Shown: one piece after another, positions 1 to 64,000 of the stretch
How positions within the stretch are numbered: position 1 is the stretch's first letter
Layout of the letters: each line of letters begins with the position of its first letter
Assembly (NCBI GenBank): GCA_963790805.1
Contig: CAWBPL010000002.1
Span: forward strand, 1,148,860-1,212,859
From: Candidatus Gottesmanbacteria bacterium
GTDB lineage: Bacteria > Patescibacteriota > Microgenomatia > UBA10105 > UBA927
Reading direction: 5' to 3'
Length of the DNA: 64,000 bases
Made by a program: the position numbers and the translations under genes
The notes under the pieces: model-generated
Database searches by the model: none
Told to the model about the DNA's origin: nothing
Seen by the model: only the letters and a program-made list of their open reading frames with translations

Positions 1-271
1 CCTCAAAAAGATAATAGTAGACTGTTTTTGCAATAAGACCGTTACGGCGGTACGTATATTCAATTTTCGATACGGGCGATTTGTAGCGAAGACGCGTTAA
101 ACCAACTTCTTCTTTGATTTCCCGTATCGCCGCATCTTTTCTTGTCTCGCCATTTTCAACCTTGCCTTTGGGGAACGTCCAGCTGTTATTCATATCTTTT
201 ATAAGAAGCACCAGCCAAGCTCCCCTTTGTTTTCTCACGATCAACCCGCCGGCCGAAACTTCTGTTTTCAT
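1..271 (-). CDS. NUDIX hydrolase (3' end cut by window edge)
   Basis: Own minus-strand translation from the ATG at 271: MKTEVSAGGLIVRKQRGAWLVLLIKDMNNSWTFPKGKVENGETRKDAAIREIKEEVGL... This is an exact Nudix box (GX5EX7REUXEEXGU). ATGA overlap with the rarA stop. Missing from the ORF track because it runs off the window. Confidence 0.85.
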   Translation of the reverse strand, partial: MKTEVSAGGLIVRKQRGAWLVLLIKDMNNSWTFPKGKVENGETRKDAAIREIKEEVGLTRLRYKSPVSKIEYTYRRNGLIAKTVYYYLFE

Positions 272-1482
272 AATGAGCTCCTATTATAATATTTTTTCCC
301 CTTAATTTTATCCGGAAGCAAACTTTCGCTTGTATATTTTTCGTAGCCCTTGCCATATCCCAGACCTTTCATGAGCTTGGTGGGAGCATTGCGAATTTGT
401 AAAGGGATCGGAAGATTTCCGTACTCCTGTACATCATGGAGCGCTTCCATATACGCATTGTATGCACTGCGGTCTTTTTTTGCTAAACACAAGTACACGA
501 CACAATGTGCCAAATTTTCCTGACATTCTGGGTAGCCGATTTTATTGCAGGCATCAAAAACGGTATTGGCAACAACAAGCGCTGTCGGCTGCGCAACGCC
601 AATGTCTTCTGATGCAAATACCACCATCCGCCGCGCAATAAAAAGCGGGTCTTCACCGGCTGCAACCATACGAGCTAAATAATAGAGCGCGGCATCAACC
701 TGACTTGCCCTCATGGATTTGATAAACGCGCTTATGGTGTTGTAGTGTTCCTCTCCCAATTGATCGTACTGAAGCATTTTCCGCTGGGCCGCTTCTTCAA
801 TATCGGCGGCAGTAAGGGCCTTTTTTCGAGAAAGCGTCGCGGCGATTTCTATTACAGTAATGATGGCCCGTGCATCTCCATTGGCTACCTCCAAAAGAAA
901 AGCCATGGCGTCGGCGGCGAGCGTTTTTTTTACATACACAAGCGCACGTTCAACAATAGTTTTGAGCTCACTTTCTGTAAGCGGCTTGAGAACTAAAACG
1001 CGGCACCGTGAAAGAAGCGGTGATATGACTTCAAATGAAGGATTTTCCGTCGTGGCGCCGATAAGAAGTATTTCTCCGCGCTCGACATACGGGAGAAGTT
1101 TATCCTGCTGTGCTTTGTTAAACCGGTGGATTTCGTCTAGGAAAACAAGCGGGTGCTTATGGGCAACTGCCGTAATGTCTGTAATTTTGGTGTTTACTGC
1201 GGAAAATTCAAAAAATTCGCGCTTTGTGGTGCCAGCAAGAATTCGCGCCAGCGTTGTCTTGCCGCAACCCGGCGGTCCCCAAAAAATCATTGAGGGCAAA
1301 AATCCGGATGCAAGGAGTTTGCGGATGATGCCGTCTTTTCCGACAAGATGCGTCTGCCCGATAACTTCATCAAGTGTGCTCGGGCGTAGGACATCCGCAA
1401 GCGGGCGAGAATTATCCATAACAACTGGTATTTTAGCACGTTCTGTCTTCATGATAGATATCCCGCACCTTTCCAAATGCAA
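268..1482 (-). CDS. rarA: Replication-associated recombination protein A (AAA+ ATPase, MgsA/RarA family)
   Basis: Walker A GPPGCGKTTLARILA, Walker B VFLDEIHRFNKAQQD, C-terminal MgsA-type helical domain (YYLARM). The true start is probably an internal Met (1452 or 1419). Confidence 0.9.
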   Translation of the reverse strand: MHLERCGISIMKTERAKIPVVMDNSRPLADVLRPSTLDEVIGQTHLVGKDGIIRKLLASGFLPSMIFWGPPGCGKTTLARILAGTTKREFFEFSAVNTKITDITAVAHKHPLVFLDEIHRFNKAQQDKLLPYVERGEILLIGATTENPSFEVISPLLSRCRVLVLKPLTESELKTIVERALVYVKKTLAADAMAFLLEVANGDARAIITVIEIAATLSRKKALTAADIEEAAQRKMLQYDQLGEEHYNTISAFIKSMRASQVDAALYYLARMVAAGEDPLFIARRMVVFASEDIGVAQPTALVVANTVFDACNKIGYPECQENLAHCVVYLCLAKKDRSAYNAYMEALHDVQEYGNLPIPLQIRNAPTKLMKGLGYGKGYEKYTSESLLPDKIKGKKYYNRSSL

Positions 1483-2740
1483 TTCGATCCAACACTTTTT
1501 GTTCCATGCGAGCCATGCGTCCGGACATAATCACAAACTCTCCCCATCTGTCATGAACGCTGTCTATGGCCTTGGTTAAGCGTTCTTTTTTTTGATCTTC
1601 GGCAAAAAGATTTCCCTGTTCATACAAATCATGCCGAAGATGGAACGTATAAACCGCAAGAATCCGTACCGGACGGTTTGGTGCTTGATGTAATAACCGA
1701 AGGGCATGGGTATAAAAATCAATATCTGCATAGGATGATACGTTTTGCGTTTCCTGCTTGTGCCAGTGACTGTAATCGTTAAATAACGTCGATACCCCGA
1801 CTCCTTTGGCGGTAAAGTTTGCCTGACGGATGCGCCGGCCCATTTTCATGACAAGTTGCGCTAAAATCTGTTGGAGTCCCGGATCCTCTGGTGCATAGGG
1901 TTTCTGGAGTGCGTACGATTGTCCGAAACTCTTTTGTTCTTCCTCGTCGCTCCCGAATGTTTTATAAAGCGATCCATCCTCCCACCCGTGAAGCCGCAGC
2001 CACCAGTGATAACCGTTAACAGATCGGAAGGCTTTCTGAAGCGCTTTGGCATCTGCCTGACAGAATGCAACCGGCGAATAAATGCCGGTAAGCCGCAAGT
2101 GGTTGGCGTTTCCGGCTTTTATGCCGCAGAGATCCTCAAGTTTGAGATGTGCAAAAACCGGAAGAATTGTTTCACGGGTCAGCACGTCTAACCCGTCGGG
2201 TTTATGGAGTCCCGAAGCTACTTTTGCAAGATACCGGTTCGGCGCAATGCCAATGGAAACAGTAATCCAGTCACCTATTTCTTCTCTCACCAGTTTTTTT
2301 ATATCTTTTGCAATCAGCAGCATCGCATCATGAACAGAAATATTTTTTGAAATATGTTGACTAAGTGCCGGTGTGTGAGCAAGGGAAAGCGCCATCTCAT
2401 CAATAGATTCAACGCTCACGTTATCGGTATAGCGCTGAAGAAGGGCTAAAAGCGCCCGATTGACCGAGCGGTATTTATTGGGGTCAGGCGCAAGAACAGT
2501 AAGATCCGGATAGATGAGTTTTCCGTCTCTTACCCTCATGCCGGTTTTAATCCCTAACCGTTTAGCTTCTATTGATGCGGCTAAAATACAACCATGATCT
2601 TCTACATAGGCCGCAACTGCGACAGGTTTGCCCCGAAGAAGAGGGTTTGCCTGCTGTTCGATCGTCGCAAAACACGAATTGATATCCACGTGCATAACGG
2701 TGGCGGGAGCGGGGTTAAATTGTTCAGGAATGAAGTTCAT
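1433..2740 (-). CDS. dinB: Y-family DNA polymerase IV
   Basis: N-terminal MHVDINSCFATIEQQANPLLRGKPVAVA matches the DinB/UmuC catalytic motif. The length (435 aa) fits. Confidence 0.9.
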   Translation of the reverse strand: MNFIPEQFNPAPATVMHVDINSCFATIEQQANPLLRGKPVAVAAYVEDHGCILAASIEAKRLGIKTGMRVRDGKLIYPDLTVLAPDPNKYRSVNRALLALLQRYTDNVSVESIDEMALSLAHTPALSQHISKNISVHDAMLLIAKDIKKLVREEIGDWITVSIGIAPNRYLAKVASGLHKPDGLDVLTRETILPVFAHLKLEDLCGIKAGNANHLRLTGIYSPVAFCQADAKALQKAFRSVNGYHWWLRLHGWEDGSLYKTFGSDEEEQKSFGQSYALQKPYAPEDPGLQQILAQLVMKMGRRIRQANFTAKGVGVSTLFNDYSHWHKQETQNVSSYADIDFYTHALRLLHQAPNRPVRILAVYTFHLRHDLYEQGNLFAEDQKKERLTKAIDSVHDRWGEFVIMSGRMARMEQKVLDRIAFGKVRDIYHEDRTC

Positions 2741-2987
2741 TGGGTTCCACCTCTAATAATTTCCACAAGAGTGTTTCTGCATTCAATTGAAGCTTAAAAA
2801 ATGTAATCCCGTCAGTCACTGAAAACACGTGAAGAAGCGTTCGTCCTTCCCGCACAACGTGGTGGAATCCTACTTTCGTTATGAGATATCTGTTCCCCCG
2901 CCAGTGAATAACCCAAGGCCATGCTTTTCCTTTGAGGTGATTGGATAATAAATCTACCGAAACTGATTCATCTATAGATTCCGCCAT
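2724..2987 (-). CDS. Hypothetical small protein, first gene of the dinB operon
   Basis: 87-aa ORF whose 3' end overlaps the dinB start by 17 nt. Preceded by a TTGACT-17-TATGAT promoter. No recognisable domain. Confidence 0.5.
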   Translation of the reverse strand: MAESIDESVSVDLLSNHLKGKAWPWVIHWRGNRYLITKVGFHHVVREGRTLLHVFSVTDGITFFKLQLNAETLLWKLLEVEPNELHS

Positions 2988-3012
2988 AAGTTAATTATCC
3001 GAAAGATACCCG

Positions 3013-3041
3013 AATATCATCATAGAAATAATACGAAATCA
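3013..3041 (-). promoter_or_regulatory. Promoter of the small-ORF/dinB/rarA/NUDIX operon with an embedded 14-nt repeat
   Basis: Minus strand reads ATTTCGTATTATTT-N8-TTGACT-tg-ATTTCGTATTATTT-c-TATGAT. The -35 and -10 are 17 nt apart. One repeat copy fills the spacer and the other lies just upstream of the -35. Confidence 0.5.
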
Positions 3042-3090
3042 AGTCAATATATCGAAAATAATACGAAATACATCAGTTTTTGCTATGGGA

Positions 3091-3099
3091 TGGTACAAT
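3091..3099 (+). promoter_or_regulatory. Extended -10 promoter of tdk (near-leaderless)
   Basis: TGGTACAAT followed by 8 nt and then the tdk ATG at 3108. Confidence 0.45.
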
Positions 3100-3107
3100 A
3101 GCTTCAT

Positions 3108-3686
3108 ATGTCAAAATCGACTGGGTATCTCGAGGTTATCGCCGGCCCCATGTATTGCGGAAAGACAGAAGAGCTGATCCGGCAGGTTAAACGCGCCACG
3201 ATCGCAAAAAAACGGGTGCAGGTATTTAAACATGCTATTGATACGCGCTACGGCGATGACCGCAAAGTATTTTCCCATGCAGGATTAAGTTTCCAGTCTG
3301 AATTGGTAACGAAAGCGGATGAGATACTCAAGCTTGTGCACTCAAAAACCGAGTTTGTCGCCATAGACGAAGCCCAATGGTTCGGGGAAGCGCTTATTCC
3401 GGTCGTTATGAAGCTTATTGAGGAAGGTAAACACGTGATTGTTTCGGGTTTGGCTATGACGTATGACCGCCAGCCGTTTGTGCCGATTCCGACGCTTCTA
3501 GCTCTTGCTGACAAAACGACCAAATTATCGGCAATCTGCACCATTTGCGGAGCTGAAGCACCGTTTCATAAACGCATCATGAAAAACGGAAAAACAATTG
3601 ACCCTCTCACTGCAGATCCGAAGCTGGTGGGCCGTACCGATGCCTATGAGGCCCGATGCCGTTCATGCTTCAATAAAGCCCCATAA
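3108..3686 (+). CDS. tdk: Thymidine kinase
   Basis: P-loop GPMYCGKTEELI, DEAQWF, C-terminal zinc ligands CTICG...CRSCF. 192 aa. Confidence 0.95.
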   Translation: MSKSTGYLEVIAGPMYCGKTEELIRQVKRATIAKKRVQVFKHAIDTRYGDDRKVFSHAGLSFQSELVTKADEILKLVHSKTEFVAIDEAQWFGEALIPVVMKLIEEGKHVIVSGLAMTYDRQPFVPIPTLLALADKTTKLSAICTICGAEAPFHKRIMKNGKTIDPLTADPKLVGRTDAYEARCRSCFNKAP

Positions 3687-3706
3687 TTTGCTACAATACC
3701 ACAAGC

Positions 3707-3780
3707 GCCCCCTTCGTCTAGCGGCCTAGGACAACGGGTTTTCAGCCCGTGAATCGCCGGTTCGAATCCGGCAGGGGGTA
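3707..3780 (+). tRNA. tRNA-Glu (anticodon UUC)
   Basis: Hand-folded cloverleaf: acceptor GCCCCCT/AGGGGGT, anticodon loop TTTTCAG (anticodon TTC), T arm GCCGG-TTCGAAT-CCGGC, discriminator A. No encoded CCA. Confidence 0.85.
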
Positions 3781-3818
3781 CTTGAGGCTAAAAGCTTAAT
3801 GAATTATTTGGATTCCCG

Positions 3819-4367
3819 CTATTCTCCCTCTATTGGCTTTTTTGTGACACTAAGGTGAACATGTTCCTTAAATTTTTCTGCCTGAACGTCTAAAACAACA
3901 GTTTGTTTGTCTTCGGAAAGAGATACGGTCCATTTCATTTCTGCATCAACAATATTTTCCACATCATGGGTGTTTGGGCAATCCTGACCCCACGCTCGGT
4001 CAATATTTATGACTTTACCTCTTGTTTGAATAGTAATTACTTTTCCCGCTTCCAATGATTTCAAAGAGTCGTAGAATATTTTAGCGGGAATTGCAGGACC
4101 ACGATATTCGAAGGACTTATCATCATCCGCACCAATTGCATTATAAGATTCGTCTCTCGTGCAGACTATGGCCAAGTCAACATGTGCTCCGTTAGCATTA
4201 ATAAGAGTTTGTTCAGAAAAATATGGAGTTTGAAATTCATAGTAACTTCTGTTTTCCGGCCTTATCTGAACTGGAGGCTGACGAAGTATTTGAAGCGCAA
4301 GTAACCCATCTGGGGAGAGGGTCTCATCTTCAGTATGACTAATAGGTGTAAGTTCTGCTTGGCTCAT
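3819..4367 (-). CDS. Hypothetical protein (island gene 1)
   Basis: 182-aa ORF with no recognisable motif. Stop lies 38 nt from the tRNA-Glu 3' end. Upstream extended -10 TGCTATAAT at 4399-4391. Confidence 0.55.
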   Translation of the reverse strand: MSQAELTPISHTEDETLSPDGLLALQILRQPPVQIRPENRSYYEFQTPYFSEQTLINANGAHVDLAIVCTRDESYNAIGADDDKSFEYRGPAIPAKIFYDSLKSLEAGKVITIQTRGKVINIDRAWGQDCPNTHDVENIVDAEMKWTVSLSEDKQTVVLDVQAEKFKEHVHLSVTKKPIEGE

Positions 4368-4490
4368 AGAAGTCTATTTAGGTTTAGGTTATTATAGCAC
4401 TATAAATCAAATAATCATGATTTACAAAATGACTAAGGCTACATAAGTTAGACATAAAATTTCCACTTCCTGCCTATTTAACACAAACCA

Positions 4491-4522
4491 GGTTCGTATA
4501 CGGTCTCGTAGGGGGTACGAAT
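4491..4522 (+). repeat. Island repeat copy m1 (tRNA-Glu 3'-end-like)
   Basis: GGTTCGTATACGGTCTCGTAGGGGGTACGAAT, 20 nt beyond the stop of 4543-4998. Compare tRNA-Glu GGTTCGAATCCGGCAGGGGGTAC. Confidence 0.7.
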
Positions 4523-4542
4523 TTAGAGCGTCATTACAACAA

Positions 4543-4998
4543 TTATTCCCGCTTTCCCATCTGGCTTACTTCAAAAAATATAGCCATTCTACCGACTAGC
4601 TCTAAAACCATTGGTTTACCAGATGGTCCCAATATGTTTGTATCGTACTCTGTGGCATAACTTCCGTCTTGAAAACGAGGCTCACCAACACCATATGAAG
4701 CTATAAGTTGGCGTTGCGCTTCTTTTGATAACATCGAAAAACTAATATTCATGTGGTCACGACCGTTCACACGTTCCCGAACCTTTTTTTCCGCTTCTAC
4801 ATTTTCTACTATTATTTCATGTACATCTTTAAGCTCTTCATCAACGTGCTTACCATCAGCTAATTGTGCACGCCGTATAACCTCTTTAATACCTTGTTCA
4901 AAAGGATCTCCCTCTCCATGATCTTCGGATATATTGCTATGAGAAGGATTTACAACCTCTTTTCTCCTACCGCCGAATAAGTTCCATTTTGGAGCCAT
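4543..4998 (-). CDS. Hypothetical protein (island gene 2)
   Basis: 151-aa ORF, charged, no recognisable domain. -10 TAAAAT followed by 8 nt before the ATG. Confidence 0.55.
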   Translation of the reverse strand: MAPKWNLFGGRRKEVVNPSHSNISEDHGEGDPFEQGIKEVIRRAQLADGKHVDEELKDVHEIIVENVEAEKKVRERVNGRDHMNISFSMLSKEAQRQLIASYGVGEPRFQDGSYATEYDTNILGPSGKPMVLELVGRMAIFFEVSQMGKRE

Positions 4999-5288
4999 AG
5001 AAAGCTATTTTACATCATTTATATCATTTTTTCTGTTAGCTACATAACAATTTCTGTTAAGACATCTTCACTAGATATTAAATTCTAATATTCTGTGGTA
5101 GATACGCTGTAAGCCGTTTTGAGGCTAGGCTCAAGTAAACCTTTCCACGCCCGAATTGATGCTAGAATCTGGTTCCATTGGGAAACCAGCTGTGGGGTAT
5201 ACGAAGCTAAAATTTATAATTGATCTCCCAAAGAAAGCAACCGAGCTAAATTGACACACAATTTGAATAGCGTCATACTAACGATGTT

Positions 5289-6071
5289 ATGAAAAAGCGA
5301 CCTGTGCTCATAACAATTTATAGTTGGTTTCTGATTGTTACAGGAATAATTGGGATAATTGCGTCAATTCCAATTATTAGTCTCTATGTAGCTATTCATA
5401 ATGGAGGATTTTTGCTTAAAGATAAAGACAAAATAATAGCAGTCTCTCCGAACTCGCCAGCCGCACAAGCTCATCTTCAACCCGGTGATTCCATACTTTC
5501 TATACAAGGAGCCACAATGACAGATGCGAGTCAGGTGGTAAACACGATCCAAAGATATAAAGGACAATCAGTACAACTGACAGTTGAACATAACGGAGTA
5601 CGTGAACTAGTATCAATTATCCCAAGAGTTAATCCTCCTATTGGTCAAGGAGATCTTGGTATAGTTGTTGGAAGCACATATAAGGTTTCACGAGAGCCGA
5701 TGATTCAAGTTTTCTCAGAGATTATCCTGAAGGGGTACACTGGATATGAATACACTCCTACGCAAAGTTCTGCTTTTTCTCTCAACGACCGGTCCCTTGT
5801 CCGTTTAAGAGCATTATTATTCGGTGTAGCCGACATTGTTATTGGTATTGGCTTTCTGAAAATGAAACTATGGGCGTTTTATAGTTATTTTGCTACTAGA
5901 ATTGTCTATTTCATTCTTTCCATTCCATCTCTTATGAAATTGCCGGCGTCCCTAACTGCTTTTGGTAACTCAGGTTTAATTTCAAAAACGGTTATACCAA
6001 TAGTAATTGGATATTTAATCGAAATTTACATTTGGATATATTTGTATCGTAATAAAGCTAGGTTTAAGTGA
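5289..6071 (+). CDS. PDZ-domain membrane protein
   Basis: N-terminal TM helix, PDZ-like segment SPAAQAHLQPGDSILSIQGATMTDASQVVNTIQRYKGQSVQLTV, then several C-terminal TM helices. Confidence 0.65.
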   Translation: MKKRPVLITIYSWFLIVTGIIGIIASIPIISLYVAIHNGGFLLKDKDKIIAVSPNSPAAQAHLQPGDSILSIQGATMTDASQVVNTIQRYKGQSVQLTVEHNGVRELVSIIPRVNPPIGQGDLGIVVGSTYKVSREPMIQVFSEIILKGYTGYEYTPTQSSAFSLNDRSLVRLRALLFGVADIVIGIGFLKMKLWAFYSYFATRIVYFILSIPSLMKLPASLTAFGNSGLISKTVIPIVIGYLIEIYIWIYLYRNKARFK

Positions 6072-6140
6072 AACTATACAATTTTTATCTCATACATCAA
6101 ACTCATAAGAATCGCTTACTTCTAATTTGTAGTAATCCAT

Positions 6141-6166
6141 GTTCGTATATGGTCTCAGGGGGTACC
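6141..6166 (+). repeat. Island repeat copy m2
   Basis: GTTCGTATATGGTCTCAGGGGGTACC, ending 1 nt before the stop of 6168-6749. About 94% identical to m1 over 30 nt. Confidence 0.75.
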
Positions 6167-6167
6167 T

Positions 6168-6749
6168 TTATTTTTCAGCAAGCAAATAGTACGGATTCGC
6201 TGCGTTTTGGCTCTGAATGAGTGGTGAACCAAAATTGACAATATGAAATTTATAGGAAACGTCAGATTGTGCGCACTTTTCTCTAAATTTTCCTATTAAT
6301 TCCGACTGCAACACATCAATTTCGTGCGCCCAGTGCGCTTGTGCCGACCATACACCCTCTGGTTGTTCGATCATCTGGTTAGGTTTTTGAGCTGCAAATA
6401 CAATATCGATGTCACTACCGACTTTTAGCGGAGTTCCTTTTACCCTCCCACCTACCGCATATATTTTCATATGACCCGCCGAGAGCCTAAATTCGTCTAG
6501 TGTTGTTTTGTAAATATCCAGCATTCCTCGGGATAAATCCGGCAATTTATCAAAAATAGGCATCAGAGTCAGTAGCAGATATTGCCGTATATCTTCTTCA
6601 CCTATACTTTCTACCGGTGACTGTTGTCTGAAAAATTCTCTGATTTCGTTATCACGATGTCGTTTCAACAACTCATTACCAAACACACGATATCTACCTT
6701 CTAGAATTTCCATACATTGTATTATCGTATAACCAGTCTGATACGACAA
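6168..6749 (-). CDS. Nucleotidyltransferase-domain protein (Pol-beta superfamily, minimal NTase-like)
   Basis: NTase motif YAVGGRVKGTPLKVGSDIDIVFA (G-G/S...D-x-D). TTG start in the ORF track. No HEPN partner seen. Confidence 0.6.
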   Translation of the reverse strand: MSYQTGYTIIQCMEILEGRYRVFGNELLKRHRDNEIREFFRQQSPVESIGEEDIRQYLLLTLMPIFDKLPDLSRGMLDIYKTTLDEFRLSAGHMKIYAVGGRVKGTPLKVGSDIDIVFAAQKPNQMIEQPEGVWSAQAHWAHEIDVLQSELIGKFREKCAQSDVSYKFHIVNFGSPLIQSQNAANPYYLLAEK

Positions 6750-6829
6750 GGCAAATAAGAATTATTTAAATAGTTACCTCTCAATATGAAGCTAACAAGT
6801 CCTCCTCTTGAGGATTTTCCTTCACACAT

Positions 6830-6856
6830 GTTCGTATAAGGTCCCCAAGGCGGAAG
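6830..6856 (+). repeat. Island repeat copy m3
   Basis: GTTCGTATAAGGTCCCCAAGGCGGAAG, 7 nt before the stop of 6864-7454. The left flank AGGATTTTCCTTCACACATG is shared with m4. Confidence 0.65.
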
Positions 6857-6863
6857 AACGGGA

Positions 6864-7454
6864 TTACACCGATTGCTCTGCGGCAATGAGTTCATCGTGC
6901 ACAGACTCTAAGCAAAAGGTCCAAACATCAAAAGATGGCTGATCTGATGGACTAATTGATTGGGTAACTATCGATTCAGATTCACTTCCTTCTCCCGTAT
7001 CCAAAAGCTTAACGAGAGCTTCTTGCGAACTATTCGGCCGCTCATTGCCTATTGCTGCCATTACCCGCTTCTCGATATCAGCTCTATTGATTATATACGG
7101 AGAATTCTCATGTATCCTTTTTGCTTTTTCTGGAGCTTGATCTGGATCTAAAGTGACAATTTGGTACGCCAAACTTTTCGCTTCGTTATTTACTGCCAGT
7201 GGCAGTTGGAACATCCTGATAACGAGTTCACCATTCGTTATGCGGCCGAAACTCTCAGTGAGCAAAAATTCGGGTTTTAGATAGGTTATTTCTTGCTCCG
7301 AAGTAACACCTAAAAACCTGTACTGAGTCGTTCTTTTTACTCCAGTCTCAATTTTAAACAGTTTTAGGCTGCCTCCTCTCCTTCTCACTACGCCGTCAAG
7401 CTCAGATAGCTTAACGGGAATTTCTGCCTCGCTTTTGAGAGGTTCCCCTTCCAT
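6864..7454 (-). CDS. Hypothetical protein (island gene)
   Basis: 196-aa ORF with no recognisable domain. Extended -10 TGCTAAAAT followed by 9 nt before the ATG. Confidence 0.55.
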   Translation of the reverse strand: MEGEPLKSEAEIPVKLSELDGVVRRRGGSLKLFKIETGVKRTTQYRFLGVTSEQEITYLKPEFLLTESFGRITNGELVIRMFQLPLAVNNEAKSLAYQIVTLDPDQAPEKAKRIHENSPYIINRADIEKRVMAAIGNERPNSSQEALVKLLDTGEGSESESIVTQSISPSDQPSFDVWTFCLESVHDELIAAEQSV

Positions 7455-7557
7455 ATTTACGTAATTTTAGCACAAACCGCTTCAACCTTTCAGAATGCGC
7501 AAATTCTATACGTCATCCCTTAATATCCATATTTCCCTAGGATTTTCTCTCAAATGG

Positions 7558-7586
7558 ATTCGTATATTGTCTCTTCGAGGGATACT
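7558..7586 (+). repeat. Island repeat copy m4
   Basis: ATTCGTATATTGTCTCTTCGAGGGATAC, 4 nt before the stop of 7591-8550. Left flank AGGATTTTCTCTCAAATGGA. Confidence 0.6.
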
Positions 7587-7590
7587 CATT

Positions 7591-8550
7591 TCAGGCTTTC
7601 TCTAAAAGCCAAACGGCGAAGGGCGGATTGGCGATGTATTTTTCCCCGAGTTTTGATTCGGGATCTAAGGGTTCATTGTAGATTTCTAATTCTTTTCGAG
7701 TTGAAAAACCCTGACTATATTCTGTAAGTATTTTTAACTCATTCCTATCAAATGCATTCCGGTATTCCTGCACAGAGTGATAGAAGTTGGGTACGACGAG
7801 GCCCGGCAATTTTCTCCAGATTTCCTCACCAGAGCTGATAGTGCTTTCATCGGATACTCGTACAACTTTTCCGTCACGAGTGGAAAACGTAGCTAAAAAT
7901 ACACCTGAAACAGGTGTCAGATGCTCTTGGATAACGGCAAGACGCAGCGGATCAGAACTCGCGTTAATTAAGGCGAGCCTGCTGTCAACATCTGCAACGA
8001 CTTCGTTTCGACTTCTTGTCCCACCCGTAAACATGATGCCAAAAGAAGCCGGTGCCGTGACAACCGCTTTTCCTTTCTGTCGTAAAACACGGGATAATTC
8101 GGAAAAATGAGCAAAAAACCCTTCTCGTTCGCTTGCTGCATTTGGCAGATTGCATCCCACCTGAATGCTTAATGCCGTATCAAATGTACCCGACGCAAAT
8201 TCTAGGTGTGCCCCGTCGCCTTTTTGTACATGGATTTTATCACTCAGTTTCGCCTGCGCTACGGCATCTTTGGCTTTATCAACCATATCCTGTTGATAAT
8301 CTATGGATACGACCTCTGAGGCACCGTGTTGGGCGGCATAGATAGACCAAGGGGCGAGACCTGAACCGATGTCGATGACTCTGCCTTCCACATGAACAAG
8401 GAGTTCCTCAATATAGCCGCTTAAAAACCTTTGTCTATCCGAATGGTGCGTCGTTTGGGAATATGCGCTCGCTGCATCTTTACCATAATGTGTACCTGAG
8501 GCTGTGTGTCCGTCTTTTTCGTTGGCAACCATACCGTATGCGCTGATCAT
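7591..8550 (-). CDS. Class I SAM-dependent methyltransferase
   Basis: Motif I VIDIGSGLAPWSIYAA, acidic post-I residue (VVSIDYQQ), Rossmann-type order. 319 aa. Confidence 0.7.
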   Translation of the reverse strand: MISAYGMVANEKDGHTASGTHYGKDAASAYSQTTHHSDRQRFLSGYIEELLVHVEGRVIDIGSGLAPWSIYAAQHGASEVVSIDYQQDMVDKAKDAVAQAKLSDKIHVQKGDGAHLEFASGTFDTALSIQVGCNLPNAASEREGFFAHFSELSRVLRQKGKAVVTAPASFGIMFTGGTRSRNEVVADVDSRLALINASSDPLRLAVIQEHLTPVSGVFLATFSTRDGKVVRVSDESTISSGEEIWRKLPGLVVPNFYHSVQEYRNAFDRNELKILTEYSQGFSTRKELEIYNEPLDPESKLGEKYIANPPFAVWLLEKA

Positions 8551-8592
8551 AACAAATTCTCATACGTATTGGTAGTTTAAAGGGAAAATCGA

Positions 8593-8964
8593 TTATTGCC
8601 GAGCCGGTTCAAGCCCATCGGCCCACTTCAGAAGAGAACTCGCGATCGCCGGTCCGATGGTTGAGCTAAGCGGTATACACGTATCTATTTTATTATTTGC
8701 TAAAAACATTCCAAACGTTGACTCTGCAAGTCCTCCAAGAACTGGTATCGCAAAGGGGTCATCAGCCACCGAATCGACGGGGACGCCTCCGTGACTTATG
8801 CGCAGTCCAAGAGCAACAAGATATACCGCTAACGTACCAGTCACTAATATCCCAGTAACGGCGTCTTTTGGCGTATACATCTTCGCGGACACTTCATTGA
8901 TTCTTAGTCCCGCTTTACCGGCGAGTTCACCGACCTTATACGATAGACATTGTTCTGGCGCCAT
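8593..8964 (-). CDS. Hypothetical membrane protein
   Basis: 123-aa ORF with 2-3 hydrophobic segments. A weak fifth repeat-like sequence (8563-8588) sits just past its stop. Confidence 0.45.
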   Translation of the reverse strand: MAPEQCLSYKVGELAGKAGLRINEVSAKMYTPKDAVTGILVTGTLAVYLVALGLRISHGGVPVDSVADDPFAIPVLGGLAESTFGMFLANNKIDTCIPLSSTIGPAIASSLLKWADGLEPARQ

Positions 8965-9020
8965 AAACGTCCATTATACATATATCCTGTTATTTTTCAA
9001 TTCAACGGCGACTCTCGTCC

Positions 9021-9029
9021 TGCTATAAT
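9021..9029 (+). promoter_or_regulatory. Extended -10 promoter of the VIT1-family gene (near-leaderless)
   Basis: TGCTATAAT followed by 8 nt and then the ATG at 9038. Confidence 0.45.
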
Positions 9030-9037
9030 AAGTTCGT

Positions 9038-9769
9038 ATGGTTGAGGAACCGCACAAACCAGAGCATATATACGGGGAAAAGGACCGCATAAATGCCGTT
9101 TCCAAAATTCGCGAAATCGTTTTCGGGGCGCAGGACGGGTTACTGGTTCCACTGGGCGTTGTTTCCTCTGTGGCCGGCGCATTTAGCAATAATCATATCG
9201 TCATCGTCGCAGGCATTTCAGAAGCGCTCGCGGGAGCATTTTCCATGGCAACAGGCGCATATCTGGCGACGCAGGCAGAACAGCAGGTCCATACTGCGCA
9301 AATTTTGAAAGAGGAAAAGGAGATAGACGAATATCCAGAAGATGAAAAAAAGGAGATGAGCTTATTGTTTGAACGGGAAGGAATGCCGAATGCTGACGCC
9401 GATACCATCTCGAATATGCTCTGGAAACATAAAAAATCATTTATCTACACCATGGTACAAAAAGAGCTGGGTCTGGAACCTGAACCCGCCGATAATATTC
9501 TACAGGATTCATTACTTGTCGGCGTTTCATATCTTGTGGCCGCAATGATTCCACTGTTCCCATATTTTTTCCTCAAAGGGTTTTCAGCCATCATCGCATC
9601 AATACTTGCCACCTTTGTTGCTCTTTTCGGCATTGGCGTTGCGAAGGGAAAATTCGCGTCTCTTCCGTATATCAAAAGCGGTTTACAGGTCTTGCTTGTC
9701 GGTGCCGGAGCCGGCATCGGAGGATATTTTTTAGGAACAATGCTCCCCCATGTGCTGGGAATTCAATAA
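9038..9769 (+). CDS. VIT1/CCC1-family iron/manganese transporter
   Basis: REIVFGAQDGLLVPLGVVSSVAG signature, central acidic helix, C-terminal TM bundle. Confidence 0.8.
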   Translation: MVEEPHKPEHIYGEKDRINAVSKIREIVFGAQDGLLVPLGVVSSVAGAFSNNHIVIVAGISEALAGAFSMATGAYLATQAEQQVHTAQILKEEKEIDEYPEDEKKEMSLLFEREGMPNADADTISNMLWKHKKSFIYTMVQKELGLEPEPADNILQDSLLVGVSYLVAAMIPLFPYFFLKGFSAIIASILATFVALFGIGVAKGKFASLPYIKSGLQVLLVGAGAGIGGYFLGTMLPHVLGIQ

Positions 9770-9787
9770 TAATTGCTGATGGAGATT

Positions 9788-10342
9788 TTAAATTCCAGCC
9801 GATAAACTTATTACATTGACCGCATTGGATAAATGCGTTACCCAAGGGTTATCAACTGCGAGGCGCAGTTCAAATAATTTCGCAACGGCTATAAAATCTT
9901 TGATCTCGGAAATTCTGTTTTGCGGGCCGGTAAAAATCTGTTCAAATTGTTTTACCGTTTCTTTTGCATATCCCTCAGCTGGCTTAGTGAGCACGATATG
10001 TTCGAGGTAGCGAACTATTTTTTGAAACTCATTCCTGTCTAACCAAACACCGCCGCATTTTTTGCAAACGCCGATAACTACTTTTGATTCCGAATATGTT
10101 TTTGAGGTAAGTTTTATATGGCATTGTGGACATACCTTACCGCTTTCCTCTGATGTATATTTCCCTTTCACATCCTCAAATACATTGAAGTCTAACCATC
10201 GAAGATAATTATCCTTGCTGTCAATTGCTTTTTTCAGCTCGTCATGATCAAACCATTTCCCGCCGCACGTAGTACATTCACAGATGTTGACACCCAAATA
10301 TGAAGCTATTTTGAGCACATTGCCACAATCGGGACATTTCAT
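9788..10342 (-). CDS. Zinc-ribbon protein (two TFIIB-type CxxC...CxxC modules)
   Basis: MKCPDCG...CTTCGGKWFDHDEL and CPQCH...CKKCGGVWLDRNEF. Confidence 0.6.
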   Translation of the reverse strand: MKCPDCGNVLKIASYLGVNICECTTCGGKWFDHDELKKAIDSKDNYLRWLDFNVFEDVKGKYTSEESGKVCPQCHIKLTSKTYSESKVVIGVCKKCGGVWLDRNEFQKIVRYLEHIVLTKPAEGYAKETVKQFEQIFTGPQNRISEIKDFIAVAKLFELRLAVDNPWVTHLSNAVNVISLSAGI

Positions 10343-10381
10343 ATATGTAGCGATAATATCATACTACGATATGGATTAGTA

Positions 10382-10993
10382 CTAAATTTTAGATTCAAAT
10401 ACGTGAATGCCGATTTGCGAAGCAAGCTGTTCGATCTGCTCAGGAGTAAAAATTGCTCCTTTTAGATTATCTGTTTGTAAGTTGAATCCCTGTATTTCCG
10501 CTCCACGAAAATCTGTCATATCTAATTTTGCCTTATCCAGCTTTATGTTTATTATTCGCGAATTGATAAATAACGTTTTGGAGAGATCCGAAAGCGATAG
10601 GTCGGTTTCAAAAAAAGAACTTTTCGACAAATCGAGTCCTGAAAGATCAACACCCCGCAAGTCCGCATAATCGAAATTACATCGGCTAAATTTGACGCCG
10701 ATCAGTGAATTTGCGCGTGAAAATACAACGCCCATTAATTTGCACTCAATAAATGCAGTGGAAAAGAAATTCGAACCCGAAACATTTGCATTGCTGAAGT
10801 TACAGTTGGTAAATACCGCATTGTTACATTTCGTTCCTGTTAGATCGCATTTGGCAAAAGAACAGTTCGTGAAGCTAGTTTCCTGTAAATTGCTGTTTTT
10901 TATAACGCACGCATCAAATATGCAATTTTTATACGATTCCCCTGTTTTCAGTTGATCAATTTCCTCCTGCGTGTAGATTTTAGGCTTCTGCAT
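10382..10993 (-). CDS. Pentapeptide-repeat protein
   Basis: Long run of A(D/N)LxX-type pentapeptides, for example NCSFAKCDLTGTKCNNAVFTNCNFSNANVSGSNF. Confidence 0.85.
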   Translation of the reverse strand: MQKPKIYTQEEIDQLKTGESYKNCIFDACVIKNSNLQETSFTNCSFAKCDLTGTKCNNAVFTNCNFSNANVSGSNFFSTAFIECKLMGVVFSRANSLIGVKFSRCNFDYADLRGVDLSGLDLSKSSFFETDLSLSDLSKTLFINSRIINIKLDKAKLDMTDFRGAEIQGFNLQTDNLKGAIFTPEQIEQLASQIGIHVFESKI

Positions 10994-11005
10994 ATTGAAA
11001 TAATG

Positions 11006-11458
11006 TTACTGCGTAACACTTATGGTAGCACCTAACTGCGAAGCTGGAGCGGCGACAGTAAGACGGCTGTTGGCGGCACTTTTAAAAATTGTGTAATTTG
11101 TATTGTACGCTGAGGTACAATCTGTCACTGCTGTACCGTTATTGGTAAGCGGGTCAACAGGAAGGGCTGCGATATACGTCGGAACAAGCATTGAGCATAA
11201 GTCAACTCCTCCCGACTGTTCTATGGTTTGCACACTGGTTAATACGCCAGCGGGATATACGCCTCGGTTGGCAACAGCATAATGCTCTACTGCATTTAAG
11301 ATGGCGCTAACGTCGCTTCTTCGCTTCGTATTATTGGCCTGCTGAAATTGCCGTGCAGGATTGAGAGCTACAAGGACGATTGCAACAAGAACAGCAATAA
11401 TTCCTATAACGACAACCAGTTCTATAAGAGTAAAACCTCTGCGCCGTAATGAGTACAT
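11006..11458 (-). CDS. Type IV pilin / pseudopilin (prepilin-type N-terminal methylation domain)
   Basis: MYSLRRRGFTLIELVVVIGIIAVLVAIVL: class III signal peptide with a G/F cleavage site and E+5. Start moved to the internal Met at 11458. Confidence 0.85.
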   Translation of the reverse strand: MYSLRRRGFTLIELVVVIGIIAVLVAIVLVALNPARQFQQANNTKRRSDVSAILNAVEHYAVANRGVYPAGVLTSVQTIEQSGGVDLCSMLVPTYIAALPVDPLTNNGTAVTDCTSAYNTNYTIFKSAANSRLTVAAPASQLGATISVTQ

Positions 11459-11521
11459 ACTGATATCAAAATCTACCCTTAGCGTAGCGTTGATAATCAG
11501 GAAAATCAATAATGAATGCAA

Positions 11522-12061
11522 TTACTGCTTTTTATCAGGTACAAAATAGAGAGCAACCGAATTCATGCAATAACGTTTACCCGTAGGCTTCGGTCCGTCA
11601 TCAAACACGTGACCCAAATGGCTTGCGCATTTATCAAGTACCTCAACTCGCGGTTCAGAGGGTATACTATCATCTTCGCGAAGTACGAGCGCCTCTGGGC
11701 TTATCGGTGCCCAAAAACTCGGCCAGCCCGTGCCGGAATCATATTTTTGTTCAGAACGAAATACCGGCTCATTACATCCGACGCTGTAATACGTACCTTT
11801 TCTGTTTTCAGAATCCAAAACCCCGCTAAAGGGGATTTCCGTTCCCTGTTCCCGCAATATGTTGTACTGTGTTGGTGTGAGAATCTTTCTCCACTGGCTA
11901 TCCGACTTGAATTTTGTCTGGTCAAAGGAACCGGATATGATTTTTCCAGCTGGTTGAGCGCTTCCTCTAACAAATCCCTGTATAACAGGAAAGTTTCTAT
12001 ACCATAAAGCAACGGTAAATAGAAAAAGTATGCCTGCGATAATCAGAAACTTTTTACTCAT
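11522..12061 (-). CDS. msrB: Peptide-methionine (R)-S-oxide reductase MsrB with N-terminal membrane anchor
   Basis: GTGWPSF and RYCMNS catalytic motifs. N-terminal KKFLIIAGILFLFTVALW hydrophobic anchor or signal. Confidence 0.9.
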   Translation of the reverse strand: MSKKFLIIAGILFLFTVALWYRNFPVIQGFVRGSAQPAGKIISGSFDQTKFKSDSQWRKILTPTQYNILREQGTEIPFSGVLDSENRKGTYYSVGCNEPVFRSEQKYDSGTGWPSFWAPISPEALVLREDDSIPSEPRVEVLDKCASHLGHVFDDGPKPTGKRYCMNSVALYFVPDKKQ

Positions 12062-12158
12062 AACAATGTACGATACTTTACATATTGTAGCGGTTTTTCA
12101 CGTAGTTCGTCAAAAATCGATCAGTAAAGCGTAGTAGAATAGATACAGAGCCGCTCCT

Positions 12159-12680
12159 ATGTCCAACAAACAATCGCAACTAACAGAAAAACGCATCGAG
12201 GAGGAATTCCATGTCTCGTGGTTTATCGTCGCGTATAAATTTCTGTTTGGACTTATCGAATTTCTCTCGGGCGTAGGAATCGCTACATTCGGCAAAAATA
12301 TCCTGTCCATATACAGGCTGTACGTTAGACAGGAACTCATGGAAGAGCCTCATGATTTACTCATCCGCTTCAGTGAGAAAGTCGTCCCGCATATTCTTAC
12401 CCATAACGGGTTTATCCTTGTTTATTTAATTCTTTTGGGCGCCGCAAAAATGGCAGGAGCGGTGGGTCTTATGTATAAACAAATGTGGGGTGTTGATCTT
12501 TTAATCGTTCTTACTGTACTGCTATTCCCGTTCCAATTTATTACCATTCTTTTCCACCCGTCGTTTTTTAATATCTTCTATCTTTTAACAGGGCTTCTTA
12601 TTGCCTTATACCTTGTTAATTTCAGACCAAAAGAATGGGCTGTCAGAATGGTTGGTAACGTAAGAAAAAAGAGGAATTGA
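12159..12680 (+). CDS. DUF2127-like integral membrane protein
   Basis: 173 aa with four hydrophobic helices. Family assignment is from memory only. Confidence 0.5.
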   Translation: MSNKQSQLTEKRIEEEFHVSWFIVAYKFLFGLIEFLSGVGIATFGKNILSIYRLYVRQELMEEPHDLLIRFSEKVVPHILTHNGFILVYLILLGAAKMAGAVGLMYKQMWGVDLLIVLTVLLFPFQFITILFHPSFFNIFYLLTGLLIALYLVNFRPKEWAVRMVGNVRKKRN

Positions 12681-12687
12681 TAGAACC

Positions 12688-12717
12688 GCAGGGCTATTGA
12701 AACCCCTGCAGGTTTTG
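12688..12717 (+). terminator. Intrinsic terminator between convergent genes
   Basis: GCAGGG-ctattgaaac-CCCTGC hairpin followed by AGGTTTTG. It overlaps the last codons of the minus-strand gene 12694-13044. Confidence 0.45.
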
Positions 12718-13044
12718 CATCTGACTATCGATTTGTGCGTTGAGCGAGTGTCCGATATTAAATATTTCAATAACAGTGACAATAAGTGAAAGAACAGTCA
12801 AACCAATACAAATCATTCCTACGCGTTTGGAGGCAGGGTCATCCTGCTTATAATAGCGGTACCCCCAAATGAACCCGAATGGCGGTAATAAGATGCTTCC
12901 TGCATAATACAGAAGTTGCGTCATAAGCTGTGTTGACGGAGGTTTTTCATGAAGGTTCTTCCCGCAGTTGTAGCAAAAAAAATCTGATGGACGGACGGCT
13001 ACATGACAGACCGGACACGTTGGTTCCATATATTCATTGTACAC
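12694..13044 (-). CDS. Zinc-ribbon membrane protein
   Basis: N-terminal CPVCH...CYNCG zinc ribbon followed by two TM helices. Confidence 0.55.
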   Translation of the reverse strand: MYNEYMEPTCPVCHVAVRPSDFFCYNCGKNLHEKPPSTQLMTQLLYYAGSILLPPFGFIWGYRYYKQDDPASKRVGMICIGLTVLSLIVTVIEIFNIGHSLNAQIDSQMQNLQGFQ

Positions 13045-13084
13045 ACGTTTGCTCCGTTATCACAAGAGAAATTGTGTAGCCGCT

Positions 13085-13750
13085 CTAGGCCAATGAGGAA
13101 ATCCGAAGAACGTCAAAACACTCGGCGTATGTGCCCTTTTCCAGCATGGCTCCCCGATATCGGTTCAGGCCGCGCGCGGCTTCATCGTAGGCTACGTTGG
13201 CAAGCTGGGTTTTGTGTTTGCGCAGCGCTTCAATTTTCTTACCTATAACACCGCTTATGTCTTCGACGTACGTAATTCGTTCAAGCGGAGTCCATACTTC
13301 ATAGGCGAGGATTGATCCGACATCCCATGGTGACCCTTCGTATTCTTGAAAGGCGTTCCCTCTGGCGCGGCCGATCGCCTCCATAACGATTATGTGAGTA
13401 TTCTTATGATCTCCGTGACCGTCGTTTTTGTGCGGAAGATATACGCGGTCCGGCTTGTAGTCTCTGATCATTTTAACCAGCGTTTTTAAAATTTCTGAGG
13501 AATAGGTAATGAAACCATCGGGCAACCGCAAAAAAGTACTTTGATGAACATCCATCGCCCCTAACGCTTCGTGAGCTTCCTGTTCCCGCATTCTTGCCAA
13601 TTCGCTTTTAGGTATAGTGCGGCTTCCTGATTCCCCTGACGTAAGGTATACGACGTGAACGTCATGTCCGGATTGCCGTAATTTTATAATACTACCGCCA
13701 CAGCCTATGACATCATCATCAGGATGCGGTGCGAAAACGAATACGTTCAT
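13085..13750 (-). CDS. PIG-L/LmbE-family N-acetylglucosaminyl deacetylase
   Basis: FAPHPDDDVIGCGG and HKNDGHGDH metal motifs. ATGA overlap with the upstream GT4 stop, with start set at Met 13750. Confidence 0.85.
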   Translation of the reverse strand: MNVFVFAPHPDDDVIGCGGSIIKLRQSGHDVHVVYLTSGESGSRTIPKSELARMREQEAHEALGAMDVHQSTFLRLPDGFITYSSEILKTLVKMIRDYKPDRVYLPHKNDGHGDHKNTHIIVMEAIGRARGNAFQEYEGSPWDVGSILAYEVWTPLERITYVEDISGVIGKKIEALRKHKTQLANVAYDEAARGLNRYRGAMLEKGTYAECFDVLRISSLA

Positions 13751-15000
13751 ATATTTTCCTCTTTCATCAATATAGTATACAGTGAAGAAATTTGTTTTGC
13801 TGTACTGGCCCATGTCAGATCTTTTATCCGCAGGCGGATTGATTTACCGATTTCCTCACGATTCTTCGGATCAAGTAATAGATATTCTATCTGAGACGCG
13901 AGAAGCAGAGGGTTGTTGACAGACGTAATAAGCGACCCATGTTTTTCGTCGATAAGACTCGACACTCCCGTCGCATTCGTGGTAATAACTGGCGTACCGC
14001 ACGCCATAGCTTCAAGCGCCGCCATACCGAATGATTCATAATGTGATGGCATGACAACGACATTTGCTGCGTTGTAATAATAGGGCAAGGTGTGCTGCGG
14101 TTGCTGGCCGACAAAATTTACGTTTGCGGTAAGATGCAACAGCGTTCTAATTGTATTTAACGATTTCAGTGTTTCTGACCATGCCTCAGGAACCTGCGAT
14201 ATATCGCCGCCCACGATGCATAAATACACGGGAATATTTGGATTGCGCTGTGTAACTATTTTTAGCGCGTACAAAAGAAGATCAATTCCCTTTAAGGGTT
14301 CTATCCGTCCGGCAAAAAGAATTAATTTCTGTTCGTGCGATACATGAATATAATCCTTTGCTGTATTCATATCTATGGGGCGAAATAAATTCATATCAAC
14401 GCCCGGAGGAATAACGGCTATTTTTTCCTTCTTGGCACCGTAAAAAAACTCAAGATAGCTTTTTTCACTTTCACTGGGCGCCACGATGCGGTCAACCTGT
14501 GTAATTAAAAGTTTTTCTGCCTCAATCCGTTTTGGATCCTCTTTTTCCGCATCATTTCTGGCAACAAGATTTTTCATAAGCGCTAAAGTATGAAATGACA
14601 TGATAATGGGTATTTTTGGCTTCAATCGACTCTGAATTTGTACGGCGATAAGACCGGACAAATAATAGTGTGCGTCGAGTGCATCATATGTTACGTGTTC
14701 TTTTGAGCAAAAATCGATAAACGCGTTAACAAAATCCGGTATATAGGGCGCAAGTTCTTTTTTGGATATCGGTTTCTCCCCTCCTGCAACAAGGTGAATA
14801 ACACGAAGTGACGGTGAAACATTCACGATCGCCTCATTATCGGCTCCCTGCGATCGGGTAAATATATCAACTGTATACCCAAGCCCGACAAGTGCCCGAC
14901 CTAATTCCAACGTATAGACATTCATTCCACCTGACTCTTTCCCTTCTTCGCTGGCTAAGGGACAGGTATGATAGGAAATCATTGCGATGCGTTGTTTCAT
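13747..15000 (-). CDS. GT4-family glycosyltransferase (MshA/BshA-like)
   Basis: N-terminal ISYHTCPLASEEGKESGGMNVY resembles MshA. C-terminal E-x7-E region (FGMAALEAMACGTPVI). Confidence 0.8.
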   Translation of the reverse strand: MKQRIAMISYHTCPLASEEGKESGGMNVYTLELGRALVGLGYTVDIFTRSQGADNEAIVNVSPSLRVIHLVAGGEKPISKKELAPYIPDFVNAFIDFCSKEHVTYDALDAHYYLSGLIAVQIQSRLKPKIPIIMSFHTLALMKNLVARNDAEKEDPKRIEAEKLLITQVDRIVAPSESEKSYLEFFYGAKKEKIAVIPPGVDMNLFRPIDMNTAKDYIHVSHEQKLILFAGRIEPLKGIDLLLYALKIVTQRNPNIPVYLCIVGGDISQVPEAWSETLKSLNTIRTLLHLTANVNFVGQQPQHTLPYYYNAANVVVMPSHYESFGMAALEAMACGTPVITTNATGVSSLIDEKHGSLITSVNNPLLLASQIEYLLLDPKNREEIGKSIRLRIKDLTWASTAKQISSLYTILMKEENI

Positions 15001-15052
15001 AAATAAGGTGTGGAAATTATTATACCATTACGCGTTGCTATCACGCGTTACC

Positions 15053-15214
15053 CTAATTATTTGATTGATCCGAAGGATTGTTGGTATCGTTCCCGATTTT
15101 CAAATTCAATTCGCCCTTAAATAATTTAAGAACCACCCAAACAACAACACCGATAATAAGTGCTATAAGAAGTCCTATCGCTCCTAACGCTGCAAGAAGT
15201 ATTCCTTGAATCAT
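15053..15214 (-). CDS. Unannotated 53-aa single-pass membrane protein
   Basis: Own translation: MIQGILLAALGAIGLLIALIIGVVVWVVLKLFKGELNLKIGNDTNNPSDQSNN*. Its ATG overlaps the response-regulator stop (ATGA). Too short for the ORF track. Confidence 0.5.
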   Translation of the reverse strand: MIQGILLAALGAIGLLIALIIGVVVWVVLKLFKGELNLKIGNDTNNPSDQSNN

Positions 15215-15606
15215 ATGGGTATTTCGTTTTTCACGACAAATGCGCTTAGCACATCATTAATGGTACGTACCAATTGCTTATTTTCCGTTTGACTCTTAAT
15301 GAGAAATTTTACGGCACCGTGCTTGAGTGCTTCGTCTTGGTAACTGCGGTCGGAAAGGTTTGTCAACATAATAACTGGAATTTTTTTTGTTTGTTCGTCA
15401 AACTGTAAAACGTCAAGCGCTTCAAAACCATTCATTGCAGGCATCATTATATCGAGTAATATAAGATCTGGTTTTTCCTCAACTGCTTTTTGGCGGCAGT
15501 TATTTGCGTTATCAATGGAAATAACAGTAAATCCCTCGGTTGTTAAAACATTTGTATATAAACGCGATTCTATAGGGTCGTCTTCCACAAGAAGAATTTT
15601 GTTCAT
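15211..15606 (-). CDS. Stand-alone response regulator receiver domain (CheY-like)
   Basis: KILLVEDD...DLILLDIMMPAMNG...K. No output domain and no adjacent histidine kinase. Confidence 0.85.
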   Translation of the reverse strand: MNKILLVEDDPIESRLYTNVLTTEGFTVISIDNANNCRQKAVEEKPDLILLDIMMPAMNGFEALDVLQFDEQTKKIPVIMLTNLSDRSYQDEALKHGAVKFLIKSQTENKQLVRTINDVLSAFVVKNEIPI

Positions 15607-15632
15607 ATGATAACAGTTGTACACTAGTGGAA

Positions 15633-16592
15633 TTAGTTATGCAAGAAATTTCCGTACTCACCAAACTGTTTATATCCCACGTTTAAAAAATCTAACAATG
15701 CTTTGCCGGTTCTATAACTCGGCCGGAGACGAAAAAGATAATACCGATTGGACAGGCTCTGTCGTTCACCCGGAATCGTTGATACTGCAGTACGAAAACC
15801 GGCGTTTTTTACTTCATCAATAGCCTGCTGGTCAAATTCTCCGTTTGGATATGCGAAAGAAACTACGGGAATATTATATTCCAACTCGAGAGTCTGCCGG
15901 CTGACATTCACTTCGCTTCGTACGAGCGAATCAGCCTTGCCCTTTAACGATACGTGATGAACGGTATGCGCTCCTATTTCAACGAGACCGCTGTTGATTA
16001 CTTCACGAAGCTGGGCGCTACTCATAAAATCCGCCCCGCCTATAAGGCCGGAGATAATATACGCTGTCGCTTTTACATGATATTTCTGCAGTATCGGTAA
16101 AACGACCGTCTCCAAATCCCAATGTCCGTCATCAAACGTTAAAAGAACCGGCTTTGCCGGAAGCGCCATTTTATTATCCAACACATCAGCCATCTCCTTT
16201 GCCGTCATAAATGTGTAACCGGCCGAAAGGAGTGTTTTTATTTGCTCTTCAAATACGTTCGGATTTATATCCAATGATTGCCGTATCGTATCGCGCTTAT
16301 CCTGCACATATTCAACGTAATGATACATAAGAATCGGAACAGTTATTGACGCCGACGGACTTGCTTCCTTTGATTGGTTTATCTGATTTCGTCTCACTTC
16401 GATCGGAATTCGTTTCATTTCACTTCGCGTTGATTCTATGACCGGATGTATTTGCACGGACAGAAACTTCCACAAAGCAAAAAAGAAAAGACCAAGAAGG
16501 ACTATATACGGCGCTCCGTGAACGACTAAATCGATACGATCGTTCAACGATTTTTTATGTCTTGTGTGTTTTTCCATAAACAAGTGTGTCAT
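15633..16592 (-). CDS. Polysaccharide deacetylase (NodB homology domain), membrane-anchored
   Basis: LLTFDDGHWD and HTVHH motifs. N-terminal TM helix. Confidence 0.85.
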   Translation of the reverse strand: MTHLFMEKHTRHKKSLNDRIDLVVHGAPYIVLLGLFFFALWKFLSVQIHPVIESTRSEMKRIPIEVRRNQINQSKEASPSASITVPILMYHYVEYVQDKRDTIRQSLDINPNVFEEQIKTLLSAGYTFMTAKEMADVLDNKMALPAKPVLLTFDDGHWDLETVVLPILQKYHVKATAYIISGLIGGADFMSSAQLREVINSGLVEIGAHTVHHVSLKGKADSLVRSEVNVSRQTLELEYNIPVVSFAYPNGEFDQQAIDEVKNAGFRTAVSTIPGERQSLSNRYYLFRLRPSYRTGKALLDFLNVGYKQFGEYGNFLHN

Positions 16593-16683
16593 TCTATTTT
16601 ACGGTTCAACGTAAAAATAGTCTACCGCAAAAAAATATATTCAGGCTTGATTTCTTCTGAAAATATCAGTACAGTAAGAGCCT

Positions 16684-17160
16684 ATGAATACACAACAAGA
16701 CGATGTCCCAACAACGAATCCGCCAATAACAGAAACGGCAACAACGGGCGCGCAAGATACCAATGCAGCGCAAGTGCTACTCGATCTTGAACAACTCATT
16801 AAAACACACATAGCCAATATCGATAAAGGCAAAGCGGAACTGAAAAAACAGCGCGAAATGCTCTCAAGCGTTCTTGATAACGATGAAACGTACAGGCTTC
16901 ACAACGAGGAAGCGAAAAAAGCGGCTAAAACCAGAGCGCAGACAAAATTCCAAATTATGCAGCAACCGCAGAATAAACAACTGGCGGATAAAATCCGGAC
17001 GACAGCAGCGGAAATAAAAGAACAGGACGGCGCATTATCAGATTATCTTCGTGAATATCAGCGTATGAGCGGATCCTCAGAAATTGAAACAGATGACGGT
17101 GAAGTCAGAGAAATCGTCTACGTAGCGAAACTAGTGAAAAAATCTTCCAGGCAAAAATAG
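16684..17160 (+). CDS. Hypothetical coiled-coil protein
   Basis: 158 aa, charged and helical. TTGATT-17-TACAGT promoter followed by 8 nt before the ATG. Confidence 0.5.
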   Translation: MNTQQDDVPTTNPPITETATTGAQDTNAAQVLLDLEQLIKTHIANIDKGKAELKKQREMLSSVLDNDETYRLHNEEAKKAAKTRAQTKFQIMQQPQNKQLADKIRTTAAEIKEQDGALSDYLREYQRMSGSSEIETDDGEVREIVYVAKLVKKSSRQK

Positions 17161-17960
17161 TGAAATTCTTTATTCTCGCCGGCTTTGCATGTCTCATGGT
17201 TTTCGTAGCTACACTTTTTTTCTGGCACAGACAAACTCCTACATCAGGCGCGCATGTACAGAAAATAGCAATTTCTCCAACATCAATCGACACGCGGCGC
17301 ATTCATTCACCTAAAACAATTCTCTTTCATAACCAACTTTATGCCTATTCAACCTTTCAGACAGATGCTTCGCATGTTTCATTAATACCAAACTATAGCG
17401 ATAGAAAAGACAGCGCCGCTATTATGAGCGCTTCCAATTGTGATCAGGCAATAAACGGCGGTTTTTACGATGCTTCTAATAAACCACTTGGACTACTAGA
17501 GATTGAGGGAAACGTCATCCAACCAAAAATCATAAGCAGCCTCGTGAACGGATTTTTCTCTATAAGTAGAGAGAATGTTGTTTCCATTGGTGAACAAGTA
17601 CCGGACTCGGATATGCGCATCGCCCTCCAAACCGGACCAATCCTGATTGCTGAAGAAAAACCGCTGGAGTTAAACATTCTCAACGATGAATATGCACGAA
17701 GAATGGTCGCCGCCGTTACATCGGACCAAAAAATACTGTTTATAACCATATACAAAGACGACTCGACGTTTTACGGACCGTTACTTTCTCAGGTACCCCA
17801 AATACTCGCCGCCATAGCGAAAATTGAGCTGTTACCAATAGTCTATGCCATCAATCTGGACGGAGGAAGTGCCTCCGTATTTAACAATAAAACGGTTAAA
17901 CTCGGGGAATTAACGCCAATCGGCAGCCTCTTTTGCGTTTCTGCAAAGGGAGTACAATAA
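17160..17960 (+). CDS. Phosphodiester glycosidase family protein (DUF2233/NAGPA-like)
   Basis: N-terminal TM helix, AINGGFYD and NLDGGSAS motifs. GTG start abuts the previous stop. Confidence 0.65.
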   Translation: MKFFILAGFACLMVFVATLFFWHRQTPTSGAHVQKIAISPTSIDTRRIHSPKTILFHNQLYAYSTFQTDASHVSLIPNYSDRKDSAAIMSASNCDQAINGGFYDASNKPLGLLEIEGNVIQPKIISSLVNGFFSISRENVVSIGEQVPDSDMRIALQTGPILIAEEKPLELNILNDEYARRMVAAVTSDQKILFITIYKDDSTFYGPLLSQVPQILAAIAKIELLPIVYAINLDGGSASVFNNKTVKLGELTPIGSLFCVSAKGVQ

Positions 17961-17968
17961 AAGAATCC

Positions 17969-20533
17969 ATGAAACTGCCAAGTGGTATAACTTCTCAGGA
18001 AGCGGCCGTTCGATTTGCCGAGTTTGGGCCGAATGAAATTATCAGGACTTCTGGGCACTCTTCTATTTCCCTTTTTATAAATCAGCTTAATAACCCTCTT
18101 ATTATTATTTTATTCATCGCAACGATCATTTCACTCGCGGCTGGCGATACGCTTGAAGGAACACTCATCATCGCCATTGTGCTTCTAAACGCATGTTTAG
18201 GGTTTTATCAGGAACATCGCGCAGAAAAGGCACTCGAGGCTCTTCAAAAAATAACAAGCTCTACCGTTCGGGTCGCAAGAGACGGGCATGAGATGGAAAT
18301 AGACAGCAAACTCCTCGTCCCCGGTGATCTTATAATTCTGGAAGAGGGTTCCAAAATTCCGGCTGATGCGACACTCACTTTAGGTATTCATCTTGAAGTC
18401 GATGAGTCAATATTGACCGGTGAGTCTCTTCCAATCGAAAAAAGTACGTCAGATCCACACGAGCACTTATTGTTTTTTGGCACAACAGTCGTACGCGGGC
18501 GCGCTTCTGCAGTTGTAAGCGCTACAGGCATGAATACTCGTTTTGGGAAAATTGCAGAAAAACTTTCATTTATAAAAAAGGGGCAAACCGCGCTCGAGAA
18601 AAGGCTTACGACGGTAGCTAAACAATTGGGAGCTACTGCGCTCGTTGTCGGCATTATTATGATCGCAATCGGACTTTTTAAAGGTGTTTCTGTCCTGACG
18701 CTGCTTCTTACCTCAATTAGTTTAGCAGTTGCCGCTGTACCGGAAGGTTTACCTGCCGTCATCACGATAACGCTCGCCGTAGGAACCCAACGGATGGCGA
18801 AAAAGAAAGCAATATTGCGAAAGCTTACGGCGATTGAGGCGCTGGGTGGCGTAAGCGTCATTGCAACGGATAAAACCGGCACGCTGACAAAAAATGAAAT
18901 GCGCGCCACGCACGTGTGGGTAGAAAATGCAAACGAATCGATTCACAACCCAATAATACGCTCAGATAATCCCTGTATACGCGCCCTTACTACCGCGGGC
19001 GTTCTTTGTAATAATGCGAGTCTTGCGCCAATTGAGGGTCCTGGATCGTTTGATGTCATCGGCGATAAAACGGAGGGAGCACTTCTGCTTTTTTCGGAAC
19101 ACGTGGGAATTCATTATCAAACGGTTAAAGAAAATGGCACTCTTTTGGAAGAATTCGCGTTTGATTCCTTTACCAAAACCATGTCAGTCGTCTGGAAACG
19201 CCAAAGCGAAACGAATGTATATACAAAAGGCGCTCCAGAGGTGATTCTTTCACGAAGTTCCCGCATTCTTTCACCCCAAGGCGAAAAAATACTCGATGGA
19301 CACACGAAAAAACGAATTACCGATGCGTTTGAGTCGTATGCCCGCCAAGGACTTCGCATGATCGCTCTTGCATCGAAAAAAATTACGTGGTCAGAAGGCA
19401 AAAATCGCGACAGCATCGAATCCGCGCTGACATTTATAGGTTTCGTGGGAATCTCTGATCCTCCGAGACCGGAAGTAGCCGAAGCCATTCAAATTGCAAA
19501 ACGCGCCGGCATTCAAACCATTATGATAACGGGAGACAATGAATTAACGGCTCAGGCGATCGCAAAACAAATTCGACTCGTCGAAGAGGGCGATGAAATA
19601 ATAACCGGTTCGCAATTCGCATCTCTCACGAATGAATACCGGTTGGAGCGGCTCCCGCATATTAAAGTATTTGCGCGTACGACACCAGAACAAAAGCTCG
19701 AAATCGTAAAACTTTTACAACAACTCGGCCACGTGGTTGCGGTAACAGGCGATGGCGTCAATGACGCACTCGCCTTAAAACAGGCAAACGTTGGCGTTGC
19801 GATGGGAATAACCGGCACCGATGTCGCCAAGGAAGCAGCGGATATGATACTGATCGATGACAATTACGCAACGCTTGTCGCCGCTATCGAACAGGGCAGA
19901 ATCATTTATGAAAATATGAAAGCATCGATCAAATACCTTATTGGAAGTAATATCGGAGAAATACTTTCTCTTCTTGCGGGCACTCTTTTGGGCTGGCCGT
20001 TTATCCTTTTACCAATTCAAATTCTCTACATTAACCTGATTACCGACGGACTTCCTGCAATTGCGCTTGCACTTAACACCACACATCACAACATCATGCA
20101 TCATTCACCTCGAAGCGAGCAGGAGTTATTCACTTCATTTGATCTTAGGTGGTTTATTGAAGTAAGCGCGCTCACGGCAGTAAGTACATTATTCGCATTC
20201 TGGATCGGGTGGCAACACAACAATCTTGATATGGCAAGAACGCTTGCGTTCGCCATAATCGCTTTGGCACAGGTATATATTTTTCTTGATGTTATAACGG
20301 GCGATCGGTCAATATTCTCTCTTGGACATATCAAAAACAATTGGATCATTATTCCCATTGCGGCAACGTGCGTCGAAATAGCCATAGCTCACATCCCCCT
20401 CTTTCAAAAAGTCTTTCATATTGTAAACCCCCACCAGAGCCCGCTTCTTATAAGTGTTGCGTTTTGCAGCCTGATGATTGTCATTTCGGAACTGAGAAAA
20501 CGATTTGCCAAACAACACTTTTATCCAACATAA
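17969..20533 (+). CDS. P-type ATPase, Ca2+/cation-transporting (P2 type)
   Basis: TGES, DKTGTLT, TGDGVNDALAL and a 10-TM layout. Start moved to MKLPSGITSQEA. Confidence 0.9.
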   Translation: MKLPSGITSQEAAVRFAEFGPNEIIRTSGHSSISLFINQLNNPLIIILFIATIISLAAGDTLEGTLIIAIVLLNACLGFYQEHRAEKALEALQKITSSTVRVARDGHEMEIDSKLLVPGDLIILEEGSKIPADATLTLGIHLEVDESILTGESLPIEKSTSDPHEHLLFFGTTVVRGRASAVVSATGMNTRFGKIAEKLSFIKKGQTALEKRLTTVAKQLGATALVVGIIMIAIGLFKGVSVLTLLLTSISLAVAAVPEGLPAVITITLAVGTQRMAKKKAILRKLTAIEALGGVSVIATDKTGTLTKNEMRATHVWVENANESIHNPIIRSDNPCIRALTTAGVLCNNASLAPIEGPGSFDVIGDKTEGALLLFSEHVGIHYQTVKENGTLLEEFAFDSFTKTMSVVWKRQSETNVYTKGAPEVILSRSSRILSPQGEKILDGHTKKRITDAFESYARQGLRMIALASKKITWSEGKNRDSIESALTFIGFVGISDPPRPEVAEAIQIAKRAGIQTIMITGDNELTAQAIAKQIRLVEEGDEIITGSQFASLTNEYRLERLPHIKVFARTTPEQKLEIVKLLQQLGHVVAVTGDGVNDALALKQANVGVAMGITGTDVAKEAADMILIDDNYATLVAAIEQGRIIYENMKASIKYLIGSNIGEILSLLAGTLLGWPFILLPIQILYINLITDGLPAIALALNTTHHNIMHHSPRSEQELFTSFDLRWFIEVSALTAVSTLFAFWIGWQHNNLDMARTLAFAIIALAQVYIFLDVITGDRSIFSLGHIKNNWIIIPIAATCVEIAIAHIPLFQKVFHIVNPHQSPLLISVAFCSLMIVISELRKRFAKQHFYPT

Positions 20534-20586
20534 ATCTCGTTTTTTGCTCTTGACGAACAATAGAGAGCTCATGATACGCTTAGTAT

Positions 20587-22518
20587 ATGGTCACGACAAA
20601 GCGATCAAAAGACAACCCGCTATTTTTTCCTACCAAGGATAACAGTTGGGAAGCTGAAGCGGCGTTTAACGGATCAATCATTAAAGAAGGATCTGTGTAT
20701 AGTCTCGTGTACCGCGCGCTCTCTGTCGAACACCTCTATAGCGATAAGCGACTAAAACTTTCAACTATCGGTGTGGCCCAAAGCGGTGACGGAGTCCATT
20801 TCAGAAAAAGGAGACAGCTGATTGCCCCGCAGGAAAAGTGGGAGAAATACGGATGTGAGGACCCAAGAATAACAAAATTTGAAGGGAAGTATTACATTTT
20901 TTATACGGCTTTAGGAAACTGGCCTCCCAATGCCGACGGGATTAAAGTTGGCGTCGGAATTACCGATAATCTGGACCAGCTACAGGAGCGCCACTTGGTC
21001 ACACCGTTTAATGCGAAAGCGATGGCACTATTCCCTGAACGGATAAATGGGAAAATCGCCGTTGTCGTCACTGCAAATACGGATCGGCCTCCGTCAAGAA
21101 TTTGCTTAGCGCTTCTTGACTCGATCGAACAATTATGGGATCAGGAATTTTGGAATTCATGGTATAAAGATCTCGACGCGCACAGAATTCCTATTTTTCA
21201 CACAGATCAGGATCAACTCGAAGTGGGGGCGGCGCCGGTAAAGACGGATGAGGGATGGGTTCTGGTATTTTGCTACATTGAAAATTATTTTGCCAATAAT
21301 CGTGTGTTTCGTATTGACGCTGCTCTTCTGGATCTAACCAACCCGCAAAAACTCGTCGGACAAACACTCGATGCACTGTTGGTTCCGGAAGAACAATATG
21401 AACTGTACGGTATGGTGCCCAATGTCATATTCCCCTCTGGTGCAATGCTTGATGAGGGACAATTTTTTATCTATTACAGCGCGTGCGATACCTCAATCTG
21501 CCGAGCGAGTATTACGTTAAATGATCTTCTGGATGAATTAAAACATAATCCGACAGTCAATCCGCATCATAAACATGCCGAAATGATGGCCCGTTTTGAA
21601 GGAAACCCGATTATATCCCCGATAAAAGAACATACATGGGAATCCAAATATACATTTAACGCGGGAGCGATCTATGCCGGCGATAAAACCCATATTCTCT
21701 ACCGCGCTATGGGAGATGACGATACATCGGTACTCGGGTACGCATCAAGCTCTGACGGATTACACGTCGAAGAACGCCTCAGTGAACCGGTATACGTGCC
21801 GCGCGAGGGATTTGAAATCAAACATCAACCGGGATTTTCCGGATGCGAAGACCCGAGGCTCACGAAAATCGACGATACCATATATATGTGCTATACCGCG
21901 TATGACGGCATTAATCCCCCGCGCATAGGACTTTCAACAATTAAAGTGGATGATTTTGTCGCGCATAACTGGAACTGGACCCGGCCGAAGCTTATTTCGG
22001 CACCCGGCATGGACAATAAGGACAGTTGCATATTACCTGCGAAAATTGACGATAAGTATGTTGTCCTTCACCGTTTACCCCCATGCATTTGGATCGATTT
22101 TGTCAGCGATTTAGACTTTGATGACAATCACTGGCTGGGCGGCCATCCGCTTATGATGCCGCGCGTAAATTCATGGGATAATTTAAAAATCGGTCTTGAC
22201 GGACCGCCGGAGCGAACCGAGGACGGCTGGTTACTTCTCTACCACGGGGTATCCCGCGAAGATACGAAATATCGCATGGGCGCCGCTCTTTTAGATCTTA
22301 AAAGTCCTATGAAAATTCTTGCACGCCTGCATAACCCCATATTGGAGCCTCTCACATGGTATGAAAATAACGGATACCGCGCGGGCACCGTATTTTCCTG
22401 CGGACAGGTTATAAAAGATGATGTTCTGTATATCTACTACGGTGGCGCTGATAAGTATACGGCTGTCGCGACAACCCCGCTGGAAACCATCCTGACGGCT
22501 CTTAAAAAAGGAAAGTAA
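20587..22518 (+). CDS. Tandem (duplicated) GH130-family glycoside phosphorylase/hydrolase
   Basis: Two homologous halves each carrying NP(L/I)...W(E)...FN.G...YRA...GCEDPR(I/L)TK...Y..YTA (residues about 1-320 and 330-643). Confidence 0.8.
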   Translation: MVTTKRSKDNPLFFPTKDNSWEAEAAFNGSIIKEGSVYSLVYRALSVEHLYSDKRLKLSTIGVAQSGDGVHFRKRRQLIAPQEKWEKYGCEDPRITKFEGKYYIFYTALGNWPPNADGIKVGVGITDNLDQLQERHLVTPFNAKAMALFPERINGKIAVVVTANTDRPPSRICLALLDSIEQLWDQEFWNSWYKDLDAHRIPIFHTDQDQLEVGAAPVKTDEGWVLVFCYIENYFANNRVFRIDAALLDLTNPQKLVGQTLDALLVPEEQYELYGMVPNVIFPSGAMLDEGQFFIYYSACDTSICRASITLNDLLDELKHNPTVNPHHKHAEMMARFEGNPIISPIKEHTWESKYTFNAGAIYAGDKTHILYRAMGDDDTSVLGYASSSDGLHVEERLSEPVYVPREGFEIKHQPGFSGCEDPRLTKIDDTIYMCYTAYDGINPPRIGLSTIKVDDFVAHNWNWTRPKLISAPGMDNKDSCILPAKIDDKYVVLHRLPPCIWIDFVSDLDFDDNHWLGGHPLMMPRVNSWDNLKIGLDGPPERTEDGWLLLYHGVSREDTKYRMGAALLDLKSPMKILARLHNPILEPLTWYENNGYRAGTVFSCGQVIKDDVLYIYYGGADKYTAVATTPLETILTALKKGK

Positions 22519-22519
22519 A

Positions 22520-23086
22520 TTACGGTTTAAAAAATATTGAAGCGCTTAAGAGTAAAAATACTCCTGCAGTGTTTAAAAGAAACGATAAAAGCAGGAAATA
22601 CCGAGTTTTAAGTTTCGATATTCCCATAAGGCTCACCCCCAGCTCATCAGGAAGCGGTGAAATGATAATCAGAGCACCGACAACGGGAAGCATCCAATGA
22701 AAATGCTTGGAATGAAGAAGATGACGAAGTTTTTTTCCGCCTAATTGTTTAAAAAGCACGTACATCTCTTTGGCAAGGTCATCGTTTTTAATAAACTGAA
22801 AAATCGTAAAATCTCCAATCATCGCACCCAAACCGGCAAGAAGAGCAAGCACCCACAGAGGCATAGTTTCGGCGAGTATAAAAAGCACGATTGACGCGGG
22901 TGCGATGGTAAACGTGGAAACAAAAAAGCATCCAGCCAAGAGGGCGCCGATGTAATCAAGTTTATTCAAATGCAAAATATATGCATGAAGCCATTCCGTA
23001 CGAAGGATGAGAATCGCAACTGCGATGCCCGCGACAAGGAATGCGGCGTTTCTCAAATTTTGACCGCTGGATATTCTTCTCGCCAT
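22520..23086 (-). CDS. Integral membrane protein (possibly TVP38/DedA-like)
   Basis: 188 aa with 5-6 TM helices. Family assignment is weak. Confidence 0.45.
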   Translation of the reverse strand: MARRISSGQNLRNAAFLVAGIAVAILILRTEWLHAYILHLNKLDYIGALLAGCFFVSTFTIAPASIVLFILAETMPLWVLALLAGLGAMIGDFTIFQFIKNDDLAKEMYVLFKQLGGKKLRHLLHSKHFHWMLPVVGALIIISPLPDELGVSLMGISKLKTRYFLLLSFLLNTAGVFLLLSASIFFKP

Positions 23087-23135
23087 ACTTCAAGCGTATC
23101 AGATCGGTGAATTTAAATGCAATGAGTGAGGCGTT

Positions 23136-24815
23136 TCAGAGTTCTTTGGGCTTTACGCTCGTTTGATCGTACGTTTTCCAGAGCCAAATCAGCGTTTTTG
23201 GCAAATAGTATCGCTTAAGCGGCTCCACATCTTTAAAACAGGTATCATGGGTGTAAAGAAGTTCGCCATCCCTGAGCGATCCGAAATAGAGATAATCTCC
23301 CTGAAAACTGCATAGCCTGACAAAATTAATATTTTTATACGTGAGCATTTTATCATCATAAGTAGAAAGCGTGTGTTGCATTTGGGTAACCGGTAATTTG
23401 TTCCAATACATAAATTCCATATAATCGAACTCAGAAGTCATGCCGAAAGTTATGTGTTTGTAATTCGGTATTTGTTTATATGCTTCAACAAATACATCCT
23501 TATTCACACCGCCCCATGCCTCTCTCCCATACTGCACGTAAAGAAAATGATAGCGGTACAGATAGAGCCCGAACGAACAAATGTAAATAATGCCAAGTGC
23601 CGTAAGAAGTAATTTCTTGCGCAGTATAGACATGCGTGCCATAATCAACTGCTCCATCCCGCACGCTCCTAAAATCGCAAGGGCGAATACCGCAATAAAG
23701 GTTCTCACAGCATATTCCTCATCGGAAATAAGAGATGCAAGAGGCGCGATAACAATAATTCCAGCCAGAAATGCGAGAGCCATAGGTTTCTTTTTTTTGA
23801 TAAGCCAGACAATGCCCGTGACCATAAGAAACGCATCAACGAGATAAATTTGCCCCTGCCCGCCGGTTGAATATCGTAAATCATTATCTCCGAGCGTCAG
23901 AAGATATTGGGGAGAGAAAAAATGCGCGTAATTCGCAAATAATATCCGCGACAGCGAGAGCGGCACATTGCTCGCTATGATACGTACCAAATGCGGCGCA
24001 TCGGATTGAAGTCTTTCTGTATCACTATCCAACTTGGCTCTTGTAATATTGTTGCTGACAAATCCGTTTGAATATGTATCATGGTAATACGCGAATAACA
24101 TAAACCATTGAAATGCGATAACGATCCAAATGCCCAAGGTAAATACAATGACATATTTCATCTTCACCAGTTTTTTTGCAACAGTCAGGAAAAATAGAAT
24201 CGGATAGAGAACTAAAAATACATTTATAGCCTTGTAACTAAACGTCGCCAAAACAAAAAGCACAAAAGACACAATATACCATGCCGGTCGCTTAATCGCC
24301 ATAACCGAGCAATAAATACCAATAAGAACCAAGGAAAAACCAAATACTCCCTCAAAGCCCGTCCGAGAGAGATGGTAATGCCATGGTGAAACGGCAACGA
24401 GAAGTGCGGAAATGAGCCCGATTCGCCGGTTCCCTATTAGCTTGGTCGCAAGGAGTGCGCAAAATACGATACTCGCCGTCGCCAAAACTATATTTGGCAC
24501 ATAGCTGATAACATGGGAGAATCCGAAAATTTTATACACCAGTGCAATCGCATACATCGTCACGGGGCTCACCAGAAATCCTTTGTGAGATGAATACAGT
24601 GGAAAAACACGACCATAAATATCTTTACCGGTTTCAGCAATTGCCCTCGCGTTTGAAAAGTATAAAAGAACATCTGTGGAAATTCCCGGAGGAACGCGAT
24701 TCAGTCCGATGACACGAATAACGAGAGCAAAAAAAGTTATGATGGCAAGGAAAATAACGTACGTCTTAACGGACACCTCTCCATGAATGCCCTTCGGTGG
24801 CGTGTTCATTGGCAC
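23136..24815 (-). CDS. GT39/GT83-like (PMT/ArnT-type) membrane glycosyltransferase
   Basis: 559 aa with at least 10 TM helices, followed by a soluble C-terminal domain, typical of the GT-C fold. Confidence 0.55.
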   Translation of the reverse strand: MPMNTPPKGIHGEVSVKTYVIFLAIITFFALVIRVIGLNRVPPGISTDVLLYFSNARAIAETGKDIYGRVFPLYSSHKGFLVSPVTMYAIALVYKIFGFSHVISYVPNIVLATASIVFCALLATKLIGNRRIGLISALLVAVSPWHYHLSRTGFEGVFGFSLVLIGIYCSVMAIKRPAWYIVSFVLFVLATFSYKAINVFLVLYPILFFLTVAKKLVKMKYVIVFTLGIWIVIAFQWFMLFAYYHDTYSNGFVSNNITRAKLDSDTERLQSDAPHLVRIIASNVPLSLSRILFANYAHFFSPQYLLTLGDNDLRYSTGGQGQIYLVDAFLMVTGIVWLIKKKKPMALAFLAGIIVIAPLASLISDEEYAVRTFIAVFALAILGACGMEQLIMARMSILRKKLLLTALGIIYICSFGLYLYRYHFLYVQYGREAWGGVNKDVFVEAYKQIPNYKHITFGMTSEFDYMEFMYWNKLPVTQMQHTLSTYDDKMLTYKNINFVRLCSFQGDYLYFGSLRDGELLYTHDTCFKDVEPLKRYYLPKTLIWLWKTYDQTSVKPKEL

Positions 24816-24859
24816 CTATCATACTCAATTCTCTCTTTTTGTTCAATGAGCCTAAAATT

Positions 24860-24868
24860 TGATATAAT
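24860..24868 (+). promoter_or_regulatory. Extended -10 promoter upstream of the structured element and tRNA-Lys
   Basis: TGATATAAT, an exact TGnTATAAT, 12 nt before the GGGCCTGTAGC element. Confidence 0.45.
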
Positions 24869-24880
24869 GAAGCAATAGAC

Positions 24881-24947
24881 GGGCCTGTAGCCGCCTTCGA
24901 CGAAGTCGAGAAGTGCCCTTTGGGGCATCAACGGTGTCAGACCTGAA
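24881..24947 (+). ncRNA. Candidate structured RNA / degenerate tRNA copy upstream of tRNA-Lys
   Basis: Begins with CGGGCCTGTAGC, identical to the tRNA-Lys 5' end. Ends CAGACCT, which can pair with its 5' end. Contains two internal hairpins (CTTCGAC-gaa-GTCGAG and GTGCCC-tttg-GGGCAT). No anticodon arm. Confidence 0.3.
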
Positions 24948-24974
24948 AAAATTTTGTTGACATTTTATTTTACC

Positions 24975-25046
24975 GGGCCTGTAGCTCAACGGTAGAGCAG
25001 TAGCCTTTTAAGCTATTGGTTCAGGGTTCGAATCCCTGCGGGCTCA
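24975..25046 (+). tRNA. tRNA-Lys (anticodon UUU)
   Basis: Hand fold: acceptor GGGCCTG/CGGGCTC (two G-U pairs), D arm GCTC-AACGGTA-GAGC, anticodon loop CTTTTAA, T arm CAGGG-TTCGAAT-CCCTG, discriminator A. Confidence 0.85.
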
Positions 25047-25106
25047 CAAAGCACATTTTTAAGGCCAAATAGGCTAACCGATCTTTTTGTCATCAAATTT
25101 CCAAGG

Positions 25107-26228
25107 CTAAATAAGTTCCAGACCCTGCGAGGGGTTAATAGTTTTAATTTCATTGTCAACAGTACTAATGCTTGCCCCATTGGTTTTAAAACTTTTTACC
25201 GTTGCTAAAGTAATTTTAAGTACGTCTCTGGCCTCTTTTTCATTAAGACTTGCTTTTTTGTTAAATAGAATCGAATCGATAAAGTTTTGAGTTGAGTTTA
25301 TAAATGAGTATTTCCAATCCGAGTTGGGGATAATTTCATTATGCCAAATGCCTTTTTCGTCCATCCAATCAATACCTTTTTTGAGCATATTTCCGGTGCA
25401 TCCATATACAAAAATTAAACCATGTTCTAACGTTATTTCTAGTAATTCATCGCAGGTATAGTAATGAGACCTGATTGGCAGACTTGGATAGGTTGAGACA
25501 TTCCAGGTTCCAAACGTATCCTTATGTTTCGTTTCATAAATGACAACACTTGGGACGTCGAGCTGGAGTAGCCCCTTAAGTTTCGCTTTTTGACACCAAA
25601 CTTTGACACTGCTGATAGCAGGTAAAAATAATTGCGCAATACTATGCTTGTGAAAACCGTCATCGAATAACGTGGGAGAAGAATAATTAGCGCTTTCTTT
25701 CATTCTCCAGGCGAGGGATTTAAGAGGGTACGGCCATTCCTTACTGGTTTTATAACTCGCCCACATTCTTTGATTAACGGTTTTTACCTTTCCCAATTTA
25801 CCGCTTTCAATTAATTCTAATGCTCGTTGATATGGTTTATGGAAACGAAAATTTTCAAAAACCCTAAATTTAACGTTATTTTGTTTTACTATTTTCACTA
25901 GCTCGTCATACTCTTTGAGAGTCATGACCGGAACTTTTTGTAAACTTATATGTTTTTTTGCTTTGGCTGCAGCACTAGCTATTTGGAAATGCGCATTATG
26001 AGGAGTGAGAATTTCAACCATGTCTATTTCCGTATTTGACAACATTTCGTGATAATCGGTATAAACGTGTTCAATATGCCAATCGCGCGCAATTCTATTT
26101 ATCTCGTCTTTATGTCGGGAACAAATGGCAGTAAGTTTAGCATTCGGGTTATTTATATAGCCTAATCTATGAAGTGTAGCGATTCTTCCGCAACCTATAA
26201 AACCAACATTTAATTGGTGTTTAGTCAT
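25107..26228 (-). CDS. Gfo/Idh/MocA-family NAD(P)-dependent oxidoreductase
   Basis: N-terminal Rossmann VGFIGCGRIATLH and family-typical length (373 aa). Confidence 0.8.
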   Translation of the reverse strand: MTKHQLNVGFIGCGRIATLHRLGYINNPNAKLTAICSRHKDEINRIARDWHIEHVYTDYHEMLSNTEIDMVEILTPHNAHFQIASAAAKAKKHISLQKVPVMTLKEYDELVKIVKQNNVKFRVFENFRFHKPYQRALELIESGKLGKVKTVNQRMWASYKTSKEWPYPLKSLAWRMKESANYSSPTLFDDGFHKHSIAQLFLPAISSVKVWCQKAKLKGLLQLDVPSVVIYETKHKDTFGTWNVSTYPSLPIRSHYYTCDELLEITLEHGLIFVYGCTGNMLKKGIDWMDEKGIWHNEIIPNSDWKYSFINSTQNFIDSILFNKKASLNEKEARDVLKITLATVKSFKTNGASISTVDNEIKTINPSQGLELI

Positions 26229-26294
26229 AATTAAGAATAATTATATTACCGTTTACTTCTGTAAAACCAAGGTCCTGAAGTTTATAATACGTCT

Positions 26295-26386
26295 TAATCA
26301 GGCTGGCGAACAGGGGTTCCACCGGTGACCCTGTGAACTCACATCAAGGCTGAAATTTAATAAACTCTCTAAGTGGGAGCTTTTTT
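26295..26386 (+). ncRNA. Candidate small RNA or leader (weak)
   Basis: TATAAT at 26283-26288, hairpin ACAGGG...CACCGGTG...CCCTGT at 26310-26334, then CTCTC-taagt-GGGAG followed by T6 at 26365-26386. Confidence 0.2.
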
Positions 26387-26439
26387 GCATCATACCAACT
26401 ATCATTGACGCCATAATTTATCAGGCATATGCTTAATGT

Positions 26440-26706
26440 ATGGCTTCACCAGCACAGATAGTTGCTCTCCTGTTTGTTATCCTTGGACTCTTAGGACTTA
26501 TAAGATGGTGGCGAATGGGGTTTGTGAAAACGAAATATCCAATATGGCCATTTGTTCTGGTAGTCCTGATTGTGTGGGTTATTTTGTTGCTGGTTGCTAA
26601 ATTTTCTGGCAGCCAGTCGCAATTCAATGAGTTTGTCGCAATCTGTAAAGGTTACCTCATAGGAATGCTGGTAATGTATATTGCGACACGCGCTACAAAA
26701 TCTTAA
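26440..26706 (+). CDS. Small membrane protein
   Basis: 88 aa with three hydrophobic helices. Confidence 0.45.
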   Translation: MASPAQIVALLFVILGLLGLIRWWRMGFVKTKYPIWPFVLVVLIVWVILLLVAKFSGSQSQFNEFVAICKGYLIGMLVMYIATRATKS

Positions 26707-26891
26707 CTTTTAAAGACTGTATTAAATAGGCTTAATCCGCACATAAGGTAGTTGATCTCAAATACTCCTCCCCTTATAAAGATCCATTAATTTGTTGCGT
26801 TTCTTTATGAGGTCACAAATACAGAACACTCCGGAGATCCTTACGAACCTACGGTTTGACAAAGAACTAATATTGTAATATATATTACTAA

Positions 26892-27266
26892 ATGAAACCA
26901 AGCGAACAAATTGATCAACTCATTGCTCGATTGAACGACTGGCGTGGGCCAATGCTTGCCAATATCCGCAAAATCATTCACGATGCTGACCCCGAGATAC
27001 TCGAAGAATGGAAATGGATGGGCTCCCCGTGTTGGTCAAAGGGGGGACTCATCTGCGTGGCGAACGCTCATAAAGATAAGATAAAAGTGACATTTTCAGA
27101 GGGCGCAAACATCCCAGATCCGGACAAGCTTTTCAACAACGGGCTTAAAGGCAATAAATGGCGATCGATTGATCTTCACAAGGGGGATACCATCAATGGA
27201 CCCTCACTCAAAAACCTCGTTCGCTCTGCCGTCGCCTACAACCTCTCTAAAAAATCAACAAAATGA
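26892..27266 (+). CDS. DUF1801 (YdhG-like) domain protein
   Basis: WRGPMLANIRKIIHDADPEILEEWKWMGSPCWS is typical of DUF1801. Assignment is from memory. Confidence 0.6.
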   Translation: MKPSEQIDQLIARLNDWRGPMLANIRKIIHDADPEILEEWKWMGSPCWSKGGLICVANAHKDKIKVTFSEGANIPDPDKLFNNGLKGNKWRSIDLHKGDTINGPSLKNLVRSAVAYNLSKKSTK

Positions 27267-27388
27267 ACGAGGTAAGCCCCTCAATTTTAAGCATATACGG
27301 GGAATTTGAATCTAACACTGCTGAAAAGTCCCGTAGATTCTGCTAAAATACAATTCGAAGTGTTCCGCATTTGGGACACTCGGCATAA

Positions 27389-27760
27389 ATGTCAAAAAAA
27401 CTTCAGAAAGCCAGCGCATTTTGCGCAGATTGTTCAAAGGTAGTAGCCAATGGTGAAGCGATAATCAAAATGGAGGACGTCGCTTCCGGAGTCCCATTAC
27501 TCTCAGGCTCCCTGTTATCCGCAACTGCTCTTCATCATCGGAAAAACAGAAAATATGGAGAAGGATCGGAGCAATATCCCATGCACAACGACATGACCTT
27601 AAAAGAAGGCGAATCGACAATAGGAACGTTTATAACCACTTCGAACGTTGCCATGGTGCGAATTGATATCGTGGATCCCCAGATTCGTCAGGAATTGGAG
27701 AGTGAACTACGTGAAACGCGAAGAGCGAGAGAATTAGAGAGACGGAATCGCATAGAATAG
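27389..27760 (+). CDS. Hypothetical protein
   Basis: 123-aa ORF with no recognised domain. Confidence 0.4.
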   Translation: MSKKLQKASAFCADCSKVVANGEAIIKMEDVASGVPLLSGSLLSATALHHRKNRKYGEGSEQYPMHNDMTLKEGESTIGTFITTSNVAMVRIDIVDPQIRQELESELRETRRARELERRNRIE

Positions 27761-27860
27761 CCCCCATACGAAAACGCGACCCAATGGACATTTATTGTAT
27801 ACTATAGAAGTAACCTCAAACCGCCAAAGCTTGCACCGCTTCATTGTTATTCATAAAACT

Positions 27861-29198
27861 ATGGCACAAATAACACAACCTGATGATGAATATATCGAAA
27901 ATGAAAGTCCTGAGTTGAGCGTCGGGGAAAATATAGGGTGGGGTGGCCGCATTAAAAACGCCCTTCCCGCATTTAACAGCCGAAATTACCAACTCTATTT
28001 TGCCGGTCAGCTTATTTCACTTGTCGGCACATGGCTCCAGATCGTCGCAGAGGGCTGGCTGGTATTTCAGCTCACTCGATCGGCATTTTTTGTAGGACTT
28101 GATGCTGCAGCCGCTACTATTCCGTCCCTCTTTTTATCTCTTATCGGCGGCGTCATAGTCGATAGGTACCCCAAAAAAATTATCCTTATATTTACCCAAT
28201 CGGCGTCTATGATTCTGGCGTTTACACTTGGTATTCTTGCGATCACCCATGTGGTGACGGTTTGGGAAATTATTCTTTTAGCCTTTGGGCTCGGGGTCGT
28301 CAACGCGCTCGACTCCCCCGCCCGTCAATCGTATGTTACAGAGCTCATCGACAATAAAGGCTCACTTGCTTCAGCTATAGCGCTTAATTCAGGTATGTTT
28401 AATGCCGCACGCGTTATCGGACCCAGTATTGCAGGACTCCTTATCGCGGCCGTAGGAACGGGCATGGCATTCATCCTTAACGGGGTGAGCTATATCGCCG
28501 TCATCATCGCGTTGCGCTTTATCACCACGCCCCTAACAGTCGCTCACATTCATTCCGATCCGATCGCCGCAATTAAAGAAGGACTGCGATACGCATATAA
28601 CCACACGGTTATTCGATCACTTATCATTCTTGCCGGTGTGGTATCAATTTTCGGCTGGTCTTACGCGACGCTTATGCCTGTTATCGCAACGCAAACCTTT
28701 CATCTTACCGCAGCCGGACTCGGCTATCTCTACGCAGCAGCCGGCTTGGGTGCCTTGGTTGGCACATTTATCATCTCGGCGTACTCACACAAATTTAACC
28801 CAATCACATTCATCCTGTCGGGGACAATTTTTTTCTCGATTGCACTTCTTCTTTTCACGTTGGTTACGAGCGTACCAATCGCACTTATTCTTTTATTCGC
28901 TGTCGGAACAGGACTGGTATCGCAATTTGCCATGATAAACACCGTTATCCAGCATCAGGTCGATGACAGCATGAGGGGCAGAGTCATGAGCCTGTATACC
29001 CTCGTTTTTATGGGATTCAGCCCGTTGGGAAGCATTGAGATAGGATTTGCAGGCGAACACCTCGGAAGCCAGCTGGCTATACGGATAAGCGCCATCATAG
29101 TCCTTCTTTTCGGCACCTATCTTTTTATAAACCGGCATCGCATCTTTCAGCCGACAGAACCACGTAGATCTCCCGATCAACCAACAACGAACTTGTGA
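27861..29198 (+). CDS. MFS transporter (EntS/MFS_3-like)
   Basis: 12 predicted TM helices and a D-R-x-x-K-K loop (VDRYPKK) after TM2. Start moved to MAQITQPDD. Confidence 0.8.
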   Translation: MAQITQPDDEYIENESPELSVGENIGWGGRIKNALPAFNSRNYQLYFAGQLISLVGTWLQIVAEGWLVFQLTRSAFFVGLDAAAATIPSLFLSLIGGVIVDRYPKKIILIFTQSASMILAFTLGILAITHVVTVWEIILLAFGLGVVNALDSPARQSYVTELIDNKGSLASAIALNSGMFNAARVIGPSIAGLLIAAVGTGMAFILNGVSYIAVIIALRFITTPLTVAHIHSDPIAAIKEGLRYAYNHTVIRSLIILAGVVSIFGWSYATLMPVIATQTFHLTAAGLGYLYAAAGLGALVGTFIISAYSHKFNPITFILSGTIFFSIALLLFTLVTSVPIALILLFAVGTGLVSQFAMINTVIQHQVDDSMRGRVMSLYTLVFMGFSPLGSIEIGFAGEHLGSQLAIRISAIIVLLFGTYLFINRHRIFQPTEPRRSPDQPTTNL

Positions 29199-29211
29199 GC
29201 GAAGAGAAAAA

Positions 29212-30279
29212 TTATGAAAGCCTCGCAATCGAAAGGGCTTGTTTAAGAAAGTCTTTTGTTTCTTTCTGACTTTCATAAATATAGGGGTAATTGCTCAGGA
29301 GAGATTCTGCAGCCGGATAAATCTTTCTATGTGTCAGGCCATTAAGCCCACGAACGATATCGAGGCCCTCTCTTTTATTCATCATAACAACTGCAACATA
29401 CTTTCGCGCTTCAACCGCCGCCGGCGAATCTGATTTGCTCCTTGCCAGATTATCCCAATGAGTCAATCTGAGCAGCCGATCTAACACAATACGCTTCGTT
29501 CTCATTCTGGCACGCTCCAGACTACCGTTAATTAAAAACCTGTTATTTTCATCTATGTCGTGAAGCAGTTTCTGTTTAAAAAACTCATTGGAAGTGTTAT
29601 TGAGTATCCCCAAATCGAATAATGTGATTAAGAGTACTCTCCGACGCTCAATCATACTGCCCAACCCGCCTTCACTGGTATGAACCCCGCTCATTTCGCT
29701 AAAAGCTTTCGTAACCGTAGAATATTGAAAGGCAGCTTTGAGACTGTGTTCCAAATTATTTGGACAACCGTCATATCTTTTTCTATTTTCATAGATGACC
29801 TTAGCCATATATAATTCACTGATTCGGTCAGCAAGAACATCTTTCACCGCTCCCTCAGGTGAGGCCATATGCTTATGACGCGCCAATGAGCCATCAAAGA
29901 CATCCATGGCTCCCCCAAGAATCGTCCGGTTCACGTATTCACCTTTGTGACCAGATGACATCAGCGTATTAACAGCGTTTATCGTAATCTGCAACCCCGA
30001 GAGAGTCACATCATCTGGAAGAACCTCGCCTCCGCTACCTAAAACTTCTGCGATTTTTGTATCTTTGAACCATCCTCCCTTATACATCAAATCAATCGCC
30101 AGCGGCGTAATACCCTGTAATGCTCTTTGGGGCAATCTCCAAGGACTATCTCGGAAACTGGCTTGCGCTTCTCTACTTGCCGTCATATGGGGTGCATTAT
30201 ACCAAAAAGACCGCCAGAACGGTACAAAACGTGATTTAAGGTCAGTAACTGATGCAAGTACTGTGATTTTCCTCAGCAA
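29212..30279 (-). CDS. Hypothetical protein carrying a CDP-alcohol phosphatidyltransferase signature
   Basis: DGSLARHKHMASPEGAVKDVLAD matches D-G-x2-A-R-x8-G-x3-D-x3-D exactly. The rest of the protein is charged and looks soluble. Confidence 0.45.
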   Translation of the reverse strand: MLRKITVLASVTDLKSRFVPFWRSFWYNAPHMTASREAQASFRDSPWRLPQRALQGITPLAIDLMYKGGWFKDTKIAEVLGSGGEVLPDDVTLSGLQITINAVNTLMSSGHKGEYVNRTILGGAMDVFDGSLARHKHMASPEGAVKDVLADRISELYMAKVIYENRKRYDGCPNNLEHSLKAAFQYSTVTKAFSEMSGVHTSEGGLGSMIERRRVLLITLFDLGILNNTSNEFFKQKLLHDIDENNRFLINGSLERARMRTKRIVLDRLLRLTHWDNLARSKSDSPAAVEARKYVAVVMMNKREGLDIVRGLNGLTHRKIYPAAESLLSNYPYIYESQKETKDFLKQALSIARLS

Positions 30280-30324
30280 ACCTCTCTTTGAAGTATTGAC
30301 ACGCCAGAACGAGTTATATACTCC

Positions 30325-31227
30325 CTACGTTCGATCAATCGATATATCCTCATTGGAACGGGGATCTTCAAGAGGCTCAAGATGCGTGGTTATGGTCACT
30401 TTATCGAATTTATCCCGTATATCCTTCTCGATCGTCTCCAGCAAATCATGACCCCTGCGTACGCTCCATGTGCCCGGCACCAATAGATGAAACGATAAAA
30501 ACCGTCTCGATGCCGACTCTCGCGAGCGAAGTCCGTGATATTGAATACCGTGTGTGCAGTAACGATCCAATACTGACCGGATAATGACGAGTTCTTCTTC
30601 CGGCAACGATGTGTCCATAAAGCCTAACGCAGATCGCCGGATGATTTTATAACCAGTCACTACAATGTTACAAGAAACCAGAAGAGCAATAATCGGGTCA
30701 AAAATCTGAATATTCGTGATCATGACGACGATAATTCCTGCAATAATTGCCGCTGACGTCCATACGTCCGCAAACAAATGATGTGCATCTGCCTCAAGAG
30801 TAATGGACCGGTGCTTTTTCCCTGCACGAAGAAGCACTATTGCTACGGCTAAATTAATGACAGACGCAAAAGCGGAAACGCTAATACCTTCAATCGGCTG
30901 GTTAATGGATGCGCCATGTACTAATCGTTCAATGGCAGTGTACGCGATAACAACAGCAGCAATCCAAATAAAAGCACCTTCCGCGATGCTTGAAAAATAT
31001 TCGGCTTTGGTATGTCCGTATGCATGATTTTCGTCAGGCGGCCGTTCCGCAATTTGAATAATTACGAACGCGCTTACTGCCGCGATCAGGTTGACAAGCG
31101 ATTCAGCGGCATCCGAAAGCAAACCCACGGATCCGGTCAGAAAATACGCGATACTTTTTAAAACAATCGTTACAATTGCAGCCGCAATTGAAAGCCAGAT
31201 GTAACGGCTAAGAGATTGGGGTTTCAT
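30325..31227 (-). CDS. Cation diffusion facilitator (CDF) family metal efflux transporter
   Basis: Six TM helices, HAYGHTKAEY and HLFADVWTS metal-site motifs, C-terminal cytoplasmic domain. Confidence 0.85.
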   Translation of the reverse strand: MKPQSLSRYIWLSIAAAIVTIVLKSIAYFLTGSVGLLSDAAESLVNLIAAVSAFVIIQIAERPPDENHAYGHTKAEYFSSIAEGAFIWIAAVVIAYTAIERLVHGASINQPIEGISVSAFASVINLAVAIVLLRAGKKHRSITLEADAHHLFADVWTSAAIIAGIIVVMITNIQIFDPIIALLVSCNIVVTGYKIIRRSALGFMDTSLPEEELVIIRSVLDRYCTHGIQYHGLRSRESASRRFLSFHLLVPGTWSVRRGHDLLETIEKDIRDKFDKVTITTHLEPLEDPRSNEDISIDRT

Positions 31228-31252
31228 ACATATAGTGTAACAATAAATGATC

Positions 31253-31621
31253 TTACGTAACACTTATCAAATGATTGAACGATATGACTTCTTTGTTGCG
31301 GGTTAGTTCAATTGCAATAACGTCAATGCGCATGGCCTCGGGAACGTTTTTATGAGTTACCATGAAATACTGCGCCGTTTGAATAACCTCATGAAGTTTT
31401 CGCGGCGTTACGGCTTCTTCGGGTTTACCAAATGCCGCACCAACACGTGTTTTTACTTCAACAAACACAATGGTATCTTCTTGGATGCAAATGATATCAA
31501 TTTCACCATAACGGGCTTTAAAATTACGGTCAATGATGGAGTACCCGTGTTTTTTAAGATAGGAAACGGCTAAATCTTCACCGAATTTACCCAGTAGTTG
31601 TTTGTGCGGCAGCGACTTCAT
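31253..31621 (-). CDS. yraN: YraN-family (UPF0102) endonuclease-like protein
   Basis: [32 protein letters not shown]...VFVEVKTR is the canonical YraN core. Confidence 0.85.
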
Positions 31622-32000
31622 CTATCTTCGTAGCGGCTTTCCCAGTACGATCTCGCAGATAATACAGCTTCGCACGACGTACATCTCCGGACTTTTTCAC
31701 TTCAAGTTTCTTAATCCATGGAGATTGTAATGGAATAATACGCTCAATGCCAACTCCCGCCGCTCCGATACGCCGAACAGTAAACATTGCATTAACACCT
31801 TCGCCTCTTATGGAGATGACAATTCCTTCAAATACCTGCGTGCGCTCATGTGTTTCTTCATGAACTTCACGTTTTGTTTTTCCTGCAACTTTTTCTTTTT
31901 CAATCAGCTTGTAATGCACGCGAATGGTGTCGCCAACATGAAATGTGACGGTCTTCGCGGGTTCACCTTCAGCACTTGTCCACCGGCCAATATTCGCCAT
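31587..32000 (-). CDS. rplS: 50S ribosomal protein L19
   Basis: [11 protein letters not shown]...[14 protein letters not shown]...FTVRRI..GVGIERI.PL.SP.I. Extended -10 TGATAAAAT followed by 8 nt before the ATG. Confidence 0.95.
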
Positions 32001-32042
32001 AGAGTGCTATTTTATCATGAAAAGGGGGCGACAACAAGCGCC

Positions 32043-32567
32043 TTAGAGGCTCGCGAGGTACTCTAAAAATATCGGATGGGGCTGAAGAGGCCGCGAACGA
32101 TATTCCGGATGATATTGCGTCCCCACAAAGAACGGGTGAACTGATTTGGGAAGTTCAACGATTTCAACAAGGTGCTCGACCGTTGATCTCCCTGCCAGTA
32201 TCATACCTGCCTTTTCAAAATCGCCGGCAAATTCATCATTAAATTCATAGCGGTGACGGTGGCGCTCCCAGACGGTACGTTTGGCAGGATTATCGTACGC
32301 GTGATACTTTCTGTAACACTCATCAGCTATGGTCCCTTCCTTCACCTGACACTCCCAACGGCCCAACCGCATAGTTCCGCCGTACGCACGGCGCTTTAAA
32401 ATTTCTTCCTGACCGTGAATCATATGAATGACCGGATACGCCGTATTGGCATCGCATTCCAGCGTGTGGGCTGTCGGATATCCCAGCACACCTCGTGCAT
32501 ATTCGACAACTGCAAGCTGCATACCGTAACAAAGGCCCAAATACGGAATCTTATTCGACTCGGGCAA
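32043..32567 (-). CDS. pyrG: CTP synthase, C-terminal glutamine amidotransferase part (separate frame)
   Basis: IPYLGLCYGMQ (catalytic Cys) and HRHRYE...QYHPE. Begins in a different frame inside the ...HFAR(E)SNKIPYLG junction. Confidence 0.85.
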   Translation of the reverse strand: MPESNKIPYLGLCYGMQLAVVEYARGVLGYPTAHTLECDANTAYPVIHMIHGQEEILKRRAYGGTMRLGRWECQVKEGTIADECYRKYHAYDNPAKRTVWERHRHRYEFNDEFAGDFEKAGMILAGRSTVEHLVEIVELPKSVHPFFVGTQYHPEYRSRPLQPHPIFLEYLASL

Positions 32568-33687
32568 AATGAACGGCCTTAATTTTACCCTCTACACCTC
32601 TCGGACCCCATCCGATAGGAACGATAATTCCATTGACGTCTTTGAGGTCTTCAAGATTTCCCTTTTCGAGGCGCTCCGCCTGAATCCATTTAACGTCGGT
32701 TTCAACGCCTTGTGCCCACGCGGCATGATCAATGGCATCCATAAGGGCAGCGTAGCTGTCACGCAATTGATATTCTCCTGTAGCAAAATATTTTCCTACA
32801 ATAGCGATAGTTTTCTTCTTGCTCTTTTTTGCCCTCACCGTTTCAACCATCGTCTCCCACTTAGTAAGATCAAGCTTCCGAAGCGGTAATCCGAGCATTG
32901 TTAAAATTTTTTCGTCCAGCTTCTGTTTTGCCAAATGGGGAGCGGTTTCGTACGGACTTTTCATATCAACACTATCTATGACGTTGTCGCCATCAACTCC
33001 GCAGAAAAGAGCAAAACGATCGCGACGCCGTTCATCCATCGGCTTTTCGGCTCGCGCGACGATAAAATCCGGCTGAATACCCATACCGTTGAGCATTTTT
33101 ACCGATAGTTGTGTCGGCTTGGTTTTAGGCTCACCCAAATGGCTCGGGGTCGGCAAATAACTGACATGAACATGGACGACCGAGTTTTTCCGGTCTCGGG
33201 TGAGAATGCGGGAGGCTTCATAATACAATACGTTTTGATATTCGCCGGCCGTCCCTCCAAGTTCAATGATAACGATATCCGCATTTTCTTTTTCACCGGC
33301 TTCTTTAATGCGATTCAGAATTTCGTCCGTCACATGGGGGATTGCTTCAACATCTTCTCCTTCATACCCGAAGTTTCGTTCTCTGTGAATGACAGCCTGA
33401 TAAATTTGTCCTAACGTGATGAAGTTATGCCGGTACATGTTTTTCCCCAAAAACTTTTCGTATGTGCCCATGTCCATGTCCGCTTCGGTGCCGTCGTCGC
33501 AAAGAAACGGATCACCGTGTTCGATAGGGTTAATAAGTCCAGCGTCGATGTTTAAGTAATTTTCACATTTAACGGGGGTAACATTATATCCTCGACTTTG
33601 GAGAAGGAGACCAATTGAAGCTGTTGTGACGCCCTTACCTAATCCAGAAATTACGCCACCTGATACAAAAATATATTTGGTCGGCAT
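32551..33687 (-). CDS. pyrG: CTP synthase, N-terminal synthetase (amidoligase) part
   Basis: MPTKYIFVSGGVISGLGKG, NLNIDAG, and the end ...GWGPRGVEGKIKAVHFARVE* stops where the GATase domain normally continues. Confidence 0.85.
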   Translation of the reverse strand: MPTKYIFVSGGVISGLGKGVTTASIGLLLQSRGYNVTPVKCENYLNIDAGLINPIEHGDPFLCDDGTEADMDMGTYEKFLGKNMYRHNFITLGQIYQAVIHRERNFGYEGEDVEAIPHVTDEILNRIKEAGEKENADIVIIELGGTAGEYQNVLYYEASRILTRDRKNSVVHVHVSYLPTPSHLGEPKTKPTQLSVKMLNGMGIQPDFIVARAEKPMDERRRDRFALFCGVDGDNVIDSVDMKSPYETAPHLAKQKLDEKILTMLGLPLRKLDLTKWETMVETVRAKKSKKKTIAIVGKYFATGEYQLRDSYAALMDAIDHAAWAQGVETDVKWIQAERLEKGNLEDLKDVNGIIVPIGWGPRGVEGKIKAVHFARVE

Positions 33688-33736
33688 GGTTTAAGATACC
33701 AAAAACATAGTCCTACGTCAATAACTATAATGACAC

Positions 33737-34837
33737 TTAACGTAAAGAAAGGGAATCGGAAGAAAAAACAATGTTTTTGGGTAGGATCACCACCTGCCGT
33801 TTCCCTTTTTTGACATATCCAGCGTTAATGCTTTCGTACCCTCCAATTTTGATGATATCTTGAACCTGCTTAACGTCTTTTGGCGATACGAACAACGCAT
33901 AATCCATACCCATATTATATGTTTCATACATTTGCCGTTCAGTTTGTTCGGCAAACTTCTGGATGAGCAAGAACTCTTCCTGAGGATCAAATATTTTTTC
34001 AATCATATAGGTAAAATTCGGGCGCGCACGCATAACTTTTCGGAGGCCATGACCGGTAATATTGGAAATGTAATGAATGTCGATACCGTTTCTATATATT
34101 TTTTCCAAAAGCTGCGCATAAATATTCGTTTTGGATAACAATGCTTCGCCGTACAGCTTGCCATTACGAAGCTTAGTGGCATACCCTTTGGGCAAAAGCT
34201 TGGCTACAGCTCGAGCAAGTGACAATCCGTTGGTATTTATACCACTGCTATGAAGAAAGAGAATGCGATCGCCTGCTTTTATTTTTTTATCGGTGATTAA
34301 GCGTTTCTCAGTAGGAATGATCCCTACGGCCGATCCGCCCAAATCGATGCTACCGGGAACTGTAATTCCTTTCAACGTTGGTGTCTCTCCGCCTCCCCAT
34401 GTAATTCCGGCTATATCGCACGCACTTTTCCATCCAACAATGAGATCACTCATGCGAACCCTATCAGCTAGCCACTCATTACTTTCAATTGCCCAATACG
34501 CATGAATAACGAGAGGTGTTGCACCAACAGTGGTAAGATCATTAATAATCGTCGCAACAGTATCATGGGCGATTGCATCATAATATGTTTTTTTGGTAAA
34601 CGCCCGCATATTATCAGCAACTAAACTCTTCGTTCCCAAACCTTCAATGACTGATGCCATAAGAACGTTTCCCTGCTTCCACACAAATGCAGACTCGCCT
34701 CTGGTATCAGAAATTTCTTCAAATCCCTGTTTTTTTAAGTTCGCGGATGTTTTAGCGGCAGCGCTCAGTGCCAGCTTTTTTATTGGATCCTTCGTCGAGT
34801 AGTTATCACCTACCTCTGCATAAGTAATTTTTTTCAT
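33737..34837 (-). CDS. purM: AIR synthase (phosphoribosylformylglycinamidine cyclo-ligase), divergent
   Basis: EGLGTKSLVAD (compare DGVGTK), PurM-type N and C domains, position in the pur operon. Confidence 0.75.
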   Translation of the reverse strand: MKKITYAEVGDNYSTKDPIKKLALSAAAKTSANLKKQGFEEISDTRGESAFVWKQGNVLMASVIEGLGTKSLVADNMRAFTKKTYYDAIAHDTVATIINDLTTVGATPLVIHAYWAIESNEWLADRVRMSDLIVGWKSACDIAGITWGGGETPTLKGITVPGSIDLGGSAVGIIPTEKRLITDKKIKAGDRILFLHSSGINTNGLSLARAVAKLLPKGYATKLRNGKLYGEALLSKTNIYAQLLEKIYRNGIDIHYISNITGHGLRKVMRARPNFTYMIEKIFDPQEEFLLIQKFAEQTERQMYETYNMGMDYALFVSPKDVKQVQDIIKIGGYESINAGYVKKGKRQVVILPKNIVFSSDSLSLR

Positions 34838-35850
34838 GCAGTTTTTATATAATTCATAACCGTTTTGGAAATTTCCTTTTCAATCGGATATGTATATCCC
34901 TTAAACTTTTTCCCAGTTATTTTTTCATACACAGCTATATACCGTTTAGCCAAAGCGACGATAAGTTCATTGGTCATTGCGGGTGGCCTACCGTCACCTC
35001 TGTATCCGCGTTTGGCATACCACAGTCGCAAAAATTCTTTATCAAAATTTTCCGGCTCCAGCCCCTTTTTAAAACGCTCACTGTACGTTTTGGCTATCCA
35101 AAATCGAGACGAATCCGGTGTATGTATTTCATCCATGAGCGTCAGTTTTCCATCCACAAGTCCGAATTCATATTTCGTATCGACAAGGATAAGACCACGT
35201 TTTTTACAAAGCGCACTCCCGAAAGCAAAAAGTGCCAACGCTGCCTTTTCCATCTGTTCATACAGTTTTTTCTCAACAATACCCCGCTTAGTAATCTCTA
35301 CGCGAGTTAACCGCTCATCATGCCCGCCTTTTCCCCCACCGTGAGTGGTCGGCGTGATGACGGGCGTTGGTAATTTTTGATTCTTATGAAGACCTTCTGG
35401 GAACTTCAAACCATAAATCATTCGCTCTCCCTGCTGGTAGGAATACCAAATAGATGTTTTTGTGACTCCTGAAATGTATCCGCGTACAACCATTTCGACA
35501 GGGATTGGTGTGCAATTTTTCGCAATGAGCACATTCGGATGCGGAACGCTGATCATGTGATTGGCAATGATATGCTTGGTTTTTTCAAACCAAAATGCGG
35601 CCAACTGATTGAGCACCGCTCCTTTAAACGGGATTTGGCCCAAAATTACGTCGAAGGCGCTCTGCCGGTCCGTTGTAACGAGGATACGTGTATCTTTTTT
35701 TATATAAAAATCCCGTACTTTCCCTTGATACTTTTTTCCTAACCCGTCAATCTCGACGGTCGTAAGTACATAAGGCAATGCATTTACAATGGCTTTACTT
35801 GATACCATAGGTTTTCCATCCTTTCGTTTGAAAGACTTTGTTTTTTTCAA
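34834..35850 (-). CDS. purC: SAICAR synthetase (long form)
   Basis: GKVRDFY...[11 protein letters not shown]...[11 protein letters not shown] motifs. Confidence 0.9.
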
Positions 35851-36310
35851 GTATATTTTTTTTAAGCTTCACTTTATATGCACTAAGCGCCTCGGTAAGG
35901 CGGATATCAGAGAGCCCGAGAATCTGGATAGCAAGAAGTGCTGCATTTTTAGCGGCGTTAATCCCGACGGTGGCAACGGGTATACCAGGCGGCATCTGGA
36001 CAATCGAATACAACGAATCAATTCCCCCAAGTGATTTAGACAGAATCGGAATTCCAATAACCGGCATCGTTGTATAGGCTGCCACCACTCCCGGCAGATG
36101 AGCTGCACCACCGGCTGCTGCAATAAATACGCGCACTCCGCGTGTTTGGGCACTTTTTACATAGGAAACGGTATCTTCGGGACTTCTGTGGGCGGAAAAA
36201 ACGTTGATCTCAAAAGGTACGCCAAACTCCTCAAGAGTTTCGAGGGCTTCCCGTACGACCGGCAAATCGGAATCACTGCCCATAAGCACGGCAACGAACG
36301 GCTTCTTCAT
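35795..36310 (-). CDS. purE: PurE (N5-CAIR mutase / AIR carboxylase catalytic subunit)
   Basis: [11 protein letters not shown]...SAHRSPE...[14 protein letters not shown], a class I-like motif set. Confidence 0.9.
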
Positions 36311-37713
36311 ATAGTCCCAATCTCCTTCTTTATTTTTCTTACCAATTCCGTAGCGCGCTGGGGAGCGTCTCCAATGTGATGGGAAACATCAAAGGAGTGA
36401 TGAATAACTTCCGGTTTCAGATATTTTCGTACCTGCGTATTGGCTAAAACCAATTTTTCCATGCAATTCGGTCGACCTTCAGTAATTTCTTTCCATGATT
36501 CCATAGAAATTTGTCTCAAAAGCTCATGCATTTCCTGACGGTTAGCGCCTTTTCCAACCAACTTCACTAAAAGTACTTCAGTTGCAGCAAACGGAGCATA
36601 TTGCGCTACATTGTAATCAATACGTTCTCTGTGGATCCCAATACCATCGACAATTTTGTACGCAGTAGTAAGGATTTCATCCAACGCGATAAATCCTTCT
36701 GAAACAATTATTCGTTTATTCGCCGAATCGTCGAGCGTCCGCTCAAGATGCGAAAGAGTCGCGTTCTCTAGTGCCACTTGAGGAAGAGCCGCTATATATC
36801 GGGCGAGGGAGCAAATTTTTTCGCTGTTTATCGGGTTACGTTTAAACGGCATTGCCGAGGAGCCAACCTGCTTTTTACCAAAGGGCTCGCTCCATTCGCC
36901 GATAGATGGAGACTGCAGAATGCGCAGATCGCTCGCGAATTTCGCCACCGATGAAGCAATACCCGCAAGAAGTGTTGCCACCAGATAATCATATTTTCTC
37001 GGATATACCTGATTGGCAATGAGAACGCCTTTTACTCCCAATTCCTCCATAACAGCCATATCAAGCGCATTAGCTGAAATTTTTGCTCCATCCATGAGTT
37101 GAGTGTAACTTGCCCTTGTCCCAACCGCCCCTTTCATGCCCTTACCTTTAATTTCTGAACGAACGAAGCGAAGATGAGAAAGATCCGTCAACAGGTCCTG
37201 AGCATAAAGAGCAAAACGGTATCCGACGGTCGTGGGTTCCGCTGGCTGCAAATGCGTATATCCCATACATACAACTGAAGCATTGGTTTCAATAAGATTG
37301 GCAAATATAGTAAGAAGCGATTGGAGATTTTTTTCTGTTATTGCAAGCGCTTCAACAATTCGGATCATATCTGCGTTATCAACTACATCCATACTGGTTG
37401 CACCCAAATGAATTTTCCCGCCCCCAACGTTCGCTTTTGATGCAAATTCATGGATTGCCGCAACGACATCATGATGTGTCTCTTTTTCAATTTCTAAAAT
37501 CTTTTCAATATCGATATCCGCCTCGTGAGCAATAAGGTCATCAAGTTCTACCTTTGACACCAAACCTGCTTTGTGCTGCGCTCTGGCAAGCGCGACCCAA
37601 ATTTTGCGCCATAATTCGTATTTATGGTGTTCACTGAAAATCTTTCGCATTTCTTCACTCCCGTACCTCCAAGAGAATGGTGAAACGTAATTCGTAAAAT
37701 CAAAAGCATTCAT
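36307..37713 (-). CDS. purB: Adenylosuccinate lyase
   Basis: Fumarate-lyase signature [10 protein letters not shown], about 470 aa, pur operon context. Confidence 0.9.
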
Positions 37714-37721
37714 ATGCTTTG

Positions 37722-38810
37722 TTATGTTACTATTTTTTTTATTTGATTGATACGTAAAGCTTCCCGGATTTCCATGGCAACGCGTCTGCCCATCGACAGA
37801 TTTTTCCCATACAGATATCCACCATATGGCGTCGCTGAAATCCCCGGTGAACCAGGCATACGCGGTGACACGTCAACGACAACGATATCTTTCTTTGGCG
37901 GACCGGGAGTGATAATAGATTGCAGTGCAAATGGGCCAATAATACCCGGAGCAAAATGTTTGGAAGCGGCCCGAACAAATGATTCGCCGTAAGAAAATGC
38001 CTGCTCAAGTAACGATTCCAAAACAGTCACAGCAATATGTCCTGCTTCTTCATACGACACTCCAGTAGATGTAAGTAAATCTTCCTGATACGGCGCGGGT
38101 GCACGCAAAAGCCCATCGAGATTCGTTTGTCGTCTCGTATCGGTTCCAATAAGCTCAAGCCGCTTGTGGATTGGAGAATAAAAGAAATTAAAATTTACTT
38201 GAGCACCTAACACATATTCTTCAATAACTGCCGCGTCCAAAGCTTCCTTTGAAATTTTTCCATTCTTTAACATTTCTTCACTTTTCCGTTTAAATTCGGC
38301 TGGCGATGATGCCAGAAAAAAGGCCCGCTCGAACTTCCGCTCTTTTTCAGAAACTTTAATGAGGCACAAGCGATCAATCTCTTTTGGTGAAGAGAAATGT
38401 TTGGGATAACGGATACCTGCATGGTCAAGGAGATTATATTGATTGGGATGGCGTTCCCTTTCTTCAATTTTCAAAAGCTGTTTATTACCAAACATCGGCG
38501 CGAGGAAAGCGGTTTCCATGGCTTCATAATCAAAATGACAATAGGCTTCAAAAGACCGGTTGGGGACGAATATCGCTTTTTTCTTTTTTAAGACAGCCTG
38601 AACGCGCGGCGTTAATATATCTGAAAAATGGGTTAACTCCAGACACTCATCTACACATCCTATTGATCCGTTGGTCGCAAAGTAGTGTTCGTACGTTTTT
38701 TCTCTTCCTTTTTCCGTAATAACCAGCGTTGCAAACCCCTCGTCTTTCGCACCTCGGCATACATCCAGTGCGCTATGACTTCCCAAAACTGCTATCGTCG
38801 ATTTTTGCAT
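37722..38810 (-). CDS. purP: PurP-type (archaeal, ATP-grasp, formate-dependent) FAICAR synthetase paralog 2
   Basis: IAVLGSHSALDVCRGAKDEGF N-terminus and an ATP-grasp C-terminal half. Homologous to the adjacent ORF. Confidence 0.75.
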   Translation of the reverse strand: MQKSTIAVLGSHSALDVCRGAKDEGFATLVITEKGREKTYEHYFATNGSIGCVDECLELTHFSDILTPRVQAVLKKKKAIFVPNRSFEAYCHFDYEAMETAFLAPMFGNKQLLKIEERERHPNQYNLLDHAGIRYPKHFSSPKEIDRLCLIKVSEKERKFERAFFLASSPAEFKRKSEEMLKNGKISKEALDAAVIEEYVLGAQVNFNFFYSPIHKRLELIGTDTRRQTNLDGLLRAPAPYQEDLLTSTGVSYEEAGHIAVTVLESLLEQAFSYGESFVRAASKHFAPGIIGPFALQSIITPGPPKKDIVVVDVSPRMPGSPGISATPYGGYLYGKNLSMGRRVAMEIREALRINQIKKIVT

Positions 38811-38812
38811 AA

Positions 38813-39823
38813 TTACAGTAATATCTCACTCAGTTTTTTCTTTCGTATTGCAATTTTTATCTCACGCGCAATCCTTCGCCCCGTGCTCATCGGTTCATCA
38901 TAGGTTAAATACGTATACGGTGAGCCTTCTGTGAAAAGATTCGTTCCGGCAACTATTCTACAGGAAATTTCCATAGCGTAAAACTTCTGATCAGGAGTAA
39001 TGATGGTTTCCAAACAAAATGGCCCGATAAGCCCACCTCCTCCAATCAATTTTTTGGACGCTTTAACAACCCGTTCACCCATTGCATATACCTCAGGAAG
39101 CAGTGATTCCCGTAAAACCAGAGGAGAATTACCAACAACAACGTAGGTAGGATCAACGTTCATTTCCTTTTGATACGCAAAAGGAATTCTTCCCAATCCA
39201 TCGGCATTTGTTTCATACCGCCTGTCAATGCTCATAAGTTCAACAGTATTGGTAATCGGTGAATAAAAAAAATGTGGATAACACGTTACGCCCACGACAT
39301 ACCGTTGTATGACATAGCGTGAAGAGGGCATTGAACCGATTTTCGCCTCAAAATCAGCTTTATTTGCCGCAAAAAAATATCCGGATCCTCCTGCGGCACC
39401 AAAGGACTTTACAATAACCGGATATTCAATATTTTTAAGCGCATATTCGTCAGGAACACGTATGTCAGCTGCCAAAAGCCATTTCCTCTGCAACCCCCGA
39501 TCTTCTTCCCAATCCAGTACTTTTTTGTTTCCAAAATAAGGTATCGTCAACCGTTTATTTCCCTCTTTTCCTAAATATGCCACAAACGACCCATGCGGAA
39601 TCAAAATACAATTATCTTGTACTAACTGCTTTTCAACTTTTGGAAATTCTGAAAATGTCGAAACGGTAACAATGCGATCAATGAATTGAAACCGGCGGTA
39701 AAATGATGCTTTCTTTTCTTCCGAAACAAGAAGCGTACGAAATCCTTCATCTTTTGCGCCTTTGAGAATCTGTAAAGCGCTATGACTTCCGAGAGTGGCG
39801 ATGGTATATGGTTTGTTTCTCAT
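38813..39823 (-). CDS. purP: PurP-type FAICAR synthetase paralog 1
   Basis: IATLGSHSALQILKGAKDEGFRTL is the characteristic PurP (DUF1246/DUF1297) N-terminus. Confidence 0.8.
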   Translation of the reverse strand: MRNKPYTIATLGSHSALQILKGAKDEGFRTLLVSEEKKASFYRRFQFIDRIVTVSTFSEFPKVEKQLVQDNCILIPHGSFVAYLGKEGNKRLTIPYFGNKKVLDWEEDRGLQRKWLLAADIRVPDEYALKNIEYPVIVKSFGAAGGSGYFFAANKADFEAKIGSMPSSRYVIQRYVVGVTCYPHFFYSPITNTVELMSIDRRYETNADGLGRIPFAYQKEMNVDPTYVVVGNSPLVLRESLLPEVYAMGERVVKASKKLIGGGGLIGPFCLETIITPDQKFYAMEISCRIVAGTNLFTEGSPYTYLTYDEPMSTGRRIAREIKIAIRKKKLSEILL

Positions 39824-39828
39824 AGGTC

Positions 39829-40629
39829 TTAAGAAAAATAGTGTACCGCATTTCTGAATATCTGCATACCCGGTCCTTCTTCGGGGATCGGTTTACCCTC
39901 ACGCATCATATGCTCTTTGCGATTCGGAAAATCTGGTAATTGGGTAAATAAAATTGCCCGTTCAGGATGCGGCATCATACCAAACAACCGTCCGCTTTCA
40001 TCTGTAATTCCGGCGATATTTTCAAGAGTCCCCGTCGGATTGACGGGTAAATGTCGAAAGTCATACATTTCGCCTTCACAGTATCGAAGCGCAATTAAAT
40101 TTTTCTTTTTCATTTCTCCCAATGTCTTGGGATCTGCATAAAATCTTCCTTCCCCGTGTGCAATAGGTACTGGAAGCGTTTTTATCCCGGCAAGCCATGG
40201 GCTATCATTTATGACTTCAACGTCACACCAGCGTACCGTATATCGCGTGCTTTCGTTGGCAAGCAAAGCAACTTGTTTTTCTCCATATTTGCCGCCCAAT
40301 GCCGGCACGAGACCCAAACTAACAAGAATTTGAAACCCGTTGCAAATACCGATAATCAAATGATCGGTGTGAGCAAAATGATCTATTTCACTCCAAAGGT
40401 GATTTTTCAATTTGCTTGCATATGCATTTCCACTCCCGGTATCATCTCCATACGCAAACCCTCCGGGAAAAACCATAATTTGGTATAGCGAAAGAATTTT
40501 GGGATTTTCTATCACATCATTAATATGAATGATGTCGGCTACAGCTCGGGCTTTCTCAAAAGCAAACTTTGTTTCACTTTCAGTGTTAAGTCCGTACCCC
40601 GATAAAATAAGTACGTTTGGCTTTTTCAT
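39829..40629 (-). CDS. purQ: FGAM synthase glutaminase subunit
   Basis: Class I GATase triad context GICNGFQ...MPHPER. Confidence 0.9.
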   Translation of the reverse strand: MKKPNVLILSGYGLNTESETKFAFEKARAVADIIHINDVIENPKILSLYQIMVFPGGFAYGDDTGSGNAYASKLKNHLWSEIDHFAHTDHLIIGICNGFQILVSLGLVPALGGKYGEKQVALLANESTRYTVRWCDVEVINDSPWLAGIKTLPVPIAHGEGRFYADPKTLGEMKKKNLIALRYCEGEMYDFRHLPVNPTGTLENIAGITDESGRLFGMMPHPERAILFTQLPDFPNRKEHMMREGKPIPEEGPGMQIFRNAVHYFS

Positions 40630-40632
40630 AGA

Positions 40633-43602
40633 TCAATATTCCTTAAACGTCTGCTCATACGACTTTTGCATCGTTTCGACTGTAGTATCAATAACTGGAT
40701 TATTATCACGATCCCGTACAATAACCCGCGAAGATTCTGTCACTTCACCCAATAATGTAATTGAATTCCCCCGCATCAGCAGTTCAAACCGTTTAACATT
40801 TTTTGGTGCAACTGTGATTAGAATCCGTCCCTGACTTTCTGAAAATAAGCTGCTGTCAGTACGCTGTATTTTTTCTGACAGAGATGGCAAGTTTATATCG
40901 ATTCCCAATTGTCCGCCGATTGCTGTTTTTGCCATGGCCATGGCAAATCCTCCACGTCCGACGCTTTGAGCTGAAGCCACATAATTTGCCGTGATACATC
41001 GGGACAAAGCGCAGTACAATTTCCAATTTTTCTTGGCGTCAACGTGAGGGACATTTTTCCCAAAGCCAGACCGGCCTTGGGTTTCGTTCAAAAAAGAATA
41101 ATACTCCGATCCACCTAATTCATCATAGGTGTCACCCAAAAGATAAACACGATCGCCGGGTATTTTTGCATCAAGCGACACTGAGTGCACGACATCTTTT
41201 ACCATGCCAATGGCTGAGATAAGAAGTGTCGGGGGGATCGAAACAGAAATAGGATTACCGTTGCCATCAAATCCGCGGAAATCATTAAACATACTATCTT
41301 TACCGGAAATAAAAGGAGTTTGATAGGACACCGCATAGTCATAACATGATTTAACCGTTCGAACGAGTTGTCCCAACCTCACGGGATCATTCCCACTGCA
41401 CCAGCAAAAATTATCCAGTAGTGCGATTTTAGTTGGATCGGCGCCCGCCGCTATAACGTTACGGATCGCTGTATCGATAGTACTTGCCGCCATATGATAC
41501 ATGTCGACATCGCCATAGGACGGATAAAGGGAGTGGGATAAGACAATACCTGTTCTTGAATTGAGAAGCGGGCACAACACAAACGAATCACCATTCACGT
41601 TTCCTTTTCCCTGTAATGGTTTTAAAACACTCGTTCCTTGCACTTCATAATCATACTGCGATGAAATATACGAGTAACTGGCCATGTTTTGCCGTGAGAG
41701 CATCAAAAGCAGCGTCTGGGAATAATCAGCATTTGATGGAGTCACAGGAGCTGACGCCATTTTGCTTTCGTAAACTGGGTGTAAAGTATGCTTGGGAAGA
41801 CCATCGTGGAGGAATTTCATATCAATATCCATAACGTCCTTCCCGTCAAACTCTACGATGCACCTACCTGACTTTGTAAATGTACCGATTACCGTCGCCT
41901 CTACTGCACGACGCTTCATCAACTTTTGAAGTGCCCCTAACTTATTGCTGGGCACAGCGAGAGTCATACGCTCTTGAGATTCGGAAATCCATATTTGCCA
42001 AGGAGAAAGCCCTGCATACTTGAGGGGTACTTTTGATAACTCAACAATGCACCCGCCGGACTCTTTGGCCATTTCAGCAACTGAGCAGGAAAGGCCGCCA
42101 GCGCCGTTATCGGTAATACTCGTATATAAACCCAAATCACGCGCTTCGTTAACAACGGCGTCACTTAATTTTTTCTGTGTTATAGGATCCCCAATCTGTA
42201 CCGCCCCCTGAGGGCTCCCGCTATTAAGCGCCTCTGAGGAAAATGTTGCACCGTGAATCCCGTCAAGGCCCACTCGACCGCCAATCATGACGATCAAATC
42301 ACCCAGCCTCGCTTTTTTCATATGCGACTTCACTCCATGTACTTTTTTAGGGATAAGGCCAACGGTTCCCGCAAAAACAAGCGGCTTTCCTTTATACCGG
42401 GAGTCAAAATACACAAAGCCTTGCGGGGTAGGAATTCCGGAACAGTTTCCCCCTGCATTAATTCCTGAGACGACACCATCTAAGACCCTTCGCGGCGAAA
42501 GCATGGGTTGTGTTTTGACGGAATCCCGATAAAGGACCGTTGTGTCATTTGGATTTCCGACGCAGAATCCGTACATATTCATAATGGGTTTCGCGCCAAG
42601 CCCAAATCCGATTGCGTCACGATTTACTCCGACAATGCCGGTGATAGCTCCTCCAAACGGATCAAGTGCAGATGGACTATTATGTGTTTCTACTTTATGA
42701 GTAATGAGATAATCACGATCGAATGCTATAGCTCCTGAATTATCCGTAAATACGGAGACGCAGAAATTCCGTTTACTTTTATTTTTAATGATCCGGTTTG
42801 TTGCTCCCTTGATATACGTGCGGTAAAGCCCTTGGGGGGCGCCATCAATTGAATCAGAGAAAATAGTATGCTTACAATGTTCGCTCCATGTTTGAGCGAG
42901 GGATTCAAGTTCTACGTCTGTCGGATTTCTTCCCTTTTTTTTAAAATATGCTTGTATTGCTTTAAGATACGACAAATCAAGAGCAAGCGGACCTCTTCTG
43001 GTTCCATCTGTATTTGCAATTCCCAACTTTCCAATTTCAACAAGCGTCATATCGTCGACATTGAGATTCACGTGAGAGATATTATTTTGAGAAGTGAGAT
43101 GCACTTTAGGCACACTTTTTCCCATACCGTGGTCTTTTGTATATTCTCTACTATTTTTTATGATGACGCGCTCAATGAGCGGATTATAAAGACTATCCGC
43201 AATTTTTCTTACGTCGTTTTCTTTCAACTGCTTTTCTAAGTAGATGACTTTAGATGTATACACACCTTCTTCTTTTCCAAATGATTTTCCTAACCGATCC
43301 TCTATCATTTCTTTCGCTGTTGTGGCAACGTTATCTGTAACACCAGGCAAAAAACCTACTTCAATAGCCCATGCAAATTCTTTCGGTGCCAAAGCCCGAT
43401 TCATTCCATTCTTTTGCGTTTTGGGATGGGTTAAAAGGGCTGCAATATTGATTAATTCTTTCTGAGAGAACTCTTTATCCAAAGTATATACGTCGACGAC
43501 ATGGACGAGTCCTGTTGCAAATCCATTTGCCAAAAATTTTCGCTGCAAAACGGATGCTCGAGTATCCGGTATCGTCATGGTAACTTCAATACGCGTAATC
43601 AT
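40633..43602 (-). CDS. purL: FGAM synthase subunit PurL with a fused PurS-like N-terminal domain
   Basis: WSEHCKH and AIR-synthase-like repeats of PurL. An extra ~250 aa at the N-terminus resembles the PurS / large-PurL N-domain. Start set at MITRIEV. Confidence 0.85.
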   Translation of the reverse strand: MITRIEVTMTIPDTRASVLQRKFLANGFATGLVHVVDVYTLDKEFSQKELINIAALLTHPKTQKNGMNRALAPKEFAWAIEVGFLPGVTDNVATTAKEMIEDRLGKSFGKEEGVYTSKVIYLEKQLKENDVRKIADSLYNPLIERVIIKNSREYTKDHGMGKSVPKVHLTSQNNISHVNLNVDDMTLVEIGKLGIANTDGTRRGPLALDLSYLKAIQAYFKKKGRNPTDVELESLAQTWSEHCKHTIFSDSIDGAPQGLYRTYIKGATNRIIKNKSKRNFCVSVFTDNSGAIAFDRDYLITHKVETHNSPSALDPFGGAITGIVGVNRDAIGFGLGAKPIMNMYGFCVGNPNDTTVLYRDSVKTQPMLSPRRVLDGVVSGINAGGNCSGIPTPQGFVYFDSRYKGKPLVFAGTVGLIPKKVHGVKSHMKKARLGDLIVMIGGRVGLDGIHGATFSSEALNSGSPQGAVQIGDPITQKKLSDAVVNEARDLGLYTSITDNGAGGLSCSVAEMAKESGGCIVELSKVPLKYAGLSPWQIWISESQERMTLAVPSNKLGALQKLMKRRAVEATVIGTFTKSGRCIVEFDGKDVMDIDMKFLHDGLPKHTLHPVYESKMASAPVTPSNADYSQTLLLMLSRQNMASYSYISSQYDYEVQGTSVLKPLQGKGNVNGDSFVLCPLLNSRTGIVLSHSLYPSYGDVDMYHMAASTIDTAIRNVIAAGADPTKIALLDNFCWCSGNDPVRLGQLVRTVKSCYDYAVSYQTPFISGKDSMFNDFRGFDGNGNPISVSIPPTLLISAIGMVKDVVHSVSLDAKIPGDRVYLLGDTYDELGGSEYYSFLNETQGRSGFGKNVPHVDAKKNWKLYCALSRCITANYVASAQSVGRGGFAMAMAKTAIGGQLGIDINLPSLSEKIQRTDSSLFSESQGRILITVAPKNVKRFELLMRGNSITLLGEVTESSRVIVRDRDNNPVIDTTVETMQKSYEQTFKEY

Positions 43603-43606
43603 ATAT

Positions 43607-44875
43607 TTAGGTAAGTCCGATATCCTTTCGATAATACATTCCGTCAAATTCAATCACTGTTTTGATATAGGTATATATTTTTTCCCGAACCTCCTGTACC
43701 GTTTTTCCCGTAGCGACGACCCCTAAAACTCTTCCACCGTGAGAAACAACCGTATCATGATCAATTGCCGTACCTGCGTGAAATATCATTATTCCATTTT
43801 GATCGAGAACACTTGTCAAACCGCGAATAACTTTTCCGGTAACGTACATACCAGGATACCCGCCCGAGGCAACGACGACACAAACGGCTTTTTTATCACT
43901 CCAACGCACCATATCCGCTGATAAATTTCCTTTAACGCATGACAATAATATTGTGTAGAGATCACTTTCTAAAAGTGGAAGTTGCGTTTGCGTTTCGGGA
44001 TCTCCAAACCGGCAATTAAATTCCAAAATGTATGCGTCATCACCAACAACCATAATACCCGCATAGAGAATACCGTGAAACGGAATTCCTTCTTTTTTCA
44101 TCGCATCAACCGTAAGAGCAAGCAACCGGTGGATTTTTTTAAATACTGTTGGTTTTACCCGTGTGGCCGGTGTTACCGATCCCATGCCACCGGTATTGCC
44201 CCCACGATCCCCATCAAATATTCTTTTGTAATCCTGCGCCGCAATGAGTGGAACCGCGTGGATCCCGTCACAAAACGCCATCATCGACACTTCTTTCCCG
44301 CTAAGTTTTTTCTGTATCACTATTTTCTTTCCGGCCTCCCCAAAAACCGCTTTAACCATTAACTGTTCTACGGCGCTGTAGGCTTCTTCAATTGAATCGC
44401 ATACATACACTCCTTTTCCCTGACATAATCCGTCTGCTTTTATAACGCAGGATCCTCCTGAGGCATCAATATATTTTTTCGCCTTTGAAACATCGGTAAA
44501 TATTGCAGATAGCGGGATGGGTAAGCCATGGCGTTTCATAAAATCCGTAGCCCATGCCTTACTGTTTTCTAATCGCGCTGCTTTCTGAGTTGGTCCAAAT
44601 GCGGATAATCCCTCTGCTGCGAACCGATCGACAAGTGCGTTAGCAAGTGGTGCCTCAGGGCCCACAACTGTGAGGTCAACATCATGGGTTTTTGCAAAAT
44701 CGACAAGCGCTGGAGTGTCTTCTGGAGAAATGTCAACGTTTTCTCCCACCTGCCCCGTTCCGCCGTTTCCCGGCGCAAAATAGATATTTTCAACAAGTGG
44801 CGACATACTCAATTTCCACCCGAGAGTATGTTCTCTCCCGCCAGAACCGATAATGAGTATAGTTTTTTTAGCCAT
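43607..44875 (-). CDS. purD: Phosphoribosylamine-glycine ligase (GAR synthetase)
   Basis: ILIIGSGGREHTL and an ATP-grasp core. Start set at MAKKT. Confidence 0.9.
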   Translation of the reverse strand: MAKKTILIIGSGGREHTLGWKLSMSPLVENIYFAPGNGGTGQVGENVDISPEDTPALVDFAKTHDVDLTVVGPEAPLANALVDRFAAEGLSAFGPTQKAARLENSKAWATDFMKRHGLPIPLSAIFTDVSKAKKYIDASGGSCVIKADGLCQGKGVYVCDSIEEAYSAVEQLMVKAVFGEAGKKIVIQKKLSGKEVSMMAFCDGIHAVPLIAAQDYKRIFDGDRGGNTGGMGSVTPATRVKPTVFKKIHRLLALTVDAMKKEGIPFHGILYAGIMVVGDDAYILEFNCRFGDPETQTQLPLLESDLYTILLSCVKGNLSADMVRWSDKKAVCVVVASGGYPGMYVTGKVIRGLTSVLDQNGIMIFHAGTAIDHDTVVSHGGRVLGVVATGKTVQEVREKIYTYIKTVIEFDGMYYRKDIGLT

Positions 44876-45626
44876 TGGGAAATAACTGTATAGCCAATGT
44901 TTTCGCACCGGCCAATATATGTGAAAATTTTGTATCAAGCGATTTGTGTTGTTTTACCATTAAAACTCGGCCTGTCGCGAAACGAGACAGAGCCTCAATA
45001 ACATTTTCATGCTCAATCCGTAATAATGTTCTCTGTACGTCCCTCGTTTGTTTCATAAGGTTAGAAGGATCATGAGTTAGCTCGCTAAGAGTTATCGTTG
45101 CCAGATCGATATCCAACGGCATTTTTTTGGAGCTTATAATTGCTCCCTCATCAAATCCGGACGTTACAAAATGCACAACGCTCGCCGTCCATGGATTTTC
45201 CTCATGCGTAACACGAAAATATGCCAAGGTAGCACACGTCACCCGCGACCCATACATTCCTTTCCCACCAAACTCAGGGAGACGCCCAGGATGTTGATTG
45301 ATGATCTTGTCATGATATGCGGAAATCACATTGAGAGGAGTTAGAGGCAACCAGCCGTTTTGCGAAACTAAATCAACGTCGTATTTTTTGAGTACGGAAA
45401 GCAGCTCTTCACCAAATTCAGAAGCCGTGGAAAATTCCTTACGGTTGACAACTACCGATGGTATGTTGTATTTTTCTACTCGTGTTAATCCATATGCCCC
45501 CGCAACGCTCGCTATTACCACGACTGGCTCAATGCCCTGAAGAGAACCGTTCTTGACAGCTTCAAGTATCGCCTCGGCAGTCGTGCCTCCACCGGAAATA
45601 AGAAGAGCGGTTCGAAGGCGTTTCAT
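44868..45626 (-). CDS. purN: GAR formyltransferase (PurN-like)
   Basis: LISGGGTTAEAIL, INQHPGRLPEFGG (compare NIHPSLLP), FDEGAII. Longer than typical PurN. Confidence 0.7.
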   Translation of the reverse strand: MKRLRTALLISGGGTTAEAILEAVKNGSLQGIEPVVVIASVAGAYGLTRVEKYNIPSVVVNRKEFSTASEFGEELLSVLKKYDVDLVSQNGWLPLTPLNVISAYHDKIINQHPGRLPEFGGKGMYGSRVTCATLAYFRVTHEENPWTASVVHFVTSGFDEGAIISSKKMPLDIDLATITLSELTHDPSNLMKQTRDVQRTLLRIEHENVIEALSRFATGRVLMVKQHKSLDTKFSHILAGAKTLAIQLFPNG

Positions 45627-47218
45627 ATACCCGTCTCCTTATAGGAAAAAATACCAATTTTTTTATACGCAAAGTGCCGCTGAATATGCGGAAATGGCGG
45701 AATTAAAACTTTTTGGCCTTTTTTTTCTTTTGGCGAATGATGATAGTTGCGATTCCCGAACACATCGACCGGAGGCCGGTGACCGACCATACACCCCATA
45801 CAAAACCCTTTTGCTTTTGGATCGCCGGTGAGTGCCTCTTTCAGCCCATGGGCCGTTATATACGCAAGGGAATCCGCTTTTAAGTATTTGCGAATTTTTT
45901 CAACATCGTTACCAAATCGCGAAGAGACAAGCTCGTTAATGGTTCGTGTGTTAACACCTAAATGACACGCTTTATCAATCTGAGGGCTTAAGACGCGTAT
46001 ATGAACAGAGCGTACGCCATAGTGGTGCGTCAATAAATATACGAGTCCCTTTGTTATATTACCCCGAACGATCGAATCATCGACTAAAACCACGCGTCTG
46101 CCGAAAAGCGCCTGACTGTCAAAGTGAAAATGATGCAGGACTTTCTGATAAATGCTTTCAATATCCGCAGTCATGAATGTCCGCTGTTCCGTAAGAGTTC
46201 CGGCTCTATCAGTAATAGCTTGAAAATACGGTATATCAAGTGCCCGGGCGTACACCATGCCTCCTTCGATCCCTGTACCAGGGACCCCAATAACCATATC
46301 GACAATTCTGCGATCGACAGGTGCTTCGCGGGCAAGTATTTTTCCGCATCGTCTTCGCACATCATCAACAGTAGGAGATTTTTTAATCGCCCGCTGATTG
46401 GTGCGAGGTAAATGGGCTCGCCCCGCCCCGTGGTGCAAATATATATTTTCAAAAATGCAAAGCGCCCGCTCACGATTTTGATGCCGCGCTAAAACTTCCA
46501 AACCTTTTTGTGAGATTTTGCCGACAGTGCCTGGGAGTAATTCAAAATAATCAGTAACTCCCATAGCCTCAAGCGCACTTGTTTCAGAGGCTGCAACCCA
46601 AATGTATTGATTGATTGATGCATCCCATATGTGACCATAGACGAATGGCCGAAACCCCCAAGGGTCACGTGCGACATACAACGCGTCTTTTGTGCTTATA
46701 ACCAAACTCCACGCTCCCCGCATCTGGCCAATGAGAGGTACAATACGGTCTTCCCACGTACGACCGCTTTGCTTGCTCAACCGTTTTGTAAAAAGCAGTG
46801 TGTCGCTCTGTTTTGCTTCAGTCGCATTCCCCGATCGGGAAAATTGTCCGTTATGAACAACAACGAACGTCTCACCGAATTCTTCATGTGAGGAGATAAT
46901 CGGTTGAACATTGTCGGAGACAAACGCGCCACTTGTACCATATCGTACCTGGAAAACCCAACTGCGCGCCTGAAATAATTTGAAATTTTCAACAACTTTC
47001 GGCGAAAACACTTCCCGCACCATTCCTTGTCCTTTATATTGTGATATGTGCCCGCTTGTATCCAGTGCACAAAATCCGGCGCCGTCATATCCTCGTGTTT
47101 GTAACACAGATAACCCTGCCAGCCCTTTTTCAAAAAACGGTACGTTCATCGGAGAAAAAGAAGCTACTATGCCGCAGTGGTCCTGAAGCGGTTTTTTTTC
47201 TTCATAAAGAATACTCAT
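45623..47218 (-). CDS. purF: Amidophosphoribosyltransferase
   Basis: Ntn Cys in ...DHCGIVA, PRT motif VVLVDDSIVRGNI. A C-terminal extension is present. Confidence 0.9.
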   Translation of the reverse strand: MSILYEEKKPLQDHCGIVASFSPMNVPFFEKGLAGLSVLQTRGYDGAGFCALDTSGHISQYKGQGMVREVFSPKVVENFKLFQARSWVFQVRYGTSGAFVSDNVQPIISSHEEFGETFVVVHNGQFSRSGNATEAKQSDTLLFTKRLSKQSGRTWEDRIVPLIGQMRGAWSLVISTKDALYVARDPWGFRPFVYGHIWDASINQYIWVAASETSALEAMGVTDYFELLPGTVGKISQKGLEVLARHQNRERALCIFENIYLHHGAGRAHLPRTNQRAIKKSPTVDDVRRRCGKILAREAPVDRRIVDMVIGVPGTGIEGGMVYARALDIPYFQAITDRAGTLTEQRTFMTADIESIYQKVLHHFHFDSQALFGRRVVLVDDSIVRGNITKGLVYLLTHHYGVRSVHIRVLSPQIDKACHLGVNTRTINELVSSRFGNDVEKIRKYLKADSLAYITAHGLKEALTGDPKAKGFCMGCMVGHRPPVDVFGNRNYHHSPKEKKGQKVLIPPFPHIQRHFAYKKIGIFSYKETGI

Positions 47219-47239
47219 ATATTCATCTAAAACACCCCA

Positions 47240-47266
47240 TCAAAAAGCCCCGTCAAATGCGGGGCT
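47240..47266 (-). terminator. Intrinsic-terminator hairpin in the purF leader (candidate attenuator)
   Basis: Minus strand AGCCCCG-cauuuga-CGGGGCU followed by UUUUUG, 21 nt before the purF ATG. Confidence 0.6.
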
Positions 47267-47367
47267 AGACCACCCAAGTTTTACCAATAAAAAAAACGAT
47301 AACACCATTTGTTTACGCATTGGGATTACCAACAACGAGAACTTGGCATTACCGTAGTCCTAATTGA

Positions 47368-47396
47368 AGGATACGTTAGGCACAAAGAACTGTCAA
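47368..47396 (-). promoter_or_regulatory. Promoter of the purine operon
   Basis: Minus strand TTGACA-17 nt-TATCCT, giving a leader of about 140 nt. Confidence 0.55.
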
Positions 47397-47415
47397 TATA
47401 TCAACAGGAGTTAGT

Positions 47416-48048
47416 TTACGGTTGTTCCGTCCCGAAATAACGATCTCCAAAATCTCCGAGGCCAGGCACGATATACGCCCTCTCATTGAGATGATCATCA
47501 ACCGCACCGGTAAAGATGGGCACTTCAGGATGATGGTCGAAAAGCCGTTTTACGCCTTCCGGCGCTGATACAATACTGACGCCGACAATCCGCTTTGCGC
47601 CTTTTTCTTTAACCGCCGTAATCGTGTCATCCATTGATCCACCTGTCGCCAACATAGGATCTATGACAAAAACAATATGTGTGGCAAATATCTTTGGAAT
47701 CTTCAGGTAATACTCACGGGCTATGGCTGTCTCTTCGTCCCGTTCAAGACCGATAAACCCGACCGACATTGAGGGCAGTAAATCTTGGATTGCTGTAAGC
47801 ATCGCAAGTCCTGCGCGAAGCACGGGAACAACAATAACGTCATCCTTAAGCTCGCTCCCCGCAAACGCAGAAAGGGGAGTCACAATCTTTTTCTCTTTGA
47901 CGTTTAACTTCTTTATCGCCTCAAGAAGAAGAATCTTTGACACCACATCCGCATGCCTTCGAAATTCTTCCGGCTTCGTATTTTTATCACGAAGAATGGT
48001 GAGTGAGTGATCAATCAAAGGATGCGAAACGACCGTAACGTTTTTCAT
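47416..48048 (-). CDS. upp: Uracil phosphoribosyltransferase
   Basis: VPVLRAGL...VIDPMLATGGS...YIVPGLGDFGDRYFGT. ATGA overlap with the upstream pyrE stop. Confidence 0.95.
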   Translation of the reverse strand: MKNVTVVSHPLIDHSLTILRDKNTKPEEFRRHADVVSKILLLEAIKKLNVKEKKIVTPLSAFAGSELKDDVIVVPVLRAGLAMLTAIQDLLPSMSVGFIGLERDEETAIAREYYLKIPKIFATHIVFVIDPMLATGGSMDDTITAVKEKGAKRIVGVSIVSAPEGVKRLFDHHPEVPIFTGAVDDHLNERAYIVPGLGDFGDRYFGTEQP

Positions 48049-48737
48049 AGAAACTCCCTCCTTTTTAATTCCCACGACAGTGGATCATTAAACCACATGT
48101 CTACCGATTGTTTTTGCTCCTTCGTAATTTGACCGTGTCTGAACGCGCTTTCCGCAATGAGTCTTCCGGACGTAAGTGATAATAATGTAATCTGATGTTT
48201 TTTTAATAACTTACGGGATTGTTCTGTCTGATATGTGCTTGCGCAAATGCAATACTGTACAACCCCACCTTGTTCCCGAATGGTTTCTGCATTATCAACA
48301 GCGCTTGTCGCCGTTGAGATATGGTCTTCTATGATAATAACCCTACTTCCTTTTTTTAGATATCCCTCCATCTTATTTCCTTTTCCGTATGACTTTTTTC
48401 CTTGTCCCGCAAGCTTAGTAGTCGGTCGAACGAACACCAGCGGTAATTTTAGACGATCTGCCACCCAAGCACCCATAGGAATTGCCGTCGTGGCCGTTGC
48501 AGAAATCCAATCGACATTGGTAAGCCAGATTTTTTTTCTTATCGTCTCAATGTAATAATCAATAAACTGATTTCTGACAGAAACATACGACATTACCAGA
48601 CGATTATCAATGTATACCGGACTTTTCAATCCTGATGTGTAGGTATAGGGCGGATTAAACCGGAAGCTGAATGCCCGAATCTGTAAGAGCAGCTGAGCTG
48701 CGTGATCTGCAATTACTTTGTCATATATTTCACTCAT
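48045..48737 (-). CDS. pyrE: Orotate phosphoribosyltransferase
   Basis: FRFNPPYTYTSGLKSPVYIDNR and PRT loop VIIIEDHISTATS. Confidence 0.75.
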   Translation of the reverse strand: MSEIYDKVIADHAAQLLLQIRAFSFRFNPPYTYTSGLKSPVYIDNRLVMSYVSVRNQFIDYYIETIRKKIWLTNVDWISATATTAIPMGAWVADRLKLPLVFVRPTTKLAGQGKKSYGKGNKMEGYLKKGSRVIIIEDHISTATSAVDNAETIREQGGVVQYCICASTYQTEQSRKLLKKHQITLLSLTSGRLIAESAFRHGQITKEQKQSVDMWFNDPLSWELKRREFL

Positions 48738-48758
48738 ATGTATTTTACGTTTTTTTGA

Positions 48759-49775
48759 TTAGGGCCGCCGCTGATCTGGCGTCGGGAAAACAGGCCGTAC
48801 CCAGATATAGTCATCAACATGCTTAAGCCATAAAAATGAAGAATGATCCTTAAAATTTTGGGTGTGTAGATTGAGCTTCTCCGCTGCATATCTCAAAATA
48901 GCTTGCCCAAGTTGTTTTTGTATTGGTTCCGGAATTTTATTCCAATCAGTACGGAATACGAAAGAAAGCAAAGCTTTTCCTTCGTCAGTCGGATCAAATC
49001 TCGTCTTTGTACCGCCTTCATCGAGCATAAATTCGTCAGATAACAAACTACGAACGTCAAGCGCCGAATCATAACTCGTGTCTTCGACAAAAGGCGGATC
49101 CAAGCGCTTAAGAGCTCTCATAACGTCATAACTTGACGTTTCCGTCTGACCGTTATGTAACAAGTCATTATAGAGCTGTCTCAATCGCCAAATTTCACTC
49201 CTCTCGCTTTGCAGTACGATAACTGCCGCGCCATTTCGTTTCTCAAGGCCGCTAATAATTTTTTGCAACGGGTCATTCGGGTTATTTCCCTCTTTCCATC
49301 CTGTTAAGTAATAAAACATATGAGAAGCGATGATCAGGTCCGAATGTGGCATATGATAATTTGTATCTTCAACCGTATGTATATCGAAATCTATATCCAG
49401 TTTGCTGAACGGGACCAATTTTCTCTTTTTTACCTCCGCAAAAAAGAGATTTCTCATTTCGGTAGAAGGATCTTCGCAATGAATATGAATGTCTTTATAT
49501 GTATCTGGCCTTCTGAATATTAATGCATGCTGCAGAAAGTTAAGCTCCATTTCGCCGTTTCCAACGCCCAATAACGTTATATGCACTTCATCATCTCCTA
49601 CCAAACGGTCAAAAATGTCATGTTGTTCATTTCGCAATTGAAAATCTATAGTCCATTCCTCGCTATGTTTCTGATTGGTCATGTGCTGAAATACGTCCCA
49701 TCGATGAAGCTGTGTTCTGAAAGCCGCCAAAAGGCCAGTGCCATCCGATCCCTGAGGTTCGACGTTAACATTCAT
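48759..49775 (-). CDS. Hypothetical protein with class I methyltransferase-like motifs
   Basis: ITLLGVGNGEME (motif I-like), HIHCEDPS and DLIIASHMFYYL. Start moved to the Met at 49775, which abuts the upstream stop. Confidence 0.45.
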   Translation of the reverse strand: MNVNVEPQGSDGTGLLAAFRTQLHRWDVFQHMTNQKHSEEWTIDFQLRNEQHDIFDRLVGDDEVHITLLGVGNGEMELNFLQHALIFRRPDTYKDIHIHCEDPSTEMRNLFFAEVKKRKLVPFSKLDIDFDIHTVEDTNYHMPHSDLIIASHMFYYLTGWKEGNNPNDPLQKIISGLEKRNGAAVIVLQSERSEIWRLRQLYNDLLHNGQTETSSYDVMRALKRLDPPFVEDTSYDSALDVRSLLSDEFMLDEGGTKTRFDPTDEGKALLSFVFRTDWNKIPEPIQKQLGQAILRYAAEKLNLHTQNFKDHSSFLWLKHVDDYIWVRPVFPTPDQRRP

Positions 49776-50428
49776 ACGCCCTTTTGTTTCTGTTTTTCCT
49801 CTAAATATTGTTTGCCATACCCAACCATCGTATCGATCGGGATGCCCTCTTTGCACATCGGACAAAGCTCCTCATCGTAGGCGGGAAAATTAAACGTCGC
49901 TAAGGAATAAAACGGAACCTCTAACATTTCTGACGTTACATTGATCTGATCACGGTTAACCATAGAACAAGCTGCCACGATCCTTCCTCCAGCCTCTTTA
50001 ACGCATTCAATAACTTTTTTAATGGAGCCACCGGTCGTTGTAATATCCTCAACAATCAAAATTCTTTTTCCTCGGACAAACTTTTCATATCCGCGCTTGA
50101 GTATCTGCTTTAACTCAGGCGTTTTATCCGTATACACTCCGTAAATCTCTTTACCTTTCATCTTTGACAGATGAAATGCAGTCCATTGGGATAAAACTAT
50201 GCCGCCTAATGCGGGGCCAACAACAACATCAATTCTTTCATCTTTGAATTTTTCTGCAAATAGGCGACCGATTTTAAAGGACTCCTGCGTATGCGGATAC
50301 AGAGCGTCTTTATTGATGTAAACGCTCCCATGCTTTCGTGATGTATACACCAGATGCTTATCTGTAATAAACGCGCCCACTTTTTTTAAAATACGTATAA
50401 CTTCATCCTGCACTTCTTTATCATCCAT
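49772..50428 (-). CDS. Type I phosphoribosyltransferase (PyrE-like paralog) with a C-terminal CPMC motif
   Basis: VVGPALGGIVLS, ILIVEDITTTGGS, C-terminal ELCPMCKEGIPID. Confidence 0.75.
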   Translation of the reverse strand: MDDKEVQDEVIRILKKVGAFITDKHLVYTSRKHGSVYINKDALYPHTQESFKIGRLFAEKFKDERIDVVVGPALGGIVLSQWTAFHLSKMKGKEIYGVYTDKTPELKQILKRGYEKFVRGKRILIVEDITTTGGSIKKVIECVKEAGGRIVAACSMVNRDQINVTSEMLEVPFYSLATFNFPAYDEELCPMCKEGIPIDTMVGYGKQYLEEKQKQKGV

Positions 50429-50438
50429 AGAACCTCCT

Positions 50439-51263
50439 TTATGCATTTCTATATCTATTAATTTCTTCTTTTAGTTTTATCGCTTCCGCGCGGGCTTTCT
50501 GGGCAAAATCGGCGCCACTTGATGCAAAAATGACGCTTCGGCCGACGTTAATAATAGCTCCTGTTCCTTTGGAGTCAATTCCAGCTTTTGTCGTTTTTTG
50601 CACATCGCCGCCTTGCGCACCAATTCCTGGAATGAGGATAGGCATATCGCCAACCAGACGTCGTACAATTGCCAACTCTTCGGGGTAGGTTGCTCCGACT
50701 ATTAATCCACAATTCATGTTGTAATTCCAGCTTTTTGCAACATTTTTTGCAACTACCTGATAGAGAGGTTTACCGTTTATCATTAAATCCTGAAACTCAC
50801 CTGCTCCGGGATTTGACGTTCTGCATAATATCAAAATTCCCTTCTCTTTCTGATCCAGAAATGGTTTCAATGCCTCACCCCCTAAATAAGGTTGAAGCGT
50901 CACTGCGTCTGCTCCTAAATAGTCAAAAATGAATTTTGCGTACCCGATGTTTGTGTTACCGATATCCGCGCGTTTAGCATCAACGATAATAACGGCCGCG
51001 GCATAATGTTCCTTCAGATAATCACACGTCGTTTTCATTTCTTTAACGCCATCTGCTCCCTGTGCTTCATAAAAAGCCGTATTGAGCTTATATGCACAGA
51101 CTAAATCCTGCGTTGCATAAATTATGGCTTTGTTAAACGTCGATTGCGGATGTGGGCCAACTCGTATCTTCTCAGGGATTTTATCAATGCCGCAGTCAAG
51201 TCCCACGCAGAGCAGTGAATTGTTTTTTGCTACGATCGCATCCAATTTTTGGCGAAAGGTCAT
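50439..51263 (-). CDS. pyrF: Orotidine-5'-phosphate decarboxylase (type 2)
   Basis: LCVGLD...IIVDAKRADIGNT...PGIGAQGG. Confidence 0.9.
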   Translation of the reverse strand: MTFRQKLDAIVAKNNSLLCVGLDCGIDKIPEKIRVGPHPQSTFNKAIIYATQDLVCAYKLNTAFYEAQGADGVKEMKTTCDYLKEHYAAAVIIVDAKRADIGNTNIGYAKFIFDYLGADAVTLQPYLGGEALKPFLDQKEKGILILCRTSNPGAGEFQDLMINGKPLYQVVAKNVAKSWNYNMNCGLIVGATYPEELAIVRRLVGDMPILIPGIGAQGGDVQKTTKAGIDSKGTGAIINVGRSVIFASSGADFAQKARAEAIKLKEEINRYRNA

Positions 51264-51841
51264 CGTTTCCTCCTTTTAATTTCGGTCAAAACGCGCTCAA
51301 CAAGTATTTCCGGAGAATTCTCAAAAAAGACAACGGCTTTATTAGGTTTTTGAATCTTTACATGAAGTTCGCGCAACCCGTCAGCTACGCCGCCCGTTCC
51401 GGTTAATACACCAATTACTTTTTCCATGTCATACAGATTTGTGAACTCATTCATAGTCCCCCATCTGCCTGACACGACAATTCCACCGTCGCAACTGGCC
51501 GTCGACATGACATTGCGATATTTTTTTCTGGCCATTTTATCGCCTGCTAACTCAAAACTTTTTGGAACGTAAATCAGTTTTGCATATATCGCTAAATCCA
51601 TATTGGGGTAAGCTTTCTCATGCTCCGCTTTCGATAGCTCGGGAGAAAATCCCCAAATCTCAATTGGTTCTACCAAACTCGCAGCTTGAGCCACTTCATA
51701 CGGCACGCCTGCACATGCGCCGGTTATAAGAATTACCGATTCCCGATACTTCCCAAGTTCGACGCCAAGGCTTTTAGCTATGTTTGTTGCCTTAGGAGAT
51801 TCATTAACCGCGGAACCAAAAACACCGATTTTGAATTTCAT
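51260..51841 (-). CDS. LOG / TIGR00725-family Rossmann protein (putative nucleotide phosphoribohydrolase)
   Basis: IGVFGSA...ITGACAGVPYE...SGRWGTMNE (compare PGGxGTxxE). ATGA overlap with pyrF. Confidence 0.65.
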   Translation of the reverse strand: MKFKIGVFGSAVNESPKATNIAKSLGVELGKYRESVILITGACAGVPYEVAQAASLVEPIEIWGFSPELSKAEHEKAYPNMDLAIYAKLIYVPKSFELAGDKMARKKYRNVMSTASCDGGIVVSGRWGTMNEFTNLYDMEKVIGVLTGTGGVADGLRELHVKIQKPNKAVVFFENSPEILVERVLTEIKRRKR

Positions 51842-51976
51842 TTTTATCGTATACCTTTCTAAAAAATCACGAGATCGACTTTTTTATTGCTCCATCTATA
51901 TTTTGTCGAAAATTCATAGTTTTATCGCTTCCTCTGGCGCTAAAACCTTAAGAGTGCTAACTTTCCGACAAGCGTA

Positions 51977-53287
51977 TTATCTGACCGCTTTGTCAAATTC
52001 CGATTCGCTCATCAATTTTTTGCCAACAACAATCTCTCGGATTGGTTTGTCAGCTTTTATCGACTCTTTTACGGCATCACTGACAACATCATAACCCAAA
52101 ATCGGTGTAAGTAAAGTAGCATACGCTGTCGAGCGTTCTAAAAGCTCACGGCATCGCTTTTCATTGGCTTTTATCGTACCCACGCACCGTTTTGAAAATT
52201 GAACCAACACTTCGCGCGTAAGTTTGAGGGAACTGATAAGAAAATCAGCGAGCACCGGAAACATATTCGCCAACTCCAGAAACGATGCATGGGCTGCATG
52301 CTCGACTGTAAGGTTGTTACCGGAAACCGTAAAATATAATTGATTCACAGCTTCAGGCAATATGGGATTCACCTTACCCGGCATGATGGACGACCCCGGC
52401 TGAAGCGGTTCAAGTTGTATTTCACCAAGCCCTCCTGCCGGACCGCTTGCCATCAGACGAAGGTCATCGGCAATTTTTGATGCGTCAAGCGTAAGGGCGA
52501 CCAGCGTTTGAGAAAGGCTTACAAAATCCGTCTGACTGCTTGTTTGAGACATGAGATTATTTGCGGGTCTCAGTGCAAACCCCGTTATCGCACATAGCTC
52601 GATATATACGGCTTTTCTATATGCTTCTTTAGCATTAATTGCGTTACCAACTGCCGTTCCGCCGAGATTGAGTTCCAAACATAATGTTAAAGACTGAGCC
52701 ACTTTCTTCACGTCCCGCTCTAGCGAAGCGGCATATGCGGCAAATTCTTCACCCAATGTGATAGGTACGGCGTCTTGCCAATGCGTCCGGCCCAACTTGC
52801 GCACAGTAGCAAACTCTTTTGCTTTCGCATTAAAAATGCGAACACATTCAGTCATATCTTTCAACAGCGCTTTCCCCAAGCGAAGACAAACGATTTTAAG
52901 AGCCGACGGGTTCACGTCATTTGTTGACTGAGCCATATTCACATGATCATTGGGGTGCACAATAATCTTTTTCCCCTGTGCTGCAAGCAACTCCGTAGCG
53001 CGTGCAGCCAATACTTCGTTCACGTTCATATTAATAGACGTCCCTGCTCCTCCTTGAAGCGACGGGAGAACAAGCTGGTCATCAAACATACCGGACAGAA
53101 GCTCGTCAGCTGCTTTGTCAATCGCGTCCGCAATATCGTTTGGCAAATCACCTATTTTGCCGTTAGCACGTGCTGCTGCTTTTTTAATCTGTGCGATGGC
53201 GTAAAACAATTCTTTGTGCACAGGAGAAGCCGAAAATGGAAAATTTTCGCGCGCCAATAGTGTTTGCTTACCGATGTATTGTTTCAT
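51977..53287 (-). CDS. aspA: Aspartate ammonia-lyase (aspartase)-like class II fumarate-lyase
   Basis: GSSIMPGKVNP signature. QGGAGTSINMNVNEV is the aspartase-type motif rather than the GSGTQ of fumarase. Confidence 0.75.
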   Translation of the reverse strand: MKQYIGKQTLLARENFPFSASPVHKELFYAIAQIKKAAARANGKIGDLPNDIADAIDKAADELLSGMFDDQLVLPSLQGGAGTSINMNVNEVLAARATELLAAQGKKIIVHPNDHVNMAQSTNDVNPSALKIVCLRLGKALLKDMTECVRIFNAKAKEFATVRKLGRTHWQDAVPITLGEEFAAYAASLERDVKKVAQSLTLCLELNLGGTAVGNAINAKEAYRKAVYIELCAITGFALRPANNLMSQTSSQTDFVSLSQTLVALTLDASKIADDLRLMASGPAGGLGEIQLEPLQPGSSIMPGKVNPILPEAVNQLYFTVSGNNLTVEHAAHASFLELANMFPVLADFLISSLKLTREVLVQFSKRCVGTIKANEKRCRELLERSTAYATLLTPILGYDVVSDAVKESIKADKPIREIVVGKKLMSESEFDKAVR

Positions 53288-54639
53288 GAGACTCCTTTCT
53301 TAAGCCATTTACCCATATGATTGCCAACGATAGAACCATGTTCATACACAAGCTCCCCCCGCAAAAATGTTGCATGAGGGCGTCCGATAAGCTTCATCCC
53401 TTCATAGGCTGACCATTGAAGTTTTGTCAATAAATCTTTTTTTTGCACCACCCATTCATGATCAACGTCAAGGATAACGAAATCAGCGTCGTTACCGGAA
53501 ACGATGCCGGATTTTTGCGGAAAACCGAAAAATTGAGCAACGTTTCCGGCAGCACACCGCGCAAGAGTCACAAGACTTTTTTCAATGGTCTTTTTTCCGA
53601 ATCTCTTTACCCAACCGGTTATAAAAGCGGGAACCGTCTCCTGCAATCCGGGTGTTCCACTCGTAACTTTCCATATATCACCTTGTTTTTCCTCAAGCGT
53701 ATGCGGCGTATGTTCGGAACAGATACCATCTACTTTACCATCATAAACCATTTCCCAAAGTTCTTTGTTCACCGCGGGGGTACGCAACGCTGGGCTGACT
53801 TTTATGAGCGTCCCCAATTTCTTGTAATCCTCCGTAGTGAAAAACAACTGATATCCTGTTACTTCCCCTCCTGCTTTTATACCATGCTTTCGTGCATAAG
53901 AAATTGCATCAAATTCCCCCCTCGTACTGGCGTGAAGAATCCATACCGACGTGCCATAATATTTGGCCAAAATAACAGCTTCCCATGCAGCCATCTCAAC
54001 AACCAGCTCATTGCGCGCTTCAGAATAGGCTAACATATCGTTTCTGCCTGTCGCCTCAAACATTTTCTCACGACTGGTAACGAGATCCTGATTTTCCGCA
54101 TGAACCATAAGGGGTATATGGCGTCTTGATACAATCTCCCAGATTTTTGCCTGATCAGAAAGCTTGGGAATTGTCGTGGGGGTGGTTTGATGCCCTGCTG
54201 TAAAAACTTTCACCGCAGCTATCTCGGTCGGGTCAATTTTTTCCAGTTGGGGAATATCGTCAACAGAAGTGCCCATGTTTATGGCAAAATCACAGTATGA
54301 TTTTGCTGTATACCGGTTGATTTGTTCGTGGACTAAATCAACTGTGGTAATGGGAGGCTTTGTATTAGGCATATCGAAAATCGTCGTAAATCCTCCAGCA
54401 AGACCAGCTCTGGTTCCGTGTTCAATGTCCTCTTTATATTCCATGCCGGGTTCTCGTAAATGTCCATGAGTTTCGATAAGACCGGGAAGCACGTACGAGT
54501 CACCCGCGTCATAAACGTTATCACCGCTTATAATTTTATTGGTAACTTCTCCAATGGTCCCATCTTTTTTAATCGTTACCGAACCGCGCCGTATGCCGGT
54601 CGGAGTTATAAATCTTCCATTGCGTATAGCTTTATACAT
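53284..54639 (-). CDS. pyrC: Dihydroorotase (type I, amidohydrolase)
   Basis: ETHGHLREPG (HxH), AAVKVF (carbamylated Lys), VHAE, HAST. The usual ATDHAPH motif reads CSEHTPH here. Confidence 0.85.
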   Translation of the reverse strand: MYKAIRNGRFITPTGIRRGSVTIKKDGTIGEVTNKIISGDNVYDAGDSYVLPGLIETHGHLREPGMEYKEDIEHGTRAGLAGGFTTIFDMPNTKPPITTVDLVHEQINRYTAKSYCDFAINMGTSVDDIPQLEKIDPTEIAAVKVFTAGHQTTPTTIPKLSDQAKIWEIVSRRHIPLMVHAENQDLVTSREKMFEATGRNDMLAYSEARNELVVEMAAWEAVILAKYYGTSVWILHASTRGEFDAISYARKHGIKAGGEVTGYQLFFTTEDYKKLGTLIKVSPALRTPAVNKELWEMVYDGKVDGICSEHTPHTLEEKQGDIWKVTSGTPGLQETVPAFITGWVKRFGKKTIEKSLVTLARCAAGNVAQFFGFPQKSGIVSGNDADFVILDVDHEWVVQKKDLLTKLQWSAYEGMKLIGRPHATFLRGELVYEHGSIVGNHMGKWLKKGVS

Positions 54640-54640
54640 A

Positions 54641-55303
54641 TTATTTCTTCACAATTTCAAGTGCTTGATCAATCGGAACGCCTCGCGGGCAAAGAGCTGC
54701 GAGATGTTTTACTTCATCTCCCCCATACGATAACGAGCCAGCGCTCGAAGCAAGAATCTTGCGCTCTACCCCATCCCGAGGATCAGTCATAAAACGAGCG
54801 ATTTTGACAAGTGCCATGGGATCAAGCATCCCCTGAGGATCCTTAGCAACTGATGGCGACCCTGCTATACAGCAGCCGCACTCTATACATTTCCGGAAAG
54901 GCTTTGATGTATCAGCATCATGCTTTGTAAGCATTACGGCATGAATTTTATCCAAATACGGACGAATCTTTTTATACCGTTCCAATACAGGCATTATATT
55001 AACGATGAGGTCTTTTTCAACAGGAAAATTTGCAAGCGGCTCAATGACCTGTTTATCGAGAGATGGATCAACCGGAGTGGAACAGGACAGCACAGGTTTT
55101 CCGTTATACGTTAAACCGCACGTTCCGCAAATTCCCTGACGGCATTCATACCGGAATGCAAGCGTCGGATCAAGTTTTTGCTGCACGAGCAAAACTACAT
55201 CCAACAATGTCATACCTTTATTATATTCAAGATTGTATGTATCAAAATGAGGTCTCTCTCGTACAACCGAATCGTATCGATAGATAGAAAATGTTAATTT
55301 CAT
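54641..55303 (-). CDS. Succinate dehydrogenase/fumarate reductase-like Fe-S subunit (2Fe-2S plus 4Fe-4S, 3Fe-4S ligands absent)
   Basis: CRQGICGTCGLTYNGKPVLSC (C-x4-C-x2-C-x11-C). CIECGCCIAGSP has Ser where the 3Fe-4S Cys sits. The second motif is reduced to ...HLAALCPRG. Confidence 0.8.
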   Translation of the reverse strand: MKLTFSIYRYDSVVRERPHFDTYNLEYNKGMTLLDVVLLVQQKLDPTLAFRYECRQGICGTCGLTYNGKPVLSCSTPVDPSLDKQVIEPLANFPVEKDLIVNIMPVLERYKKIRPYLDKIHAVMLTKHDADTSKPFRKCIECGCCIAGSPSVAKDPQGMLDPMALVKIARFMTDPRDGVERKILASSAGSLSYGGDEVKHLAALCPRGVPIDQALEIVKK

Positions 55304-56970
55304 ACTGTTGTTATTGGAACGATATTCAGTTTAAATTTTTTACCGGATTTTTGTACAATAATGTTCTTTTCCCAATCTCTGTTCATTTCTGGAAAATCAG
55401 TACGGCTATTCGCGCCCCTGCTTTCTTTGCGAAGTAATGCGGCTTCAATAACCGCTTGAGCTGTAACTAGCATATTGCACACTTCCAAACAGTCCTGCAA
55501 GTCCCTGTTTCTATAGGATTGACCAAACCGAGCGCGCATATGAGGGGCACGTTGAAGCAACTTTACTACCACACTTTTAGCCTTCTTCAGACTCGTTTCG
55601 TCCCGAAAAATTCCTACATTATTCCACATTGCTTTTTTCAATTCCTGCTCAATGATATGAGGCGGTTCTCCATCCTTACGTGAAATAAATCCGCCAATGC
55701 GACCAATCTCTTTTTTGACATCATCTATGGGCACTGCATCCTCATTTTTAACCTTTCCCACGTCACCAAGAGCGCCAAGAGCGGCCCGTCTTCCAACAAC
55801 CTGTCCTTCAGCGATAGAATTACCTCCTAATCTGTTGGCACCATGAATCCCGCCGACAACTTCTCCCGCCGCATATAAACCGGCCACGGAAGTTCTGCCC
55901 CAAACATCTATTTTTAATCCTCCCATCATGTGATGCATTGATGGGTACACTTCCATTGATTCTTTCGTTATATCAACACCGACGTTTTTGTATTGCTCAT
56001 AGACATCAGGAATCTGCTCTAATATTTTCTTTTTCGAAAGATGAGTGACGGAAAGGTACACTGCGTGATGTTTGTTTCCTCCGCCCGACGCAACTTCCTG
56101 ATAAATGCTTCTGCTTACTTCATCACGCTTGGCAAGCTCCATCTCCTTTGGAAAATATCGTTTCATGAAACGTTCACCGTCTTTATTGAGAAGTATTCCA
56201 CCCTGCGCTCTCACTTTTTCCGTTACCAGTACCCCGCGGCTTGAAGGAGGATATGCCATACCCGTAGGGTGAAACTGCACCATCTCCATATCAACCAAAT
56301 CCGCACCGGCATCCAGTGCCATAGCATATCCGTCCCCCGTATTTGAGGCCGCATTGGTTGTTACTTCATACATTCGTCCAGCCCCTCCTGTTGCCAGAAT
56401 CACTGCATGAGTCTGAAATACAACGTATTTGCCCGATTTCAAATTAATACCGATTGCTCCTGAGACCCTATTATCATTTTTCAAAAGCTTACTGACAAAA
56501 AACTCATCCGAGTAGGGAATGTGTAACTTCCTCGCTTGGTCAACTAAACCCTGCATCATTTCTCTACCTGTATAATCACCAACACAAATATTGAGGGGAT
56601 ATTTCTGCTTCGGGCCGCTCCAAACGTAAAAATCACCGTGATCTTTTCTATCAAATATCACTCCATACGTTTCAAGGTCCCTCACCCGATCGGGCATTTC
56701 TTCGGTAAACGCCTTTACCAGAGGCATGTTGTTAATGCCATACCCGCCTTCAATGGTAATTTCAGCGTGAAATGCCGGTGTCGCAGGGGGCTCAACAGCA
56801 GCGTTCATTCCCCCCATAGCCATACCGGTATGTGCACAACCCAATACTTCCTTCCCCAGCAAAAAAACATCGGCTCCCTGCGCTTTTGCTTCAATTGCAG
56901 CGCGAAGCCCCGCTCCACCCGCGCCGATAACTAAAATATCCGTCTTTATCTGATCAAATGATTGATCCAT
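55300..56970 (-). CDS. Succinate dehydrogenase/fumarate reductase-like flavoprotein subunit
   Basis: DILVIGAGGAGLRAA, AHTGMAMGG (FAD-His motif), QFHPTG, TEKVRAQGG, HHMMGG, GANRLGGNS. Confidence 0.85.
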   Translation of the reverse strand: MDQSFDQIKTDILVIGAGGAGLRAAIEAKAQGADVFLLGKEVLGCAHTGMAMGGMNAAVEPPATPAFHAEITIEGGYGINNMPLVKAFTEEMPDRVRDLETYGVIFDRKDHGDFYVWSGPKQKYPLNICVGDYTGREMMQGLVDQARKLHIPYSDEFFVSKLLKNDNRVSGAIGINLKSGKYVVFQTHAVILATGGAGRMYEVTTNAASNTGDGYAMALDAGADLVDMEMVQFHPTGMAYPPSSRGVLVTEKVRAQGGILLNKDGERFMKRYFPKEMELAKRDEVSRSIYQEVASGGGNKHHAVYLSVTHLSKKKILEQIPDVYEQYKNVGVDITKESMEVYPSMHHMMGGLKIDVWGRTSVAGLYAAGEVVGGIHGANRLGGNSIAEGQVVGRRAALGALGDVGKVKNEDAVPIDDVKKEIGRIGGFISRKDGEPPHIIEQELKKAMWNNVGIFRDETSLKKAKSVVVKLLQRAPHMRARFGQSYRNRDLQDCLEVCNMLVTAQAVIEAALLRKESRGANSRTDFPEMNRDWEKNIIVQKSGKKFKLNIVPITTV

Positions 56971-56972
56971 GG

Positions 56973-57911
56973 TTATTTATGTAATACAAGAGATAACAGT
57001 GCCATCCGCACAAACATGCCGTTTTGCATTTCCTCCCGAAGGTATACAGCACGCGGATCAGCATCTACTTCCTTTTCTATCTCTGCTACTCTGGGAAACG
57101 GGTGCATAACAATTGCGTCCTTCTTTAGATTCTTCATCGTGTCGCGCGTTATGACAAAACGGTCCTTCAGTTTTTCATACACATCCAGATTGTTAAACCG
57201 CTCTTTTTGCACCCGCGTCACATACAGAACATCGGTTTGATTTAAAAAATCGTTCAGCTCTTCGCGTTCATCAACTCCAACTCCCAAAGATTTAATTTTA
57301 CCCACGATATCGACGGGCATCCGCAATTCAGGCGGAGCGACAAGATAAATTGCTTTTGGTTTATAAAGTAATAACAATGTAGTAAGAGAATGAACCGTAC
57401 GGCCGTTGAGAAGATCACCGACGAGTGTTATCGTTCGTCCGTCAACAGAGCCGAAATGGTCCATAATCGTAAACATATCCAAAAGTGCCTGCGTTGGATG
57501 TTCGCCGATGCCATCTCCCGCATTAATAATCGGCTTATCGCAAACATCGGCGGCAATCTTTGCTGCACCAACCATAGGATGGCGAAGAACGATAACGTCC
57601 GAAAAACTCGAGAATGTCTGTATCGTGTCCTCAAGAGTTTCGCCTTTCGCGACAGAGGAGTACGTTACTCCTTGAAGCGGTATAAACCCGCCGCCAAGCC
57701 GCTGGATAGCAGCTACAAATGATCCGAAGGTTCTGCTTGATGGTTCATAAAAAAGCGCTGTCATAATTTTTCCGTGTAGTTCATTGGAAGCGCCTTCTTC
57801 TTTGACGAGACGCCGCATTTCTCCTGCTTTTTTTATAACTTCGGCTACATCGGAAGCATCAAACTGTGCGGCCGAGAGAATATCGGATTGAAAAAATTTG
57901 TTTTGCTTCAT
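56973..57911 (-). CDS. pyrB: Aspartate carbamoyltransferase catalytic subunit
   Basis: EPSSRTFGSF, HPTQALLD, HPFPR. No pyrI follows. Confidence 0.9.
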   Translation of the reverse strand: MKQNKFFQSDILSAAQFDASDVAEVIKKAGEMRRLVKEEGASNELHGKIMTALFYEPSSRTFGSFVAAIQRLGGGFIPLQGVTYSSVAKGETLEDTIQTFSSFSDVIVLRHPMVGAAKIAADVCDKPIINAGDGIGEHPTQALLDMFTIMDHFGSVDGRTITLVGDLLNGRTVHSLTTLLLLYKPKAIYLVAPPELRMPVDIVGKIKSLGVGVDEREELNDFLNQTDVLYVTRVQKERFNNLDVYEKLKDRFVITRDTMKNLKKDAIVMHPFPRVAEIEKEVDADPRAVYLREEMQNGMFVRMALLSLVLHK

Positions 57912-57919
57912 ATTCCTCC

Positions 57920-60900
57920 TTATTGGTACTCACTCCATGCTACTATGTTAAGATCTTTGAGGGAATAGCGAGACATAGATTCCACAAATAATCGGGCAGA
58001 TTCGGCATTCGTAAATATAGGAATCCCTAAATCGATTGACATACGCCGCATATGATATCCGTCTGACAATCCCTTTTCAACCTGGGACCTCACCGCATCG
58101 GTAAAACGCTCAGGAAGTACAACTGAAAATCCGATTGTTTTTTCTTTCAACAGGTCAGCGTAGTTCGGATGCTTGCTTTCGTGTAGCTTTTCAACGCGAT
58201 GAGACGGGATTCCGTTACTTTCTAAAAACGCATGCGTTCCGAAGGTGGCATAGAGCGTATATTTCATATCAATAAGCGTTTGAGCCGCCGACAAAAACAG
58301 CTGTTTCCCCTCATCTCCCCCTAAGCTTAAAAAGACAGCTTTCTTCTGCGGATACTGCGTACCGGTTGCAAAAAGAGATTTTAAATAGGCTTCATAAATG
58401 TCTTTACCAAATGCCGCAACTTCACCAGTCGAGCTCATCTCTACGCGAAGGACGGGATCTGCTCCACGAAGACGGCGGAACGAAAACTGCGGGACTTTAA
58501 CCGTCACGTGGTGAAGCGCCTCAGGCTTAATTGGAGCAACCTTCTTCCCTAATGCAATATCCGTTGCTATCGTGATAAAATTATTCTTCATTGCTTTGCT
58601 GACAAAGGGTATGCTTCGGGATGCCCGAAGATTGCATTCAATCACATAGGGATCGCCTTTGTAAACGAGAAATTGTATATTAAATGGCCCCGTAACTTTC
58701 AGCGCTCGTATGATTTGAGACGCCTTTTCTTTAATTGTTGATTGCATTTCCAATGAAAGTGAGTAAGCAGGCAATACGAGCGTTGCGTCGCCGGAATGAA
58801 CTCCGCCTTTTTCAACATGCTCGGATAATGCATAGATTATAAGCTTTCCGTTATCACTAACTCCGTCAAAATCGCATTCAATCGCACCGCGCAAAAATCT
58901 GGTCATAACCAATGAATACTCTCGCATGTGACTATCCGCCGCCTTTAAATACTCGCGTAATTGTTCTTCCGTTTCTATAACAAGCATCGCTTTGCCGGAA
59001 AGGACAAACGACGGCCTGATAAGGACGGGAAAACCGATTCGCTTCGCTTCGCGAATGGACTGTTTTTCTGTATGTGCCTCGCTCCAATAAGGCTGTGCGA
59101 TCTTAAGTTTGTCGAGAAGTCCGCTAAATATGCTCCTGTCTTCCGCCTGAACGATAGTCTTCGCGTTTGACCCCAAAAGCGGAATTTTGCGCGCATCGAG
59201 TTTCGGAGCCAAATTATTAGGAATCTGACCCCCGACTGAAACGACGAATGGTGATTTCTCAATATCGTAAATATCTAAGACTCTCTCAAGACTTAATTCT
59301 TCAAAATACAAATAATCAGTTATATCGTAATCCGTTGATACGGTTTCAGGATTACAATTCACCGTTACCGTCTTTTTACCGTCCGCCCGAAGACGCGCTA
59401 CCGTATTGACTGCACACCAGTCGAATTCTACGGATGTTCCAATTGAATACGGTCCGCCGCCAAGAACGATCACTTTTTCTTCTTTTGGATCTGCTCTATG
59501 GTCAGATTGGGTTGCGGCATAGGTCATATACAAATAGTTTGTTTTTGCCGGAAACTCACCGGCCATAGTATCAATGCGCTTTACTGCCGGCAGAATACCC
59601 ATGGTTTTTCGAATAGAACGCACTTTATCCTCTGAAGTATTTCTGACCCAGCCGATTTGCTTGTCTGAAAAGCCCTGCCGTTTTGCGTCTTTAAGAAGAA
59701 CGCTTGTTAGTTTTTTACTCTGCTTAAGTTGTTTATACGTGTCCACGATCCGGCGAAGACAAGCTAAAAACCATGGGTCAATTCCGGTAAGCGAATATAT
59801 TGTCTCAATGGTCATTCCCTTTGAAAGGGCGGATCCGATTGCAAACAGCCGTTTTGCGTCGGGTTCTTTCAGCCGGCGCCGGAGCGAATTGATATCATAT
59901 TCCATCTCCTGCTCATCAATCACGCCTTCATAGCCCTGATTAAGCATCCGTACGGCTTTCTGTATCGCTTCCTTAAAGGTTCTTGCTATACTCATTACTT
60001 CACCGACGCTTTTCATTTCGCTGCCGATATGTAAATCCACGTTCGTATATTTCTCAAGATCCCATCGCGGAATTTTAACGACGACGTAATCAAGCGCCGG
60101 TTCAAAAAAAGCTGATGTTTGCCCAGTTACGGAATTTTTCAGTTCAGGAAGTTTTTTCCCAATGGCGAGTTTTGCCGCAATATACGCAAGCGGATAGCCG
60201 GTGGCCTTTGAGGCAAGCGCACTGGAACGGGAAAGTCGTGCATTTACTTCAATAATGCGGTACTCACCATTTTTAGGATTTAAAGCGTATTGAATGTTAC
60301 ATTCCCCGACGATCTTCAACTCCCGGATCGTATCAATGGCAATTTGGCGAAGCCCGTAATATTCTTCATTGGTAAGCGTCTGTGAGGGCGCGATAACTAT
60401 GGATTCGCCGGTATGAATTCCAACCGGATCAAAATTTTCCATATTACAAACGGTAATACAATTATCATCCGTATCGCGTACAACTTCATATTCGATCTCT
60501 TTCCATCCGTACAAACATTCTTCAATGATTACCTGTGATGATGTTGCAAACGCGTTGGTAAGAAGTGTTTGAAGCATCTTTTTGTCCGAAGCAACACCGC
60601 TCCCTGTGCCCCCGAGCGCAAAACCCGTTCGAAGCATGACAGGGTACCCTAGTTTTTGCGCGTATTTCATGCCCTCTTCCACGCTGTAAGCGATTTTTCC
60701 CGTGGCGGTTTTTAGCCCAATGCTATGAAGTCGTTTTGCAAACAGTTCACGATCCTCAGTGTCAATCACCGTTTGAATGGGCGTTCCCAACACTTCGACG
60801 TTATATTTTGTAAAAATTCCGCGTTTATGGAGCTCTATGCCGCAATTCAGAGCAGTCTGTCCTCCGAAAGATAAAAGAATGCCGTCAGGTTTTTCTTTTT

Positions 60901-61126
60901 CAATAACCCGCGTTACAAAATCAGCGGTAACTGGAAGAAAATAAATCTCGTCGGCAAGTCCCTTCGATGTCTGAATGGTCGCAATATTGGGATTTACCAG
61001 TATAATTTTCTTTCCTTCTTCCTTCAACGCTTTAATAGCCTGAGTTCCTGAATAATCAAACTCACCGGCTTCGCCTATCTTAAGCGCTCCGGAACCTAAT
61101 ATGAGTATTTTTTGTATTGTTTTCAT
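57920..61126 (-). CDS. carB: Carbamoyl-phosphate synthase large subunit
   Basis: Duplicated ATP-grasp halves, ILILGSGALKIGEAGEFDYSG. ATGA overlap with carA when the start is set at 61126. Confidence 0.95.
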   Translation of the reverse strand: MKTIQKILILGSGALKIGEAGEFDYSGTQAIKALKEEGKKIILVNPNIATIQTSKGLADEIYFLPVTADFVTRVIEKEKPDGILLSFGGQTALNCGIELHKRGIFTKYNVEVLGTPIQTVIDTEDRELFAKRLHSIGLKTATGKIAYSVEEGMKYAQKLGYPVMLRTGFALGGTGSGVASDKKMLQTLLTNAFATSSQVIIEECLYGWKEIEYEVVRDTDDNCITVCNMENFDPVGIHTGESIVIAPSQTLTNEEYYGLRQIAIDTIRELKIVGECNIQYALNPKNGEYRIIEVNARLSRSSALASKATGYPLAYIAAKLAIGKKLPELKNSVTGQTSAFFEPALDYVVVKIPRWDLEKYTNVDLHIGSEMKSVGEVMSIARTFKEAIQKAVRMLNQGYEGVIDEQEMEYDINSLRRRLKEPDAKRLFAIGSALSKGMTIETIYSLTGIDPWFLACLRRIVDTYKQLKQSKKLTSVLLKDAKRQGFSDKQIGWVRNTSEDKVRSIRKTMGILPAVKRIDTMAGEFPAKTNYLYMTYAATQSDHRADPKEEKVIVLGGGPYSIGTSVEFDWCAVNTVARLRADGKKTVTVNCNPETVSTDYDITDYLYFEELSLERVLDIYDIEKSPFVVSVGGQIPNNLAPKLDARKIPLLGSNAKTIVQAEDRSIFSGLLDKLKIAQPYWSEAHTEKQSIREAKRIGFPVLIRPSFVLSGKAMLVIETEEQLREYLKAADSHMREYSLVMTRFLRGAIECDFDGVSDNGKLIIYALSEHVEKGGVHSGDATLVLPAYSLSLEMQSTIKEKASQIIRALKVTGPFNIQFLVYKGDPYVIECNLRASRSIPFVSKAMKNNFITIATDIALGKKVAPIKPEALHHVTVKVPQFSFRRLRGADPVLRVEMSSTGEVAAFGKDIYEAYLKSLFATGTQYPQKKAVFLSLGGDEGKQLFLSAAQTLIDMKYTLYATFGTHAFLESNGIPSHRVEKLHESKHPNYADLLKEKTIGFSVVLPERFTDAVRSQVEKGLSDGYHMRRMSIDLGIPIFTNAESARLFVESMSRYSLKDLNIVAWSEYQ

Positions 61127-62190
61127 TTTTTGAGCAGTGAAAATATCCAATTCGTATCAAACGGCCCTGGACTGCCTTCTGGATGAAACTGCGTACTCCA
61201 GATTTTACGATCAGAATTCTGTAATCCTTCATTGGTACCATCATTAAGGTTTACAAACCATTCTGTAAATCCCCTCGGAAGAGTTTCACGCTTTACTGCA
61301 TACCCGTGATTTTGGCTCGTAACATACGCTTTATTAGTGATTGTATCGCGGCAGGGCTGATTTAAGCCTCTGTGCCCGTAGGGTAATTTATAGGTATCGG
61401 CGCCGATGGCGAGTGCCACCAGCTGATGCCCCAGACATATGCCCAAAAATGGAATATTTGCTTTGATAACTCGTTGTATATGTTCTACTGTTATCGCGCA
61501 ATCTTTTGGATCACCCGGCCCGTTTGAACAAACCACTCCATCAATACCTGCTATGTGCTTCATCGGATCTTCATCCCAAGGAATTCTTAGAACTTCATAA
61601 CCGTTCACCAATAACTCACGCAGGATTCCGTGTTTCACACCGCAGTCGATAAGAAGTATTCGTTTGCCGAACGATTTTATTGGCTTATAGGCTATAACTT
61701 CTGGCAAACTCACTTTAGAAACGAGGTTTTTAAGCACAGAGTCATCGAAATGATACCCTTTTGTTCTTGATATTGCGCCAAGCATGACTCCTTTTTCCCG
61801 AAGTTTCAAGGTTAATGCACGCGTGTCAATATGGGAGATAGCTGGCACTTTTTGGCTTTTAAGCCACGAAGACAACGAAACTTCCATCTGATAATGCGAC
61901 GGGGTCTCAAGATGAGATGAGACAACGACACCCTGCACTTGAATCCGCTCAGATTCAAAATTTTTCATGAGGTGGGAATACTGATATATCGGCTTTGGCA
62001 CTCCGTAGTTTCCGATAAGCGGATAGGTAAACACCAGTATCTGGCTTGCAAATGACGGATCAGTCAAACTTTGGGGATATCCCGTCATTCCGGTCGAAAA
62101 TACGACTTCACCACACGAATCGCCGTCATATCCGCAGCTTAAACCCTCAATACTCGTACCGTCTTCTAGATGTAAATAGATTTTTTGCAT
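61123..62190 (-). CDS. carA: Carbamoyl-phosphate synthase small (glutaminase) subunit
   Basis: GICLGHQ catalytic Cys and QFHPE. 355 aa. Confidence 0.95.
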   Translation of the reverse strand: MQKIYLHLEDGTSIEGLSCGYDGDSCGEVVFSTGMTGYPQSLTDPSFASQILVFTYPLIGNYGVPKPIYQYSHLMKNFESERIQVQGVVVSSHLETPSHYQMEVSLSSWLKSQKVPAISHIDTRALTLKLREKGVMLGAISRTKGYHFDDSVLKNLVSKVSLPEVIAYKPIKSFGKRILLIDCGVKHGILRELLVNGYEVLRIPWDEDPMKHIAGIDGVVCSNGPGDPKDCAITVEHIQRVIKANIPFLGICLGHQLVALAIGADTYKLPYGHRGLNQPCRDTITNKAYVTSQNHGYAVKRETLPRGFTEWFVNLNDGTNEGLQNSDRKIWSTQFHPEGSPGPFDTNWIFSLLKK

Positions 62191-62273
62191 AAAAAAGGCC
62201 CCTTATGGGCCTTGATGCTAATTTTATATGGATGGATAATTCGGCAAATCAAAATAATATTCCTTTCAATCAT
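62166..62273 (-). CDS. Candidate 35-aa leader peptide of the pyrimidine operon
   Basis: AGGAG-taacga-ATG. Encodes MIERNIILICRIIHPYKISIKAHKGPFLCKKSIYI*. It reads through the terminator hairpin and 25 nt into carA in another frame. Confidence 0.35.
   Translation of the reverse strand: MIERNIILICRIIHPYKISIKAHKGPFLCKKSIYI
62191..62213 (-). terminator. Intrinsic-terminator hairpin abutting the carA start codon (candidate pyr attenuator)
   Basis: Minus strand AAGGCCC-auaag-GGGCCUU-UUUU-AUG. The 3' arm contains the carA SD (AAGGGG, 8 nt from the AUG). Confidence 0.6.
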
Positions 62274-62292
62274 TCGTTACTCCTGAACTAAT

Positions 62293-62321
62293 AGTCTACG
62301 AATCTGACATTTTTCTGTCAA
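62293..62321 (-). promoter_or_regulatory. Promoter of the pyrimidine operon
   Basis: Minus strand TTGACA-17 nt-TAGACT, followed directly by the 12-mer ATTAGTTCAGGA (62292-62281), which recurs at 62379-62368. Confidence 0.55.
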
Positions 62322-62499
62322 GAAGGAATCTGGGTGGTGATCCAGCCACAACAAGGGACATATGATATCCTGAACTAATCGACGATGGCTTGACGCGCTC
62401 TTCATAGCCCCTCACTAAGCATAACCAGACTCTTTCCTCTCGTGATATGAATTGTAAATTTGCAGCCTAGGTGTATAATCTCGGTGTATATGATGGCAT

Positions 62500-63525
62500 T
62501 TGTTAAATGAACGCTATTTTGGTATCTCCTACGATGCTGAAATAATCTCCATTATGATAAAAAAATTCAAAAAATTAGTAGTCTTTGATAATGTCCTTCT
62601 CACTCCCCAACATAGAGAGCGATTAATACAATCGGCTGAGATAGTCAAATTCTATCCCAAGACAGAAGACCAATCCGTTATAAAAGAACAAATCAGAGAT
62701 GCAGACGCGGTCATTAATTGTTGGACCGTTATTACTGAAGAATCATTAAAAGGGAGTTCGGTAAAATATATCGGGAATTGGGGCCATTGGTGGAAACATA
62801 GGATTACCCTCAGTGAACAACGGCTAAAAGAACTGGGAATTTATCTTGACTATATTCCTGACTACGGCACTGATGCTGTTGCTGAGATTGTGTGGGCTGG
62901 AATTTTATCCCTTGCCAGAAATTTCGAACGGTGGCATAAAGATGCCGCAACAGGAAAATGGGTCTTTGAAAATATAAAAAACGGACAAAAACAAGTTGAT
63001 ATCGCAAACGTCTCCGAACATTTAATTACCGGCAAGACCTTAGGGATTGTCGGTATGGGCAGAATTGGTTATCGTGTAGCACAAATAGGCATAAATGGTT
63101 TTGGTGTGAATGTGTTATACAACTCAAGAACGAGAAAAAAAGAATTGGAAGGCGAAAATTTCCAATACGTTTCCCTACCCGAGCTTTTTCGCCAAAGCGA
63201 CATCATTTCCGTCCATGTCTCACCTGACACCCCGAAATATCTGATCTCCAAAAAACTTCTGGAATCCATGAAGCCAGGAGCTATTTTCGTCAATACGAGT
63301 ACCGGCAATTCAATCGATCAGACAGCACTTGTTGAGATTCTAAAGAAAGGAAAAATCAAAGCGTTTTTGGACGTGTATGAACAATTTCCGCCAAGAAAAG
63401 AATTGAAAGATTTACCCAACGTCATTTTCACCTATCGGCTTGGTTGGTTTACGACGGAATCTCTCCAACGAAAAGCTGGTATTCTGGTTTCAAATATTGA
63501 AAAATATTTGGAAAAAAAACATTGA
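62500..63525 (+). CDS. D-isomer-specific 2-hydroxyacid dehydrogenase family protein
   Basis: GKTLGIVGMGRIGYRVAQ NAD-binding motif. The true start is possibly the Met at 62554. TTGTAA-16-TATAAT promoter at 62452-62479. Confidence 0.8.
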   Translation: MLNERYFGISYDAEIISIMIKKFKKLVVFDNVLLTPQHRERLIQSAEIVKFYPKTEDQSVIKEQIRDADAVINCWTVITEESLKGSSVKYIGNWGHWWKHRITLSEQRLKELGIYLDYIPDYGTDAVAEIVWAGILSLARNFERWHKDAATGKWVFENIKNGQKQVDIANVSEHLITGKTLGIVGMGRIGYRVAQIGINGFGVNVLYNSRTRKKELEGENFQYVSLPELFRQSDIISVHVSPDTPKYLISKKLLESMKPGAIFVNTSTGNSIDQTALVEILKKGKIKAFLDVYEQFPPRKELKDLPNVIFTYRLGWFTTESLQRKAGILVSNIEKYLEKKH

Positions 63526-63529
63526 CTTC

Positions 63530-63910
63530 ATGAAATTCCAAAAAATTTCCACAATCCTTATTTGGTCCGAAAACTACAAACCACTCGCAGATTGGTATCA
63601 ACATACATTCGATTTGAAGATAGAAAAAACAATCAATCATCCGATGGACACCGGAGTGCGCTTTGAATTTCCGGATGGCGGCGTGGGACTCTGGGTCGGT
63701 GCTCACTCCAAAGTAAAAGGCAAAAACCGCGAACCTGACCGAATAATGTTTAATATTACCGTGGATTCGGTCCAAGCTGCGTATGAAGAATTAAAACGGA
63801 AGGGGGTCACATTTTTTGCGACTCCTTTCAAGGCACCGACGATGGAAAAATATTGCGCAACTTTGTACGATCCTGATGGAAACCTCATTCAGATTTTTGG
63901 ATCAAAATAA
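63530..63910 (+). CDS. Glyoxalase/VOC-family protein
   Basis: About 126 aa with a paired beta-alpha-beta-beta-beta pattern and the C-terminal end DPDGNLIQIF. Start moved to MKFQK. Confidence 0.65.
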   Translation: MKFQKISTILIWSENYKPLADWYQHTFDLKIEKTINHPMDTGVRFEFPDGGVGLWVGAHSKVKGKNREPDRIMFNITVDSVQAAYEELKRKGVTFFATPFKAPTMEKYCATLYDPDGNLIQIFGSK

Positions 63911-64000
63911 GCTGATGATGACTACTCTTCACCGGTTTTCGCTTCTTTACATTACTCGCTAAAGCCGCGTCTTCATCACTATGCCACCCTACTGAGGTAT

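Follow-up and report, generated by a model that had tools for sequence, protein, structure and literature searches.

The window analysed here, a 64-kb stretch of Gottesmanbacteria DNA, contains a tRNA-Glu(TTC) gene at 3707..3781 that anchors an array of four small cassettes, whose extent (3782-7588) is given by unit positions and GC content. The earlier note had placed five minus-strand genes and one plus-strand PDZ gene after this tRNA, and the open reading frames bear out this layout; however, the methyltransferase gene that it included in the array has a core-like GC content (0.47), lacks a bounding unit and lies outside the array. A larger variable region (3782-16683), which relatives lack, encloses both the array and the methyltransferase gene, and synteny common to many relatives starts again at 16684. 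The features are as follows:

3707..3781, plus strand: tRNA-Glu, anticodon TTC, without encoded CCA (ARAGORN; Rfam tRNA, 56.8 bits; sequence)
3782..3793, plus strand: TTGAGGCTAAAA motif directly 3′ of tRNA-Glu (motif matches)
3819..4367, minus strand: cassette 1 gene, an ORFan of 182 aa with no Pfam, PADLOC or PHROG match
4420..4521, plus strand: unit m1, the best-preserved copy (0 mismatches; nhmmer E=8e-21; alignment)
4543..4998, minus strand: cassette 2 gene a, 151 aa, no family match
5085..5195, plus strand: conserved non-coding element inside cassette 2, ~74% identical to 15475-15585 of L001, the nearest relative
5289..6071, plus strand: cassette 2 gene b, encoding a PDZ-domain membrane protein of 260 aa and oriented like the units
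6069..6168, plus strand: unit m2 (0 mismatches; nhmmer E=3e-15; alignment)
6168..6749, minus strand: cassette 3 gene, minimal nucleotidyltransferase-like (weak PF01909)
6758..6859, plus strand: unit m3, with a degenerate tail (1 mismatch; nhmmer E=2e-17; alignment)
6864..7454, minus strand: cassette 4 gene, a near-ORFan of 196 aa (4 distant matches among 1.8e9 representatives)
7486..7588, plus strand: unit m4, the most degenerate and outermost copy (2 mismatches; nhmmer E=6e-15)
7591..8550, minus strand: SAM-dependent methyltransferase, a flanking gene with no unit beyond it

Cassette 1 spans 3782-4518 (737 nt, GC 0.39), cassette 2 4519-6165 (1647 nt, GC 0.38), cassette 3 6166-6856 (691 nt, GC 0.40) and cassette 4 6857-7585 (729 nt, GC 0.43), and the GC content climbs away from the tRNA (0.387, 0.379, 0.401 and 0.430). 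Cassettes have a GC content of 0.34-0.43, compared to 0.44-0.46 in the flanks; they are GC-poor, mostly ORFans, and of foreign base composition. Their sizes are small and tight, with 6 of 11 at 729-745 nt. Among 5.8e9 proteins the cassette 1 protein matches only itself, and comparison of an AF2 model of the cassette 4 protein (pLDDT 80) with PDB folds gave no significant match. In another assembly, the gene call for the cassette 3 protein is 181 aa long. The conserved element of cassette 2 includes TTGAGGCTAGGCTCAA and TTGATGCTA, has a weak possible fold and no match in Rfam, and its counterpart in L001 lies within an unrelated cassette.

Four direct copies of a repeat unit, m1 to m4, are clustered after tRNA-Glu on the plus strand, and the other 60 kb of the window contain none, including at the tRNA-Lys gene. 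A search of the window with the core GTTCGTATANGGTCTC gave six matches against 1.0 expected, a number reached in 0 of 100 shuffles; the matches at 4492 and 6141 (0 mismatches), 6830 (1) and 7558 (2) are all on the plus strand, and the remaining two are 3-mismatch chance matches outside m1-m4. Each unit is ~100 nt long and consists of a conserved left arm of ~70 nt, which carries a TTGAGGCTA-like motif, and a core of ~28 nt, (C)CAGGTTCGTATATGGTCTCGTAGGGG(G)TAC, which reads GGTTCGTATACGGTCTCGTAGGGGGTAC in m1 (4491-4518), GTTCGTATATGGTCTCAGGGGGTAC in m2 (6141-6165), GTTCGTATAAGGTCCCCAAGGCGGAAG in m3 and ATTCGTATATTGTCTCTTCGAGGGATAC in m4. The right edge is sharp, at ..TAGGGG(G)TAC, and falls exactly at the equivalent of the tRNA end. 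Thus, the four copies previously noticed beyond stop codons, in the orientation of the tRNA, are confirmed, but the unit is ~100 nt long rather than ~28 nt plus 30 nt, and neither the proposed fifth copy at 8563-8588 nor a look-alike at 9033 is detected by the family HMM at E<=10. Mismatches and nhmmer E-values indicate that the units degrade as the distance from the tRNA grows, and distally the GC-poor array ends with m4.

Since the next minus-strand gene has its stop codon only 3-25 nt away from the right edge of each window unit, the units might be expression elements, such as a shared promoter, terminator, 3′-UTR module or small RNAs antisense to tRNA-Glu. All four window units have weak minus-strand promoter-like hexamers starting at their left edge, and pairing of UACCCCCUG with the tRNA 3′ end is conceivable. 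However, the flanking genes occur in both orientations and two units, m2 and r1, sit between convergent genes, so that m2 cannot be a promoter; no conserved promoter or terminator was found in the units, nor a consistently placed promoter in L001. A conserved RNA or ssDNA fold is lacking on either strand (0-3 predicted pairs, z-scores within +/-1.1), Rfam gives no matches, and the family is confined to one locus. We consider a role in expression very improbable, and the antisense 3′-UTR reading that had been offered earlier is abandoned.

Across the window and 80 loci scanned, nhmmer finds the unit family only in the arrays of the window, of L001 (TK 78% identical) and of a third contig, L081. 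L001 has six copies directly 3′ of its own tRNA-Glu in the same orientation and L081 has two, for a total of 12 copies in three genomes, including the four of the window. The search for further copies in related loci proposed by the earlier note was productive, and within the window and these 80 loci the units do not appear as a dispersed element. Comparison of synteny, also proposed there, found not the same gene order but a locus filled with different genes: the L001 array has six cassettes whose genes are unrelated to the cargo of the window, window genes from 3819 to ~12000 have no homolog in any of 32 related loci, and beyond ~12000 only genes 12159-12680 and 13747-15000 match relatives among these loci, both in L013. 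Conservation is by far the highest in the unit core, where four of the six L001 units share 27-30 identical nt, followed by the left arm (55-74%) and the cargo (none), i.e., units are conserved across genomes in which the cargo has been wholly replaced. Each window unit is nearer to an L001 unit than to its neighbours in the window, and the window units have not been homogenised by concerted evolution, whereas the L001 and L081 units group partly by genome.

The perfect identity of 27-30 nt among L001 units could also reflect homologous recombination, either as tandem duplication followed by divergence or as strain exchange with the ~100-nt units serving as homology anchors, in which case no site-specific enzyme would be involved. 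Flexible islands of streamlined genomes are often exchanged by homologous recombination, and cassette lengths near 740 nt would fit a duplicated template. On the other hand, no similarity could be detected among the cassette proteins, their domain families (PDZ, nucleotidyltransferase and NDK) are unrelated, gene orientation relative to the unit is mixed (L001 cassette 1, the L081 genes and the window PDZ gene), and GC content points to a foreign origin. In addition, the sharp right edge at the tRNA-end equivalent, together with a tail that co-varies with the local tRNA in relatives, argues for a defined crossover, and homologous recombination seems scarcely probable as the source of the array.

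The 3′ end of tRNA-Glu, ..GGTTCGAATCCGGCAGGGGGTAC, is the sequence imitated by the unit cores; m1 and m2 contain AGGGGGTAC, which is identical to the acceptor 3′ strand plus discriminator, and the resemblance is confined to the last ~28 nt of the unit, from the T-loop to the 3′ end. In lenient local alignments, the summed z of the units was 7.0 for the window tRNA-Glu and 4.6 for that of L001, compared to -1.3 for the tRNA-Lys control, against which the resemblance is specific to tRNA-Glu. It is real but statistically modest: the likeness to the T-loop and 3′ acceptor strand described earlier holds for m1 and m2, which are individually significant, and for the sum, but not for m3, m4, s1 and s2 in local alignment. 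Searches with nhmmer and the Rfam tRNA model gave no link between units and tRNA, and the left arm resembles neither tRNA-Glu nor the region upstream of the tRNA. Because all 12 units share derived features absent from the tRNA, including a 5-nt insertion, they are not simple decayed copies of the resident tRNA. The TTGAGGCTAAAA motif next to tRNA-Glu also occurs immediately 3′ of unit r3 in L001, where 12 matches compare with an expectation of 3.7 (0 of 100 shuffles had as many), in degenerate form within the left arm of the units, and again in the conserved element 5085-5195. This motif may serve as an accessory binding site of the arm type.

More distant relatives have tiny inserts bounded by exact or near-exact copies of their own tRNA-Glu 3′ end, displaced to its 3′ side. 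L008 has two such copies, one of which closes a single GTPase gene (GC 0.35 vs 0.52); L015 has an insert of 356 nt with a GIY-YIG ORF, L005 has the same arms with different cargo, and L013 and L014 have two units each. In these relatives, the tail of the unit changes along with the local acceptor sequence (CACGGGGTAC, TACCGGGTAC, ATGGGGGTAC). In L017 and L003, the host tRNA-Glu is truncated and adjoins a PF00589 integrase.

Neither the 64-kb window nor the 10 kb beyond each end contains an ORF or fragment of a tyrosine or serine recombinase, and the L001, L008, L013 and L014 loci have none either; a recombinase gene is absent within about -9 to +70 kb. The earlier note had already seen that the units include no integrase. 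None of the more than 20 cassettes examined in seven genomes keeps an integrase gene or fragment. A search for a phage or plasmid carrier of the unit found none, and mobility was not observed: the same array is present in every assembly with these proteins, with no alternative contexts in the collection.

The integrase-bearing elements that target tRNA-Glu in L017 and L003 raise the possibility that the units are passive scars, i.e., that integrase-carrying islands or prophages serially entered tRNA-Glu and decayed to one or two genes, leaving fossil attR sites with no present function and cassettes that were never mobile as small units. The degradation of window units with distance from the tRNA would fit such a history, as would Prochlorococcus islands with scattered degenerate partial tRNAs (bioRxiv 10.1101/2020.12.28.424599). 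However, the L017 and L003 elements use the anticodon arm and leave 5′ fragments, which are missing from the window and L001. Moreover, fossils should decay independently from the tRNA sequence, yet the 12 units of three genomes have one non-tRNA core with its 5-nt insertion in common, and conservation is higher in this core than in the arms. Considering also the tight, small sizes and the lack of integrase remnants in the cassettes, we regard this explanation as unlikely.

A host Xer-type recombinase would need no dedicated integrase, if the units were dif-like sites of the chromosome-dimer resolvase as in IMEX or Acinetobacter pdif modules, and single-gene modules without an internal recombinase are typical of dif modules. 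At 8 of 11 positions, the core start agrees with the XerC arm of E. coli dif. Modules of the pdif type are bounded by inversely oriented sites, whereas the units here are all direct, not alternating, repeats. They have neither an XerD-type second arm nor an 11-6-11 dyad, and the array is at a chromosomal tRNA locus, neither plasmid nor dif, that is not at a GC-skew switch and hence not in the terminus/dif region. The modules are likewise small, often single-gene, with short bounding sites and no own recombinase (PMC5790767, PMC9947245), and the core start, GGTTCGTATAT/GGTTCGTATAA, resembles the pdif XerC-binding arm ATTTCGTATAA (PMC9947245, PMC5790767, PMC10132070), but this match is a short half-site that could be due to chance. 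It is quite improbable that Xer recombination built the array.

We lean towards the reading that this Gottesmanbacteria lineage has a hot spot of site-specific integration at the 3′ end of tRNA-Glu, and that 3782-7588 consists of stacked att-type sites and small integrase-less cassettes from serial insertion. The stacked att remnants suggested by the earlier note are upheld in essentials by the L001 array, the displaced tRNA ends in relatives and the low GC content, although the units are not plain tRNA copies. The locus would then hold four small cassettes in tandem, all acquired horizontally, each with one or two genes, its own promoter, and a ~100-bp att-type unit closing it on the tRNA-distal side. 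Most likely, the array would grow through successive rounds of conservative site-specific recombination at the end next to the tRNA, so that every new cassette would shove the older ones outward. As the cassettes are too small for a recombinase and none is nearby, we infer that the enzyme must come in trans. The crossover is probably at or just after ..TAGGGG, and the partner sites may be tRNA x unit or unit x unit; if the crossover were in the T-loop, integration would destroy the tRNA. The acting enzyme and any present mobility are likewise matters of inference. Several points weigh against this reading: neither a recombinase nor a carrier was found in the loci searched, mobility was not observed, the tRNA resemblance is modest, the core differs from the tRNA 3′ end, unlike classical tRNA-att duplications, and the family is known from three genomes among the window and 80 loci scanned.

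Several known systems share parts of this organisation. Integrons and integrase-less attC clusters (CALINs) also have mostly one-gene, mostly ORFan cassettes, with one conserved recombination-type site per cassette in a single orientation; within a given chromosomal array the sites closely resemble one another, the cargo changes from one related genome to the next, and CALINs have no nearby integrase. These comparison systems are reportedly those of Mazel 2006 and Cury et al. 2016. The integron-style array on a non-attC site that had been proposed is supported in its essentials, as there is no integrase, and an attC-type integron is ruled out because the units do not fold as attC-like hairpins. 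They also lack R''/R' symmetry, there is no IntI or attI, and the cassettes here appear to have their own promoters, mixed gene orientation and a tRNA-gene anchor. In streptococci, cis-mobilizable elements (CIMEs) and accretion at att sites are said to have been described by Pavlovic 2004 and Bellanger 2011. Such elements, reviewed in PMC5704250, are att-bounded, encode no integrase, are stacked in tandem with other elements and are movable by an integrase supplied in trans; however, they derive from and adjoin complete ICEs or IMEs that supply the integrase, whereas here no such partner was found, and the elements are present in greater number and at a much smaller size.

Tandem accretion at tRNA/tmRNA 3′ ends has precedent (PMC3146451; bioRxiv 10.1101/2020.12.28.424599). 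In Dehalococcoides (McMurdie et al. 2011, PMC3146451), several low-GC islands lie in tandem directly downstream of ssrA (tmRNA), each bounded by a direct repeat of the 3′ end of the RNA gene, with insertion mapped to the T-loop and an extra conserved motif, not matching the RNA gene, just upstream of each repeat; some lack an integration module and have been discussed as cis-mobilizable elements. However, these islands have many genes each and extend up to 100 kb downstream of ssrA, 16 carry a serine-integrase module (DsiB), and the repeat is an exact 20-bp ssrA copy, whereas the cassettes here are 0.2-1.6 kb, none with a recombinase, and the repeat is a ~100-bp, diverged, insertion-bearing imitation of the tRNA end. 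Similarly, Prochlorococcus tycheposons and tRNA-flanked islands (Hackl et al., bioRxiv 10.1101/2020.12.28.424599) integrate at tRNA genes of a streamlined genome, successive integrations push older elements inward in the island, and partial tRNA copies separate elements or are scattered in degenerate form, but tycheposons are several kb long and bring along tyrosine or serine recombinases as well as replication modules, their partial tRNAs are plain tRNA copies, and that work describes no regular array of single genes with a conserved ~100-bp arm. The array is kin to known tandem islands at tRNA/tmRNA genes and differs in its small integrase-less cassettes, and the locus points to a miniature gene-capture site without a nearby recombinase.

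The repeat-bounded array starts directly behind a tRNA-Glu gene, and its units have the same orientation as the tRNA.

Features at the tRNA-Glu locus of the window
just upstream of tRNA-Glu: thymidine kinase
3707-3781, plus strand: tRNA-Glu(TTC), found by ARAGORN and Rfam
downstream of tRNA-Glu, minus strand: 182-aa ORF
downstream of tRNA-Glu, minus strand: 151-aa ORF
downstream of tRNA-Glu, plus strand: PDZ membrane protein, 260 aa
downstream of tRNA-Glu, minus strand: nucleotidyltransferase (weak match)
6864-7454, minus strand: 196-aa ORF
downstream of the 196-aa ORF, minus strand: SAM methyltransferase

Four same-strand copies of a repeat behind tRNA-Glu, as claimed in the earlier note, were borne out: the core GTTCGTATANGGTCTC occurs at 4492, 6141, 6830 and 7558 (units m1 to m4), on the plus strand in every case, and a scan of all 64 kb added only two chance matches with three mismatches each. 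Since six matches were observed against 1.0 expected, and six were reached in none of 100 shuffles, the repeat in the window is real. The unit is longer than had been claimed, approximately 100 nt, because the core (the last ~28 nt) is preceded by a conserved left arm of ~70 nt. Its right edge is sharp, at ..TAGGGG(G)TAC, and the copies have nothing in common to the right of it, except that a few share a short motif of the TTGAGGCTA type. Two parts of the array as originally described had to be given up: a fifth copy at 8563-8588 yielded no match to the family HMM even at E ≤ 10, and the methyltransferase has a core-like GC content and no unit on its far side, so that the repeat-bounded array comprises 3782-7588. 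A look-alike copy at 9033 was also rejected, being undetected by the family HMM.

Conservation of the units ends exactly at the position equivalent to the 3' end of the tRNA. Both m1 and m2 terminate in AGGGGGTAC, an exact copy of the tRNA acceptor 3' strand plus discriminator, and the core can be aligned to the tRNA as GGTTCG.AT..GG---C--AGGGGGTAC, which corresponds to the segment from the T-loop to the 3' end with a 5-nt insertion. The exact match to the tRNA end in the window is 9-10 nt long (m1, m2), the remaining core being a diverged imitation. In a lenient local alignment, 12 units taken jointly resembled tRNA-Glu of the window (z=7.0) and of L001, the corresponding locus of the nearest relative (z=4.6), whereas the tRNA-Lys control gave z=-1.3; m3, m4 and both units of L081, a short metagenome contig, were individually not significant. 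No link between units and tRNA was found by nhmmer, and the Rfam tRNA model had no match at E ≤ 1 on the window or the L001 array. The likeness to the tRNA end thus holds under statistical alignment for the units as a group but is partial, not extending to m3 and m4 individually; judged from the alignments, it is genuine and short. In the alignment test, the left 70 nt showed no likeness to the tRNA 5' half or promoter. By eye, blocks A and B had suggested the promoter, 5' acceptor and D-arm of an internally deleted, whole pseudo-tRNA; this was rejected by alignment (summed z of 1.2 and -0.9 vs -0.6 for the control), and the units have neither the tRNA fold nor the covariance-model match of a tRNA-like RNA or pseudo-tRNA gene.

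With thymidine kinase, 32 related loci were retrieved, all of which belong to Gottesmanbacteria/Microgenomates-type Patescibacteria. The upstream genes for RarA, DinB, an 87-aa protein and thymidine kinase are syntenic in 25-32 of the 32, and tRNA-Glu is close by in 22. In L001, whose thymidine kinase is 78% identical, six units (r1 to r6) follow directly 3' of tRNA-Glu at 11472, 12986, 14022, 14898, 15643 and 16380, all of them in tRNA orientation and with a nearly invariant core, CCAGGTTCGTATATGGTCTCGTAGGGG. A 21-base pattern scan of metagenome contigs detected only the L001-type array and L081, a 1.5-kb contig in which two units flank a 161-aa gene. The cargo at tRNA-Glu varies between relatives: the genes between units are wholly different among the window, L001 and L081, and the 32 loci contain no homolog of the window ORFs between 3819 and ~12000. 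Beyond ~12000, matches exist only for 12159-12680 and 13747-15000, both in locus L013, and synteny common to many relatives restarts at 16684.

The ~9 kb beyond the array (7589-16683) contain genes missing from nearly all relatives' loci, including methyltransferase, VIT1, zinc-ribbon, pentapeptide, pilin-like, MsrB, DUF2127, PIG-L, GT4 and polysaccharide deacetylase genes; in relatives such as L004 and L012, only ~2 kb separate tRNA-Glu from conserved downstream genes (homologs of window 16684 or 17933), so that the flexible region of the window amounts to ~13 kb. Among the relatives (L001-L031), approximately half have tRNA-Glu and thymidine kinase on one strand, whereas the others have them on opposite strands, and the largest inserts, of 4-7 kb (L011, L013, L014, L031), are on the 3' side of the tRNA. 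This arrangement suggests that tRNA-Glu and the flexible region underwent inversions. Clusters of ~25-30-nt repeats ~8 kb upstream of thymidine kinase (L011 1192-1927 and 6660-6688; L012 1410-2144) are unrelated to the tRNA-Glu units.

Within the arrays, conservation decreases strongly from the core to the arms and further to the cargo. Each window unit is closest to an L001 unit and not to its window neighbours (for instance, arm identity is 60% for both m1-r4 and m3-r5); within the window, concerted evolution has not made the units uniform, and those of L001 and L081 cluster partly by genome. The cassette proteins do not resemble one another. Next to these observations, the idea that homologous recombination or duplication made the array is the least credible of all the explanations considered here.

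For the 182-aa protein, 5.8 billion sequences included no homolog, and its AF2 model (pLDDT 35) is unusable. The 196-aa protein has four distant homologs among 1.8 billion representatives, and its AF2 model (pLDDT 80) gave no significant PDB fold match. Its two strongest distant matches are ~2100-aa proteins that are matched in 8-21 separate stretches, so that the cassette protein may represent a single repeat module that stands on its own. For the cassette cargo in general, PADLOC and PHROGs returned nothing, and PDB sequence and fold searches were uninformative.

The GC content of the cassettes is 0.34-0.43 vs 0.44-0.46 in the flanks (0.38-0.43 vs 0.46 in the window). Outward from the tRNA, GC climbs in the window cassettes (0.387, 0.379, 0.401, 0.430) and unit quality drops, the pattern expected if cassettes are inserted at the end nearest the tRNA; the most distal cassette of L001 likewise has the most host-like GC (0.429). 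The atypical base composition, together with the absence of these genes from 32 related loci, is shared with genomic islands. Measured from unit end to unit end in the window (3782-7585), L001 (10755-16406) and L081, six of 11 cassettes are 729-745 nt long, a regularity noted post hoc in a small sample (near-740 lengths listed are 737, 729, 744, 745 and 736, with 691 and 688 close by). The ORFs of similar-sized cassettes vary in length (447-591 nt), orientation and sequence, and the non-coding parts are longer in cassettes with shorter ORFs. A non-coding element of ~110 nt, which contains the TTGAGGCTAGGCTCAA and TTGATGCTA motifs, was observed in unrelated cassettes of the window (5085-5195) and L001 (15475-15585); the two copies are ~74% identical, have no Rfam match and were folded by RNAalifold with 26 pairs and four compensatory changes.

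When 10-12 units were analyzed with RNAalifold, three pairs were predicted on the plus strand and none on the minus strand, and the ssDNA folds of units were no more stable than those of shuffles (z from -1.05 to +1.04). With no conserved RNA or ssDNA fold on either strand, the units are not attC sites, terminators or structured RNAs; the R''-L''/L'-R' inverted repeats and single-stranded hairpins that characterize attC are absent from them, and no promoter or terminator signals are consistently placed in them. Cassette genes run both ways relative to the unit (examples are the PDZ gene of the window, cassette 1 of L001 and the genes of L081), and m2 and r1 are flanked by convergent genes. A function as 3' UTR or antisense element of the adjacent mRNA is thereby excluded, and with it the previous proposal of 3'-UTR elements antisense to tRNA-Glu. 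REP elements, MITEs and generic terminators were discounted as well, given that no dispersed copies exist in the remainder of the 64-kb window, in ~20 kb of extensions or in 80 related loci. Considering the units as expression elements of any kind is thus highly improbable, a shade more so than Xer-type recombination as the builder of the array, which we also regard as very doubtful: a XerC-arm-like half-site is the sole Xer feature of the units, a second arm is missing, the sites are without exception direct repeats, and the defining module of Xer/dif systems (XerC arm, 6-bp spacer and XerD arm in a 28-bp site) was not found. A dif or terminus location was rejected, because GC skew is negative across the whole window and does not switch at the locus.

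Searches for a recombinase were negative throughout. Using tblastn with XerD, gamma-delta resolvase and 11 PF00589 integrases, none was detected in the window, L001, L082-L084 (further contigs compared) or the relatives' arrays; no recombinase domain was found by Pfam on 40 window ORFs or in the Pfam listings of the 10-kb extensions, and the 10 kb past each window end contain housekeeping genes only. Altogether, no recombinase gene or fragment is present in the window, the flanking 10 kb on either side or the arrays of L001, L008, L013 and L014; the array adjoins no IntI-type tyrosine recombinase gene, as an integron would, and has no integrase of its own beside one att site, as an island would. 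Scans of viral contigs for a phage or plasmid carrier of the unit gave nothing or a chance 18-mer inside a phage gene. Neither excision nor alternative junctions were seen, gene order being the same in every assembly with cassette proteins, and the cassette proteins have no alternative contexts in the collection. In an independent assembly of the sample from which the window comes (ERR11594402), two Logan contigs (the end of L089 and the start of L084) end inside the tRNA-Glu T-arm/acceptor, at window 3761-3775; this is not evidence of mobility, as co-occurring relatives with the same tRNA sequence could explain it.

The main rival to our reading sees the units as fossil attR sites, scars left by larger islands that have since decayed. 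We consider this unlikely, in view of a non-tRNA core common to 12 units, more than 20 cassettes without any integrase fragment and a narrow range of cassette sizes; the Xer-type, expression-element and homologous-recombination or duplication readings are less likely than this rival.

A different kind of element is present in loci L017 and L003, in which a PF00589 tyrosine integrase gene lies beside a disrupted tRNA-Glu. The host tRNA-Glu is cut after approximately position 43, and the element supplies a tRNA-Glu or a tRNA-like gene of its own.

Second class of tRNA-Glu-targeting element
L017 3101-4382: complete element-borne tRNA-Glu with a different acceptor stem, then PF00589 integrase
L003 11341-12579: tRNA-like gene without anticodon arm (Rfam tRNA, 23.6 bits), then PF00589 integrase
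L007 4544-4694: further occurrence
L027 11965-12111: further occurrence

In the protein collection, only 11 proteins are related to the L003-type integrase, and the 1.22-Mb contig of the window organism encodes none of them.

The classical form of the process that probably produced the window array is seen in more distant relatives. Locus L008 carries two copies of the 3' end of its tRNA-Glu, AATCCGGCACGGGGTAC as the exact one and a second that differs at two of 16 positions, and the ~45-nt left arms of the two are homologous. One of these copies bounds a cassette with just one GC-poor gene, for a GTPase, and the stop codon of this gene is 19 nt from the preceding unit. In L015 (11383-11831), an insert of 356 nt, carrying only a ~95-aa GIY-YIG nuclease ORF, separates tRNA-Glu from an exact 19-nt copy of the tRNA 3' end. 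The boundary arms of L005 (8530-8951) are homologous to those of L015 (CTTAAGCGAAG.GGAGAAT..) and its content is unrelated, implying the same slot with different cargo. Two units of a further family, ending ..GTAGTATGGGG(G/A)TAC, are found in each of L013 and L014. Exact copies of the tRNA 3' segment thus reach 16-19 nt in L008 and L015, with a 10-nt tail in L013. The unit tails track each lineage's own acceptor sequence, a correspondence that links the ends of the units to recombination at the tRNA of the same locus. To date, the window unit family is known from three genomes and an analogous form from at least five further Gottesmanbacteria.

A repeat family separate from that of the window, here called x-type (TTCACCAACTTCGAACTAAAATTTGGTTGAAAATAGCCTCGTA...), was observed on the 3' side of tRNA-Glu, some copies having a tRNA-3'-end-like tail.

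Copies of the x-type repeat
L013 16022-16557: two copies
L014 4342-5043: two copies
L001 16502-16632: one region, just past the array's last unit
L019 19660-19742: one region

By eye, GTTCG..GTA.GGGGxTAC is suggestive of homology between the L013/L014 x-type units and the window family; as the alignment is ambiguous, they are treated as analogous.

Taken together, we lean towards a tRNA-Glu-anchored, integrase-less array of small cassettes, in which the ~100-bp units are att-type sites and serial site-specific recombination was probably performed by an enzyme acting in trans. A crossover in the T-loop would wreck the tRNA, because the right half of the unit is not a functional tRNA end; exchange would therefore take place at or after ..TAGGGG, or between two units instead of between unit and tRNA. 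A bolder and rather doubtful extension is that the locus is an integron analogue of the CPR lineage, that is, a capture platform on the tRNA-Glu 3' end for circular mini-cassettes, preferably of ~740 bp. Each free circular cassette would bear one linear, non-hairpin site of ~100 bp, whose core mimics the T-loop to the 3' end, both insertion and excision would be the work of a recombinase with its gene at another place in the genome, and the outcome would be strain-specific ORFan sets in bacteria otherwise poor in mobile elements.

Compared to known systems, the array shares with integrons and CALINs mostly one-gene ORFan cassettes, one co-oriented site for each and cargo turnover between relatives, but both defining components of integrons, IntI and a folded attC, were sought and are absent. 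The logic of tandem accretion at a tRNA or tmRNA 3' end is shared with the ssrA islands of Dehalococcoides (PMC3146451), in which, too, a further conserved motif precedes the repeat and the sublocation is the T-loop; tandem accretion is also shared with the tycheposon islands of Prochlorococcus (bioRxiv 10.1101/2020.12.28.424599). The structure, with att-like units and no integrase, appears compatible with cis-mobilizable elements. Read in the way that we favour, the array is best filed as a new, miniature and integrase-less variant of tRNA-anchored island accretion.

Bacteria of the Candidate Phyla Radiation have tiny genomes with few recognised mobile elements, and how they gain strain-specific genes is poorly understood. 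The tRNA-Glu locus shows a recurrent, lineage-wide mechanism, in which the 3' side of one tRNA-Glu gene gathers one-gene cassettes with conserved att-like bounds, and related species differ completely in their cargo. Should the cassettes indeed be mobilised in trans, the problem that integrons solve, the capture of single genes at a fixed site, would have a second solution of a different structure, and two units together with candidate recombinases would provide a concrete, testable substrate. The unit may also serve as a search model for such arrays in other uncultured lineages, and even with the fossil-att reading, tRNA-Glu is marked as the main flexible-genome hot spot of the clade.

Follow-up and report, generated by a model that had tools for sequence, protein, structure and literature searches.

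A candidate ribosome-dependent attenuator in front of carA and its pyrimidine operon in a Gottesmanbacteria-like CPR bacterium

A control region lies directly 5' of the carA-led pyrimidine operon on the minus strand in the genome of an uncultured, ultra-small CPR bacterium of Gottesmanbacteria-like type. In the analyzed stretch of 64 kb (the window), a Shine-Dalgarno (SD) sequence precedes 11 of 54 open reading frames (ORFs; ~20% of genes), mostly internal operon genes, and -10-like boxes are located 5 to 10 nt before the ATG in 13 of 38 ORFs (background, 10.5%), with a peak 8 nt before leaderless ATGs, suggesting that the host genome is expressed from largely leaderless mRNAs. The scarcity of SD sequences and the proximity of -10-like boxes to start codons thus make the ~95-nt carA leader exceptional. 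Only two strong terminator-like sites are present on the minus strand of the window, both in the 5' leaders of nucleotide-biosynthesis operons, and each of the two long leaders ends in one of them; the purine operon of the same window has a leader similar to that of carA. A sequence-only reading of this DNA had placed carA at the head of a 13-gene operon, and the ORFs do show thirteen co-directional genes from carA to upp. The reading favored here, to which we give a probability of roughly 0.55, is that ribosome-dependent attenuation without an antiterminator, of the kind described for Escherichia coli pyrBI and rph-pyrE, would control the carA operon.

Table 1. Features of the carA control region, in window coordinates
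Feature	Coordinates	Strand	Description
carA	61123..62190	-	Gene 1 of the 13-gene pyrimidine operon; last gene upp at 47416
Leader ORF	62166..62273	-	ATG at 62273; 35 codons plus TAG at 62168-62166
Intrinsic terminator (predicted attenuator)	62191..62213	-	Stem AAGGCCC/GGGCCTT, loop ATAAG, T6 run
A/U-rich tract AATATTATTTTGATTTG (AAUAUUAUUUUGAUUUG)	62245..62261	-	Inside the leader ORF
SD AGGAG of leader ORF	62280..62284	-	7 nt upstream of the leader ATG, read from sequence
Downstream 12-mer ATTAGTTCAGGA	62281..62292	-	Discriminator and initially transcribed region
-10 hexamer TAGACT	62293..62298	-	17-nt spacer to TTGACA
Inverted repeat TTGACA-GAAAAA-TGTCAG	62304..62321	-	Spans -35 and spacer; candidate repressor operator
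-35 hexamer TTGACA	62316..62321	-	Pyrimidine-operon promoter
Upstream copy of 12-mer	62368..62379	-	87 nt from the downstream copy; role unexplained

The operon promoter, proposed earlier as TTGACA-17-TAGACT, matches consensus at 10 of 12 positions and is the top minus-strand promoter match between 61000 and 64000. The -35 hexamer is kept in related loci L002 to L005, L123, L124, L126, and L065, the relatives' -10 at equal spacing is TAGAAT, TATAGT, or TATACT, and because TTGACA-17-TAnnnT is conserved while the flanking sequence diverges, the promoter is taken to be real. Transcription is predicted to start near A62284, 8 nt past the -10, and where the window has the downstream 12-mer the relatives carry TTAATC[TC]CAGG or AAACATTCAGG. 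The sequence-only reading did not mention an inverted repeat that overlies the promoter, TTGACA-N6-TGTCAG, which is the sole such site in the window. L002, L003, L123, L124, and L126 have TGTCAG at this point of the spacer (TGTCTG in L004), and the 6 nt separating the half-sites vary among the relatives; the conserved repeat is a candidate binding site at which a repressor would likely impose a second layer of control. Many relatives have a CBS-domain gene upstream of the carA promoter; it was weighed as a possible regulator and set aside, being absent from the window.

The 12-mer of the start region has a second exact copy upstream, and these two are the only ones in 64 kb. The repeat stays at exactly 12 nt when both contexts are locally aligned with gaps, and it exceeds 500 of 500 shuffles; it does not define a repeat family, since copies with up to two mismatches are no commoner than in most shuffles and lie within genes. 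The 6-nt spacing from 12-mer to ATG reported for both copies applies to the upstream one, the downstream copy being 7 nt from its ATG. Interpretation of the pair as operators or as a duplicated leader start is not sustained, as the downstream copy is a conserved, transcribed start region and the upstream copy has neither its own promoter before it nor a counterpart in any relative examined. The pair may have been left by a rearrangement, may be a substrate for slippage, or may act as a binding site; TAGTTCAGGA is present in just 3 of 116 loci.

The predicted product of the leader is a 35-aa peptide, MIERNIILICRIIHPYKISIKAHKGPFLCKKSIYI, containing 10 isoleucines, and the ORF runs through the terminator to end 22 nt into carA, out of frame. 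Both the AGGAG assigned as its SD and the description of an Ile-rich ORF crossing the hairpin stand, with coordinates confirmed. The leader ATG of L123 and L126 is placed equivalently, following CAAGAG, and the leader ORFs of L007, L125, and L110 also cross the hairpin, that of L007 ending 14 nt past the ATG that follows the U-run. The U-rich tract noted within the ORF is present, with T4 and T3 runs at 62254-62246, but is not exceptional in a leader that is 33% U and 37% A overall; it is a possible RNA polymerase pause region. A hairpin-reaching ORF is found in 60% of shuffled window leaders, and the window's ORF alone is not improbable.

The terminator hairpin (62213-62195) has 7 bp, 5 of them G-C, with a predicted stability of -11.6 kcal/mol, and is present in both minimum-free-energy and centroid folds. 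The T6 run (62196-62191) is followed directly by the carA ATG at 62190, as the sequence-only reading had it, with no space for a promoter in between, and carA therefore depends on read-through; a leaderless promoter within the U-run was also considered, but GCCTTT at -12 to -7 does not qualify as a -10 box. The whole leader folds no better than shuffles (z = -0.6), with the terminator as its sole stable structure. Folding had been proposed to yield terminator and antiterminator alternatives, and of these the terminator is stable, whereas no stable antiterminator was found in the whole-leader fold, in the leader cut before the 3' arm (-6.9 kcal/mol), in the fold with the 5' arm unpaired, or in the consensus of the Daviesbacteria-type leaders described below.

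Terminators of -8 to -13 kcal/mol located 0 to 14 nt before the first pyrimidine gene are present in the window, in L006, L007, L064, L067, L123, L126, L016, and L110, and in ~30 Daviesbacteria-type loci, and a U-run follows the hairpin in every relative with a terminator. The hairpin AAGAGCC/GGCTCTT of L123, L126, L006, L007, and L064 is homologous to that of the window, which departs from it by two compensatory double changes, having G-C where the relatives have A-U and C-G where they have G-C; hairpins outside the Gottesmanbacteria-type loci are non-homologous. All 10 independent leaders have an ATG-initiated ORF of at least 10 codons that ends no more than 10 nt from the hairpin foot or farther downstream; the joint null, ~0.002, is a product of shuffle frequencies for a leader set picked after inspection. 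The best CarA match outside this genome is 77% identical, and the closest relatives (72 to 77%) often have no leader, indicating that the element is evolutionarily labile. In L002, L004, L005, and L124 the carA ATG directly follows the start region, in L119 and P0002 carA comes after another gene, and L118 has an SD-led leader with no terminator within 104 nt of upstream sequence. On one relative's short contig, a 34-aa gene is called 15 nt upstream of carA. Conservation in relatives, on which the sequence-only reading had staked its model beforehand, gives a divided answer: the architecture is kept across the group, but the ORF sequence is not, and several of the closest relatives are leaderless.

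The ~30 Daviesbacteria-type pyrimidine leaders are organized similarly, with an open ORF, a non-conserved peptide, a terminator, and no antiterminator. Across 27 of these leaders the ORF frame is free of stops, whereas the other two frames contain 52 and 65 and are closed in 25 and 26 of the 27. Codon-position periodicity is absent from the Daviesbacteria-type leader ORF, and a conserved small protein is rejected; together with the absence of stops, this indicates that openness is selected and not the peptide. Nearly all place the stop codon -9 to +7 nt from the hairpin foot (12 of them at -2), and a T run of at least 4 is present in 21 of 27, mostly ending 23 to 25 nt before the hairpin. RNAalifold recovers the terminator only, with two covarying pairs. 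A covariance model (R1) built from 28 of these leaders matches nine further Daviesbacteria-type loci at 3e-10 to 4e-4, with L016, L067, and L009 borderline, and has no match to the window at E≤10. Membership of the window in this family at the sequence level is thus rejected and the kinship is architectural only, comprising a promoter, an ATG soon after the start, a 12- to 35-codon ORF reaching the terminator, a U-run, and the first pyrimidine gene.

These comparisons bear on whether the hairpin acts on transcription or on translation. An unlikely alternative, one that could coexist with attenuation, is that the hairpin hides the ribosome-binding region of carA (AAGGGG and the U-run) and that ribosomes on the leader ORF open it and re-initiate. 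The geometry of the window is compatible with this, as the end of the hairpin and the carA AUG are 4 nt apart and its AAGGGG is the only SD-like sequence before carA, and the overlap of the leader ORF with carA and the L007 ORF that extends past the post-U-run ATG point the same way. However, a canonical U-run, unneeded by a purely translational operator, follows the hairpin in every relative that has one, and the leader ORF of most relatives already ends at the hairpin foot, 25 to 35 nt upstream of the gene start, while their hairpins contain no SD. An SD within the hairpin, as previously suggested for carA, is therefore not a conserved feature.

PyrR-type control is the commonest form of pyrimidine attenuation outside enterobacteria, and a PyrR-like protein, another protein, or a small molecule could act on the terminator with the leader ORF incidental, an improbable reading for which the conserved 5' motif of the relatives, AATCCCAGGAG, offers a loose resemblance to the PyrR loop consensus in our own comparison. 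Against it, no PyrR site is matched at E≤10 in 62100-62520 or at gathering score in the window and 17 related loci, and among the operon genes there is no pyrR, the PRTase-family genes scoring as OPRTase and Upp and the two extra PRTases as OPRTase-like. Neither a conserved antiterminator nor an anti-antiterminator is evident, and the leader ORF is maintained against stops. No Rfam family reaches gathering score in the window or the 17 related loci; sub-threshold matches on the leader to Phe_leader (20 bits; gathering, 55), Atu_C8, and SraG, all unrelated leaders or small RNAs, are terminator-driven, and the purine leader has a sub-threshold match to Trp_leader (24.5 bits; gathering, 41). The leader thus shares an intrinsic terminator in a pyrimidine 5' leader with the PyrR-dependent attenuators of Bacillus and many Gram-positives, and with the Thermus variant that has a leader peptide, but not the PyrR binding loop, the antiterminator/anti-antiterminator pair, or a pyrR gene in the operon.

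A comparably small probability attaches to the absence of any regulation, with the leader acting as a constitutive 5' stabilizer, a fixed partial terminator, or a very small independent gene ending in a terminator of its own, and the window geometry arising by chance. Close relatives do manage without a leader, and the window ORF is neither individually significant nor conserved in its peptide, but carA relies on read-through, the geometry recurs in all 10 independent leaders and in the ~30 Daviesbacteria-type leaders, and in a mostly leaderless genome both long leaders of the window, each ending in one of the only two strong minus-strand terminators, precede nucleotide-biosynthesis operons. 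In E. coli pyrC and pyrD, start-site switching decides whether a 5'-terminal hairpin is made. A similar choice among the pyrimidines or purines of TTCAGG, setting a hairpin that would control leader translation or termination, is very improbable here, since in spite of a conserved Y-Y-C-A-G-G start region and hairpins beginning exactly there in L003, L067, L123, L126, L006, and L064 (followed by U7-8 in the first four), the window counterpart, UUCAG/UUGAA, has a stability of merely -2.3 kcal/mol and the idea depends on analogy with pyrC and pyrD.

Ribosome-dependent attenuation has its closest parallels in the enterobacteria. The pyrBI attenuator, reportedly reviewed by Turnbough and Switzer in 2008, couples transcription to translation of the leader in a UTP-sensitive way. 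As in pyrBI of E. coli and Salmonella, the window has a sigma-70-type promoter, a leader in the range of ~100 to 160 nt, and an ORF running through a terminator before the first pyrimidine gene, with no antiterminator and, as proposed here, a ribosome blocking the hairpin. Unlike pyrBI, the leader controls carA and a 13-gene operon, its U-run abuts the start codon, its ORF overlaps carA, it is not clearly U-rich, and its host is a CPR bacterium with mostly leaderless mRNAs. The resemblance is known here from architecture and is treated as analogous, not homologous. The pyrBI terminator lies within its leader ORF (PMC4824070), and expression of pyrE is set by where the rph stop codon falls with respect to the attenuator (PMC2784333); in E. 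coli, a stop codon ~5 nt before a terminator cuts termination from ~90% to <10% (PMC4824070). Leaders with a stop at the hairpin foot (L123, L126, L006, L064, L067, L016, and the Daviesbacteria type) resemble rph-pyrE, with the difference that the upstream ORF there is the full-size gene rph and here a dedicated ORF of 12 to 35 codons, and the window ORF crosses the hairpin rather than stopping before it.

Two other systems are less similar. E. coli carAB has the same gene pair behind tandem promoters P1 and P2, and the inverted repeat in the window likewise suggests protein control at the promoter. The E. coli controls comprise ArgR, PurR, RutR, PepA, IHF, PyrH, and UTP-dependent reiterative transcription at GUUUGC, with no attenuator described among them in a review (PMC6245113), whereas the window has one promoter with no T-run where transcription is predicted to start, followed by the candidate attenuator. 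Amino acid attenuators (trp, his, ilv, and phe) also pair a short leader peptide with a terminator, but they need alternative 2:3 and 3:4 hairpins, for which the window has no equivalent structure, and their terminators are >20 nt from the leader stop codon (PMC4824070), whereas the window ORF reaches and crosses its terminator. The Ile richness of the window peptide is also not common to those of the relatives.

In the mechanism proposed, a transcript beginning at the predicted start near 62284 would open with a strong ribosome-binding site and the 35-codon ORF within its ~95-nt leader. By default the hairpin would form and transcription would end at ~62191-62195. A ribosome translating the leader close behind RNA polymerase would cover the 5' arm, so that the hairpin could not form and polymerase would continue into carA; the same ribosome would also open the hairpin over the carA start. 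The input is likely to be how fast RNA polymerase moves compared with the ribosome, with no antiterminator RNA, and polymerase would slow at the U runs and the C-rich 5' arm when pyrimidine nucleoside triphosphates are scarce, as in pyrBI and rph-pyrE. The sequence-only reading had likewise suggested translation-coupled attenuation, and the promoter, the terminator, the hairpin-reaching ORF of all 10 leaders, and the lack of a conserved antiterminator support it. Its choice of UTP as the specific signal is not supported, as the window leader has no U bias, and a similar leader on the purine operon argues against a UTP-specific sensor.

More tentatively, and at somewhat less than even odds, the Gottesmanbacteria- and Daviesbacteria-type Microgenomates may share an undescribed, fast-evolving family of leader-ORF/terminator attenuators on de novo pyrimidine and apparently purine operons, in cells whose mRNAs are otherwise mostly leaderless. 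These would lack an antiterminator and have an ORF that stops at the terminator foot or passes through it, so that only a ribosome contacting RNA polymerase would prevent termination, together with a conserved operator at the promoter and, in certain lineages, another hairpin beginning at the transcription start. To our knowledge, almost nothing is known of gene regulation in CPR bacteria (Patescibacteria), and nothing of termination or of coupling, and a search of the open-access literature found no paper linking them to attenuators; the layout most likely tunes the operon through the distance of the ribosome from RNA polymerase, a kind of switch known elsewhere and not yet described in this CPR group. 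If the Microgenomates reading is true, it would define the first cis-regulatory switch of CPR bacteria and give indirect evidence of transcription-translation coupling there. Some of these reduced organisms would then not only make their own nucleotides but also regulate that synthesis, through a logic of "repression without repressors" known from E. coli and arisen independently, and coupling of ribosome and RNA polymerase would operate in this lineage. The leader family, with stops before the hairpin, in its loop, or after it, or with no leader at all, would constitute a natural variant series for the effect of ribosome position on intrinsic termination.

The control region in front of the carA-led pyrimidine operon is most likely a ribosome-dependent attenuator of the kind found at pyrBI and rph-pyrE, the ribosome-coupled and antiterminator-free attenuators of E. 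coli, with a promoter operator as a probable additional element. The promoter, the SD-led leader ORF, the hairpin with its T-run and both copies of a 12-mer, all described in a sequence-only reading, are present and confirm the observation; the interpretation as pyrBI-like UTP attenuation is partly supported. No homology to known leaders was found, and a literature search found no description of such control in this lineage.

Features of the pyrimidine and purine control regions (window coordinates) and of related loci
Feature	Location	Strand	Remark
Pyrimidine operon	47416-62190	minus	carA ATG at 62190; upp last
TfrA-like fumarate reductase flavoprotein	55300-56970	minus	
TfrB-like fumarate reductase Fe-S protein	54641-55303	minus	
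Aspartate-ammonia-lyase-like gene	51977-53287	minus	
SLOG/TIGR00725 protein	51260-51841	minus	
Unassignable 368-aa ORF	48759-49865	minus	no Pfam, NCBIfam or PDB match
carA promoter	62321-62316, 62298-62293	minus	TTGACA, 17 nt, TAGACT
12-mer ATTAGTTCAGGA	62292-62281, 62379-62368	minus	downstream and upstream copy
Leader SD	62284-62280	minus	AGGAG
Leader ORF	ATG 62273, TAG 62168-62166	minus	35 codons
Leader hairpin	62213-62195	minus	AAGGCCC-ATAAG-GGGCCTT; T-run to 62191
Divergent promoter-like site	62452-62479	plus	TTGTAA-16-TATAAT, 10/12
2-Hydroxyacid dehydrogenase gene	62500-63525		presumably served by the divergent site
Purine leader	47396-47219	minus	purF ATG at 47218
Purine promoter-like site	47396-47368	minus	TTGACA-17-TATCCT
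Purine leader ORF MRKQMVLSFFLLVKLGWSSPAFDGAF	ATG 47320	minus	26 codons, with U8 run
Purine leader terminator	47266-47246	minus	AGCCCCG..CGGGGCT + T5; 24 nt before purF ATG
Start-proximal hairpin	L003:2960-3000; L123:1393-1432; L009:2940-2965; L067:2905-2930		also L126 (same motif) and L006, L064 leaders
Hairpin inside carA (examples)	L024:3056-3090; L029:3050-3090; L084:3056-3090		

The operon contains 13 co-directional genes, and those after carA include carB, pyrB, a pyrC-type dihydroorotase gene, pyrF, two OPRTase-like genes and upp; no dihydroorotate dehydrogenase is recognisable among them, and a purF-led purine cluster comes next. The CarA protein was found only on this 1.22-Mb contig and one other, whose leader is identical, and its relatives come from Gottesmanbacteria, Daviesbacteria and other Microgenomates MAGs, many deposited under other names. 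Record titles of related loci L001 to L061 label many of the closest MAGs 'uncultured Gammaproteobacteria' or 'Pseudomonadales', which looks unreliable because both carA and leader place them with Gottesmanbacteria and Daviesbacteria records. Across the window, an SD-like sequence precedes only 11 of 54 long ORFs, and TAnnnT (-10-like) boxes lie 5 to 10 nt upstream of 13 of 38 ATG starts (mode, 8 nt) versus 10.5% of all ATGs; most first genes therefore appear leaderless. The 95-nt carA leader is unusual in this genome.

The carA promoter is the best minus-strand match between 61000 and 64000, and TTGACA-17-TA[GT]A[ACG]T also precedes carA in the Gottesmanbacteria-type loci L002, L003, L004, L005, L123, L124, L126 and L065, in which the DNA upstream of -35 is unrelated. 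A mid-spacer TGTCAG pairs with the -35 to form an inverted repeat, TTGACA-N6-TGTCAG, missed by the sequence-only reading and present in the window, L002, L003, L123, L124 and L126, and in degenerate form in L004. The half-sites are separated by 6 nt of freely varying sequence, and conserved half-sites around a free spacer are the signature of a protein-binding site, here probably an operator. A different palindrome, TTGTC-N5-GACAA, with the same half-site letters (TGTC/GACA) in the opposite arrangement, lies at or next to the carA promoter region in L009 (2895-2925, TCTTTGTCATAATGACAAAGA) and L029 (about 40 nt before carA, AATTGTCTAAATGACAATT).

The downstream 12-mer corresponds to the discriminator and start region TTAATC[TC]CAGG of relatives, and lies 7 nt from its ATG rather than the 6 nt first given. 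The repeat is exact over 12 nt, without extension, and has no third copy in the window. That the pair forms operators or a duplicated leader start is not borne out, as the upstream copy has neither a promoter nor a counterpart elsewhere; it sits between the two divergent promoters. In L002, L004, L005 and L124 the carA ATG directly follows CAGG, whereas the window has about 100 extra nt there.

A hairpin and U-run likewise lie 0 to 14 nt upstream of carA in L006, L007/L063, L064, L067, L123, L126, L016 and L110, with stabilities of -8 to -13 kcal/mol. AAGAGCC/GGCTCTT stems (L123, L126, L006, L007 and L064) align with the window's and differ from it at two positions, both partners having changed with pairing kept. 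The carA-leader hairpin and the one before purF are the only two strong terminator-like sites on the window's minus strand. An SD within the hairpin is not a conserved trait, being absent from relatives. In Daviesbacteria-type genomes pyrB heads the operon, and about 30 distinct leaders carry (G)ATCCGCC-AATG-GGCGGAT(T)-T8 some 8 to 16 nt before it; covariance model R1, built from 28 of these, misses the window, whose membership in that family is not supported by sequence. In the family, RNAalifold detects no antiterminator and no structure besides the terminator, in which two pairs covary, and folding yields no stable alternative pairing in the window's leader. About 25 Daviesbacteria-type loci have a further terminator-like hairpin inside carA (CCACCTCAGGGGAGGTGG and TTTTTAAT, encoding TTSGEVVFN), with pairing kept through synonymous changes (e.g., CTACCTC/GAGGTAG and CCACTTC/GAGGTGG), which may be a translation-masked terminator; it is absent from the window's carA.

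The leader ORF runs through the hairpin in the window, L007, L125, L110 and the window's purine leader, and stops at the hairpin foot (-1 to -4 nt) in L006, L064, L016 and L067. L123 and L126 have a 22-codon ORF whose ATG follows CAAGAG, placed as the window's follows CAGGAG, and whose TAA shares bases with the beginning of the hairpin. A called 34-aa gene on the contig of P0005 (ENA ERZ1426817), ending 15 nt upstream of a carA 74% identical to the window's, may be a further leader ORF like that of the window. Ile richness is not supported as a signal, since the peptides of relatives are not Ile-rich, and the tract described as U-rich is present but A+U-rich (leader 33% U, 37% A). A hairpin-reaching ORF is weak evidence in any single leader; dinucleotide shuffles produce one at 14% to 80% per leader (window, 60%). 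All 10 independent leaders have one, the product of shuffle frequencies being 0.002 for a set chosen after inspection. The Daviesbacteria-type family is a clearer case: in most leaders the ATG lies 11 to 13 nt downstream of the -10, the ORF has 12 to 26 codons, and the stop codon lies within -9 to +7 nt of the hairpin foot in almost every leader (-2 in twelve). The ORF frame has no stops in 27 distinct leaders, versus 52 and 65 in the two alternative frames, and there is no third-position bias; selection therefore keeps the frame open without conserving a protein.

This geometry is consistent with a ribosome directly occluding the terminator. In E. coli, termination falls from ∼90% to <10% when a stop codon 28 nt upstream of a terminator is brought to 5 nt from it, and reaches its maximum only at distances of >27 nt, and the 135-bp leader gene of pyrBI has the terminator within it (PMC4824070); at rph-pyrE, the distance between the rph stop codon and the attenuator sets pyrE expression (PMC2784333). 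The window resembles pyrBI, its ORF running through the terminator, and many relatives resemble rph-pyrE, with a stop at the hairpin foot. With so short a leader, polymerase would have to pause for a ribosome to be in position, and T-runs are candidate pause sites; a run of four or more T occurs in 21 of 27 Daviesbacteria-type leaders, most often ending 23 to 25 nt before the hairpin. Another candidate is the point where the C-poor ORF (6% C) gives way to the C-rich 5' arm. Pyrimidine NTPs are the signal suggested by the genes controlled; a general polymerase-versus-ribosome speed signal is equally possible because the purine leader is similar and the window lacks a U bias. Alternatively, leader translation may open the carA start, given that the hairpin and U-run sit directly against the carA AUG and that the ORF shares 22 nt with carA; this could coexist with attenuation. 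PyrR control is not supported, there being no PyrR site and no pyrR gene in the operon, and the hairpin cannot be the upstream neighbour's terminator because that gene is divergent.

The purine leader is structured (-42 kcal/mol, z -2.4), and its ORF crosses the terminator, with a TGA overlapping the U-run. Rfam gives only a sub-threshold Trp_leader-like match to it (24.5 bits; gathering, 41).

Several relatives have a hairpin whose 5' arm starts at the predicted transcription start (ATCCCAGG..., CCAGAAC..., CCCGTA...) and whose partner arm differs between loci with pairing kept; U7-8 follows in L003, L009, L067, L123 and L126, and the loop contains the leader ORF start in L123, L126, L006 and L064. 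Of this hairpin the window keeps no more than a weak remnant (UUCAG/UUGAA, -2.3 kcal/mol). Insertions of small repeat elements separate the attenuator from the first gene in L126 (∼140 nt, ∼150 nt before the carA ATG at 1501, inverted ends GGTAGTAGAATTTCGAC...GTCGAAATTTCACTACC) and the terminator from pyrB in L018, L030, L039, L084, L012 and L038, and a palindromic unit, GATTCTGGACAAGCCAGAATGACA, occurs in several Daviesbacteria-type leaders.

Among CarA relatives of 58 to 77% identity, the leader is absent (L002, L004, L005, L124, L065, L119 and P0002), plain and SD-led with no terminator within 104 nt upstream (L118), a single start-proximal hairpin with U7 before carA (L003 and L009), a tandem pair of hairpins flanking an ORF (L123, L126 and L067), or an ORF with one hairpin (window, L006, L007, L064, L125 and L110). 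The element has therefore been gained, lost and remodelled quickly, which lowers confidence that every instance functions; the same turnover supplies the independent replicates compared above.
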